From an uncultured Candidatus Saccharibacteria bacterium (GTDB taxonomy: Bacteria > Patescibacteriota > Saccharimonadia > CAILAD01 > BJGX01), in contig CAZSVP010000002.1 in the NCBI GenBank assembly GCA_964610335.1, positions 212,887 to 248,314 on the forward strand: 35,428 bases of DNA, read 5' to 3'. A program made the translations under genes and the position numbers. This document shows positions 1 through 35,428 of the stretch, piece by piece. The notes beneath the pieces are model-generated. The model was not told the DNA's origin. It was given only the letters and a program-made list of their open reading frames with translations, and made no database searches. Numbering within the stretch: position 1 is the stretch's first letter; every line of letters begins with the position of its first letter.

Positions 1-5
1 CGAAG

Positions 6-515
6 TTATTTGAAGTTGGTGACCTTATGTTTAGGCATCCGCTCGCTGTAAGTGCCAAATATCCTGTCCATGAAGTAAAACAGGATGCCATAGTTGTATG
101 GTGCCCAGTGATGAATATCATGTAGCCTCTGAATGTGTTTGAAAAAACGCGTATTCGCAAGCCAATGATTACGCAAATGAAACCTAGAGTGCAAGTAATT
201 TATAACAATCCGCGCATATATTACGCCACTAATTATCATAACGAAGCTATAAGGGCGCGGTATAATTATTAGCGTTACGATTGCCATAAATATTCCTAAG
301 TAATACCAACCTTGGTCGATCTTACTTAGATATTGCTTAATATTTGGACGTAGTTTACTTGTTGGGTAATCATGCTCATGATGTTTGATATGATTGCGTT
401 GAATTTTATGCCCAAAAACAGCGTTATGCTCCACTGATCGATGCCAAAAATAGCCAGCAACTTCGATAATAATCGGTGCAGCTATTATGCAAACAACAAA
501 CCACAACCAGTTCAT
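6..515 (-). CDS. Fatty acid hydroxylase / sterol desaturase-family integral membrane protein
   Basis: 169-aa ORF with three histidine boxes typical of di-iron membrane hydroxylases/desaturases (HRSVEH, HIKHHEH, HDIHH), interleaved with hydrophobic segments. Its start lies 1 nt from the trmD stop. Confidence 0.75.
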   Translation of the reverse strand: MNWLWFVVCIIAAPIIIEVAGYFWHRSVEHNAVFGHKIQRNHIKHHEHDYPTSKLRPNIKQYLSKIDQGWYYLGIFMAIVTLIIIPRPYSFVMIISGVIYARIVINYLHSRFHLRNHWLANTRFFKHIQRLHDIHHWAPYNYGILFYFMDRIFGTYSERMPKHKVTNFK

Positions 516-516
516 A

Positions 517-1191
517 CTAAAATTCTATCAAATCCGGACGGTTTTGTTGGGTTTTTTCAACTGATTTTTGCTTACGCCACTCAGTTATTTTGGAATGATT
601 ACCCCCCAAGATCTCCTCAGGTACCTCCATGCCTTGAAACTCCTGAGGCCGAGTGAATTGGGGATACTCGAGCAAGCCTTGACTGAACGATTCATCTTGA
701 GCGCTATTATTGTCACCTAGCACGCCAGGGATCAAGCGTACAACACTGTCCACTACCACCATAGCTGGTAGCTCACCACCAGTAAGTACATAGTCACCAA
801 TTGATATCTCTAGGTCTACTATCTTCATTATTCTCTCATCAAAGCCCTCATAGTGGCCACAGATAATGATAATGTCCCGACCCTTAGCAAGAGACTTGGC
901 ATCATGTTGAGTATATGTCTTGCCACGAGGGGTAGTAAGTAGTACAAGCGCATCTGGTGATTTTTTTTTGGCGCTCTCTACGGCAGCATAGATTGGCTCA
1001 GGCTTAAGAACCATGCCAGCACCACCTCCATAAGGTGTGTCATCGACTTGGCGACGCGGCCCTATCCCAAAATCACGAAGGTTAACCAGCCCAAACTCTA
1101 CTAGTTTCTTATCTTGAGCTTTCCAAAGCATAGAAGTATTGAGCACCGGCTCAAACATCTCTGGGAATAATGTGATAATGTATATTTTCAT
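517..1191 (-). CDS. trmD: tRNA (guanine37-N1)-methyltransferase TrmD
   Basis: 224-aa ORF. The N-terminus MKIYIITLFPEMF and the segments GGGAGMVLKPEP and DYVLTGGELPAMV are the conserved TrmD SPOUT-knot segments. The rpsP/KH/trmD neighbourhood is canonical. Confidence 0.95.
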   Translation of the reverse strand: MKIYIITLFPEMFEPVLNTSMLWKAQDKKLVEFGLVNLRDFGIGPRRQVDDTPYGGGAGMVLKPEPIYAAVESAKKKSPDALVLLTTPRGKTYTQHDAKSLAKGRDIIIICGHYEGFDERIMKIVDLEISIGDYVLTGGELPAMVVVDSVVRLIPGVLGDNNSAQDESFSQGLLEYPQFTRPQEFQGMEVPEEILGGNHSKITEWRKQKSVEKTQQNRPDLIEF

Positions 1192-1344
1192 ATCTATAAG
1201 TATTATGTATCTATGATGGCTATAAGATGAATTAGCTTAAGTAAAGTACAAGGCACTTTCGAGCAACAAAGCGGAGTGTAGTTATACTACATGTAGCGAG
1301 TAGCGGAGAACGTAACAACGTAATTTGCTAAGATCATTCATCGA

Positions 1345-1755
1345 CTAGACATCTAAGTCTAAGTCCTCAAGTCCCTCACGAGCCTTAGCCTTAATATCGT
1401 CAGCCCTATCAGCTGGTTCTTCAGTTTGCTCTTCTGGAGCTTCAATACTATTGTCCTCTGATGCTTCACTATCACTTGGCTCAGAATTGGTATTGTCATG
1501 AATGCTGCCTTCTGGCTCAATAATCTTGAGATTGAATCGAGCATCGCTCTTGGCACCTAGTACCCTGAGTAGGGTACGGATGGCTTTGGCGGTACTACCG
1601 GCTTTGCCTATAACCTTACCCATATCTTCTGGTGCTACAGTTAGTTCCAACAGTACTCCACGCTCATCGACGCTTCGGTCGATAACTACCTGGTCAGGGT
1701 TGTCTACTAGTGCCTTTACAACAAATTCTACAAAGTCCTTATCGATGTCAGCCAT
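1345..1755 (-). CDS. KH-domain RNA-binding protein (YlqC/UPF0109 family) with acidic C-terminal tail
   Basis: 136-aa ORF with a KH GXXG loop (VIGKAGSTAKAIRTLL). It sits between rpsP and trmD as in many bacteria. SD GGAGG lies 4 nt upstream of the ATG. The C-terminal ~55 aa are D/E/S-rich and low complexity. Confidence 0.85.
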   Translation of the reverse strand: MADIDKDFVEFVVKALVDNPDQVVIDRSVDERGVLLELTVAPEDMGKVIGKAGSTAKAIRTLLRVLGAKSDARFNLKIIEPEGSIHDNTNSEPSDSEASEDNSIEAPEEQTEEPADRADDIKAKAREGLEDLDLDV

Positions 1756-1814
1756 GCTACCTCCATATGATCAGTTATTACTGTATTGTAGCTAACTGGC
1801 TCGAGTTTGGCTAG

Positions 1815-2330
1815 CTACTCTTTTTTGGTATCCGGTTCTGGCTTGGCCTTGGCTTCAGCTTGAGCGGTGTCAACTGCTGCATCGGCAGCCTTCTCTTCTG
1901 TCTTGATATCATCGGCTTGTTTATCTACTGCCTCGGCAGTACCTACAGCATCTTTGGTCTCAACTGTTTTTTGATCTGCAGCGTCACTAGCTTCAGTCGC
2001 TACTTCATCTGTCGCAGGAGCCTTGTCGGTTGTTTCTTCGGCGCCTTCTTTGGCCTTTGGAGCCTTGTTGCGGTCATGGATATTTGCCCACTTTGGTAAA
2101 TCCACACCATTAGCCTTAAAAAGTCGTAGTACTCGATCTGACGCCTGAGCACCATTGTCGAGATACTGCTTAATTAGTTCTTTGTCTAGCTCAATCTGTT
2201 TAGTGTGCGGATTGTAAGTACCGAGTACAGCCAAATACTTGCTCGTCACAGAACGAGCTTTGTCAGCAGCCACGATGCGATATACTGGATATTTTTTGCG
2301 GCCAACACGGGCCAATCGAATTACGACCAT
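1815..2330 (-). CDS. rpsP: 30S ribosomal protein S16 with long Ala/Glu/Lys/Asp-rich C-terminal extension
   Basis: The track ORF 1815..2363 starts at a TTG. The canonical S16 N-terminus MVVIRLARVGRKKYPVYRIV begins at the internal ATG at 2330. Residues beyond ~95 are a low-complexity acidic tail. Confidence 0.9.
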   Translation of the reverse strand: MVVIRLARVGRKKYPVYRIVAADKARSVTSKYLAVLGTYNPHTKQIELDKELIKQYLDNGAQASDRVLRLFKANGVDLPKWANIHDRNKAPKAKEGAEETTDKAPATDEVATEASDAADQKTVETKDAVGTAEAVDKQADDIKTEEKAADAAVDTAQAEAKAKPEPDTKKE

Positions 2331-2431
2331 ATGCGAAATCGGTTCCTTATTAAATACAAGCAAAATTTTTGGAATAGCTCTAAACTATCCCAAAACAATG
2401 GGCTTAATTGTACCTGATAACCAGGTAGATG

Positions 2432-4894
2432 TCAATGCGTTACAGCAGCCTCAGCGTATTGGTTAGCTTGATTTATAGTGAGTGGGATTACCACCGAACT
2501 GCCATCGGCAGCTACGGTCACGCCTAGTAGCATATTGGCAGTCTGCATAGTGGCATGGTTGTGAGTGATTATTATGATCTGGGAGTGTTTGGCCAGATCA
2601 TGTAACAAACCTGCAAAGGCCTGACTGTTGGCATCATCAAGCGCAGCATCAACCTCATCTAACACTAGAACTGGTGCCGGATTGGTACTGACAATAGCAC
2701 TTAGTAGCGCCAAGGATGTAAGAGTTTTCTCTCCACCAGAAAGCGCAGTTACTTGGCGAGTCTTCTTCCTTGGTGGTGTTACTTCTATATTAATTAGTTT
2801 TGTGTCTGCCTCGTTGGTCTCTAAAATTATTTGAGCCGAGCCACCATTGAATAATTTGGAAAAGCTCTGTCCAAACTGTTTATTAATACTTGCCATCGCA
2901 GTTTTGAATCGCTTACTGATTGAGTTCTCAAGCTTGAGCAAAACTTTCTCTATTCCTTGTATGGATCTGTCTAGGTCATCTGATTGATCTTGCAAAAACT
3001 CCAGCTCCCGTGCTTGGTCTTCCAACTCCTTAAGGTTTTCTGGCTGCTGTTGCTCAAGCACTTCTAGTTGGGCAAGAGTTTTTTCTATTTCAATTATCTC
3101 AACCTTTTGGCTCTGTGACTCCAGCTTAGGAATATTTTTACCAAACCATTGCGTAACAAGCTCTTTTAGATCCATCTGTTCTTGCTCGATTACTGAAAGT
3201 TCATTGTGTAGCTGTGACTGCTCAGCTTGGTTCTGGGCCAGCTTGATTGACACTTCTTGTATAGACTTAACAAATGCGTGTAGCTGGGGTGTGGTTTTAC
3301 CAATACCAACTTGAGACTCTGCTATACTGTTCTGTAACTTCGTTTGTTCGAGTAATAACTTGGACTTATTGACACTCAATTTCTTTATACTTTGTTCAAC
3401 TTGTTCTAGTCGCTTGGCTTCGGCCGCAAATACCGATTCCTTAGCTTTGAGCTGTTTTTCTTGTTGTTGTAGGCTAACAATATCTAACTCGGCCGAGCGT
3501 AGGGCAATTGTCTCGTGTGTATGTCGCTCTAGCACCTCTTCGCGTTTGCCCATAAGTTTCGAGATGTCTCGTTGTAACTCGCTTATACGTAAAGCTAACT
3601 CGGCGGCGTTGTCCTCGATGGCATACTGCACCATACGCTTAAGTTTAAACAGTGCCAATTCCACAGTATGTTTTTGATCTGGATTGTTCAGATTTGTCTC
3701 AAGCAACCGTAACAGACCCAGCGCGTGATGCAAATACTCCTTCTTCTGGCTGTGAGATAAGTCTTTTCTAATCTTGGCTAGTTCTTGACTCAGCTGAGCA
3801 ACCAAGCTATTCTGTTGCTCGATTACTGCTTGTAGTTCGGCTACTTTTGTTTGCTGAACTGATGTTTTTTGAGTTAACTTATCAAGAGCAGTCAGAGTTT
3901 GATTGAGCTGTGACTTGATAGTGCGCTGCCCGCTTAACTGCGACTCTAACTGTTGCTTGTTCTGTTCTTCTTGCATCAGCGTCATAGATACCTTTTGTAA
4001 CTCTGATCTAACTTTCTCCAACTGCTCAGAATACTGTTGCAACGAGTCACCTCCACTACTTCCGTTTTGATTGTCAAAACTAGCCTCCTGTTTCTTCAAC
4101 TGTATGAGTTGGCTATCTAACTTCTTATTGTTAGTTTTTAGAGCAGTTAGTTTACTATTAATCTCTTGATGTGATTTACCTAAACTATTGCGCTGCTGAT
4201 TTATATAGCTAACCCTCTGTAAATCAAGTTTGGATTGCAATTCAGCCCGATGTGCATTGGACTTCTGATACGACTCTAATTGACGAGCTGATGGAAGGAG
4301 CTCGACTATCCTATGTTTTATTGAATCGAGCTGTTTACGAGATGATCGGAGTTGTGACTCCACTAATTGTTTTTCCATTTGAGCAGATCTTACACCAGTG
4401 GCTTCTTCAAAAAGTTCAGTACGTTGTTGATCACTACCGGTCACCATCTGCTCAATGGTGCCTTGGTTGATCACACTGTAGCTTTGAGTAGCAATTCCGT
4501 TTTTGGCCAATGTTTGACGCAAGGTAGAAAGTTTCACACTTCGCCCATTGAGCTGATATTCGCTTTCACCACCTCGGTAAAGTTTGCGAGTCACTGAGAA
4601 GGCATTTTTTGATGAACTATTTGAAAACTGTAGTTGGACCTGTGCGAGCCCCGATCGAGATCGTTTAGCATTACCCGAGAATAGTACATCGCTAGAGTGG
4701 TCAGCGCGCAAACGAGCCACTTTCTGCTCACCAAAAGCCCAGCGCACAGCTTCGGCTATGTTGCTCTTGCCCGCACCATTAGGACCTACAACTGCAACTA
4801 TTCCCTGGGGTAGCTCAATATCTAAGCTATCGGCAAATGACTTAAAGCCACTCACGCTTAGTTTAGATACAAACAACTCACCCTTAATCATCAC
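2432..4894 (-). CDS. smc: SMC-family chromosome segregation ATPase, unusually short (820 aa), no recognisable hinge
   Basis: The N-terminal head has Walker A (VVGPNGAGKSNIAEAVRWAFGEQ). The C-terminal head has the ABC signature LSGGEKTLTSLALL and Walker B VLVLDEVDAALD. The ~480 aa between are Q/E/K/L-rich coiled coil. The first codon at 4894 is GTG; the ATG at 4889-4891 lies 6 nt downstream of a TAGAAT -10 box (4898-4903), so the start may be 4891. Confidence 0.85.
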   Translation of the reverse strand: MMIKGELFVSKLSVSGFKSFADSLDIELPQGIVAVVGPNGAGKSNIAEAVRWAFGEQKVARLRADHSSDVLFSGNAKRSRSGLAQVQLQFSNSSSKNAFSVTRKLYRGGESEYQLNGRSVKLSTLRQTLAKNGIATQSYSVINQGTIEQMVTGSDQQRTELFEEATGVRSAQMEKQLVESQLRSSRKQLDSIKHRIVELLPSARQLESYQKSNAHRAELQSKLDLQRVSYINQQRNSLGKSHQEINSKLTALKTNNKKLDSQLIQLKKQEASFDNQNGSSGGDSLQQYSEQLEKVRSELQKVSMTLMQEEQNKQQLESQLSGQRTIKSQLNQTLTALDKLTQKTSVQQTKVAELQAVIEQQNSLVAQLSQELAKIRKDLSHSQKKEYLHHALGLLRLLETNLNNPDQKHTVELALFKLKRMVQYAIEDNAAELALRISELQRDISKLMGKREEVLERHTHETIALRSAELDIVSLQQQEKQLKAKESVFAAEAKRLEQVEQSIKKLSVNKSKLLLEQTKLQNSIAESQVGIGKTTPQLHAFVKSIQEVSIKLAQNQAEQSQLHNELSVIEQEQMDLKELVTQWFGKNIPKLESQSQKVEIIEIEKTLAQLEVLEQQQPENLKELEDQARELEFLQDQSDDLDRSIQGIEKVLLKLENSISKRFKTAMASINKQFGQSFSKLFNGGSAQIILETNEADTKLINIEVTPPRKKTRQVTALSGGEKTLTSLALLSAIVSTNPAPVLVLDEVDAALDDANSQAFAGLLHDLAKHSQIIIITHNHATMQTANMLLGVTVAADGSSVVIPLTINQANQYAEAAVTH

Positions 4895-4927
4895 TCTATT
4901 CTATCTTAGGCTGGCTTAAGCAACAAA

Positions 4928-6244
4928 CTATTTGAATACTGTTGAGGCAGGGCAATTGAAAGTTTTGGTGCCAAGATCAGGGTTTACACCTCCAAATGCC
5001 GGTATCCCGTTCGCACCAATATTAATGCCATATAGTGTCAGTGAATGCTGTTTGCCGTCAAACAAACTATTAGGTAGTAAGTAGTTAAAACCATGGCGGC
5101 CAACAATGTTGTATGCGTTATTCACATCTGGTCGATCCTGGCTATTCCTACTAACTGGATTGGTTGATACAATTTTGAGATTACCTGTTTCTCCGGCTCT
5201 GCCATCTACATATATATGTGCAGTTGATGAAATGTTTCCATTGCTAGGATCAAATACCCAGCCAACAACTCGATGAGTCTTGCAATCTACATAATCTATA
5301 GTGCCTTTTGGCTGTTCCTGATTGATGTTGTATTGATCTACAAAAGCCTTTGCTCCTCGTAGTCTGCCGGTTGGATCACATTCGGGTGGTATATTGTTGA
5401 AATCTATTTTGCCACATTGTGCTTGTCTTACTAGTGCGTTGCAAAAAGAAGGATTATCAACCGCAAAATGATCACTACGATAGTCATACTGCACACAAAT
5501 TCCCGACAGACTTGGGTTTGACCACCATGTAACACCACCTATAACTTGTGTTGTCCATCTGCCATCATTCTCGCCTTTAACAGGGTTCTTGCTAGGTGCT
5601 GGTTGTGGCTTAGGTTGTGATGGAGGTTGTGGTACCACGGACGTACTTTTTATTTGCGATATATCTATGCCTTGATCTTTGGCCTTCTGGACAAAATCTG
5701 GCCACAGATGGCAATCAAACATAGGGTATCTAGCTAGTGATATTCTTGGCACCGAAGCAATTGACGGAAAATTCTCTGACGAAGATACCCCAATCAAACA
5801 GTAGCCCGCATTGCCACCACCCGTCACGTAAGTCACACTAGTACCGTTCTCAACATAGCTTTGTCCAAGCTGAGCGTTATATGGCTCAAGACCTTCTACC
5901 TGGACCCCACCTGCTTGTAATAGATCACAACCTTCTTTACCTGCAAAAAACCTGCCCACAAACGATACATAGCTAGGCTCTGCATCAACAAGTTTAGAAT
6001 ACAAGTCTTCACACCCACTTGTAATTCCACTCGCACTTGTTACTGCAACACTAAAACCATACTTATTGGGCACTGCATTGTTGACTGTAAGAGTAGTGGA
6101 AGCTCTACTAAACCTAACTACCAATACCCCTATAACTGCTACTGTAGCAACTACTATAGCTGCATGCCACCACTGGAACTTATACTTACGTGGTTTAGAC
6201 TTAGCCTTATACGTTCGAGCTTTTGATTTGGGCTTGCTGGTCAT
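4928..6244 (-). CDS. Membrane-anchored/exported hypothetical protein
   Basis: 438-aa ORF with a lysine-rich N-terminus, one TM/signal-anchor (AAIVVATVAVIGVLVV) and a Pro/Gln linker (PQPPSQPKPQPAPSKNP). The C-terminal module has a GWVFDP...IYVDG...RPDVN...GRHGF...HSLTLYG pattern. No catalytic motif recognised. Confidence 0.6.
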   Translation of the reverse strand: MTSKPKSKARTYKAKSKPRKYKFQWWHAAIVVATVAVIGVLVVRFSRASTTLTVNNAVPNKYGFSVAVTSASGITSGCEDLYSKLVDAEPSYVSFVGRFFAGKEGCDLLQAGGVQVEGLEPYNAQLGQSYVENGTSVTYVTGGGNAGYCLIGVSSSENFPSIASVPRISLARYPMFDCHLWPDFVQKAKDQGIDISQIKSTSVVPQPPSQPKPQPAPSKNPVKGENDGRWTTQVIGGVTWWSNPSLSGICVQYDYRSDHFAVDNPSFCNALVRQAQCGKIDFNNIPPECDPTGRLRGAKAFVDQYNINQEQPKGTIDYVDCKTHRVVGWVFDPSNGNISSTAHIYVDGRAGETGNLKIVSTNPVSRNSQDRPDVNNAYNIVGRHGFNYLLPNSLFDGKQHSLTLYGINIGANGIPAFGGVNPDLGTKTFNCPASTVFK

Positions 6245-6304
6245 AGTAACCTATTAAGCATAAGTATAGTGCTTACTAATATCTAAGTCAAAAACTGTAG
6301 TTGA

Positions 6305-6997
6305 TTACTTTTTCTGAAGCTGCTTGAGTGCACTCTCGGCAGCTGATTGTTGAGCAGCCTGTTTACTACTACCAGTACCCTTACCATAGAGTTTCTTGCC
6401 AAGATAAGCTCCCACCTCAAAATGCTTGTCGTGGTCGGGACCCGACTCTTCGAGAACGTCATAGCTAGGGGTGACTCCCTTTTGTTCTTGAGCAAGTTCC
6501 TGGAAGTGGCTTTTGGCATCGATGTAGCTACCTTGTTTGATAATATCAACAAGTTTCACAGTGATGTGAGCTGCTATAAAGTCACGAGCCGCATCGTAGC
6601 CATTGTCTAAATATATGGCTCCAATTACTGCTTCCATCAGATTTGCAAGCAGGGCCACTCGTTCGCGACCACCACTCTTTACCTCACCTCGGCTCATAAG
6701 CAAGTACTGCCCTACATCTAGAGTCTCGGCAAGCTCAGCTAAGCTCTCGGTCTTTACAAGAGCCGAACGCCAGCTGGTCAGTACACCCTCTGGCTCATCT
6801 GGATACTTGTTGTACAGGAAGTCAGTTACTACTAGCTCTAGTACTGCATCACCCAAGAACTCTAATCGTTCGTTGTGTTCGAGCTTGCTACGACGGTGTT
6901 CATTGAGATAACTACGATGCGTAAAGGCAGTCTTTATGAGATCGGGATTCTTAAACTTAATCTTAATAACTGATTCTACTTTAGCTTGGTTAAACAT
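6305..6997 (-). CDS. rnc: Ribonuclease III
   Basis: 230-aa ORF with the RNase III signature NERLEFLGDAVLE and a C-terminal dsRBD (GPDHDKHFEV...GSSKQAAQQSAA). Confidence 0.93.
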   Translation of the reverse strand: MFNQAKVESVIKIKFKNPDLIKTAFTHRSYLNEHRRSKLEHNERLEFLGDAVLELVVTDFLYNKYPDEPEGVLTSWRSALVKTESLAELAETLDVGQYLLMSRGEVKSGGRERVALLANLMEAVIGAIYLDNGYDAARDFIAAHITVKLVDIIKQGSYIDAKSHFQELAQEQKGVTPSYDVLEESGPDHDKHFEVGAYLGKKLYGKGTGSSKQAAQQSAAESALKQLQKK

Positions 6998-7523
6998 TGC
7001 GACTCCGTTTAATTCTGCGTATAGCCTCTTGCAGTATCACTCGCGTGGCTTTGTACTCTAGTATCTCACATGCCGTGGTTTCATCAAACCACTTCACGTC
7101 GACAATTCCTTCGGAACTTTCGGGCAACACAACTTCATCGAGTTTTGTAGACTCAATCAAGAATATAAATGTTGTCATAAATATCAGTTTGCCACGCATA
7201 CGATAAAAAAAATGGATTTTATCGAGCTTGTCGACAATCTTAAGTTCACGCAAGCCAGTCTCTTCGGTTACTTCACGCAAGGCAGTTTGTTCGAGCGTCT
7301 CTCCGGCTTCAACATGGCCTTTTGGTATACTCCAGCGCTCCTTGAGATCCTGCAGCAATAGTATTTGTAATCCGCCATCTATAATGCGAAATATTATCCC
7401 ACCTGCCGTATATTCTCGTACAGCCTTAGCACGCAACGATTGTCGAGATGGCTTATGCTTCTTCGTTGATTGGTTCGTTACCTGATTTGTCGGATTGGGC
7501 TTTCTTGTCTTCTTTTGGGTCAT
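6990..7523 (-). CDS. NUDIX hydrolase
   Basis: Perfect Nudix box GHVEAGETLEQTALREVTEETGL (GX5EX7REUXEEXGU). The track start at 7553 is a TTG lying 100 nt inside nusB, so the ATG at 7523 (MTQKKTRK...) is preferred. Even that start overlaps the nusB tail by ~70 nt, so the start is uncertain. Confidence 0.8.
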   Translation of the reverse strand: MTQKKTRKPNPTNQVTNQSTKKHKPSRQSLRAKAVREYTAGGIIFRIIDGGLQILLLQDLKERWSIPKGHVEAGETLEQTALREVTEETGLRELKIVDKLDKIHFFYRMRGKLIFMTTFIFLIESTKLDEVVLPESSEGIVDVKWFDETTACEILEYKATRVILQEAIRRIKRSRNV

Positions 7524-7956
7524 AAAATTCACTTTGTCTATAAATGGTGCCAAGCACCCCGTTTACAAATTTACTTGAGTTGTCACCACCAAATGCCTTG
7601 GCTAGCTCAACAGCTTCATTGATGGCTACTTTGGGTGGCACTTCGCGCTTGATCATGAGCTCGTATAGTGCCATACGCAATATAGAGCGATCTATCTTGG
7701 CAATCTGTTCGATTGGCCACTCCGGTGCCGCAGGCGTAATCATGCCGTCAATCTTCTCTTGATTGTCCAATGTGCCTTTCACCAAGTCGGTGATAAAATC
7801 TTTTTCTTCAAGCGCATCAGCGTAAACAGCGATGTTGCGGCTTACTACTTCGTCAATATCAGTTTTGAGCTCTGGCATTTCCAAACTATTACGGAAATCA
7901 TACTCATATAGACTCTGGAGAGCTATGATTCGGCAAAGGTGTCGGTTGGATGCCAT
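7453..7956 (-). CDS. nusB: Transcription antitermination factor NusB (with charged C-terminal tail)
   Basis: 167-aa ORF with NusB-like helices (RIIALQSLYEYDF..., DRSILRMALYEL, VAINEAVELAKAFG, KFVNGVLG). Confidence 0.9.
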   Translation of the reverse strand: MASNRHLCRIIALQSLYEYDFRNSLEMPELKTDIDEVVSRNIAVYADALEEKDFITDLVKGTLDNQEKIDGMITPAAPEWPIEQIAKIDRSILRMALYELMIKREVPPKVAINEAVELAKAFGGDNSSKFVNGVLGTIYRQSEFYDPKEDKKAQSDKSGNEPINEEA

Positions 7957-7966
7957 ATCAGTAGTA

Positions 7967-8137
7967 TTAGTTGGCCTTGCGAACGCGGGCTATACCAAGA
8001 CTGGCAGCTCGCACTAGGCGACGGGGTACGGTTAGTTTCGAGTTTTTCTCGTACATCAGTTGTACACTTTGGAGAGAATCGTGTGAACGACGCTGCCCAC
8101 GAGTACTACTGGTACGACGTTTTTTGGGTACAGGCAT
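7967..8137 (-). CDS. rpmF: 50S ribosomal protein L32
   Basis: Absent from the supplied track because it is under 60 aa. The reverse complement reads AGGAG-acagtctc-ATG, then MPVPKKRRTSSTRGQRRSHDSLQSVQLMYEKNSKLTVPRRLVRAASLGIARVRKAN and a stop. The N-terminal xVPKxRxSxxRxxxRRxH pattern is the L32 hallmark. SD AGGAG lies 8 nt upstream. Confidence 0.85.
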   Translation of the reverse strand: MPVPKKRRTSSTRGQRRSHDSLQSVQLMYEKNSKLTVPRRLVRAASLGIARVRKAN

Positions 8138-8388
8138 GAGACTGTCTCCTAGTTAATCAGTATTACTAGAGAATGCAAGAGTGAGCTTTCAACCAGTGGT
8201 TGGCCACAAAAATTGGAGAGTACAAAATTGGTTACGGTACAAAACAAGATCTGTGACGCGACATGAGCGTTTTATGACTTTTGGCCCAAGTCGAATGCTC
8301 GTAAACAAAGCATTTCGCGATCTATACTAGCATTTTTAGGCGTTTTTGGCAATGACCACTACTTTGTTATCGGCAACACTCAGCAATA

Positions 8389-11298
8389 TTACTTGGTTAC
8401 GAAGTTTACCAGTTTGCCAGGGACCACAATGGTTTTGATAACCTCAGCATCGGCTGTCCAATTGAACTCGTCATTTTTGATACCGGCTTCGCGCTCGATA
8501 TCTTCGCGGCTTGCACCTGTCTCAACTACAAACTCTCCACGCAACTTGCCATTGACCTGTACTATGATGGTCACGACATCGTCTTTGACTAGCTCGGGAT
8601 CGTACTTCGGCCAAGCCTGCAGATGCACACTCTCAGTGTTGCCAAGATGAGTCCATAACTCTTCGGCCATATGCGGCGCACATGGAGCCAACATCAGAGC
8701 CACCATTTGCAAGGTGCGCTGTGCAAGAGCATCAAATTTCAGGCTAACAAGCTGTGTACGTACATCAGCTGAATTGAGGTAGTTAATTAGCTCCATCAGG
8801 GCAGAAACCATAGTGTTGAAATCACGCCGATCTAGACGTTCATCCACCTTCTTGAGAGTTTTATGTACCATTTGATCCACACCCACTTCAAACACACCAT
8901 CTTCAGCAGTATCAGCGAGCTCAGCTTTATTTGTCGATGCCAGATCCATGCCCAAATCCCAAACTTTGTTGAGAAAACGATTAATGCCAGCTAGCTTCTC
9001 ATCGCTCCAATCAATCGCTTGATCATATGGCCCCATAAACATCTCATACAGGCGCAAGCTATCAGCCCCAAACTTGGCAATTACTTGGTCGGGGTTGATA
9101 ACATTACCTTTACTCTTACTCATCTTGTTGCCATCAGGTGCCAGTATCATGCCATGGCTGCGACGCTTGGCATATGGCTCTGGCGTGGGTACAAATCCTT
9201 GATCGTACAAAAACTTATGCCAAAACCGTGAGTACAGAAGATGCAATGTGGTATGTTCCATACCACCGTTATACATATCTACCATCAGCCAATACTTCAG
9301 CTTGTCAGAGTCTGCAAAAGCATTTTCGTTTTGCGGATCGATGTAGCGCAAATAGTACCAGCTACTACCAGCCCAGTTGGGCATAGTATCCGTTTCACGC
9401 CTCGCTGGGCTACCACACTTCGGACAATCTACATTAACCCAATCAGTTATGGCAGCTAGCGGGCTCTCACCGGTCTCTGTTGGCTCATAGGCTTCTACAT
9501 CCGGCAACTCAACTGGCAATTGGTCCTCTGGTACTGGTACTACTCCACACTTGGCACAGTGGATTACTGGAATTGGCTCACCCCAATAGTGTTGACGGCT
9601 AAATATCCAGTCGCGGAGCTTGTACTGCACTTCTGTTTTGCCTACCCCCTCTTGTTCTAGCCAATTGGTAATTGCCTTCTTACCCTCTTCGACCGTCATA
9701 CCGTCAAACTGGCCAGAGTTAGCTAATATACCGTCGCCAGTAAATACCGGATTCTCTAACAAATCTAGCGCTTGTAGGTGTGATGTGGCTGTTAGAAAAT
9801 CTCTAAGCTCCTCTTTAGTCAGCCACCTAGTCTCGTGTTTCGTTTTTTCATCATCACTAACTTCATCTCGTTCATCATCCTTTAGTTCTACATAAAAAGT
9901 TGGTGCATGACCAAAACGATTCTGAGCCTTGGGCTCGTGATAATACTTACTATGAATCACGCCTAGTTTGTTTACAATCTTAGCGTTTTTGTAGCCAGTT
10001 TCTTCAAGAATTTCTTTGAGCACAGTTTGCTCTGGTGTAAACCCTTCATCAATACCGCCGGTTAAAAACGTACCCCACTTAGGCTCTGGCCAATATAGCC
10101 CGAGGTATTTGTCTTCCGACCAGTGTTTTATGATGGCAATTATCCCATCACTATCTTTTACTGGCTCGTCCTTACGAAACGCAGCCGTACCATCGCTTTG
10201 CTCTAGGACGGGCTCAATCACTTGTTTGATTGGTAGCCCAAACTTTTGAGCAAAGGTAAAGTCACGCTCATCATGTGCCGGCACTGCCATAATCGCACCA
10301 GTGCCATAGTCCATTAGTACATAGTCGGCCACCCAAATCGGAATGTTCTCGCGAGTAGCTGGATTGACCGCATAGGCACCGGTGAAAACCCCTGTCTTTT
10401 CACCTTCTTCCATACGCTGTACACTGCTGCGCGACTGGGTTTTTTTTACGTAGCTAACAACCGCCTTGGTTTGATCTTCGCTGGCAATTGCCGACACCAA
10501 TGGATGCTCTGGCGCTATCACCATAAAAGTGGCTCCAAACAGAGTGTCAGGCCGGGTTGTAAATACCTCTAACTTTTCATCATGGCCATCAATTGCAAAG
10601 TTGATCTTGGCGCCATAGCTCTTGCCAATCCAATTAACTTGCTGAGTGGCAATTTGCGGTAGGTAGTCGACAGTCTTGAGATCCTCGATCAGTCGGTCAG
10701 CATAGGCGGTGATTTTGAGTAGCCATTGATTGAGTAGTTTCTTTTCCACTGGCGTGTCACAGCGTTCATGGCAGCCATTTACTACTTCTTCGTTGGCCAA
10801 ACCAGTTTTACAATGCGGACACCAATTGATGGCAATTTCTTTTTGGTAGGCTAAGCCAGCCTTAAGCAGCTGCAAAAATATCCACTGCGTCCAGCGATAG
10901 TATTGCGGATCGGTAGTATTGATCTCACGACTCCAATCAAAACTCAGGCCCAACTCCTGCATCTGACGCTTGAAGGTTGCTACATTGTTGGCAGTAGCAA
11001 CTTGAGGCTTGATCTTGTGCTTGATAGCAAAGTTCTCAGTAGGCAGACCAAATGCATCCCAGCCCATAGGATAAAGCACATTTTTGCCCTTCATGCGCAG
11101 TCGTCGAGCTACTATGTCTTGAGCTGTATAGCTACGAACATGGCCAGTGTGTAGGCCATCTCCAGAAGGGTAAGGAAATTCTACCAATACATAGTATTTT
11201 TCTCGCGATGGATCATCATCAACAGCTTCGTACAGTTTGGCATCGGCCCAAATCTTTTGCCATTTGGGTTCGATTTCTTGGGGATTGTATTTATTCAT
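8389..11298 (-). CDS. leuS: Leucine--tRNA ligase carrying an extra ~155-aa Nudix-like insertion in the CP1 editing domain
   Basis: 969-aa ORF with HIGH (HTGHVRSY) and KMSKS (KMSKSKGN) motifs, CP1 editing motifs (TTRPDTLFGATF, GTGAIMAVPAHDERD) and the LRDWIFSRQHYWGEPIP segment. An extended -10 TGGTAAAAT (11307-11315) lies 8 nt upstream of the ATG. Confidence 0.95.
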   Translation of the reverse strand: MNKYNPQEIEPKWQKIWADAKLYEAVDDDPSREKYYVLVEFPYPSGDGLHTGHVRSYTAQDIVARRLRMKGKNVLYPMGWDAFGLPTENFAIKHKIKPQVATANNVATFKRQMQELGLSFDWSREINTTDPQYYRWTQWIFLQLLKAGLAYQKEIAINWCPHCKTGLANEEVVNGCHERCDTPVEKKLLNQWLLKITAYADRLIEDLKTVDYLPQIATQQVNWIGKSYGAKINFAIDGHDEKLEVFTTRPDTLFGATFMVIAPEHPLVSAIASEDQTKAVVSYVKKTQSRSSVQRMEEGEKTGVFTGAYAVNPATRENIPIWVADYVLMDYGTGAIMAVPAHDERDFTFAQKFGLPIKQVIEPVLEQSDGTAAFRKDEPVKDSDGIIAIIKHWSEDKYLGLYWPEPKWGTFLTGGIDEGFTPEQTVLKEILEETGYKNAKIVNKLGVIHSKYYHEPKAQNRFGHAPTFYVELKDDERDEVSDDEKTKHETRWLTKEELRDFLTATSHLQALDLLENPVFTGDGILANSGQFDGMTVEEGKKAITNWLEQEGVGKTEVQYKLRDWIFSRQHYWGEPIPVIHCAKCGVVPVPEDQLPVELPDVEAYEPTETGESPLAAITDWVNVDCPKCGSPARRETDTMPNWAGSSWYYLRYIDPQNENAFADSDKLKYWLMVDMYNGGMEHTTLHLLYSRFWHKFLYDQGFVPTPEPYAKRRSHGMILAPDGNKMSKSKGNVINPDQVIAKFGADSLRLYEMFMGPYDQAIDWSDEKLAGINRFLNKVWDLGMDLASTNKAELADTAEDGVFEVGVDQMVHKTLKKVDERLDRRDFNTMVSALMELINYLNSADVRTQLVSLKFDALAQRTLQMVALMLAPCAPHMAEELWTHLGNTESVHLQAWPKYDPELVKDDVVTIIVQVNGKLRGEFVVETGASREDIEREAGIKNDEFNWTADAEVIKTIVVPGKLVNFVTK

Positions 11299-11343
11299 TG
11301 CTATCTATTTTACCAGATTAATTGTTAGAAAGTAGTCAGGTGC

Positions 11344-11373
11344 GGTCTTGGGTAGTGTGTGCTACCCAAGACC
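11344..11373 (-). other. Perfect 12-bp stem-loop downstream of the 40-aa ORF (no U-tract)
   Basis: GGTCTTGGGTAG-tgtgtg-CTACCCAAGACC read directly. No T-run follows on either strand, so it is not a canonical intrinsic terminator. Confidence 0.4.
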
Positions 11374-11392
11374 GGCACCCGGCAAGGGCGAG

Positions 11393-11515
11393 TTACTTCG
11401 AGTCGGGCTTTGGCGGTGGTGCTGGCGTCGAGGGCGCTTTGAGCGCGAATGCCTGGGCGATGGGCCGTGGCGGGTTGTCCTGCCACTCATCGTTTGGTCC
11501 GACAAAAAGTCGCAT
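11393..11515 (-). CDS. Candidate 40-aa Pro-rich small protein in a GC-rich mini-island
   Basis: AAGGAG-tatctc-ATG, then MRLFVGPNDEWQDNPPRPIAQAFALKAPSTPAPPPKPDSK and TAA. The SD has ideal 6-nt spacing and most codons end in G/C. No homology recognisable by eye. Longer alternative-frame ORFs here lack any SD. Confidence 0.3.
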   Translation of the reverse strand: MRLFVGPNDEWQDNPPRPIAQAFALKAPSTPAPPPKPDSK

Positions 11516-11587
11516 GAGATACTCCTTTGTTTGTTGCTTCCCCTGCGATCCAGCCTACGACGCTTCGTAAACTGGAGTTTTCGGACA

Positions 11588-11719
11588 AACAAAAAACCGC
11601 CTTCGTTTTGGCGGTCTAGGTTTGGACTCTTGATCTACTAAACGTTATCGATCTACACGAACCCGAACCGCCTGTGGCAGCAACAATCCGAGTAGGTTGA
11701 GGATATAGACAATCATAGT
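11588..11719 (-). ncRNA. Candidate ~130-nt small RNA or terminator-type leader between the FemAB gene and leuS
   Basis: Bracketed by a near-consensus promoter (11726-11754) and a canonical terminator (11590-11615). It contains no SD-led ORF. Class unknown. Confidence 0.3.
11590..11615 (-). terminator. Rho-independent terminator (minus strand)
   Basis: The minus strand reads ACCGCC-aaaacgaa-GGCGGT followed by TTTTTTGTTTGT. Confidence 0.7.
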
Positions 11720-11725
11720 GATTTA

Positions 11726-11754
11726 AGATTACGCTTGTTGGCTATGCTTGTCAA
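11726..11754 (-). promoter_or_regulatory. Sigma70-type promoter TTGACA-17-TAATCT
   Basis: The minus strand reads TTGACA agcatagccaacaagcg TAATCT, ~40 nt downstream of the FemAB-family stop. Confidence 0.5.
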
Positions 11755-11794
11755 CCATGTTAGAAGTGTTTGTGGTGTAGTCTTGCGGGTCAAT

Positions 11795-12820
11795 CTAGAC
11801 ACGACGCAGCTTCTTGCGAGTTTTCTCAATTGCAAGGTTAACCAAGTACCTTGATTTGTTTAAAACTAAATCTTGAGCATGCAGGTACTCAACATCTTTT
11901 CCTCCAAAGCCCCGTTTAAACAGTGACACTCCAGCAAAACGATGATGTGTGTCACCCTCTGGTGCCACACCCCAGAAGTTATATCGTTGCAGACCTCGTT
12001 TTTTGGCCTCTCGTATCGCTTGCCACTGTATGGCATAAGCACCAGGATACTTACGACCAAGCTCTGTACTCGCACCGTAGTGATAGGCCGCCTCACTGCC
12101 CTGAAATATTACAAATGCTTGAGCGAGTAGCTTATCTTCATAATATGCGCTATATAACTTCACCATATCATCGGCCACAAATACTTCAAACTGACTGAGT
12201 AAGAAATTATAGCTAAAGGGCACAAATCCTTGGCGCTTAGCAGTCTCTATTTGCAAGTCGTAAAAGGCTTTCAGGTCCTTTGATTTTGTCGATTCTGTTA
12301 CTACTACGCCAAGCTTGTCGGCCTTACGTATCTCATAGCGAGTTTGCTTACGCATATCAGCCAATAGCTCAGATTCGTCTTTGCCGAGCTCAAGCTGGTG
12401 TGTGAGCTCGGCTGATAGATGCATCGGGGCCGGCCGAAAACCGGCTTTTCCAAACAGTGATCTGGAGAATTCATCACTAATCAACTGAGGTCGTACTCTT
12501 ACAAATACACAGTTGTGCTTTTTACCAATTTCACAAATCGATTGTAGCCAAGAATCTACTAGATCTTCATTGTGCCAATCAAGAATCGGCCCTCCGGCAA
12601 CCGTAAGGTATCTACCTCGCCGAGCTGGCTCCACAATAGACAAGCATATTCCAATTAGTTTATCCCCCTCATAATAACCTATTCTTTCGACATCCTTTTT
12701 CAAGGATTTGAAAAAGTCACCCCATTGCCATGATTGCAAAAAGTTTGATTCAGAGTGTTCATTTAAGAAATCATCCCATTCTTTTTGGCTTTTGACGACT
12801 TTGGTAGTTACTGCTGACAT
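11795..12820 (-). CDS. FemAB-family peptidoglycan interpeptide-bridge peptidyltransferase (FemX-like)
   Basis: 341-aa ORF with FemAB-family hallmarks (FLQSWQWGDF near the N-terminus; YHYGAS...PGAYAIQW; RYNFWG). It overlaps the upstream DegT gene by 13 nt. Confidence 0.8.
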   Translation of the reverse strand: MSAVTTKVVKSQKEWDDFLNEHSESNFLQSWQWGDFFKSLKKDVERIGYYEGDKLIGICLSIVEPARRGRYLTVAGGPILDWHNEDLVDSWLQSICEIGKKHNCVFVRVRPQLISDEFSRSLFGKAGFRPAPMHLSAELTHQLELGKDESELLADMRKQTRYEIRKADKLGVVVTESTKSKDLKAFYDLQIETAKRQGFVPFSYNFLLSQFEVFVADDMVKLYSAYYEDKLLAQAFVIFQGSEAAYHYGASTELGRKYPGAYAIQWQAIREAKKRGLQRYNFWGVAPEGDTHHRFAGVSLFKRGFGGKDVEYLHAQDLVLNKSRYLVNLAIEKTRKKLRRV

Positions 12821-13995
12821 TGGTTGAACGCCTTTGCTATTTCAACAGCCATAGACTCAGTAATATGCCGGTGTGTTGGCAAGTTAATAATTTGTGAAGC
12901 AGCTTCATCAGCTACCGGGCATTGATGATCATAGGTGGTTTTACTAAGATATCTGGCCGGCGCAATTGGTGTGTCGTACCAAGTATCTGATATGTATATA
13001 TGCTTCTTTTGCAACGCGCTAAAAACCTCACGACGGTTCTCTACATAGGCCGCAAAACGAAGATTGGTAGAGCGTGATACTGATTCAGATGAGGTGTTTA
13101 CCAACCTTGCCCTGCACAAATTCTCCTGGTAGATTTTACCAAGCTTGCGTCGACGTAATAATTCAGTAGGCAACAACTCCAATTGTGCTAAAGCGAGTTT
13201 GGCCTGCCAGTCGCTCAAGCCGTGACCTTCATAATATTCTGCGTCCACAGAGCGTGACATAAAACCCAACTTGCGAAAAGCTGCATGCACCAATTTGCCA
13301 AGACCAATTTTGTATGCCCAACGAACCTTCATGCTAAGTAACGGATACCATTTGTCATGACGCTGTGCAGACTTGGGTGGATCAGAAAGTCTACTAGGCA
13401 AAGAGTCTAAGTACTTGTGGTTATTTATTACCAAGGCACCACCAGACACGCTATCAATCAGTTTGTCACGTCCAAAACTTAGCATAGCAAAATCCCCAAC
13501 CGTCCCAACCTCACGCCCATCTATGTAACGGGCACCGATACTGTGTGCTAAATCTTCAACTAAAACAAGTTTGTGTCTCTGGCATATCTTCTCTATTCCC
13601 ACAATATCACAAGGGTTCCCCAAAGTGTTTTGAACAATCACTGCCTTGATTTTAGGATGCTTTTCTATTGCTTTTGCCAATGTGTCTGCTGAGAATTGCA
13701 AACTATCTCGCTCGATATCCAAATAGTATGGTTTAAGCCCAGCAAACGTGATCGCACGGTAAACGGCGTAGCAGGTAAACCCGTTGATAGCTACTTGAGC
13801 ATCGGAGCCCAATCCAGCAGCCTTCAAGGCTAGTTGTAGTGCCTCGCGCCCCTTATAGGTCAGTACTACTTCTGATTTGTAACGATTTTGAAGATATTCA
13901 GCTAGTTTATCGCCGGCACCCTTGCTTCTAGAAAAAAGAGATTGCCAAACCATCCTACCGCTGTAGTTTGACCCGAGAGAATTAAAAACAATCAT
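12808..13995 (-). CDS. DegT/DnrJ/EryC1/StrS-family PLP-dependent aminotransferase
   Basis: 395-aa ORF with the family pattern VEDLAHSIGA and a PLP-lysine region FAMLSFGRDKLIDSVSGGAL. ATGA start/stop overlap with the upstream hydrolase gene. Confidence 0.8.
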   Translation of the reverse strand: MIVFNSLGSNYSGRMVWQSLFSRSKGAGDKLAEYLQNRYKSEVVLTYKGREALQLALKAAGLGSDAQVAINGFTCYAVYRAITFAGLKPYYLDIERDSLQFSADTLAKAIEKHPKIKAVIVQNTLGNPCDIVGIEKICQRHKLVLVEDLAHSIGARYIDGREVGTVGDFAMLSFGRDKLIDSVSGGALVINNHKYLDSLPSRLSDPPKSAQRHDKWYPLLSMKVRWAYKIGLGKLVHAAFRKLGFMSRSVDAEYYEGHGLSDWQAKLALAQLELLPTELLRRRKLGKIYQENLCRARLVNTSSESVSRSTNLRFAAYVENRREVFSALQKKHIYISDTWYDTPIAPARYLSKTTYDHQCPVADEAASQIINLPTHRHITESMAVEIAKAFNQCQQ

Positions 13996-14684
13996 TTCAA
14001 CACCTCATCAATAATGTCGCCCACTTGATTTGGATGGGTATAGAAGGGTGCATGACGCGCATCCTCAATCACGTGTAGTTGTGCGCCAGCTATTTTGGCA
14101 GCCAGGAGCTTACCATCACCTAATGGGGTAAGTTTGTCTTGCGCTCCCCATATAAGCTGCGTTGGGACCGTAATATTCTTTGGCACAAGACCTTTATCGT
14201 CATGGCTTAGATTTACCATGGTCTGCTGCATATTGGGTGGTGCTTGCTCATAGTCATGTGCCCTAGCCGACCGATACAGTAGCTTCCGAAGTTTGGCAGA
14301 TTTAGTTAGTTTTTTGCCTAACTTGGCGGCATTACCAAACACTGCTTTTTTTAATCGCAGTTTCGGCTCGTTATGATACACGCCAGCGCTATCTATAAGT
14401 ATTAGTTGTCTCACGAGCTTAGGATATTTGATGGCAAAGGCCATGCTTATTCTGCCGCCGTTTGAGTGACCGACGAGCACCACTGGGCTACTTGCTTTTA
14501 CAATCTCACCGTGCAACCACTCTACGTATTTATCAAGGTTCCAAACATTCTGTGACGGAGCTGTCAGCCCAGGTACGTGAAGCATGACTGACTCTATGTT
14601 TTTCTCATCTCGCAGATACTTCATAATTTGCTGCCATTTATCTGTGTTGTAGGCCCAGCCATGAACTATATATATTTTCTTCAT
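13992..14684 (-). CDS. Alpha/beta-fold hydrolase
   Basis: Nucleophile elbow GHSNGG and a C-terminal catalytic His region (IEDARHAPF). The start is placed at MKKIYIVHGW (ATG 14682-14684), which forms an ATGA overlap with the Mur-ligase stop. The track start at 14714 would overlap by 34 nt. Confidence 0.8.
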   Translation of the reverse strand: MKKIYIVHGWAYNTDKWQQIMKYLRDEKNIESVMLHVPGLTAPSQNVWNLDKYVEWLHGEIVKASSPVVLVGHSNGGRISMAFAIKYPKLVRQLILIDSAGVYHNEPKLRLKKAVFGNAAKLGKKLTKSAKLRKLLYRSARAHDYEQAPPNMQQTMVNLSHDDKGLVPKNITVPTQLIWGAQDKLTPLGDGKLLAAKIAGAQLHVIEDARHAPFYTHPNQVGDIIDEVLK

Positions 14685-15946
14685 AGTCCCCAAGCCCTTC
14701 GCCGCTTCTCCCAAATCGTCTCACGACGACACAGTTTGTCGGCATCAGCAGAGTTTGCCAACAAATGCTCTATTACACCTTCCATAAATCGTGTGCCCTT
14801 AAACAATATAGTTTCATTACCACGAATGTCTTGCAGGAGTAAGTCGAGTACTTGACGAGGCGATTCCAAGCTAACGTGCTTTATTCCTAGACCATCTAGC
14901 GCTGGTGATGTAAACTTCTTAGTTCGAGGACCCATGATTACTATCTTATCAGCTTTTACTGCGACAATGGCAGCCGCAAGCTGTTCATGTACCTGCTGTT
15001 CATTGGCGCCTTGCTCCAATATGTCACTCACTACCAGCCACTTAGTTTTGACCGACAGTTTAGCGTACATAGATAACATAGCCTCAGCAGCATCGAGTGA
15101 AGCGTTGTAAGTACTATCAATCAGTGTTGTGTGTTTTATTCCCTCGAAGACAGAACTTCGACCAGGCGGCAATACAAAGTCTCTAAAACTTTTATCAAAC
15201 TGGATTGTCAACTTGGTGGTCAAAATTGCTGTTGCAAGAATTGAAAGACCTATCTCTTGAGGGACCAACTCAGGGACACTAACATGTCTGGGTAAACCTG
15301 GTTGTTGATCAAACTGAAAACTAGTTTCATGTAGGGTAGGTTCGTAACCAACTATAGCCTGCTCAGACAGTTTGAAAACATCTGTTTGCGTGCGATCTAG
15401 CTGTTCCGTTATACCTGGGTTACCAATATTTACAACCACAAAATCGCTTGCTGCTTCGACTAGGTAGCCGTACTCATGAGCTATAGCCGATTCAACAGTG
15501 TCAAATTGCCCACTAGTTACCAACTTATCAAAGTTCATAGCATGTGTTTGGGTACTAGACAACCAAACCACGCCATTTGGTCTAAGTAAACTTGCCAAAA
15601 ACTCACCTTCCTGCGGTCGATCACAATCAACTTCTACAATATAGATGTTCTGTGGAAAAGGTTTCTTGAATGCCTTAAATGGTGCCGAGCATATCAATCC
15701 AATCCATTCTGATTTTGCAAAACGTTTGCGAGCTAGTCCAAGTATGTCAAAACAAACCCCATACGCGCTATTGGCATGATGTGAGTATCGAGCCTTGGCA
15801 CCAAGCTGTGCCTCCACCAAGTGTAGTGTCGTAGTCTTGCCACTGGAGCCAGTAATTACAAATATCCTGGGTTTCCAGCGACGCAGCTGTACTCTTGCCC
15901 ATAGCCTGAAGTAGCCTGCCAAAACAAAGTAAAATCGCTTTTTCAT
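14681..15946 (-). CDS. Mur ligase-family protein (MurF-like central and C-terminal domains, no N-terminal domain)
   Basis: 421-aa ORF with a P-loop ITGSSGKTTT at residue ~32 and the Mur-ligase motif LIDSTYNASLDA. The C-terminal domain is present. Confidence 0.8.
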   Translation of the reverse strand: MKKRFYFVLAGYFRLWARVQLRRWKPRIFVITGSSGKTTTLHLVEAQLGAKARYSHHANSAYGVCFDILGLARKRFAKSEWIGLICSAPFKAFKKPFPQNIYIVEVDCDRPQEGEFLASLLRPNGVVWLSSTQTHAMNFDKLVTSGQFDTVESAIAHEYGYLVEAASDFVVVNIGNPGITEQLDRTQTDVFKLSEQAIVGYEPTLHETSFQFDQQPGLPRHVSVPELVPQEIGLSILATAILTTKLTIQFDKSFRDFVLPPGRSSVFEGIKHTTLIDSTYNASLDAAEAMLSMYAKLSVKTKWLVVSDILEQGANEQQVHEQLAAAIVAVKADKIVIMGPRTKKFTSPALDGLGIKHVSLESPRQVLDLLLQDIRGNETILFKGTRFMEGVIEHLLANSADADKLCRRETIWEKRRRAWGL

Positions 15947-15978
15947 GAAGCCCTATTATAGCATTTTCACACCTGTAA

Positions 15979-18741
15979 TTACGAGGCCGTGAGGTGCCAA
16001 CGAACTTTGAAAAGCTCTCGCAAGCACAGGTATATGACACTTGCCACTAATACCGGCAACCACTGCATTAGTGTAACTGGTCCATTACCAATAAACTTGG
16101 CCAAGCTAGGTATATATATAATCGCCAAGACACAGCCAAAGCTCAAACCTATTGCACCCCAAAGGTGCCAGTTACTAAACAAATATTTGCTAAACATCGA
16201 CTCACCATGCGCAGTACGCCGTGACAACACAGTCACATACTGACATATTACGATTGTAAGGTAGGCTACTGTAGTTGCCTGTGCGTATAACAATGGGTCG
16301 CTTGTACTTACAGGTTTGTGGGCAATAGCAAACACCATCAAGAAATTTAGATAAGCCAATCCGCCAATTACTATTCCGCCACCTATTAGATCCAATATTG
16401 CCCTCGGATTTAGGATATGATCTTTGATATTTCGAGGTTTCTCAGACATGATATTACTAGTTGGAGGATCCCACCCCAGAGCCGCAATCGGGAATAACTC
16501 GGCCATGAGATCAATAGCCAGTATTTGAATAACTGTAATGGCAATCGGCACATGCAGCAACGAAGCTGCGGCTAAACTTATGAGCACTACAACCAGTTCT
16601 CCGGCGTTTGACGTTAGGCACGAAAGCGTAGCTTTTCTTATGTTTTGGAATATTACCCGGCCTTGCTGAATTGCACCAATCAGGGTATGAAAACTATCAT
16701 CTAGTAGCACAATCTCAGCAGATTCTTTGGCAACGTCGCTGCCTACTCTACCCATAGCTACACCAATATCGGCTCTTTTCAAAGCCGGAGCGTCATTAAC
16801 TCCATCACCAGTAACTGCAATAATATTGCCAGCTTTTTTGAGCAAGTTCACGATTCGTAATTTGTCAGTCGGAGAAACACGAGAAAAAATAGCCCTACCA
16901 GTATTGATACTATTAAGCACAGAGCGATCTGACATTTTGCTTAGCTGCTGATTTGTTATTAGGATTGGTTGCCCGCCATCTCCAAACCCGATTCTTTGCG
17001 CAATTGCCGCAGCAGTTCGTGCTTCATCACCAGTAACAATTGTGACTTTCATGTGAGCAAGTTCCGCAGCAGCCATAGCTTCAGCTACTTGCTCTCTTGG
17101 TGGGTCTATCATAGAAACCACACCTAGAAACACTAGTTTTTGTTCAGCCGATGCAGCATCAGTGGTCGCAGAGTCTACTGGTTTATACGCTAGTGCCAAA
17201 TTACGCATAGCTTGAGATGACATAGTAGTTACATAATCGTTAATTCTCTTCTTATCAGTTTCACTCAACCTTACTTTTTTACTACCAGTCCAAACATAAT
17301 CGCAGTTTTCCAATATGCTCTCAGGTGCCCCCTTGCAATACACAAACTGCTGTTTGTTTGACTGCACAACAACACTCATCCTCTTGCGATCTGAGTCAAA
17401 CGGAAATTCATGCAGTCTTTTTGCAGAATCTTTGTCCTTCTCACTAAACAAGCGGCTTTTGTAAGCCAGTGTCACAAGCGCTGCTTCAGTGGGATCACCA
17501 ATGCTATACCAAGTAAGGTGCTCGTCGTCTGGATCGTGGATTGACGCGTTGTTGGCCATCAAGCCACACTCAAGAAACTGACGAAGCGGAGCTAAGTCAT
17601 CGATGCTCATAGTATGTCCCTTGGGATCAATAATAATACCTTGTGGTGCAAATCCAATCTGTTCTACACCATACACCCCGCCCATGGTGAAGAAATTTGT
17701 TATAGTCATTTCATTCTTGGTAAGCGTACCTGTTTTGTCTGTACATATAATCTGTGTAGCACCCAGGGTCTCGACGGCAGGCAAGCGTTTGACCAGTGCC
17801 CGAGCCTTTGCCATTTTACTAGCAGCTTGGCTTAGTGCCACATTGACTTCTGCCGCCAAGCCCTGAGGTATCATGGCTGCGGCTATACCAATAGCAAAAG
17901 CAAAGCTTGCCTTTACTCCCAGACTGGCATTGAGACTAATTGGTACCAATATTGCTATCAAGATAAGTGTGCCTTGAGTGATGCGCTTGGCTACAAATCC
18001 AATTTCCTTTTGAAGTGGAGACATTCCACTACTGGCTTCTTGGCTAAGCTTCGCTATAGTCCCCAGCTCTGTACGCATGCCGGTTGCAACAACAACACCA
18101 GTACCAACCCCAGCTGCCACCACCGTACCCATATATGCCATATTTGATCGATCTGCTATGGGTACTTTTTCGGCAACTTCTTCAGTTATACAAGTGCTTG
18201 GGCTAGACTCACCGGTCAGCGTGTAGTCGTTTGTGGACATTTGATCTACCTGGATTAGCCTTATGTCCGCCGGCACATTGTCCCCTGCTTCGAGATGTAC
18301 CAAGTCACCAGGCACCAATAACTCTGCATCAACTTCTACCAACTTGCCTGCTCTTATTACCCTAGCAACTGGTGTCAGTAGTTGTTGCAAGGCATGCATA
18401 ATCCTGTCAGCCTTGTACTCTTGTGTAAATCCAATCACCAAGTTAATAACAATGATTGTCGCAAGTACAATCGTGGTTTGGGTATCCTCAAGGTAAAAGC
18501 TAATAACAACACTAGCCAAAAGCAGGATAATTAGTAGATCCTGGAACTGCCTGACAAATATCTTAAGTGCAGCAAAGTGCTTGGTGCGCTTCACTTTATT
18601 GGGGCCATACTGAGTGAGCCGTTTGTCGGTCTCACTTTGGCTTAATCCAGTCGTGGCAGTACCAAGTAGCGCGAGTACTTCTTTTGATTTTCTTGCATGC
18701 CAAGCCACTGACCGAACGCTAAAATCTGGTGTCTTGGTCAT
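15979..18741 (-). CDS. Cation-transporting P-type ATPase (P2-type, Ca2+/Mg2+-like)
   Basis: 920-aa ORF with TGES (LTGESSPS), phosphorylation site ICTDKTGTLT, hinge TGDGVNDAPAL and ~10 predicted TM segments. Confidence 0.93.
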   Translation of the reverse strand: MTKTPDFSVRSVAWHARKSKEVLALLGTATTGLSQSETDKRLTQYGPNKVKRTKHFAALKIFVRQFQDLLIILLLASVVISFYLEDTQTTIVLATIIVINLVIGFTQEYKADRIMHALQQLLTPVARVIRAGKLVEVDAELLVPGDLVHLEAGDNVPADIRLIQVDQMSTNDYTLTGESSPSTCITEEVAEKVPIADRSNMAYMGTVVAAGVGTGVVVATGMRTELGTIAKLSQEASSGMSPLQKEIGFVAKRITQGTLILIAILVPISLNASLGVKASFAFAIGIAAAMIPQGLAAEVNVALSQAASKMAKARALVKRLPAVETLGATQIICTDKTGTLTKNEMTITNFFTMGGVYGVEQIGFAPQGIIIDPKGHTMSIDDLAPLRQFLECGLMANNASIHDPDDEHLTWYSIGDPTEAALVTLAYKSRLFSEKDKDSAKRLHEFPFDSDRKRMSVVVQSNKQQFVYCKGAPESILENCDYVWTGSKKVRLSETDKKRINDYVTTMSSQAMRNLALAYKPVDSATTDAASAEQKLVFLGVVSMIDPPREQVAEAMAAAELAHMKVTIVTGDEARTAAAIAQRIGFGDGGQPILITNQQLSKMSDRSVLNSINTGRAIFSRVSPTDKLRIVNLLKKAGNIIAVTGDGVNDAPALKRADIGVAMGRVGSDVAKESAEIVLLDDSFHTLIGAIQQGRVIFQNIRKATLSCLTSNAGELVVVLISLAAASLLHVPIAITVIQILAIDLMAELFPIAALGWDPPTSNIMSEKPRNIKDHILNPRAILDLIGGGIVIGGLAYLNFLMVFAIAHKPVSTSDPLLYAQATTVAYLTIVICQYVTVLSRRTAHGESMFSKYLFSNWHLWGAIGLSFGCVLAIIYIPSLAKFIGNGPVTLMQWLPVLVASVIYLCLRELFKVRWHLTAS

Positions 18742-18754
18742 AAGGCCAAATTAC

Positions 18755-19345
18755 CTAAACAAAATCATTGGGTGGTATTGGGGTGGGTGCTGAAGGATTT
18801 TCTGTAGTGGGTACTGTTTGTGGGGTTGGGCCTGGTGGCGGAAACGGTGGTGGAGCAGCTGGAGCTGGATTGGTATCTATCTGTGGCACTTTGAGCGGCA
18901 TATCCTGAGGTGCTGACGCAGGTTCGGCAGCTGGCTGTGCAGGAACTGACCCAGGCTGTGCACTATCTGTTTGATTGGCAACAGCCAATTGCTCATCGGC
19001 TTGTGCAAGTGCAGATGCCGCCTGCTTGTATTCATCCATACTTGATATTAGTTCGGCTGCTTCAGCACCAAACTCTACCTTAATTTTATCCATCTCGGCT
19101 CGCAGCAATTGATCGTAATCGGGCACAATCATACGAATGTAGTTTAGTACCGCGTTGGCATCGCCTGCTGTTGCGAGCTTCTCGAATTCAGCGAACTGAG
19201 CATCATCCATGCGGTTGGCCAGCACCTCACTTAGTCTAGTCTCAAGCAAATCACCTAGGCTTGCGATCAACTGTTCACGTTGCTCAGTATCGAGCTCACT
19301 CAAGCCCATTTCTACTACTAGTTGTTCTACGACTGCTGGATCCAT
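18755..19345 (-). CDS. Hypothetical acidic helical protein with Pro-rich C-terminus
   Basis: 196-aa ORF with an acidic helical N-terminal half and a C-terminal APAAPPPFPPPGPTPQTVPTT tract. It lies 13 nt upstream of the ATPase gene, so it is probably co-transcribed. Confidence 0.55.
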   Translation of the reverse strand: MDPAVVEQLVVEMGLSELDTEQREQLIASLGDLLETRLSEVLANRMDDAQFAEFEKLATAGDANAVLNYIRMIVPDYDQLLRAEMDKIKVEFGAEAAELISSMDEYKQAASALAQADEQLAVANQTDSAQPGSVPAQPAAEPASAPQDMPLKVPQIDTNPAPAAPPPFPPPGPTPQTVPTTENPSAPTPIPPNDFV

Positions 19346-19375
19346 AAGTTCTCCTAATTAATCACATTATACCGT

Positions 19376-20629
19376 TTATGCTGCTGCTGAGCCAGTTCTT
19401 TGTTGCTCTGGAACTTGCTGACGTCGGCGATAGTCTTCGATCGATGTTACATTGCTCTGCTCGGTACTATTATTTGTTCCTCCAGCTCGAATGTTCTCAG
19501 CTCTGGCATTCATTCGATTGCCGACAGCGTTGGCAGCTCGACCGGCCAGCTCCCAAGCTCCAGCTCTTATGCCTTTACTTGCTGCCTCACGAGTATTGTG
19601 TAAGAACTCACGAACACTACCGGCTTTGCGATTCAAGTTAGCAGCAAATTCAGCTCTTCCTATACTTCGATTGGTTTCTTTAAGTAACTTATTTAAAGAT
19701 TTCGTCCGTTTCTCAAGTGACTTTTCAACTTCTTTTAACAACCCATCGCGACGTTTTTCTAGATCCTTAATAGATTCTTTGGTCTGTCTGCCGAGTTTTT
19801 CTGATGCTTTGTCCAATTTGCCAAGCTCATGTTTGAGTCCTACTCGAGCCAGAGCGTTTACGCCTCCTTCAAGCATCTGTTTGACACTTTGGCTCTTCTC
19901 ATCAAGTTTGGCTTGTTCAGATTTAGCTTTATCTTGAACTTCTTTTATTAGCTTCTCAAATTTTTGCTGGATCTCACGCTTTTCTTTCTCAGCTTGCTTC
20001 TTGGCCTCTGCCTTTTCCTTCTCCAATTGGTTTCTCTCACCTTGTAATCGTGCAGAGCGTCGTTCGGCAGCATATTTGGGCGGGGCGGGCAGCTCAGAAA
20101 GATTGGTTTGGCCTGTCCCAACAGCCTCGGTTTGTTGTGTTTCTTTGGCTTGTTCTGATTGTGCGGTCTGTTGATTGAGCTGGGATTCGCGCTTTGGAAG
20201 TGGCTGGTTGGATCTCTCTTGCGCCAAAGCTTTTTCCATAGCTGGTCTTGCGGCATTAATGCGCGCTGCTACTTCTGGGTTAATATTTGACTTGTTGCCT
20301 TGAGCCTTCTCGGCTTGAAATCTCTCTCGGCCAGCCCTGAAATCTTTCATGGTATCTCTAAGCTGAGTTGCCCGTTCCCAATTTTGCCGGCTCTTGTCGA
20401 CTGACTCATTGAAAGCCTTAAACTTGGCCTCACCAGCCATCCTGCGTGACTGTTGACCAACCTCGGCCTTGGACTTACTAGCTTTCAACTCTTGAGAGAT
20501 GCGCTCATCCATCCCTGGGTTATTCTTACTATGTTCAGCCAATCTACCCAATGCAGACTGAGTTTCTTGAGATACGCTTGGTTTGTGTAGTTCGCGTGAA
20601 CTTTTTGCTGCTTCTGGACCTGATGCCAT
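19376..20629 (-). CDS. Hypothetical K/E/Q/A-rich coiled-coil protein
   Basis: 417-aa ORF with heptad-like charged low complexity (EKEKAEAKKQAEKEKREIQQKFEKLIKEVQDKAK), no TM segment and no catalytic motif. Confidence 0.55.
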   Translation of the reverse strand: MASGPEAAKSSRELHKPSVSQETQSALGRLAEHSKNNPGMDERISQELKASKSKAEVGQQSRRMAGEAKFKAFNESVDKSRQNWERATQLRDTMKDFRAGRERFQAEKAQGNKSNINPEVAARINAARPAMEKALAQERSNQPLPKRESQLNQQTAQSEQAKETQQTEAVGTGQTNLSELPAPPKYAAERRSARLQGERNQLEKEKAEAKKQAEKEKREIQQKFEKLIKEVQDKAKSEQAKLDEKSQSVKQMLEGGVNALARVGLKHELGKLDKASEKLGRQTKESIKDLEKRRDGLLKEVEKSLEKRTKSLNKLLKETNRSIGRAEFAANLNRKAGSVREFLHNTREAASKGIRAGAWELAGRAANAVGNRMNARAENIRAGGTNNSTEQSNVTSIEDYRRRQQVPEQQRTGSAAA

Positions 20630-20668
20630 AATACTACTAGTGTAGCATAACTGGTTTACATAAGTCAG

Positions 20669-21358
20669 CTACTGAGATACGTGCTGCCAGTGCCATGGTT
20701 CGTAGATTACGCCAAGCTGATTGCTTATGGGATATGATTCTACGAATCCAAACCTCGAAGCATTGGTCTTGAGCCACTCATACTGAGGCGTACGAGTAAA
20801 TGACTCTAAATCTTCAGCGTACCCTTCTGGAATACGTGTAGGCATTACATCCATAGCTTGAGCTCGAGGATAGCCATGCTGACTGTAGCCAGGCAATGCC
20901 ACCCTACTGGCAGTTTCGGCCACATTGTATTCATTCTTCTTCAATATTTCTATAAACACCACGATTTGATAGGCTGGCGAGCGATAGCCAGAATTCACCA
21001 ACACTTGCTCACCAATGTCGGCCTTCATAGCCCTATTGAGCTCGGTATAAGCATCAAAAACACTTTTTGGCAGAAACTGCGTGCCAATTATTTTCTCTTC
21101 ATCAATATCGACATATTTTTGGCCAGTGATTCTCACCAGGTCACTTGGTGCATCACTGATACCCAAAAACCCCCCTTTAAACCCGTAGTCGCGCGGCTTC
21201 AGCTTGAGTAGCTTCTTGACCACGACCACTTCTGACTTGGTAAGTAAAGCATAAAGATCATCGAAGCTCATGATGCGTAAATCCATTTCGTTACGCCTTG
21301 CTTTAAGTTTTTCGATAATAGCTGATATATGCTCTCGATCAGTGGCTGAAACAATCAT
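20669..21358 (-). CDS. VanY / peptidase M15B-family D-alanyl-D-alanine carboxypeptidase
   Basis: Motifs SGYRSPAYQ, GYSQHG...AMDV and YEPWHWQH. The track ORF (to 21490) reads through tRNA-Ala and its terminator. The start is therefore placed at ATG 21356-21358, 6 nt downstream of a TATAAT box. Confidence 0.85.
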   Translation of the reverse strand: MIVSATDREHISAIIEKLKARRNEMDLRIMSFDDLYALLTKSEVVVVKKLLKLKPRDYGFKGGFLGISDAPSDLVRITGQKYVDIDEEKIIGTQFLPKSVFDAYTELNRAMKADIGEQVLVNSGYRSPAYQIVVFIEILKKNEYNVAETASRVALPGYSQHGYPRAQAMDVMPTRIPEGYAEDLESFTRTPQYEWLKTNASRFGFVESYPISNQLGVIYEPWHWQHVSQ

Positions 21359-21364
21359 ACCTAC

Positions 21365-21370
21365 ATTATA
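21365..21370 (-). promoter_or_regulatory. -10 box TATAAT, 6 nt upstream of the VanY-like ATG (leaderless-type)
   Basis: The minus strand reads gacTATAATgtaggtATG, directly after the tRNA terminator. Confidence 0.5.
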
Positions 21371-21382
21371 GTCACAAACCAT

Positions 21383-21409
21383 AAAAAAACCCGCCATAGT
21401 TGGCGGGTT
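21383..21409 (-). terminator. Rho-independent terminator after tRNA-Ala
   Basis: The minus strand reads AACCCGCC-aactat-GGCGGGTT followed by TTTTTTTA. Confidence 0.8.
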
Positions 21410-21420
21410 CAAATAATAAC

Positions 21421-21496
21421 TGGTGGAGCATGCCGGGTTCGAACCGGCGACCTCATCCATGCCATGGATGCGCGCTACCAACTGCGCCAATGCCCC
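21421..21496 (-). tRNA. tRNA-Ala (anticodon GGC), CCA encoded
   Basis: The reverse complement folds as a 76-nt cloverleaf. Acceptor GGGGCAT/ATGCTCC contains G3:U70. D arm GCGC-AGTTGGTA-GCGC. Anticodon arm CATCC-AT GGC AT-GGATG. Variable loop AGGTC. T arm GCCGG-TTCGAAC-CCGGC. The 3' end is ACCA. Confidence 0.93.
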
Positions 21497-21519
21497 AAAA
21501 TCTCTTAAATTAAGCTCAA

Positions 21520-21548
21520 ATTATAACAATTTAACCTGGAATAATCAA
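21520..21548 (-). promoter_or_regulatory. Sigma70-type promoter TTGATT-17-TATAAT for tRNA-Ala
   Basis: The minus strand reads TTGATT attccaggttaaattgt TATAAT, with the -10 box 23 nt upstream of the mature tRNA 5' end. Confidence 0.6.
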
Positions 21549-21550
21549 TT

Positions 21551-21772
21551 CTAAAGAACTTTGAAGATCATGCTTACTAGATAAACTATTAGTATCACTA
21601 TCAGGCTAGCAGCAGCAAAACCAACAAAGAATCCAAACCCTAGTCGAAAACCATCTCGATAGGTAAGTTTGGCGCCACGCTCAACATCTTTGCGATCGAT
21701 ATCACCGCTTGTTTTGATCTCCTCGGCAAAGAACTCATCGGCCGACTTGGTTTTGCGTTTGTTCATAACCAC
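21551..21772 (-). CDS. Small membrane protein (hypothetical)
   Basis: 73-aa ORF with a charged N-terminal half and a C-terminal TM helix (GFGFFVGFAAASLIVILIVYLVSMIF). It lies 2 nt after the methyltransferase stop. Confidence 0.5.
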   Translation of the reverse strand: MVMNKRKTKSADEFFAEEIKTSGDIDRKDVERGAKLTYRDGFRLGFGFFVGFAAASLIVILIVYLVSMIFKVL

Positions 21773-21774
21773 TA

Positions 21775-23633
<1,859 letters not shown>

Positions 23634-23660
23634 TCATCACTGATCCTGATACGACCAACC

Positions 23661-23688
23661 AAAAACTCCCCTTTTCGGGGAGTTTTTT
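23661..23688. terminator. Bidirectional Rho-independent terminator
   Basis: AAAAACTCCCC-ttttc-GGGGAGTTTTTT: a GC core flanked by an A-tract and a T-tract. On the minus strand it follows the LysM-CHAP gene stop. Confidence 0.8.
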
Positions 23689-23716
23689 AGATATCTCGAC
23701 AACTCGAGATGACAAG

Positions 23717-24883
23717 TTAGTAAATATAGAGGAAGTGAGAGGCAGGTGTAGTACGGTAACTACGTCGTCCCCAACCACCACCGTTGGCCCAGAAGTTCAT
23801 CTCGGAAACAGTTACAGTACCGTCACCATTGACTGATTCTACATAAGCTACGTGGTTGCTTCGCTCCCAGGCCACAGCACCTACACGAGGTGCACTACCA
23901 GTACCATAGCCACTTCGTTGAGCAGCACCATACCAAGTGTAAGCATTACCCCAGTTCCCAGGTACAGATCGGCGACTGGCTACATACCAAGTACAGTAAC
24001 CGTAGGCGTAAGAGTTACCAAAACTACCTGCACCAGAGAAACCTGGCACGGTAAAGGCAGTATTACCACCATTGCCTACTGGTGTAGTAGTGGTGATACG
24101 AGCCGTCACAGCTGCTGGTACTGCAACTTTTACACCATCTGGCACTATCAGTTTGGTACCTGCTGCTGGCAACTTGCCACTTAAGCCATTGAAACTCTCA
24201 ATAAGACTTGCTGTGGCTTGATATCGTCCAGCAATGTTATCTAGATTATCACTTTCGCTAACTGTATGAATAATGCCGTTGACTGGCAGTATAGTAAGCT
24301 CAGTACCTGGCTTGATACTGTTTTCATCTTCAATACCGTTGGCCCACTTGATAGTATCAGTGGTGATGCTAAATTTCTGGCTAAGTGAGCCCAGTGTATC
24401 ACCATCTTTTACCTTGTAGACCATAACATCACGGCTTGGTGCTCCAGAAGCTAGCACTGGTGTTTTCTTACTCAAGAAGTCGTCACCAGCAGTAGCCAAA
24501 CCACTACCAGTAGCGTCTTTGGCCTTACTACTTACTTCACGACCCAGCACACTGTCGTTGTTGTCAGACAGCAAAGCACTCGCTGCAATCAGCGAGGTGT
24601 CGTCAGAAGATGATTTTTTGCTAAGTCCGCTAGCTTGAGAGTTAACGGCTCCAGATACAACACAAATAGCCACACCAGCTATAAGAGCAGCATGCAGGCT
24701 ATAACGCAACAGACCGTTGCGTGATTTCAAACGACCAACAATCGAACTGGCACGACCTGTTTTGGTCGATTCTTTCGAAAGATTGTTTGAGACTATGGTC
24801 TCACTCGTTTGTGTTTTTGTTTGCGAAAAGCTTTGTGTCTGCCCCACGCTCGAGAAATTCTCTCGGCGCACTTGTAGAGGCAA
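23717..24883 (-). CDS. Secreted peptidoglycan hydrolase: signal anchor, 2x LysM, C-terminal CHAP domain
   Basis: Two LysM repeats (YKVKDGDTLGSLSQKF...IKPGTELTILP; HTVSESDNLDNIAGRY...LPAAGTKLIVP). The CHAP-like C-terminus has a Cys region (YGYCTWYVASRR) and a His region (NHVAYVESV). The track start is TTG, and an in-frame ATT 6 nt after GGAAGGAG is an alternative, so the start is uncertain. Confidence 0.85.
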   Translation of the reverse strand: MPLQVRRENFSSVGQTQSFSQTKTQTSETIVSNNLSKESTKTGRASSIVGRLKSRNGLLRYSLHAALIAGVAICVVSGAVNSQASGLSKKSSSDDTSLIAASALLSDNNDSVLGREVSSKAKDATGSGLATAGDDFLSKKTPVLASGAPSRDVMVYKVKDGDTLGSLSQKFSITTDTIKWANGIEDENSIKPGTELTILPVNGIIHTVSESDNLDNIAGRYQATASLIESFNGLSGKLPAAGTKLIVPDGVKVAVPAAVTARITTTTPVGNGGNTAFTVPGFSGAGSFGNSYAYGYCTWYVASRRSVPGNWGNAYTWYGAAQRSGYGTGSAPRVGAVAWERSNHVAYVESVNGDGTVTVSEMNFWANGGGWGRRSYRTTPASHFLYIY

Positions 24884-25100
24884 TCCCAGGACTTTTCTGC
24901 TAATAAAGTTCTCCTTCCAGGCTTATATTGCCTAGAAACTGTCTGTGGCTTATCCTTCTCCCAACATGAATCGGGACCGGGGGATTCGACCTAAGAATAG
25001 TTTAGTCCCCTTAACACTGATAAGGTATCACAGGCACACTACACACCGATAAACGCATCTGTTGTAATCTGATAAAGCGCTTATCCTTTGTAATGGTACG
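24884..25100 (-). promoter_or_regulatory. Structured ~215-nt 5' leader of the LysM-CHAP hydrolase; possible ydaO-type (c-di-AMP) riboswitch relative
   Basis: Long untranslated leader downstream of the promoter at 25107-25135. It contains AAGGGGAC, GGUCGAAUCCCCC and CCCGAUUC elements and nested hairpins. These include GGGGA...UCCCC and CUAGGC-aauauaa-GCCUGG, the latter abutting the SD GGAAGGAG. Confidence 0.3.
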
Positions 25101-25106
25101 CTCACG

Positions 25107-25135
25107 AGTGTATCACGCACCAAAATAGCCGTCAA
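25107..25135 (-). promoter_or_regulatory. Sigma70-type promoter TTGACG-17-TACACT
   Basis: The minus strand reads TTGACG gctattttggtgcgtga TACACT, ~35 nt after the mltG stop. Confidence 0.55.
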
Positions 25136-25168
25136 GCACAGCTTTTTGGCTCTATATAGACTATAAAC

Positions 25169-26248
25169 TTAGTTTTCCAGGTACTTTCGGATGTTTTGCT
25201 GGTGTTCAGATAGCGTTTTGGCGAAATGTAGGTTACCTTGCTTGTCCGCCAGGAAGAATATGTAGTCATTGGTAGTGGGATGAAGAACAGCCTCAATCGA
25301 TTCCGCACCTGGATTGTTGATTGGCGATGGCGGTAAGCCGACTATCTTATAGGTGTTATAAGGAGAGTTTATTAGCACATCTTGAGGTGTGGTATTGGTA
25401 CGGCCTGTCGCATAGTTGACCGTAACATCACTCTCGAGCTTCATACCACGGCTCAGACGATTCAGGAAGACCCCAGCGACCATTTTGCGGTCTGCCTCAG
25501 TAGTACCCTCTCTTTCCACAATCGAGGCTAATGTTAGCACTTGATATGGTGTTAGGCCACCTGGAGCAGGAGTACCAACCAACAGTGACCAATTCTGCTT
25601 CTGAAAGCTACTCAGCATAGTATTGACCACCTTCTCTGTAGTGTCATCCACACCCACCTTATAAGTAGCGGGCTGCAATAGGCCTTCAACAGTTGCAGTG
25701 GCACCAGTTGATTGTACAAACGGCGTTCCTAGCTGGGCTTGGGCTACTCGAACAAAGTCTTCTGCGCTACCAAGCCCAAGTTTGGCGTAGCGGGCTGCTA
25801 TATCACGAACAGTATAACCCTCGGGAACAACTAGCTGTACTTGAGCGAACTGGCCCAATGCCAGCTGATCGGCTAAGTTTGGTATATTCTGATCTGCGCT
25901 CATTAGGTAAGTACCAGACTGTAATTTATTGCGCTGACCCGTAATAGTGACATAGCTGGTAAACAACCAGCCACTACGTACCAGCTTCTTTTGTTCAAGC
26001 AATGCACCGATGTCTTCAGCAGTAGAGTTCTTGGCTATCTGGACACGTTGTTTTTGGGTATCGGCCGGGCTCAAGGGTAGATACAACAAGGCCATAATTG
26101 TAACAAGAACAATTGTCAGAACAACAAATGTACCACCTATTATCAGATAAATTCTGGAAGGTTGCTTGGTTTTGAACTTGGCCTGCAGTTTATTTGGTGC
26201 GTTCTTGAAGGTAGTCTTGGAGAATGATTTTTGCGGCATATTGATCAA
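25169..26248 (-). CDS. mltG: Endolytic murein transglycosylase MltG (YceG-like)
   Basis: 359-aa ORF with an N-terminal TM anchor and YceG motifs (LVVPEGYTVRDIA; LASIVEREG; NSPYNTYKIVGLPPSPINNPG). Its 5' end overlaps the ruvX 3' end by ~50-59 nt. Confidence 0.88.
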   Translation of the reverse strand: MINMPQKSFSKTTFKNAPNKLQAKFKTKQPSRIYLIIGGTFVVLTIVLVTIMALLYLPLSPADTQKQRVQIAKNSTAEDIGALLEQKKLVRSGWLFTSYVTITGQRNKLQSGTYLMSADQNIPNLADQLALGQFAQVQLVVPEGYTVRDIAARYAKLGLGSAEDFVRVAQAQLGTPFVQSTGATATVEGLLQPATYKVGVDDTTEKVVNTMLSSFQKQNWSLLVGTPAPGGLTPYQVLTLASIVEREGTTEADRKMVAGVFLNRLSRGMKLESDVTVNYATGRTNTTPQDVLINSPYNTYKIVGLPPSPINNPGAESIEAVLHPTTNDYIFFLADKQGNLHFAKTLSEHQQNIRKYLEN

Positions 26249-26621
26249 TCATGGCACGTTGTTTACGCAACGGCAATCCTTTTGGTAAAAGTTGTTGGGC
26301 ACGGTTGGAACTATCAAATTCATCAACTAACACCACTGGTAGTTTGGTGTGTTGTTGCAATCGTTTGGCAAACAACTCAACAGTTGTGGTCTGGCTAGTT
26401 TTCTCAGCATCAGTATTGCGCGGCCAACCCAACACTATCAGATCTGGCTGAAAGCGACGTAGTAAAGCTCGTAGCGACGTCCAGAACTGATCATCTTGAT
26501 CGACAGTAGAAACTACTTCTACCTGATCTGTACCTGACGCTTTAATTGCCACGCCGACTCGTTTACTGCCATAGTCCAAAGCCAGAATGGTAGTACTAAG
26601 CTTACTGCTCGGTCGAGACAT
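26190..26621 (-). CDS. ruvX: Holliday-junction resolvase-like nuclease RuvX/YqgF
   Basis: 143-aa ORF with ILALDYGSKRVGVA near the N-terminus and DEFDSS...AAKIILQDYL at the C-terminus. Confidence 0.88.
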   Translation of the reverse strand: MSRPSSKLSTTILALDYGSKRVGVAIKASGTDQVEVVSTVDQDDQFWTSLRALLRRFQPDLIVLGWPRNTDAEKTSQTTTVELFAKRLQQHTKLPVVLVDEFDSSNRAQQLLPKGLPLRKQRAMIDQYAAKIILQDYLQERTK

Positions 26622-28206
26622 CGATCTCTACTTTTATTCGACTACTCAGTAGCGGCATAAATGGCATAAGTGCAGGGTTTGAATTGACTGTGGCGCCAGT
26701 GACCTGATCATTCTTGGACTTAGCAATGTCGGCTACCGCCTTCTTGGGCTTACCAGCTGATTCGCGTGCAATCGCTTCAGTATCAAGCCGATCACCATAA
26801 AATGCCGTGGTGCTGGCTTGGATCTGCATGGTCTCACCCGTAGCCTTAAAATTACTGTATTTGGCTGAGTCGGCGCCACTTTGGTAGATCTGTTGGTCAG
26901 AGCTCAGGTCCCTCTTGGCTTGAGCTTCAAACAAGGCATTGAGTTCCTTGTCGAGTACTGCAAAGGCAGTGTTTTTGACCTTTAGAGTAAGCGTAACTGT
27001 CCCACTAGCCTCGGTACCTTCAGCGACTGACGGGGTAGCGCTCACTGTCTCTGTTTTGAAACTATCTACAAATACAAAGTACTGATCACCAGCCTTATCT
27101 ATCAGATCTTGTTTGAGATTACTACCCAACTGTCCTTGAGCCTGAGCAGTTGCCTTCTTGACATCGTCGGCGCTGACAACTGTTACCACCTTACTTGTAC
27201 CACCGGAGGTTGACCCAGTAGCCTTGTAGAGATTGGAGAATCCGTTGATGGCAAATGTAGTAGTTGGAAGATTGTAACTATCACCGTTTTGAGCGGCTGT
27301 AATGCCCACATCCACACCAGAAGAACAATTAACTACTCCACCACCGGCGGAGCCGGCTGGTATAGTAACGGTCGAATTAGTAGTAAAAGCTTTACCACTA
27401 GATGTCACTGTGGTGCCGCTAGCTAAGTTATGAGTACTCGTGTCGTCGCAATTCTTGACGGTAATTGTGCCGGTAGCCTTGCTACCTACATCTTTTTGGC
27501 CAGTGGCTGAGAATGTAGCCACACTATCTTTGGTATTCTCTATCTTTTGAGCAGCCACTATGCCGGCCCCATAGTCACTTTTGGTAGTGCTAGCATCGGC
27601 CGTAAAACGGAAGTTGAGTGGCTGCTTCTTGGCCTTGGTTTGCACACTAACATTGGCTGTTGGCAAAAATACGTAGGCCAATATAAGTATGATTAGCACA
27701 CCTACGCCGCCCGCTACCCAAAGCAGTTTCTTATTGAGCCCATTGAAGTTGGGCACCTTGGGTTGTTTCTTTACTTTACTATCAGCTGTAACTACACGAT
27801 CCTTGGGCAACTTGGTATTGACCGGGATATCATCGTCTTGATCTTGGGTAGCAGACTTTTTGGACTTTTCTGGCTTACTATCGTCAATCATAGTAGGCGT
27901 GTCACTAGCTGGTGGTGGGGCGTCATCGGCCGAGGGTACAGCGGCATCGGCTTTGACATTGCGGGCGACTGCCAGCCCAAGCATGCCAGCTAGTCCGGTA
28001 GCAGCCTTGTCAGTAGTGACAAGTACCAGATCTTTGTGGCTGTCGTGGGCAGCTTTCTTGAGCAATTTCAGGTTAACTGCGCTTTGCAACAAGCCAGATC
28101 GGGCTGGTGCAACTACGCGGACTTCATCACCTTTGGCTCCCTTGAGCTTTTCGATCGCTTCGGTGATTTCAGTGTCGTTGTCGAGATAGAGGATGTCTGG
28201 AGTCAT
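26602..28206 (-). CDS. Hypothetical single-pass membrane protein with large extracytoplasmic Thr/Ser/Gly-rich domain
   Basis: 534-aa ORF. It has a ~90-aa N-terminal cytoplasmic domain, an acidic linker, a TM helix (LLWVAGGVGVLIILILAYVFL) and a beta-rich T/S/G/V C-terminal ~350 aa. No motif recognised. Confidence 0.6.
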   Translation of the reverse strand: MTPDILYLDNDTEITEAIEKLKGAKGDEVRVVAPARSGLLQSAVNLKLLKKAAHDSHKDLVLVTTDKAATGLAGMLGLAVARNVKADAAVPSADDAPPPASDTPTMIDDSKPEKSKKSATQDQDDDIPVNTKLPKDRVVTADSKVKKQPKVPNFNGLNKKLLWVAGGVGVLIILILAYVFLPTANVSVQTKAKKQPLNFRFTADASTTKSDYGAGIVAAQKIENTKDSVATFSATGQKDVGSKATGTITVKNCDDTSTHNLASGTTVTSSGKAFTTNSTVTIPAGSAGGGVVNCSSGVDVGITAAQNGDSYNLPTTTFAINGFSNLYKATGSTSGGTSKVVTVVSADDVKKATAQAQGQLGSNLKQDLIDKAGDQYFVFVDSFKTETVSATPSVAEGTEASGTVTLTLKVKNTAFAVLDKELNALFEAQAKRDLSSDQQIYQSGADSAKYSNFKATGETMQIQASTTAFYGDRLDTEAIARESAGKPKKAVADIAKSKNDQVTGATVNSNPALMPFMPLLSSRIKVEIDVSTEQ

Positions 28207-28302
28207 TTGGAAATTATTATAGCGTAAAAAACTTATCCTTGCAGGATTGGCTTGTTCAATTGTAACGAACTAGTCAACAGGTCCGTGACTAACTGAGACG
28301 TA

Positions 28303-28330
28303 TTGACTTATCACGTTTTTATGATATTAT
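28303..28330 (+). promoter_or_regulatory. Sigma70-type promoter TTGACT-16-TATTAT of GC-rich cassette B
   Basis: Read directly. It is followed by a ~45-nt 5' UTR containing a direct repeat ATCAGAAC (28343-28350 and 28362-28369), and by SD GGAG 4 nt before the ATG. Confidence 0.6.
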
Positions 28331-28380
28331 TGCTGTCAGCGAATCAGAACACAAGGTTTTGATCAGAACCCTGGAGCACA

Positions 28381-28728
28381 ATGCGTACCTATTCTTATCC
28401 CTACAAGCAGCCCAGCAACTACTTGGTCTCTGGTGGACGCTGCGACGGAATGGCTGTCGATCGCGAGGCACTGGAGCGCTTCTGGCGCGGTGGCCTCACC
28501 GAGGCTGGCAACGCCTTCATCGACGCAGTCTTCAGCTTCCATGAGGTATATGCCCTGGAATGTGCTTTCATGCACTGTGTCATCCGCGTCCATACCACAA
28601 CGCCGCTCAATGAAGAGCGCAAGGTGTTGCTCGATCGCCTCTTCGAGCTGATGGACAACCTGCAGAGCTGGGCCTTCGCGCAAGACGCTCGCTCCGAGAT
28701 CATCGAGGTCAATCAGGCCTCGATCTAG
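28381..28728 (+). CDS. GC-rich orphan ORF, 115-aa cytosolic hypothetical protein (cassette B)
   Basis: The frame is supported by SD GGAG (28373-28376) and by G/C at the third position of 86 of 115 codons (hand count). It has its own promoter and terminator. No family recognised. Confidence 0.6.
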   Translation: MRTYSYPYKQPSNYLVSGGRCDGMAVDREALERFWRGGLTEAGNAFIDAVFSFHEVYALECAFMHCVIRVHTTTPLNEERKVLLDRLFELMDNLQSWAFAQDARSEIIEVNQASI

Positions 28729-28729
28729 C

Positions 28730-28771
28730 CCCGCTCACCTACCGCAAAACCTGCCGGGTGGGCGGGTTTTT
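28730..28771 (+). terminator. Rho-independent terminator of cassette B, convergent with the ftsA 3' end
   Basis: CCCGCTCACC...GGTGGGCGGG stem (one G-U pair) followed by TTTTT. The ftsA stop codon is 4 nt further on the opposite strand. Confidence 0.65.
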
Positions 28772-28774
28772 GCA

Positions 28775-30082
28775 TTATAATGACAATGTGCGGCTAAGTC
28801 GCTGCATAACCGACTCACCCAAGCTCTCACTCCCTACTACATCGAGCCCCAGATTGGCCAAGCCCATCGGCGTTATATCTTGCGGGCTATGCAAACTGTC
28901 GGTGGTATCTATAACATGATTGACATCGCGAGGCATCACAAAGCTGATGTTGGGCTTGCGCACAAACGGCAAGCCCTTGTGCCAATCGGTCTCATTGAGG
29001 GCATGTTTGATCTCAGGCAAACCGCTACCACCACCGCAAAGCATGATGCGAGTAGGCAGATGATCGAGCCGCTCAAACTCACTAAGTGCCAGTTCTACCC
29101 CACTCAGCCAGGTCTCAACATCGGTCTCAAGGGCTTTACTTACTTGTCGATCTTGGCTTTCGCTAAGTTTGCCAGCGGCGTGTTTGAGCTTGAGCTCTTC
29201 GGCTTCGTCGAAGCTTATACCAAACTCATTGGCCAGCCGCTTAGTAAAGCTGCGCCCACCGATTGCAAACATCTGGGTACCCTCTACACCACCGTTGTTT
29301 ACCACTGCGATGTCGGAGGTTCCGCCGCCAATGTCTATAAATATGGCGCTGAACTCTGTGCTATCGTCGGTACCGACTGACTTAGCCACCGCAAATGGCT
29401 CTGCAGCAATATTGATAAGATTGAGATCTAGATCAGCCGCGACAGTTTGGAGCGCTCCTAAATGAACCATAGGAGCAAAAGCATTGAATACTTGAATAGT
29501 GACATCGCGACCTTGGAACCCGACTGGATTGGTAACACGATAGCCATCGATGGTGACATCCACAATTGCAGCATTGACTAGCTTAACTTCGAGCTCGTCG
29601 TTGCCAGTTTCCCAGCTGAGCTGTTTACGAACCTCCTCGAAAGCTTGTTTTTGGATCCGCTCGATTATATCCATCAGCTCAGTTTGGTCTATTTTGACAT
29701 CGGGCTTGTTGCGCCGATAGCTCACCGCGGTAGTGCCTCCGCGCACCAACTCACCAGCTATTCCTATTACGGTGTCTTTGGCAACTAACCCAGCCACTTC
29801 CTCGGCTTGACGCAACGCGGCATCACAGTTCTCTACCACTCCTGATATGTCAGTGACTGCTCCGCCAGCCATGTCAGTGAGACGCTGTCGCTGCTTGCCA
29901 CTACCTATAATCTCTACAACTTCACGCTGCTTGCCAGTCTTATGATCCTTCTGATTGGAAACTTTGCCAATCAGTGCTTTGACGTACTCAGTACCAATAT
30001 CGAGCGACACTATATACTGTGGCCCATCTGGTTTCTTGGGAGATGATTTTTTACTCGAAAACTTTGGCAGGTGAAATTTCAT
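28775..30082 (-). CDS. ftsA: Actin-like ATPase, cell division protein FtsA family
   Basis: 435-aa ORF with phosphate-1 SLDIGTEYVKALIG, phosphate-2 IFIDIGGGTSDIAVV and adenosine motif IMLCGGGSGLPEI. No ftsZ lies downstream in this window. Confidence 0.78.
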   Translation of the reverse strand: MKFHLPKFSSKKSSPKKPDGPQYIVSLDIGTEYVKALIGKVSNQKDHKTGKQREVVEIIGSGKQRQRLTDMAGGAVTDISGVVENCDAALRQAEEVAGLVAKDTVIGIAGELVRGGTTAVSYRRNKPDVKIDQTELMDIIERIQKQAFEEVRKQLSWETGNDELEVKLVNAAIVDVTIDGYRVTNPVGFQGRDVTIQVFNAFAPMVHLGALQTVAADLDLNLINIAAEPFAVAKSVGTDDSTEFSAIFIDIGGGTSDIAVVNNGGVEGTQMFAIGGRSFTKRLANEFGISFDEAEELKLKHAAGKLSESQDRQVSKALETDVETWLSGVELALSEFERLDHLPTRIMLCGGGSGLPEIKHALNETDWHKGLPFVRKPNISFVMPRDVNHVIDTTDSLHSPQDITPMGLANLGLDVVGSESLGESVMQRLSRTLSL

Positions 30083-30585
30083 ATGCTTATGTAATAGTGT
30101 AGCTGTTATTGACCTATAGTGCCAGGTCTATGCCCGATATAGAAATAGATCTTTTTTGTCTTTCGCTCCAAGCTTCGCTTACTGGAGCAAGCTTCTTTTG
30201 ATGGACCAAAAGAAGCCAAAAGTCCTTTGGCACGGACGCATTACAGGAGCGTTCAACAACTTCAACTTTCTGGTTTGGCCGCTGTGCCAAAGATTGGACT
30301 CGCGCTCTGCAACCAGAAGTGTCAAAGTTCTTTCACTTCCTGATTGCTTTAGTGCCATTAAGGATCTTAAATTCGGCATTAAAGCCAACTGTAAAACAAA
30401 CTAGTTTGAATGCTTACAAGTGAGGACTGTCCGAAGAACGCTAGTGATGAGTTCCGCAGCTTGGAAAGTGAAAGCTAGCTTGTTGCTACAGTTTGGTGTC
30501 CATGCCGTTGGGTTTTGCGCCGCTTTTGACCAAGTAAAAGCGGATCGACCCTTAAGGACGAAATTCCTTGCTAAAAAAGTTATGG

Positions 30586-30614
30586 TTCAAACCAACAATT
30601 CCATCTGCTATACT
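30586..30614 (+). promoter_or_regulatory. Candidate promoter TTCAAA-17-TATACT of cassette C
   Basis: Read directly, ~38 nt upstream of the ATG. SD GAGGAGG lies at 30641-30647. Confidence 0.4.
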
Positions 30615-30652
30615 TACCTCACCCTGAAAACCAAAGAGACGAGGAGGTTGTT

Positions 30653-31495
30653 ATGTCTCCGTCGGAGGACTTTCACAGACTTGAAACTGACCTGGCCGAT
30701 GCCGAAGGGATCATTGCCCAAGAGGCCGCCGAGCTGACCGACCAGGCTGCCGCTAGGTGGCAACGTGAGCTCGATCGCATGCTTGAGCCGATCCTCGGCA
30801 AGTACGTGCGCGAAGATCCATCGGAGTACAGCTGGACAGTGCGCAACAGTGCCAATCTCATCACTTTGGGACGTGGACTGCTCACCCTGGCACTGTTCTT
30901 CCCGATGCGCCGGGCCCGCAGCTACCGCATGCGAGTGCTGGTGGCAGTGCTGGCACTGATCGTGATTGCCTTCGACCTGGTCGATGGTGGGGTGGCTCGC
31001 AAGCTGCGCATCACCAGTGTTTTCGGCAAGGCAATCGATCCGCTGATGGACAAGCTGTTCTTCGTGTTGATCGGCTGGGCCACGCTCGAGATCTTCCGTG
31101 GCGGGGACAACAAGTTCTACTACCGTCTGCTGCAGCTGCTGTTTGCCATCGCTGCTGCACTGGAGCTCGATGTGGCCATCAACGGCACGCAGCAAGGAAT
31201 CTTGGCCTGGCGCTGCGACCGACTGGAGCCCGACAACAAGGCCAAGCTCACTGGTGCAACCGGCAACGGCAAGATCAAGTTCCTGATGCAGGTTGCGGCC
31301 GTTGGAGTCGCTCTGTTCACACCCGATCTACGCAAGGCGCTGATCAGGTTTGCAGCGCTGCTGGGCATCGCTACCGTGTTCAGTCGCCGCAGCAATCATG
31401 ACCACCGCGAGGAGGTCGTGGCGCTCAAGGCCGAGCTGCAAGCTCGCAAGTCACGTGTCAACAAGACGGTCGCCTATGGCCAATCAGCCGGCTAG
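30653..31495 (+). CDS. CDP-alcohol phosphatidyltransferase-family membrane protein (GC-rich cassette C)
   Basis: Exact family signature D(x)2DG(x)2AR(x)8G(x)3D(x)3D as DLVDGGVARKLRITSVFGKAIDPLMD (nt 30974-31051). There are ~6 TM helices, an unusual ~60-aa soluble acidic N-terminal extension and a strong SD GAGGAGG. Confidence 0.85.
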   Translation: MSPSEDFHRLETDLADAEGIIAQEAAELTDQAAARWQRELDRMLEPILGKYVREDPSEYSWTVRNSANLITLGRGLLTLALFFPMRRARSYRMRVLVAVLALIVIAFDLVDGGVARKLRITSVFGKAIDPLMDKLFFVLIGWATLEIFRGGDNKFYYRLLQLLFAIAAALELDVAINGTQQGILAWRCDRLEPDNKAKLTGATGNGKIKFLMQVAAVGVALFTPDLRKALIRFAALLGIATVFSRRSNHDHREEVVALKAELQARKSRVNKTVAYGQSAG

Positions 31496-31512
31496 CGATT
31501 TCAGGCATTATT

Positions 31513-31563
31513 GATCCACCTCGGCTCCTACACCAGGGAGCTGAGGTGGATCGACCTGTTTTT
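31513..31563 (+). terminator. Terminator of cassette C
   Basis: 16-bp stem GATCCACCTCGGCTCC-tacacca-GGAGCTGAGGTGGATC (one G-U pair), then cgacctg and TTTTT. Confidence 0.6.
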
Positions 31564-31643
31564 ATACTGTTACTAGTAATTACACCATATTTGTAGTACT
31601 ATTTGTTTCACCAACTTCTCTGTCGACAACAAGGGGGTAATCC

Positions 31644-31985
31644 GTGAGAAGAGCACGTTCATGGGGCAAGGAGTTCTGGGCCATCATGCGCAACGTCTAC
31701 AGTTGCGATGACACGCTCACCGAGCTGATCATCAGCGACAACGATCAGTACTGCGGCGAGTGCGAGCGGCACACCAAGCCCAAGGTGGATATCGAGCGAG
31801 TTCTGCGCTGCGACCACTGCGAATCTCGATTCGCCTGGCTGGTGGATCTCCATGGTTCGAGCGATCTGGGGCGGATCCTGATCCTACGACATGGCCATCA
31901 GCTCGAGCAAGTCCCGGCTCTCGCCAAGCACCACCAAATCGCCCAGCGTCGCAGTCATCTGCGCCACACCGTCAAGGCGCGCTAG
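31644..31985 (+). CDS. GC-rich small zinc-ribbon protein, 113 aa (cassette D)
   Basis: GTG start 6 nt after AAGGGGG. An alternative in-frame ATG lies at 31686. Two CxxC pairs (CGEC, CDHC) ~15 aa apart suggest a zinc ribbon, and the C-terminus is basic and His-rich. No clear promoter found. Confidence 0.5.
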   Translation: MRRARSWGKEFWAIMRNVYSCDDTLTELIISDNDQYCGECERHTKPKVDIERVLRCDHCESRFAWLVDLHGSSDLGRILILRHGHQLEQVPALAKHHQIAQRRSHLRHTVKAR

Positions 31986-31998
31986 CGCGCCACCATAG

Positions 31999-32050
31999 GC
32001 CTCTGCCAGATAGCAAAACGACCTTCGCTACCCGGCGGAGGCTCGTTTTG
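31999..32050 (+). terminator. Terminator of cassette D
   Basis: GCCTCTGCC...GGCGGAGGC (or the inner CGACCTTCGC/GCGGAGGCTCG) stem followed by TTTTG. Confidence 0.5.
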
Positions 32051-32068
32051 TATCTGTAGACTATCTAT

Positions 32069-32097
32069 TTGACAAATGTTTGTTTTTATAGTATAAT
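32069..32097 (+). promoter_or_regulatory. Perfect consensus sigma70 promoter TTGACA-17-TATAAT (cassette E)
   Basis: Read directly as TTGACA aatgtttgtttttatag TATAAT. The ~68-nt 5' UTR contains the hairpin CTTTCTCC-aatg-GGAGAAGG. Confidence 0.75.
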
Positions 32098-32165
32098 CTG
32101 TTAACTTTCTCCAATGGGAGAAGGGCGGAGTAAACCCCAATCCCATCAAGCACCCAGGAGGAATC

Positions 32166-32780
32166 ATGGGGGGAAGTTCATTGAAGACAGCAAAACCACA
32201 CGTCCCCGGACAGGAGGCGATGTGGCTCGCACAAGGAGCTCGGAGCTGCTGCAGCGAATGCGGCATCATCTCGCTCTACGTCAGGCACGGCGATCTCTGT
32301 CCAGGTTGCGGACTGGAGTTCGTCACGGCAGGTCCGATCACGGACACCACCGACAACTGGCGTGCGATCGATCGCTTCGGCGCCGACTACTTCGAGCTGC
32401 CACTCCAGGCAGAGCTCGAAGCCGCCAAGCACGCCCACCAACTAGCTCGGCAACGCGGGTACTGGCTGATCAGCATCGTAGGATTGATGCTGGTTCTGGC
32501 ACTGGTGTTCGGGGTGATGTGTTTCATCAACGCCACCACCAACCCCGTCACCTGCGAAGGTGAGCAGACCATCCAGCTCACCCAGTCGCAGCTGGATCAG
32601 GCCGGTGGCAGCACCATGGACCTCACCAAGGCCATCGCAGCCGATGAGTTGCCCAGCCCCGGCTACGACCAGTTCGAGGTGGCACGGTACATCGACCAGA
32701 TGAACCCCCAACTCGAGGCCAAGGCCAACATCGGCGACAGCGTCACCATCCCGGCCCGCTGCTACCGCGCCAGCGACTAG
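32166..32780 (+). CDS. GC-rich membrane-anchored zinc-ribbon protein with extracytoplasmic C-terminal domain, 204 aa (cassette E)
   Basis: SD AGGAGG 4 nt before the ATG. N-terminal CCSEC...CPGC zinc ribbon and one TM helix (YWLISIVGLMLVLALVFGVMCFI). The ~80-aa C-terminal domain weakly resembles LysM (ARYIDQMNP...IGDSVTIP). Confidence 0.65.
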   Translation: MGGSSLKTAKPHVPGQEAMWLAQGARSCCSECGIISLYVRHGDLCPGCGLEFVTAGPITDTTDNWRAIDRFGADYFELPLQAELEAAKHAHQLARQRGYWLISIVGLMLVLALVFGVMCFINATTNPVTCEGEQTIQLTQSQLDQAGGSTMDLTKAIAADELPSPGYDQFEVARYIDQMNPQLEAKANIGDSVTIPARCYRASD

Positions 32781-32805
32781 CAGCAAGCCCTCGCGGACAA
32801 GGACT

Positions 32806-32843
32806 CGAAAAGAGCCCCTGCCCCGCGGGGGCTCTTTTCGTAT
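32806..32843 (+). terminator. Terminator of cassette E (bidirectional type)
   Basis: Perfect 13-bp stem CGAAAAGAGCCCC-tgccccgc-GGGGCTCTTTTCG, a GC core flanked by A- and T-tracts. Confidence 0.7.
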
Positions 32844-32852
32844 CTGAACAAA

Positions 32853-32881
32853 TTGCAAACTACTAACAATATCCATATAAT
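32853..32881 (+). promoter_or_regulatory. Near-consensus promoter TTGCAA-17-TATAAT (leaderless-type) for the P-loop gene
   Basis: Read directly. The -10 box ends 2 nt before the first ATG (32884) and 8 nt before the second ATG (32890). Confidence 0.65.
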
Positions 32882-32883
32882 CA

Positions 32884-33465
32884 ATGATTATGTACAAAAG
32901 TGAATTTGAAACACTACCGTTTAGTACTCCAGTGGTATTTGCAGACGGTACCAAGTATTGGAATGACTTAAGTAAGAAATTTATTCAACACAAGCGTGGT
33001 TTTTTTATTCTTGGTCCTTCTGGCTCGGGCAAAACACATTTTGTAAAAAGTCAAAAAGAAAAACATTGGATAGATGGCGACAAACTTTGGGAATCGTCAA
33101 AAGCGCACCCGCAGGGTGAATGGTGGCTCGAAAGTGGTGAGGTAATTCAAAAGATTGATCAGCGAGCTGATGTTATGACCGTACAAGCGATGATGCTTGG
33201 ATTCTGGATAATTGGCGCATCGAACCAATTCTTAAAACCAGATGCAATAATTATTCCCCATTGGGCTACACACAAGAAATATATTCGTCACCGCGAGCAA
33301 CATGGCTACGACGGTGGTGCCAAATCAGATGCATTTGATCAGGTATTGTGGCATCGTAACTGGATACTACAATGGGCCAAAAAGGGAGTACCAAAATTCA
33401 AATCTGCGTTTGATGCTGAAAAGTATCTACTCGAAAAGTACAAAAAAGAGCTTGGCTTAGCTTAG
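32884..33465 (+). CDS. P-loop NTPase / kinase-like protein
   Basis: 193-aa ORF with Walker A GPSGSGKTHF and low GC like the core genome. Given the -10 position, the true start is more likely the second ATG at 32890 (a leaderless mRNA). Confidence 0.7.
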   Translation: MIMYKSEFETLPFSTPVVFADGTKYWNDLSKKFIQHKRGFFILGPSGSGKTHFVKSQKEKHWIDGDKLWESSKAHPQGEWWLESGEVIQKIDQRADVMTVQAMMLGFWIIGASNQFLKPDAIIIPHWATHKKYIRHREQHGYDGGAKSDAFDQVLWHRNWILQWAKKGVPKFKSAFDAEKYLLEKYKKELGLA

Positions 33466-34410
33466 TCCGGTTACTTCAAACTCCCGACCTTTAATCTTTG
33501 AAGTGGCCTTACCGTCCTTGTGAACATTGATAGACACACCAGCAGTCTTATCGACACCTAAATATGTATCCATGGGTTTGTCTAGAACAAATTTCTTCAA
33601 GTAGGGGCTAATGTTGTCATAGTGTCCAATAGCCCAAACAATTACTCTTCGACCAGGATTCATGTTGTGATGTTGCTGAGCAAATTGCTCAACCTTAGAA
33701 ACAAATGCGTTTACTCTCTGGGCAATTTCCTCTGGGCCCTCAGCACCTAGTTCAATACGCTTATCTCGATCTTCGCCTTGATCATTCTCATATGCTACCC
33801 ACAGTTGTTCCTCACTTACTGGCGAAAGACCTGTGCCGGAGTTTAAAGAAAGATCCGTCACTTCTTCTTGAGGCATATACTTTTCCTTTAGATACTGTAA
33901 ATAACCTTCATCACTAGTAAGAATCTGCAAATCAACCAACTCTGAAACTTCAAAGGGTCCGCCGCCAACTGAAGAGATGTTGTTAATGAGTTGATTATAT
34001 GGTACACCATGACTCTCCATTTCGGATCTTATAGCTGTAAGTGTTTCGTCGCCAGACAAAACCGCTCTTTGTAGACTACTTTCTAGTCCGCTTGGAGTAG
34101 TTAGACGAACATTTGAAGCAAACACCAAGATATCTACCTGGCCTAGTTCCTCTGGGCTCATACCATCAAAAGCTTCTCGAAAGAAAGACGATGCCGTTTC
34201 TCGAGCTAGTTGAGCAGCCTCAGGTTTGAGCGTACCAAATTCTGCAGATTCTGGGTCTCGAATATCTCGAGAATTAACTTGCAAAACTATGAGCGTACCA
34301 TCCGCTTCAGGTAATTTCTCAGCCGCCAGTAAGTCCTCTACTTTGATCTTGCCAATCTCTCCACCATTTGGCTTGTTTGGTTCTGGTAAGTTTAATCCTT
34401 CGGTTGTCAT
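33457..34410 (-). CDS. Hypothetical protein, paralog family A (317 aa)
   Basis: SD AGGAGG 3 nt upstream of the ATG. Its C-terminal ~100 aa align with the partial ORF at 35040-35428 (GAEGP..IA.R....IW..HYD..SPY.K......G..I.V.KDG.A...I.G.E). Confidence 0.65.
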   Translation of the reverse strand: MTTEGLNLPEPNKPNGGEIGKIKVEDLLAAEKLPEADGTLIVLQVNSRDIRDPESAEFGTLKPEAAQLARETASSFFREAFDGMSPEELGQVDILVFASNVRLTTPSGLESSLQRAVLSGDETLTAIRSEMESHGVPYNQLINNISSVGGGPFEVSELVDLQILTSDEGYLQYLKEKYMPQEEVTDLSLNSGTGLSPVSEEQLWVAYENDQGEDRDKRIELGAEGPEEIAQRVNAFVSKVEQFAQQHHNMNPGRRVIVWAIGHYDNISPYLKKFVLDKPMDTYLGVDKTAGVSINVHKDGKATSKIKGREFEVTGLS

Positions 34411-34441
34411 ACCCCTCCTAGTCCGTTAATTGCTGTAATTA

Positions 34442-34469
34442 TTGTCATTTTAGCATAGTGCTTTATACT
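34442..34469 (+). promoter_or_regulatory. Promoter TTGTCA-16-TATACT, 6 nt upstream of the ATG (leaderless-type)
   Basis: Read directly. The ATG at 34476 begins 7 nt after the -10 box. Confidence 0.55.
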
Positions 34470-34475
34470 ACTACT

Positions 34476-35036
34476 ATGAAAGACAATATTCCCACTGAGC
34501 CAGTAATTAAGTACTTCGGCTTTGGTACCAACAAAGACCGTGACATGATGGAACATATGGTCGGCCGCAAAGGTCTGCTAGGCGAGCCTGCCAAGTTACC
34601 TGGTTACCAAGTCTGTACTAGCCTGGCCAAAGACTTTCGTAAAGAAATACCTCCCGATAGTCCGTCCCCTGATAGGTCGGCTTACGATATTTTGGCTAAT
34701 GGCTGGGGTCCAGACTTTGAGATGTACTGCTCAGTTCCAGATAAAGATGCAGTTGCATACGGCACCCTTTGGTATTTGACACCACTAGAGCTAGCTCTTT
34801 GCCGTGAATGGGAGTTGGTTGATTATGGTTGCCAAGAAGATGCCTATGGAGTTGCAATTACAGAATCTGGTGACAAAATACCTATAATTACACAAAGTTT
34901 TATGAGGCCACCCTTCAAAATACACAAGAAAGTTGATGGGTCAGACTACCCCGCCTACGTGGCCGACAAAGCTGCCATGCTAAAGACTGCCGATGAGTCC
35001 AGGGAGAGCTACATCAAATTACACAAGCAAGCTTAG
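34476..35036 (+). CDS. Gamma-glutamylcyclotransferase (GGCT/AIG2-like) family protein
   Basis: The N-terminal YFGFGTNKDRDMM matches the YGS(N/L) motif region of the GGCT/AIG2 fold, with a conserved acidic region (REWELVDYG). The start is placed at ATG 34476 (MKDNIP...) rather than the track GTG at 34458, which lies inside the promoter spacer. Confidence 0.65.
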   Translation: MKDNIPTEPVIKYFGFGTNKDRDMMEHMVGRKGLLGEPAKLPGYQVCTSLAKDFRKEIPPDSPSPDRSAYDILANGWGPDFEMYCSVPDKDAVAYGTLWYLTPLELALCREWELVDYGCQEDAYGVAITESGDKIPIITQSFMRPPFKIHKKVDGSDYPAYVADKAAMLKTADESRESYIKLHKQA

Positions 35037-35039
35037 CAG

Positions 35040-35428
35040 CTAATTTGATTCTTTCCGGCCTTTAACTGGCACCGGATATTCTTTGCCGTCAATTATTGTA
35101 TTGGCCGAACCGTCTTTGGCAACTTTGATGTTAATGCCACCCCCATACTCAACTCGCAATGGGTCGTCCGGACTCATATTGAATAAGTTGAATTTTACGT
35201 AGGGGCTGAGTGTATCGTAATGAGTACCGGCCCAGATTATCAGTCTGTCATCTTCGTTTCCAACCTTAGAATGGTAAAGCTTGGCATAGCGAGCTAAAAC
35301 ATCGATTGAATGCTGAAAACGATCTGCTATTTGGATTGGACCTTCTGCACCCATAGCTTCACGTGTCTCCTTGCTATGTTCACCTTCAAAATCAATCCAA
35401 AAATCCAGATTTATACCGCCATGTTTTT
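35040..35428 (-). CDS. Hypothetical protein, paralog family A (5'-truncated by the window edge)
   Basis: The reading frame stays open upstream of the track Met to the window end (KNMAVINLDFWIDFEGEHSKETREA-MGAEGP...). It is homologous to the C-terminal part of 33457-34410. Confidence 0.6.
   Translation of the reverse strand, partial: KHGGINLDFWIDFEGEHSKETREAMGAEGPIQIADRFQHSIDVLARYAKLYHSKVGNEDDRLIIWAGTHYDTLSPYVKFNLFNMSPDDPLRVEYGGGINIKVAKDGSANTIIDGKEYPVPVKGRKESN

Follow-up and report, generated by a model that had tools for sequence, protein, structure and literature searches.

The window that we analysed, a 35,428-nucleotide stretch of a Candidatus Saccharibacteria contig, carries four ORFs on the + strand (c1 to c4) that lie on either side of ftsA. 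The ftsA gene (positions 28775 to 30082, − strand; Pfam FtsA, 4e-15; TIGR01174, 1e-31) anchors the locus and is 74–77% identical to ftsA of Saccharibacteria MAGs; the wider flanks hold a ruvX/yceG block and alaS. c1 (28381 to 28728, +), a putative coding sequence for a 115-residue orphan, sits between a gene for a 534-residue protein and ftsA. It is preceded by a promoter-like site, TTGACT-16-TATTAT with a TG before the second hexamer (28303 to 28330, +), within a segment that is missing from strain L083, and is followed by a terminator-like hairpin (28750–28762) with a T run (28750 to 28772, +). Between ftsA and c2 lies a non-coding segment of about 420 nt (30130 to 30575) that flips between strains and has a conserved hairpin core (30422–30459). 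The promoter-like site of c2 (TTCAAA-17-TATACT; 30586 to 30614, +) is outside the flipped segment and collinear in all strains. c2 itself (30653 to 31495, +) encodes a 280-residue CDP-alcohol phosphatidyltransferase homolog, referred to here as type A, and ends before a terminator-like hairpin of 19 pairs (31511 to 31554, +) that is kept with compensatory changes in L083, L102, L096 and L099. Next come c3 (31644 to 31985, +; a 113-residue zinc-ribbon protein) with its terminator-like hairpin (32022 to 32041, +), and c4 (32166 to 32780, +; 204 residues), which has a perfect 12/12 promoter-like site (TTGACA-17-TATAAT; 32069 to 32097, +; identical in L083 and L102) and a terminator hairpin, AAAAGAGCCCCTGC...GCGGGGGCTCTTTTC (32806 to 32840, +; called by the scan at 32820–32832).

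An earlier note had described these ORFs as self-contained, compositionally foreign-looking units, and this description holds. Our scan recovered the promoter-like sites for c1, c2 and c4 and a hairpin after every ORF, and the Shine–Dalgarno sequences are present as described at all four (GGAG, GAGGAGG, AAGGGGG and AGGAGG). Between 6 and 30082 every other long ORF is on the − strand, and Pfam and NCBIfam profiles together with inspection for repeats showed that c1–c4 are not accompanied by an integrase, an attC site or any long flanking repeat, again as claimed. GC content at third codon positions (GC3) was 0.750, 0.747, 0.754 and 0.795 for c1 to c4, compared with 0.32–0.51 in the other 29 ORFs of the window (mean 0.414, s.d. 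0.043, maximum 0.507 in ftsA; z = 7.8–8.9), and total GC was 0.58–0.62 compared with 0.46 for the whole window. In the annotated frame of all four ORFs, GC3 exceeds GC1, which exceeds GC2, and in the six-frame ORF list long spurious ORFs in other frames and on the opposite strand are confined to these stretches. The surrounding block is not uniformly GC-low, as ftsA (0.51) and the gene for the 534-residue protein (GC3 0.47) stand near the top of the native range. GC1 in c1–c4 (0.59–0.65) is raised along with second positions and amino-acid usage, and R/(R+K) is 0.64–0.82, compared with 0.15–0.55 in the other tabulated genes of the window. The excess ends at the ORF boundaries. Spacers among c1–c4 have a GC content of 0.26–0.40 (terminator stems excluded), at or below the native level, and the c2–c3 spacer is AT-rich already in L096.

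Sharp GC transitions in a metagenome-type assembly could reflect GC-rich reads of another organism that were stitched into a Saccharibacteria contig during assembly or binning. We give this explanation virtually no credence. Independent assemblies of samples L001, L002, L094 and L095 gave the same sequence, which argues against a chimeric assembly, and the same junctions occur independently in at least nine samples from three strain lineages (L001, L002, L083–L085, L094, L095 and L101–L103). Nucleotide identity is 89% over 2,307 nt across c2–c4 and their spacers, with divergence continuous at the junctions, and the c2–ftsA synteny extends across species.

Comparison of the window strain (W) with L083 gave dN/dS values of 0.10, 0.18 and 0.20 for c2, c3 and c4, respectively, and dS values of 0.18–0.62, which are within the range of the neighbouring genes. 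The nucleotide identity of c2 parallels that of ftsA both between W and L083 (0.920 vs 0.914) and between W and L099 (0.848 vs 0.831), and c2–c4 are shared by, and GC-rich in, strains and species that are no more than 59–84% identical at third codon positions. Purifying selection, together with divergence in step with ftsA, indicates that c2–c4 predate the strain and species splits. Judged by these sequence comparisons, c2–c4 are real genes that have been vertically inherited. The proposal that the cassettes were recently acquired thus fails for c2–c4, but it stands for c1, which is missing at the same site in L083 and L099 and is a real presence/absence polymorphism.

The c2 protein scored 57 bits against PF01066 (cut-off 22) and carries the invariant catalytic motif D108-x2-D111-G112-x2-A115-R116-x8-G125-x3-D129-x3-D133. 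Among proteins of known structure, its closest relative by sequence is Staphylococcus aureus PgsA (7DRJ). Unlike PgsA and other CDP-alcohol phosphatidyltransferases, c2 falls far below equivalog cut-offs (42.8 vs 109.1 for TIGR00560; 19 vs 170 for the actinobacterial PIP synthase) and has an N-terminal extension of about 60 residues and a C-terminal FSRRSNHDHREEV motif, both specific to the Saccharibacteria family. Judged by its family, the c2 enzyme probably attaches a head group to CDP-diacylglycerol. Saccharibacteria have been reported to encode enzymes of the PGP-synthase and PI-synthase types (PMC6031116). In 11 of 14 close relatives a c2 homolog is oriented divergently from ftsA, as it is on every contig that has a type-A homolog and reaches ftsA. 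Type A shares full-length, family-specific motifs with types B and C, and none of 185,579 species-representative genomes contains it. Pairwise E values were 3e-30 to type B and 2e-7 or weaker, in the core only, to any actinobacterial genome. These comparisons mark c2 as native to the locus and a member of a Saccharibacteria-specific, ftsA-linked family. GC3 among c2 orthologs is 0.43 in L086 and 0.81 in L100, with further values of 0.59, 0.63 and 0.70–0.81. The L086 protein has GC-type amino acids despite its GC3 of 0.43, a combination that suggests decay from a GC-rich ancestor.

c3, which always lies directly 3′ of c2, is by its sequence a soluble zinc ribbon (C37-x2-C40 ... C56-x2-C59) and an orphan inherited with c2 and c4; the cysteines are invariant in the seven seq­uences compared, including L096 (52% identity). 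In c4, an invariant zinc ribbon (C28/C29-x2-C32 ... C45-x2-C48) lies at the N terminus, a single hydrophobic helix spans approximately residues 100–121, and the C-terminal domain holds two conserved cysteines; the protein is predicted to combine a zinc ribbon, a membrane helix and an outer domain, and is likewise an orphan inherited with c2 and c3.

c1 is a strain-specific gain that is later than c2–c4. Its protein found only itself among 5.8 billion protein clusters and had no Pfam or NCBIfam family match. At the c1 site, L098 carries a different GC-rich ORF in the same orientation; between a CHAP gene and obg there is a GC-rich ORF in L089 and L090 but none in L086; and in L097 and L098 a WhiB gene stands between ftsA and the type-A gene. 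The ftsA flanks are a hot spot for GC-rich orphan ORFs, and the locus is clearly recombinogenic.

The WhiB proteins of L097 and L098 match PF02467 (1e-14 to 1e-15), are 40–51% identical to actinophage WhiB and match Streptomyces and Mycobacterium WhiB structures. To our knowledge, the WhiB family occurs only in Actinobacteria and their phages. Its presence here in two relatives shows that genes of actinobacterial or actinophage type can reach the locus. L097 is also a GC-richer relative (contig GC 0.56; alaS fragment GC3 0.62). These WhiB genes, the actinobacterial-type composition of the cassettes, the recent gain of c1 and a GAGCCCC...GGGGCTC terminator, found after c4 and other GC-rich ORFs and common in Actinomycetota genomes, would agree with the cassettes having passed recently and directly into the epibiont from a high-GC actinobacterial host or a phage of that host. 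For c2 such a donor, which the earlier note had favoured, is refuted by its membership of a Saccharibacteria-specific, ftsA-linked family; the best actinobacterial hits of c2 are weak and cover only the catalytic core. c2–c4 are moreover old and co-diverge with ftsA, and the promoters are AT-rich consensus sigma-70 sites. Despite the dense sequencing of Actinobacteria, searches of 5.8 billion clusters or 1.84 billion representatives gave c1 and c4 no homolog beyond the lineage; c4 had one relative cluster only among the 1.84 billion representatives, and c3 had no relatives outside the lineage in the collections searched. Neither 50,697 phage genomes nor 2.9 million viral contigs contained a match to c1, c3 or c4, and the other reading frames of the cassettes matched no Pfam family. 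With no donor, actinobacterial or phage, identified for any cassette in the collections searched, we regard recent actinobacterial transfer as very unlikely overall.

By parsimony over three lineages (W, L083 and L102) and few genes, polarised changes in the cassettes comprised 147 GC-to-AT and 73 AT-to-GC substitutions (binomial p = 7e-7), whereas ftsA and alaS had 185 and 190 (p = 0.84; Fisher p = 4e-5 for cassettes vs these genes); a stationary simulation gave an expected ratio of about 1.16. An unrelated GC-rich ORF in L012, L013 and L016 showed the same asymmetry (52 vs 24), which its neighbours lacked. Because the cassettes are losing GC while ftsA and alaS are balanced, the GC excess appears to be a decaying relic rather than an equilibrium. 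The composition is therefore out of equilibrium, as expected of acquired DNA, and in this respect agrees with the acquisition that the earlier note had proposed. At third positions, the flux was 89 vs 40, a ratio of 2.2, below the 3.7–4.8 of simulated neutral decay towards a GC3 of 0.42–0.50. The implied equilibrium GC3 is approximately 0.6–0.65, so some force may slow the GC decay of the cassettes.

In a rival reading, compositional insulation, the GC richness would have no foreign origin and would be created or actively held inside the ORFs by codon or mRNA selection or by GC-biased gene conversion at a recombination hot spot. An implied equilibrium above the approximately 0.5 of the neighbours is consistent with this, as are a native ortholog, c2, whose GC3 varies widely between lineages, the retention of GC3 0.70–0.81 in six lineages with third positions only 59–69% identical, the halt of the excess at ORF boundaries, the recombinogenic locus and the position of ftsA, which has the highest native GC3, amid the cassettes. 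However, the cassettes lose significantly more GC than they gain, which means that the present level is no equilibrium. Codon-level selection does not predict the shifts in GC1, second positions and amino-acid usage; the GC-type amino acids of the L086 protein at GC3 0.43 suggest decay from a GC-rich ancestor; biased conversion tracts should ignore start and stop codons; and no known mechanism is limited to an ORF. We consider an origin within the ORFs unlikely.

The amelioration of horizontally acquired genes and genomic islets is a concept of Lawrence and Ochman. Like ameliorating islets, c1–c4 have an atypical composition that is strongest at third codon positions, a flux directed towards the composition of the host genome, patchy presence (c1 and the other GC-rich ORFs) and orphan or narrowly distributed products. 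Unlike them, c1–c4 are GC-richer than the genome, where the usual case is AT-richer; the atypia is limited to single ORFs within native-looking, AT-rich control DNA; c2 is the positional ortholog of a gene in nearly all relatives; and we detected no donor, mobility gene or flanking repeat. Phage morons are extra prophage genes with their own promoter, terminator and deviant composition. c1–c4 resemble them as single genes with their own terminator and, in three of four, a promoter-like site, placed between conserved genes, unlike their flanks in composition and present or absent among relatives, but they lie outside any prophage and lack phage or viral matches. As a same-strand array of short, unrelated and mostly orphan ORFs they also recall integron cassettes, although c1–c4 have no attC-like site, integrase or Pc promoter, and each ORF has its own terminator.

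The best overall explanation, to which we assign about an even chance, is that c1–c4 are old, slowly decaying, lineage-restricted accessory genes of lateral or allelic GC-rich origin that flank ftsA. Two of the outcomes that the earlier note had named as refuting its own proposal are in part observed, namely a locus conserved in relatives and closest homologs only within the lineage, but the composition of those homologs is not uniform (GC3 0.43–0.81). Several points count against our preferred explanation. Under a single old acquisition, this GC3 range among c2 orthologs needs very unequal decay rates. The AT-rich spacers are not predicted by block transfer from a GC-rich genome, the third-position ratio is below the neutral-decay expectation, no donor was identified for any cassette and type A is absent from species representatives.

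According to this preferred explanation, c1–c4 would be self-contained units set in native AT-rich DNA on either side of ftsA. Their GC richness would already have existed in the common ancestor of the W, L083, L102, L099, L100 and L096 lineages, and would since have been inherited vertically while normal genomic mutation pressure eroded it. Lateral acquisition, or allelic replacement in the case of c2, from a GC-richer source would be the simplest origin. That source would probably be related Saccharibacteria carrying a circulating pool of such cassettes, with the ftsA flanks as a preferred landing site; given that relatives carry WhiB at this position, some cassettes may have come from the high-GC host world. 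c2 and c4, both predicted membrane proteins, are plausible candidates for an envelope or host-interaction role.

Four open reading frames (ORFs) on the + strand around the division gene ftsA, which we call c1 (28381-28728), c2 (30653-31495, a CDP-alcohol phosphatidyltransferase gene), c3 (31644-31985) and c4 (32166-32780), stood out by their composition. Their GC3 values were 0.750, 0.747, 0.754 and 0.795, respectively, in a window with a GC content of 0.46 whose other 29 ORFs had a mean GC3 of 0.414 (s.d. 0.043, maximum 0.507). This places the four at z = 7.8-8.9 and bears out an earlier note, made from the sequence alone, that they are far GC-richer than their surroundings. The codon-phase order GC3 > GC1 > GC2 was found in the annotated frames of all four, and the DNA between the ORFs had no GC excess (0.26-0.40, terminator stems left out). 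Each of these single ORFs of deviant composition has its own predicted terminator, and consensus scans found a promoter-like site for three of the four; c3 had none on the + strand. The promoter-like hexamers, Shine-Dalgarno sequences and terminator hairpins that the note had described were all found in place. Identical junctions were assembled independently in several samples, which makes it vanishingly improbable that the GC-rich ORFs arose through an assembly artefact. The long alternative-frame and antisense ORFs inside these cassettes matched no Pfam family, so nothing suggested that known genes had been misread here and the cassettes were pieces of them.

We compared the region with other loci, mostly from relatives and numbered here with an L. 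The window is from a Saccharibacterium: its FtsA shares 74-77% identity with FtsA from roughly twelve Saccharibacteria MAGs, and some 50% with that of more distant Saccharimonadales. One locus, L083, belongs to a strain of the same species (FtsA 99.8% identical), and its DNA in this region differs from that of the window strain (W) by about 8%. Between W and L083, dN/dS was 0.10 for c2, 0.18 for c3 and 0.20 for c4, and the dS of the three (0.18-0.62) was inside the range of the flanking genes, indicating that they code for protein in the frames annotated and that they diverged in step with the DNA around them. In c3, C37-x2-C40 and C56-x2-C59 were invariant in seven of seven aligned sequences, one of which is just 52% identical. 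The N-terminal C29-x2-C32 and C45-x2-C48 of c4 were also invariant; in addition, this protein has a hydrophobic helix, which is variable, and a C-terminal domain, which is conserved and contains two cysteines. With two conserved CxxC pairs at ribbon spacing, c3 and the N terminus of c4 are predicted to be zinc ribbons; neither matched a Pfam model. We dropped a LysM-like assignment for the c4 C-terminal domain (which ends ...GDSVTIP), a by-eye resemblance that no test supported. On its phase composition and expression signals, c1 is putatively coding; a single near-identical variant of it is known. In a word-indexed search of 5.8 billion clusters, c1 found nothing but itself, and an exhaustive HMMER search of 1.84 billion representatives with c4 returned one cluster at 69% identity. 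c3 is a member of an 18-member cluster, all from the same lineage. Searches with c1, c3 and c4 by tblastn against 50,697 phage genomes gave no match, and scans of IMG/VR viral contigs with c1 and with alignments of c3 and c4 found no relatives. AlphaFold models of c4 (pLDDT 55) and c1 (pLDDT 47) were of low confidence and too poor for fold searches.

c2 matched PF01066 at 57 bits (cut-off 22, E = 4e-15) over profile positions 2-151 of 152, and its catalytic motif, D-x2-D-G-x2-A-R-x8-G-x3-D-x3-D, is complete. The residues D108, D111, G112, A115, R116, G125, D129 and D133 are invariant in 13 sequences of type A, which comprises c2 and its closer homologs, and across types A, B and C, the last two being more distant ftsA-linked homologs in relatives. 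An assignment of c2 as PgsA (phosphatidylglycerophosphate synthase, equivalog TIGR00560) was rejected at 42.8 bits, below the cut-off of 109.1. Because c2 fell well below every NCBIfam equivalog cut-off, it can be classified at superfamily level only. The sole solved structure to match type A was S. aureus PgsA (E = 2e-4), which was also the best of three weak matches for type B (7e-5). A genome analysis of a soil Saccharibacterium reported enzymes of this kind, with a role in exchanging the head groups of phospholipids (PMC6031116).

Of 14 close relatives, 11 have a CDP-alcohol phosphatidyltransferase gene that is divergent to ftsA and has an ordinary GC3 of 0.37-0.54. The proteins of types B and C are just 27-33% identical to c2, yet they can be aligned over their full length, and the motifs YxxxDPxxYxW..RNxAN, GAxxxGK[IV]KFxLQ and FSxxSNxxHRxE, beyond the catalytic core, are common to all three types. 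Type-A homologs, 51-98% identical to c2, are known only from metagenome contigs and three NCBI assemblies, and on every contig long enough they adjoin ftsA in a Saccharibacteria context. A profile scan for further type-A relatives found none in genome_contigs and two short contigs only in metagenome_contigs, and a broader profile of types A and B retrieved generic CDP-alcohol transferases only. By Obg and a methyltransferase, type-A organisms are slightly nearer to the window than type-B and type-C organisms, so type A is simply the ortholog found in the window's clade. Judged by these alignments and gene neighbourhoods, c2 is not foreign to the ftsA locus; it is a predicted lipid enzyme native to the lineage. 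We looked for a remnant of a displaced native CDP-alcohol transferase gene or of a WhiB gene in the 570-nt spacer between ftsA and c2 and found neither.

The earlier note had proposed an actinobacterial-type donor. Recent direct transfer from Actinobacteria is quite improbable. The closest homologs of c2 are from Saccharibacteria, and all those on contigs that reach ftsA adjoin it, whereas actinobacterial CDP-alcohol transferases matched c2 at E = 2e-7 or weaker and over the catalytic core only. In large protein collections c1 and c4 have no homologs outside the lineage, and c1, c3 and c4 were unmatched in phage and viral collections. We therefore rejected such a donor for c2, and for c1, c3 and c4, for which neither an actinobacterial nor a viral donor was visible, the proposal found no support. 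The one direct indication that genes have passed from the host world to the ftsA spot comes not from the window but from two other loci. In L097 (140-418) and L098 (3391-3651), ftsA and the type-A gene are separated by a WhiB gene, which abuts or overlaps the type-A start. The products match PF02467 at 1e-14 to 1e-15, are 40-51% identical to actinophage WhiB and match Streptomyces and Mycobacterium WhiB structures. So far as is known, WhiB-like proteins occur only in Actinobacteria and in phages that infect them. Our literature search found no report of the GC-rich cassettes or of WhiB encoded by Saccharibacteria.

Two observations bear on the age of the GC-rich state. Type-A genes have a GC3 of 0.70-0.81 in six lineages (W, L083, L102, L099, L100 and L096) whose third positions are just 59-84% identical, and the nucleotide identity of c2 tracks that of ftsA (0.920 versus 0.914 between W and L083; 0.848 versus 0.831 between W and L099). 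Together these indicate that the GC-rich state is old and was vertically inherited in the W subclade. To determine the direction of change, we polarised substitutions by majority rule (parsimony) in three strain lineages, W, L083 and L102. In c2, c3 and c4 combined there were 147 GC-to-AT versus 73 AT-to-GC changes (binomial p = 7e-7), as compared with 185 versus 190 in the control genes ftsA and alaS (p = 0.84; Fisher p = 4e-5 for cassettes versus controls); a stationary simulation gave a ratio of only about 1.16. An unrelated GC-rich ORF in three other species (L012, L013 and L016; GC3 0.87-0.89, genome GC 0.41) had 52 GC-to-AT versus 24 AT-to-GC changes, with no such excess in its neighbours. 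Compositionally, then, the cassettes are not at equilibrium and are losing GC, as acquired DNA does: an atypical GC3 is combined with directional flux towards the composition of the genome. They differ from a textbook case of acquired, ameliorating DNA in that no donor or mobility machinery was identified.

Two features complicate simple decay. The third-position flux (89 versus 40) was below the ratio simulated for neutral decay towards a GC3 of 0.42-0.50 (3.7-4.8), which implies an equilibrium GC3 near 0.6-0.65. In addition, GC3 is uneven among the more distant type-A orthologs (0.77 in L097, 0.63 in L098, 0.59 in L090 and 0.43 in L086), in genomes with a core GC3 of about 0.36-0.6. The L086 protein keeps a GC-type amino-acid signature, with R/(R+K) of 0.68, a pattern that fits a GC-rich ancestor followed by decay at very unequal rates between lineages. 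The main alternative is that the ORFs are held GC-rich, whether by selection or by biased conversion at a hot spot of recombination. The raised apparent equilibrium and the confinement of the GC excess to the ORFs favour such maintenance, but GC is on balance being lost, significantly so, and all three codon positions are shifted; both speak against it, and we consider it unlikely.

The flanks of ftsA appear to gain and lose such genes repeatedly. With its promoter-like site and predicted terminator, c1 occupies about 500 nt in W, where L083 has 75 nt instead. It is missing from the outgroup L099 too, so c1 was gained in the window's strain. The note's description of the cassettes as recently acquired therefore holds for c1 but not for c2-c4, given the age of their GC-rich state and the agreement of c2 with ftsA. 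c3 and c4 were seen across the whole W subclade and were not detected beyond it, and c2 is found in nearly all relatives. At the c1 site, L098 carries a different, unrelated GC-rich ORF (1553-1924, GC3 0.76) in the same orientation as c1. L089 and L090 have a GC-rich ORF between a CHAP gene and obg, which L086 is without, as well as a GC-rich zinc-ribbon ORF downstream of ftsA, the L086 ortholog of which has a GC3 of 0.47. These hot-spot units are all built alike. Upstream is AT-rich DNA that contains a strong promoter-like site, followed by a Shine-Dalgarno sequence, the GC-rich ORF and a terminator hairpin that is also rich in GC.

Near ftsA, related species carry GC-rich orphan ORFs (GC3 0.69-0.89) as single-gene units that are unrelated to one another. 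Besides the L098 ORF, they lie at L090 7960-8469 and 369-698 (both - strand), L097 1381-1827, L012 12113-12574, L013 12024-12605 and L016 10502-10984, the last three encoding a small membrane-anchored protein with conserved cysteines. Low-GC orthologs of some such ORFs are at L086 7545-8042 (GC3 0.49) and 8183-8536 (GC3 0.47). One terminator hairpin, AGAGCCCCYGC...GCRGGGGCTCT, recurs behind three GC-rich ORFs that are unrelated and belong to different species (window 32806-32840; L012 12608-12631; L013 12638-12661; L016 11017-11040; L090 314-341) and occurs nowhere else among the 183 loci compared. We set aside GAGCCCC...GGGGCTC as the mark of a mobile family, as Actinomycetota and other high-GC genomes commonly contain this hairpin, which is suggestive rather than diagnostic. 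The note had seen no integrase, transposase or long flanking repeat, and we agree: Pfam and NCBIfam scans of the neighbouring ORFs detected no integrase or transposase families, and no long direct or inverted repeats surround the c1-c4 units.

After c4, gene content depends on the strain (window 32884-35354 versus L083 11131-15206). W and L102 have a P-loop protein and paralogous genes, of which 33457-34410 and 35040-35354 are related (38% identity), and L083 and L101 have a block of four genes whose domains include PPDK_N, HATPase_c/MORC-S5 and PEP-utilizer. We regard this as a second region of variability, which may be a defence island. In some species (L012, L013, L016, L086 and L090, compared with window 28775-30082), the divergent pair of ftsA and the CDP-alcohol transferase gene is inverted as a unit relative to the block of a 534-aa gene, ruvX and yceG, another sign of a recombinogenic locus.

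The spacer between ftsA and c2 could not be aligned between W and L083 because a central segment of about 420 nt (window 30130-30575) is inverted; the ftsA start and the c2 promoter on either side stay collinear. The segment has one orientation in W, L099 and L100 and the opposite one in L083 and L102. It contains no ORF, has no Rfam match or long terminal inverted repeats, and no recombinase is nearby. In an alignment of five sequences, 25 of 106 predicted pairs had compensatory changes. Its core (30422-30459, + strand) reads GAGGACTGTCCGA, then a variable hairpin, then GAGTTCCGCAG, or, written differently, GAGGACTGTYCGA-hairpin-RAGTYCCGCMG, and is also present at L313, L347, L379, L304-L383 and others. 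The long stem that closes around the core differs in sequence in every copy and keeps its complementarity. The exact core pattern occurs in at least 119 stretches of species-representative genomes from very different phyla, with many copies per genome in Thauera and Azoarcus and one to three in Gracilibacteria, other Saccharibacteria, Elusimicrobia, Myxococcota and others. A second conserved hairpin module (CTTTGGTTACTTTCT...AGAAAGTAAC) is often found downstream. The GAGGAC strand folds better and has more G-U pairs, and this strand asymmetry points to the hairpin element being an RNA. The segment as a whole may be an invertible element or a non-coding RNA gene that was flipped. Rfam 15 had no family at 15 other hairpin copies, a search for a protein consistently encoded beside the hairpin gave no clear result, and our literature search found nothing on its sequence.

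The best reading, which we hold at about even chances, is that c1-c4 are lineage-restricted accessory genes in self-contained units. They would have entered in a GC-rich state before the W subclade diversified, in the case of c2 by replacement of a resident allele, and would have been losing GC ever since, with the flanks of ftsA preferred for gain and loss. The donor of c2 would have to be another member of the same Saccharibacteria family, in which GC-richer relatives such as L097 exist. Since c1 is recent and its GC3 is already 0.75, cassette exchange among related strains fits better than fresh capture from a genome of 65-70% GC. The units resemble phage morons in being single deviant ORFs, each with a terminator and, in c1, c2 and c4, a promoter-like site of its own, but they lie outside a prophage, among ftsA, ruvX, yceG, obg and alaS and without phage matches. 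Unlike the cassettes of an integron array, they have no attC sites or adjacent integrase. A joint reading, rather improbable as a whole, is that these Saccharibacteria share a circulating pool of self-contained, GC-rich single-gene cassettes, fed at least partly by high-GC actinobacterial hosts or their phages (compare WhiB at this site), and that the cassettes land preferentially on either side of ftsA. The coding sequences would be partly held GC-rich, at an implied equilibrium above that of their neighbours, and this ORF-confined compositional regime would be the mark of a set of genes at the interface with the host, among them a re-coded lipid head-group transferase.

Little is known of how Saccharibacteria, obligate epibionts whose genomes are tiny, acquire new genes and keep them. 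The locus described here is a concrete, repeatedly used insertion hot spot beside a core division gene, and its accessory genes are GC-richer, not AT-richer, than the genome, with a measurable decay signal that can date them. The predicted lipid enzyme, native to the lineage, illustrates that a striking GC island need not be DNA captured from the host. Two further leads, each worth following for itself, are the restriction of the unusual composition to the ORFs and the structured non-coding element that lies flipped beside c2. If part of the pool does come from Actinobacteria or their phages, as WhiB may indicate, this locus would be well suited to the study of gene flow from host to epibiont.

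Follow-up and report, generated by a model that had tools for sequence, protein, structure and literature searches.

Introduction

O-antigen and capsule gene clusters are cassette-type hypervariable surface loci that lie between conserved flanking genes. Among the CDP-alcohol phosphotransferases, the PIP synthases and AF2299 possess a cytoplasmic juxtamembrane helix before TM1. The PgsA of S. aureus (SaPgsA) binds the 3′-phosphate of glycerol-3-phosphate through Lys83, Arg110, Arg118, Lys137, and Tyr181, and contacts CDP-diacylglycerol (CDP-DAG) through Asn5, Arg65, and Lys135 (PMC8640168). For the Saccharibacteria, the CdsA and PgsA steps have been predicted, three CDP-alcohol-type enzymes have been annotated in some members, and the idea that scavenged lipids are remodelled with head-group transferases has already been published (PMC6031116). 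The Saccharibacteria are also naturally competent (PMC11665869).

The window analysed here, a stretch of 35,428 nucleotides, derives from an organism in activated sludge whose nearest GTDB genomes are Saccharibacteria MAGs (≤61% Obg identity), in agreement with the reduced CPR host supposed in an earlier reading of the sequence alone (the sequence-only reading). That reading had singled out a GC-rich CDP-alcohol phosphatidyltransferase. Taken together, the analyses suggest that this gene probably encodes a functional, Saccharibacteria-specific CDP-alcohol phosphotransferase, its activity being predicted, that occupies a variable slot beside an ftsA-like gene and whose alleles are exchanged by recombination. 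The hypervariability of the slot is the new element.

An intact CDP-alcohol phosphotransferase

The enzyme is encoded on the forward strand (30653..31495, 280 aa; ORF call, Pfam, and homologue alignment), beginning at the first start codon past the upstream stop. A Shine-Dalgarno sequence (GAGGAGG, 30642..30648, +) has the ATG 5 nt downstream and, when the in-frame starts among the first 80 codons were compared, such a sequence was present at codon 1 only. A consensus scan identified a promoter-like site (TTCAAA-17-TATACT, with a TG ahead of the -10 hexamer; 30586..30614, +), and we infer that it drives the enzyme gene as its promoter. Metatranscriptome contigs, which are assembled and may contain DNA carry-over and reads of relatives, cover 30643–30878 and 30931–31826 of the gene region, one of them thus beginning near the promoter-like site. 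Directly past the stop codon lies an intrinsic-terminator-like hairpin (19-bp stem and T run; 31511..31554, +), which implies that the gene is a single-gene transcription unit.

The protein matched Pfam PF01066 over residues 65–239 (E = 4e-15, 57 bits against a gathering cut-off of 22), which excludes a chance match. Bases 30974..31051 (+) translate to DLVDGGVARKLRITSVFGKAIDPLMD (residues 108–133), an exact D(x)2DG(x)2AR(x)8G(x)3D(x)3D signature made up of D108, D111, G112, A115, R116, G125, D129, and D133, and followed by K134. Six hydrophobic segments were apparent from hydropathy (66–85, 92–114, 127–149, 156–180, 206–224, and 225–244), and the AlphaFold2 model (mean pLDDT, 76.9), with seven helices, agrees with them, placing the signature across TM2 and TM3 of a six-TM core. 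The best Foldseek matches were all PIP synthase, PgsA, or AF2299, with TM-scores (0.30–0.64) that are low because the enzyme has added helices. Across the allele types described below the signature residues are invariant in alignment, and the donor-side positions identical in all types comprise N68, R74, D108, D111, G112, R116, G125, D129, P130, D133, K134, E171, G206, K207, K209, and S247, while TM4, TM6, and both termini are least conserved.

Compared with the relative at locus L001, the overall dN/dS of the enzyme was 0.097, a low value for a comparison within one allele type that indicates purifying selection; with the catalytic motif intact, this led us to reject a pseudogene or spurious GC-rich ORF. 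Two opposite-strand ORFs (30614..31195 and 31120..31395) were rejected as genes and regarded as by-products of GC-rich DNA. Sequence and structural model together confirm a real, intact membrane protein of the CDP-alcohol phosphotransferase class, and the family assignment made in the sequence-only reading was upheld by the Pfam match, the exact signature, and the six hydrophobic helices. A link to the Lipocone superfamily was discarded, as the paper concerned names CDP-alcohol enzymes merely as unrelated analogues.

Helical appendages at both termini

Codons 1–60 (30653..30832, +) form an N-terminal extension that, from alignment, AlphaFold2, hydropathy, and pN/pS, is predicted to be cytoplasmic. 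Residues 1–30 are an acidic helix with a net charge of -8, and residues 21–54 are strongly amphipathic (hydrophobic moment, 0.5–0.62) and constitute a juxtamembrane helix, for which that of the PIP synthases and AF2299 is the nearest precedent. The structure prediction that had been proposed as a check returned a long helix over residues 3–51; a Foldseek search aimed at explaining the extension retrieved, past family members, only generic helical-bundle matches. The extension aligns in 19 homologue clusters (51–98% identity, 238–286 aa), except in P0009, which at 238 aa covers just 85% of the query, and ten of its positions are invariant among the clusters (E24, W36, L40, L44, P46, G49, Y51, P56, Y59, and W61). 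Over codons 1–60 pN/pS was 0.08 against L001, the relative with 95% identity.

With the Shine-Dalgarno sequence at codon 1 only, this conservation, and the low pN/pS, a start-codon artefact was rejected, and the ~60-aa acidic helical segment reported from the sequence alone is real. Its novelty is partial: an N-terminal segment before TM1 occurs in all allele types, and only the acidic stretch over the first ~30 residues is confined to the allele type of the window. The sequence-only reading had named as evidence against itself a clustering with the lineage's own pgsA together with a true start further downstream; the protein does cluster with the lineage's locus-specific homologues, yet the extension stands.

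All slot allele types combine the N-terminal segment with a C-terminal helix that bears an S-x3-H motif. In the window this helix, RRSNHDHREEVVALKAEL (31385..31438, +; alignments), is also predicted to be cytoplasmic, and within it FSRRSNHDHREEV is invariant within the window allele type, save for the second E, which is nearly so. S247 was found in 11 of 11 allele types; at the position of H251, most types have H and some have Y. Both sets of appendages, acidic and amphipathic at the N terminus and basic at the C terminus (the S-x3-H helix), would lie in the cytoplasm on the side of the active site; their most likely role is to form or control the entrance for the acceptor or to dock a partner.

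Relation to characterised enzymes and predicted chemistry

The closest characterised enzyme is PgsA. The two share the superfamily fold, the same eight-residue signature on TM2–TM3, and a GKxK motif at TM5 (G206-K207-I-K209, at the start of the helix; 31268..31279, +), which in alignments falls on Lys135 and Lys137 of SaPgsA (PMC8640168). SaPgsA Asn5, Arg65, and Lys135 are kept as N68, R116, and K207, and Lys83 and Lys137 as K134 and K209; by sequence the best PDB match was likewise a PgsA (7drj, E = 2e-4), and of the structures compared PgsA reached the highest TM-score. In contrast to PgsA, the enzyme has ~60 extra N-terminal and ~35 extra C-terminal residues. In a TM4 alignment of ~25% identity and low confidence, mapped through a bona fide PgsA (P0057), L172 and Q180 take the positions of Arg110 and Arg118, the latter position being R or K in some allele types; the mapping covered four of the five phosphate-binding residues, Lys83, Arg110, Arg118, and Lys137. 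TIGR00560 (pgsA) was the best NCBIfam match at 42.8 bits (41–57 bits for the other allele types), short of its equivalog cut-off of 109.1.

The PIP synthases and AF2299 (6WMV, 6H5A, 5D92, and 4O6M) were the top Foldseek matches with a probability of 1.0, but E-values were just 0.02–0.15 and TM-scores 0.30–0.47, and no counterpart was found in them to the acidic helix 1–30 or the S-x3-H C-terminal helix. The corresponding curated families scored below their cut-offs (PIP synthase NF045883, 19 bits against 170; archaetidylinositol-phosphate synthase NF040950, 25.2 against 180), as did PssA (TIGR00473, 22.9 against 107). The ClsA-type cardiolipin synthases (NF053678) rank second among the curated families for most alleles, and the core resembles that of PgsA, but with 24.5 bits against a cut-off of 240 membership is unsupported. 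Every curated subfamily threshold is thus missed, and the sequence-only reading holds in its view that sequence does not disclose the substrate. For the same reason the label ‘phosphatidylglycerophosphate synthase’ given to relatives by JGI is unjustified for the slot proteins.

The enzyme would be expected to take the phosphatidyl group from CDP-DAG at the cytoplasmic face and pass it to a hydroxyl acceptor, with two metals held by D108, D111, D129, and D133. We infer CDP-DAG as the donor because N68, R116, and K207 are conserved and align with the SaPgsA contacts, and it may be made from scavenged host lipid. As a rough weighting from sequence, some other or allele-specific acceptor would be the likeliest, closely followed by glycerol-3-phosphate, with phosphatidylglycerol (yielding cardiolipin) much less likely and inositol phosphate the least. 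The remodelling of scavenged lipids by a head-group transferase, which the sequence-only reading put forward for a reduced CPR host, is as an idea already in print (PMC6031116).

A hypervariable slot beside an ftsA-like gene

The divergent neighbour of the enzyme gene encodes an FtsA-like actin-fold protein (28775..30082, −; 435 aa) with Pfam matches to FtsA, PilM, and MreB, and a TIGR01174 (ftsA) score of 110 bits against a cut-off of 176. Back-to-back pairing with this gene was found in all 18 Saccharibacteria loci that carry the enzyme, and in most lineages the opposite flank of the slot is alaS. In L005 and L089–91 the pair is inverted as a unit. Occupancy of the slot varies: the slot of L177 contains, in place of the enzyme, a pair of WhiB genes and a 184-aa gene that has been relocated, alaS is directly followed by the ftsA-like gene in L012, L015, and L016, and in L093 and L178 WhiB genes are immediate neighbours of the enzyme gene. 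The pairing with the ftsA-like gene need not be functional and may simply mark a site of stable integration. Between the two genes lies a divergent intergenic region of 570 bp (30083..30652) whose centre (30130–30548), by strain comparison, is non-homologous between near-identical strains; a search for a structured RNA or riboswitch in it gave no Rfam match up to E = 5 and a fold z-score of -0.9.

The 18 loci carry 11 enzyme allele types that are 24–44% identical to each other, whereas the adjacent FtsA-like proteins are 72–100% identical, and the two identities are uncorrelated (Spearman ρ = 0.09, p = 0.27). For locus pairs with ≥85% FtsA-like identity, enzyme identity is bimodal, at either 73–100% or 26–44%. 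The clearest case is the pair L010 and L013, which share 87% DNA identity across ~20 kb and virtually identical FtsA-like proteins (pN = 0.004, dS = 0.81), while their enzymes (261 and 243 aa) are 38% identical and the coding sequences have no detectable DNA similarity. The breakpoints coincide with the ends of the CDS and the flanks are conserved on both sides, showing that replacement was confined to the coding sequence in at least one related genome pair, a pattern that fits homologous exchange better than rearrangement. Alleles would then be swapped when the conserved flanks recombine homologously, which is plausible given the natural competence of the Saccharibacteria (PMC11665869).

Conserved flanks, non-alignable alleles, and a distribution at odds with the flanks make this a cassette-type hypervariable locus. 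It resembles the O-antigen and capsule loci in its deeply divergent alleles, atypical base composition, and variable presence, and in a distribution that disagrees with the core phylogeny. It differs in that it holds a single gene for a cytoplasmic-face lipid enzyme, at times accompanied by WhiB genes or small orphans, and no multi-gene polysaccharide cluster; a surface role for the slot product would be by analogy. A fixed slot into and out of which very different versions are swapped points to an exchangeable accessory gene and not an ordinary housekeeping lipid gene.

Base composition and relatives of the enzyme gene

The GC-rich character noted from the sequence was confirmed, with a GC of 0.604 and a GC3 of 0.747 for the enzyme gene; the remaining 28 ORFs of the window average 0.413 in GC3 (sd, 0.043), which gives z = 7.8. 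The GC-rich tract extends from ~30600 to 32800 and takes in two more small genes. One of these (31644..31985, +) encodes a 113-aa zinc-ribbon-like protein with a GC3 of 0.75, its own terminator, a dN/dS of 0.18, and conservation in L001-4 and L174-176. The other, p204 (32166..32780, +; 204 aa, a zinc ribbon followed by one TM helix), has a GC3 of 0.80, a perfect sigma-70 consensus promoter (32069–32097; consensus scan), a terminator (32820–32832), and a dN/dS of 0.20. Just eight homologue clusters of p204 were retrieved, all at ≥68% identity, for which reason an actinobacterial origin was rejected; by this distribution p204 is a lineage-restricted orphan gene.

A profile search of 1.84 billion representative proteins identified no relative of the enzyme under E = 1e-30 outside its own family (one cluster only). 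The next best traceable matches were all Saccharibacteria proteins from the same slot, corresponding to L094 (P0020), L009 (P0021), L010 (P0023), and L178 (P0048, which alone among the clusters of distant members has a name that gives a taxon, Candidatus Saccharibacteria), with further matches close to L013 (P0022), L180 (P0027), and L181 (P0028). With all traced relatives from the Saccharibacteria slot, the enzyme gene was not imported from outside the phylum, and by sequence comparison the detectable full-length relatives are one slot-specific family, so far found in Saccharibacteria only. The family profile recovered no relative among the GTDB species representatives, so the window allele type is absent from them, and tblastn located other allele types there (L009, L010, and L013). 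A metagenome scan with a wider family profile returned mostly generic CDP-OH proteins, with L094, L095, and L109 as the informative loci. The description of the gene as foreign accordingly needs dividing: an origin outside the phylum is contradicted by a slot conserved in 18 of 18 loci, while horizontal exchange within the group agrees with the allele replacement.

Competing explanations

The most conventional explanation, an ordinary and vertically inherited housekeeping pgsA that is highly diverged like many CPR genes and has the extension as a clade-specific decoration, draws on TIGR00560 as the best NCBIfam match, the JGI naming, a locus conserved across the clade, the GKxK motif and K134 in common with PgsA, and the PgsA and CdsA steps predicted for Saccharibacteria (PMC6031116). 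It is nonetheless quite improbable, as the score is far under the cut-off and the gene behaves unlike a stable housekeeping gene, with 11 allele types, enzyme identity uncorrelated with flank identity, a clean replacement in L010/L013 at 87% flank identity, absence from the slot in L177, L012, L015, and L016, L172 and Q180 at the Arg110- and Arg118-aligned positions (at the low confidence of that alignment), and an atypical GC3 (a 7.8-sd outlier). The loss of these two acceptor-phosphate-binding arginines would fit an acceptor that lacks a terminal phosphate, as expected of a CDP-alcohol-type cardiolipin synthase using CDP-DAG and phosphatidylglycerol, and ClsA (NF053678) is the first or second NCBIfam match for several alleles, but scores of 24.5–42 bits against 240 leave this assignment rather unlikely.

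Base composition bears on a possible capture, of the gene by itself or of the GC-rich island as a whole, from an actinobacterial host of high GC content or one of its phages. The known hosts of Saccharibacteria in activated sludge, the habitat here, are mycolic-acid-producing Actinobacteria, and WhiB genes, elsewhere characteristic of Actinobacteria and of actinophages, adjoin the enzyme in L093 and L178 and occupy the slot of L177; the GC3 of the enzyme gene and its two neighbours (0.75–0.80 against a mean of 0.41) points the same way. Set against this are an exhaustive search without a close homologue outside the Saccharibacteria slot family, the eight p204 clusters at ≥68% identity, promoters and terminators of the AT-rich resident type, and the lack of any match in 50,697 phage records (tblastn of the enzyme and p204) or 72,556 plasmids (blastn of 30500–32900), by which phage and plasmid origins were rejected; capture is thus very improbable. 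The slot alleles could also be paralogues shuffled into the slot, with several such enzymes per genome (PGP, PI-phosphate, and cardiolipin synthases) rearranged next to the ftsA-like gene. Three such enzymes are annotated in some Saccharibacteria (PMC6031116) and family-specific terminal features common to all types are what paralogues would have, but the CDS-confined L010/L013 replacement with conserved flanks on both sides, the lack of a second family copy within 20–35 kb of sequence around any locus, and a count of only a few dozen full-length family representatives among the best 150 matches from 1.84 billion clusters, suggestive of about a single copy in each genome of a sub-clade, give this explanation a rather small chance. 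Recombinational exchange of alleles at one slot remains the preferred reading.

Implications

By analogy with surface loci, the slot might act as a lipid head-group ‘type’ locus, in which each allele attaches another alcohol to scavenged, CDP-activated host lipid, or reversibly acts on a different host phospholipid, and swaps through natural transformation retune the membrane to a new host or evade phages or host defences. This proposal is tentative and, on present indications, unlikely. If true, serotype switching would here have a counterpart built on one enzyme, and the slot would give a way into the question of how lipids are acquired and handled by CPR bacteria. Should the allele types differ in acceptor, the lipid chemistry of the membrane or surface would vary from strain to strain, with a possible bearing on host range and phage susceptibility; even if all types make one lipid, the repeated replacement of a core-looking enzyme gene needs explaining. 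Either way, the slot offers a concrete target, a family of head-group transferases specific to the lineage, with unusual appendages on the cytoplasmic side and cassette-like swapping amid conserved surroundings.

The GC3 excess likewise needs explaining, as it persists across lineages, with the enzyme exceeding its ftsA-like neighbour in 16 of 18 loci (mean excess, 0.13). It may stem from a distinct, GC-richer donor pool, from a recombination hot spot with GC-biased gene conversion, or from both. Across the ftsA-like gene from the enzyme, strain comparison revealed another GC-rich single-gene cassette (28268..28793, +), with an ORF of 115 aa (28381..28728; GC3, 0.75), that is absent from L001.

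The enzyme gene and its product

The open reading frame at 30653..31495 (+) is real and encodes a 280-aa protein in which bases 30974-31051 specify DLVDGGVARKLRITSVFGKAIDPLMD, a complete CDP-alcohol phosphotransferase signature, and residues 65-239 match Pfam PF01066 (E=4e-15; 57 bits, gathering score 22). Six membrane segments were recognised by hydropathy, and an AlphaFold2 model (pLDDT 76.9) contained a long N-terminal helix (residues 3-51) and six TM-length helices, with TM6 running on as a helix to residue 274. Both the enzyme class and the roughly six TM helices put forward in the sequence-only reading are thus borne out. The top structural matches of the model were exclusively PIP synthases, S. 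aureus PgsA or AF2299. A ribosome-binding site (GAGGAGG, +) lies 5 nt before the ATG, and a promoter-like site ahead of the gene (30586-30614, +) and a terminator with a 19-bp stem just past the stop codon (31511-31554, +) make it a self-contained transcription unit. Contigs from two wastewater or aquatic metatranscriptomes matched 30643-30878 exactly and 30931-31826 with some differences, which is supportive rather than conclusive of expression, as DNA carry-over and reads from related strains can enter such contigs.

A fixed slot with a replaceable occupant

Wherever a relative of the enzyme gene was obtained together with flanking DNA, it lies back-to-back with a gene for a 412-447-aa FtsA-like actin-fold protein (28775..30082, - in the window), for which the best curated match was ftsA TIGR01174 (110 bits, under the cut-off of 176). 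The ftsA-like gene is usually followed by genes for a ~530-550-aa membrane protein, RuvX, YceG, a LysM/CHAP protein and Obg, with alaS on the opposite side. In one clade (loci L005 and L089-L091), the ftsA-like and enzyme genes have flipped together with respect to the downstream operon (545-aa protein, RuvX, YceG), and the divergent arrangement is kept despite the inversion (compared with the window, L001 and L013). In three loci from more distant Saccharibacteria (L012, L015, L016), alaS directly adjoins the ftsA-like gene, and the enzyme gene is missing from the interval. The position divergent from the ftsA-like gene is here called the slot, and the version of the enzyme occupying it the allele type.

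Enzymes and FtsA-like proteins were compared across 18 loci, with types defined by single linkage at 50%. The FtsA-like proteins were 72-100% identical and the enzymes fell into 11 types with between-type identities of only 24-44%; the two sets of identities were uncorrelated (Spearman rho 0.09, p=0.27). Where FtsA-like identity reached at least 85%, the pairs had a bimodal distribution of enzyme identity (73-100% or 26-44%). The L005/L090/L091/L093 clade has the window's type (54-61% identity), with FtsA-like proteins that are only 72-75% identical to that of the window. L109 carries an FtsA-like protein 85-90% identical to those of this clade and an enzyme 26-31% identical to theirs. The clearest case of replacement is L010 versus L013, which share 87% DNA identity over ~20 kb and virtually identical FtsA-like proteins (pN 0.004, dS 0.81). 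Their enzyme coding sequences (261 and 243 aa, 38% identical) have no detectable nucleotide similarity. At the 5' end homology returns no more than a few bases from the start codon; at the 3' end it returns in a 62-bp block adjoining the stop codon, a block that takes in the last enzyme codons in L013. In L177, which is syntenic with L178 (flanking genes at 77-80% DNA identity), the slot lacks an enzyme gene and is taken up by a pair of WhiB genes and a relocated gene for a 184-aa product.

The conserved flanks, the lack of nucleotide similarity between the L010 and L013 coding sequences and the comparison of L177 with L178 require replacement, not gradual divergence; the simplest mechanism would be homologous recombination via the conserved flanking DNA. 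A recent review describes these bacteria as naturally competent, which offers a route for allele exchange, and calls lipid acquisition in the phylum unresolved (PMC11665869). Inside one allele type, evolution of the gene is normal, with a dN/dS of 0.097 for the whole gene and a dS of 0.29, close to the values of neighbouring genes, against the 95%-identical relative L001.

The surroundings of the slot also vary. The intergenic centre (30130-30548) is unrelated between the window/L004 and L001-3, with both flanking genes ~90% identical; it gave no Rfam match and its fold energy was not unusual. A 45-bp hairpin-containing segment (30184-30227) is inverted in L001 (8813-8769), a 51-base DNA assembly contig (30182-30232) had ~2.6 times the depth of its neighbours, and metatranscriptome contigs were identical to 30303-30502. 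On the far side, homology with close relatives stops at 32843 (compared with L001 from 11116 onward), beyond which the window has a P-loop protein (32884-33465) and two unknown genes and L001-L004 instead have PPDK_N, HATPase and fucosidase genes; the variable region therefore reaches past the GC-rich island.

Family placement and predicted substrates

Searching 1.84 billion representative proteins with a profile returned 14 clusters below E=1e-10, of which just one, that of the enzyme's own type, was also below 1e-30. Other slot alleles (239-298 aa) made up several of the matches that followed, and each of these has a pre-TM1 segment as well as a C-terminal helix with an S-x3-(H/Y) motif; clusters P0021, P0023 and P0048 were identical to the L009, L010 and L178 genes, respectively, and P0048 is labelled Candidatus Saccharibacteria. 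The window enzyme fell under every curated subfamily threshold (pgsA, 42.8 vs 109; ClsA, 24.5 vs 240; PIP synthase, 19 vs 170; PssA, 22.9 vs 107), as did the other slot alleles, and the name PgsA is not justified on the tests applied. Within the PgsA-like branch of the CDP-alcohol phosphotransferases, the enzyme is best seen as a new variant specific to Saccharibacteria. Residues kept in all allele types were N68, R74, D108, D111, G112, R116, G125, D129, P130, D133, K134, E171, G206, K207, K209 and S247, with conservation peaking in TM2-TM3 and TM5 and weakest in TM4, TM6 and both termini.

In S. aureus PgsA structures, Asn5, Arg65 and Lys135 contact CDP-DAG and Lys83, Arg110, Arg118, Lys137 and Tyr181 hold the head-group phosphate of glycerol-3-phosphate (G3P) (PMC8640168). 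Residues were mapped through P0057, a bona fide PgsA (140 bits), aligned to the 7DRJ chain and to the window protein. The enzyme's N68, R116 and K207 match the donor contacts, from which we infer that the donor would be CDP-DAG. K134 and K209 match Lys83 and Lys137, whereas the positions of Arg110 and Arg118 are L172 and Q180 in a low-identity TM4 alignment, which suggests, not securely, that the acceptor may be other than G3P or that G3P may be bound differently.

Published genome analyses propose that, unable to synthesise fatty acids, Saccharibacteria re-head scavenged lipids through CdsA and CDP-DAG-dependent transferases (PMC6031116); the re-heading idea is thus already in print. No cdsA or pls genes were found within the window. 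Two possible lipid-handling genes, a fatty-acid-hydroxylase-family ORF (6-515, -; Pfam E=2e-13) and an alpha/beta-hydrolase (13992-14714, -), belong to this genome thought unable to make fatty acids.

Terminal extensions

The N-terminal extension (codons 1-60, ahead of TM1) is real. A Shine-Dalgarno sequence occurs at codon 1 only, and pN/pS over these codons was 0.08 against L001. A search of 5.8 billion proteins gave 19 homologue clusters (238-286 aa, 51-98% identity), all but one of which (238 aa, covering only 85% of the query) aligned with the extension, where E24, W36, L40, L44, P46, G49, Y51, P56, Y59 and W61 were invariant. The earlier description of it as novel holds in part: it is present, whereas the pre-TM1 segment is a family trait found in other slot alleles, and type specificity is confined to the acidic tip. 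Residues 1-30 carry a strongly acidic net charge of -8, and an amphipathic helix spans residues 21-54 (hydrophobic moment 0.5-0.62). The basic C-terminal tail (+4) holds FSRRSNHDHREEV, which is invariant within the window's allele type, with a nearly invariant second E. Both ends of the six-TM enzyme would face inward, placing both added helices on the cytoplasmic, active-site side, where possible roles would be control of access for the acceptor or docking of a partner.

The GC-rich tract and its origin

The enzyme gene has a GC of 0.604 and, as its GC-rich description anticipated, a GC3 of 0.747 against a mean of 0.413 (sd 0.043) in the other 28 ORFs of the window (z=7.8). The tract (~30600-32800) also spans genes for a 113-aa protein (31644..31985, +), with a terminator-like site of its own, and a 204-aa protein (32166..32780, +), with a consensus promoter as well as a terminator-like site; at dN/dS values of 0.18 and 0.20, respectively, the two genes evolve under purifying selection. 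Both products have zinc-ribbon-like CxxC pairs and the 204-aa protein one TM helix; the two genes are kept alongside the enzyme gene in L001-4 and L174-176 and are missing from the remaining lineages with the window's enzyme type. A fourth GC-rich single-gene cassette, a ~500-bp insertion (28268-28793) between the genes for the 534-aa membrane protein and the FtsA-like protein, carries a 115-aa ORF (28381..28728, +; GC3 0.75) without a family match, with an apparent promoter and terminator of its own as read by eye; L001, a 92%-identical relative, lacks the insertion.

WhiB-like transcription-factor genes were found in L093 (3391-3651; Pfam PF02467, E=1.1e-15) and, as precomputed PF02467 matches, in L178 (3601-3855) and twice in L177 (3259-3513 and 3513-3812), either between the ftsA-like and enzyme genes or replacing the enzyme gene. 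Elsewhere, WhiB is characteristic of Actinobacteria, which usually serve as hosts of Saccharibacteria, and of actinobacterial phages; a literature search found no paper describing it in Saccharibacteria.

GC3 of the enzyme gene exceeded that of its ftsA-like neighbour in 16 of the 18 loci (mean excess 0.13), and other occupants of the region are GC3-rich as well, including WhiB (0.62-0.73), the 198-aa and 123-aa proteins of L091 (0.86) and L093 (0.76), and the window's 113-, 204- and 115-aa proteins (0.75-0.80). The WhiB genes suggest that Actinobacteria or their phages made some contribution to this stretch. For the enzyme itself, the profile search gave no close homologue outside the slot family, and phage and plasmid databases gave zero matches; the 204-aa protein is a lineage orphan. 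The GC excess could stem from a GC-richer donor pool within Saccharibacteria or from a recombination hot spot undergoing GC-biased gene conversion; the data are compatible with either. The term "foreign" applied by the sequence-only reading fits to the extent that the gene is exchanged, and not as an import from outside the phylum; it is best described as exchanged within the phylum at a fixed slot, where it acts as a replaceable cassette.

Host organism and other genes of the window

The expected CPR host agrees with Obg, for which the closest GTDB species representatives are Saccharibacteria MAGs at only 57-61% identity, and homologues of a neighbouring gene carry the public label Candidatus Saccharibacteria. 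The window sequence is present in activated-sludge metagenomes and includes genes for SMC, LeuRS, FemAB, a Mur ligase, a P-type ATPase, Obg, a LysM/CHAP protein, YceG and RuvX. The leucyl-tRNA synthetase (8389-11298, -; 969 aa) has an inserted NUDIX hydrolase domain (residues 404-503, Pfam E=2e-11), a NUDIX-box-like insert was seen by eye in the alanyl-tRNA synthetase of L016 (804 aa), and a separate NUDIX gene lies at 6990-7553. The mechanical ORF of a VanY-like carboxypeptidase (20669-21490, -) overlaps tRNA-Ala(GGC) (21421-21496, -), so its true start is probably further downstream. The 534-aa protein (26602-28206, -) matches no family, and its identity between lineages is 42-50%. A single TM helix separates its cytoplasmic N-terminal part from a large external domain rich in Thr, Ser and Gly; its gene always follows the ftsA-like gene, and it is possibly a partner of the FtsA-like protein.
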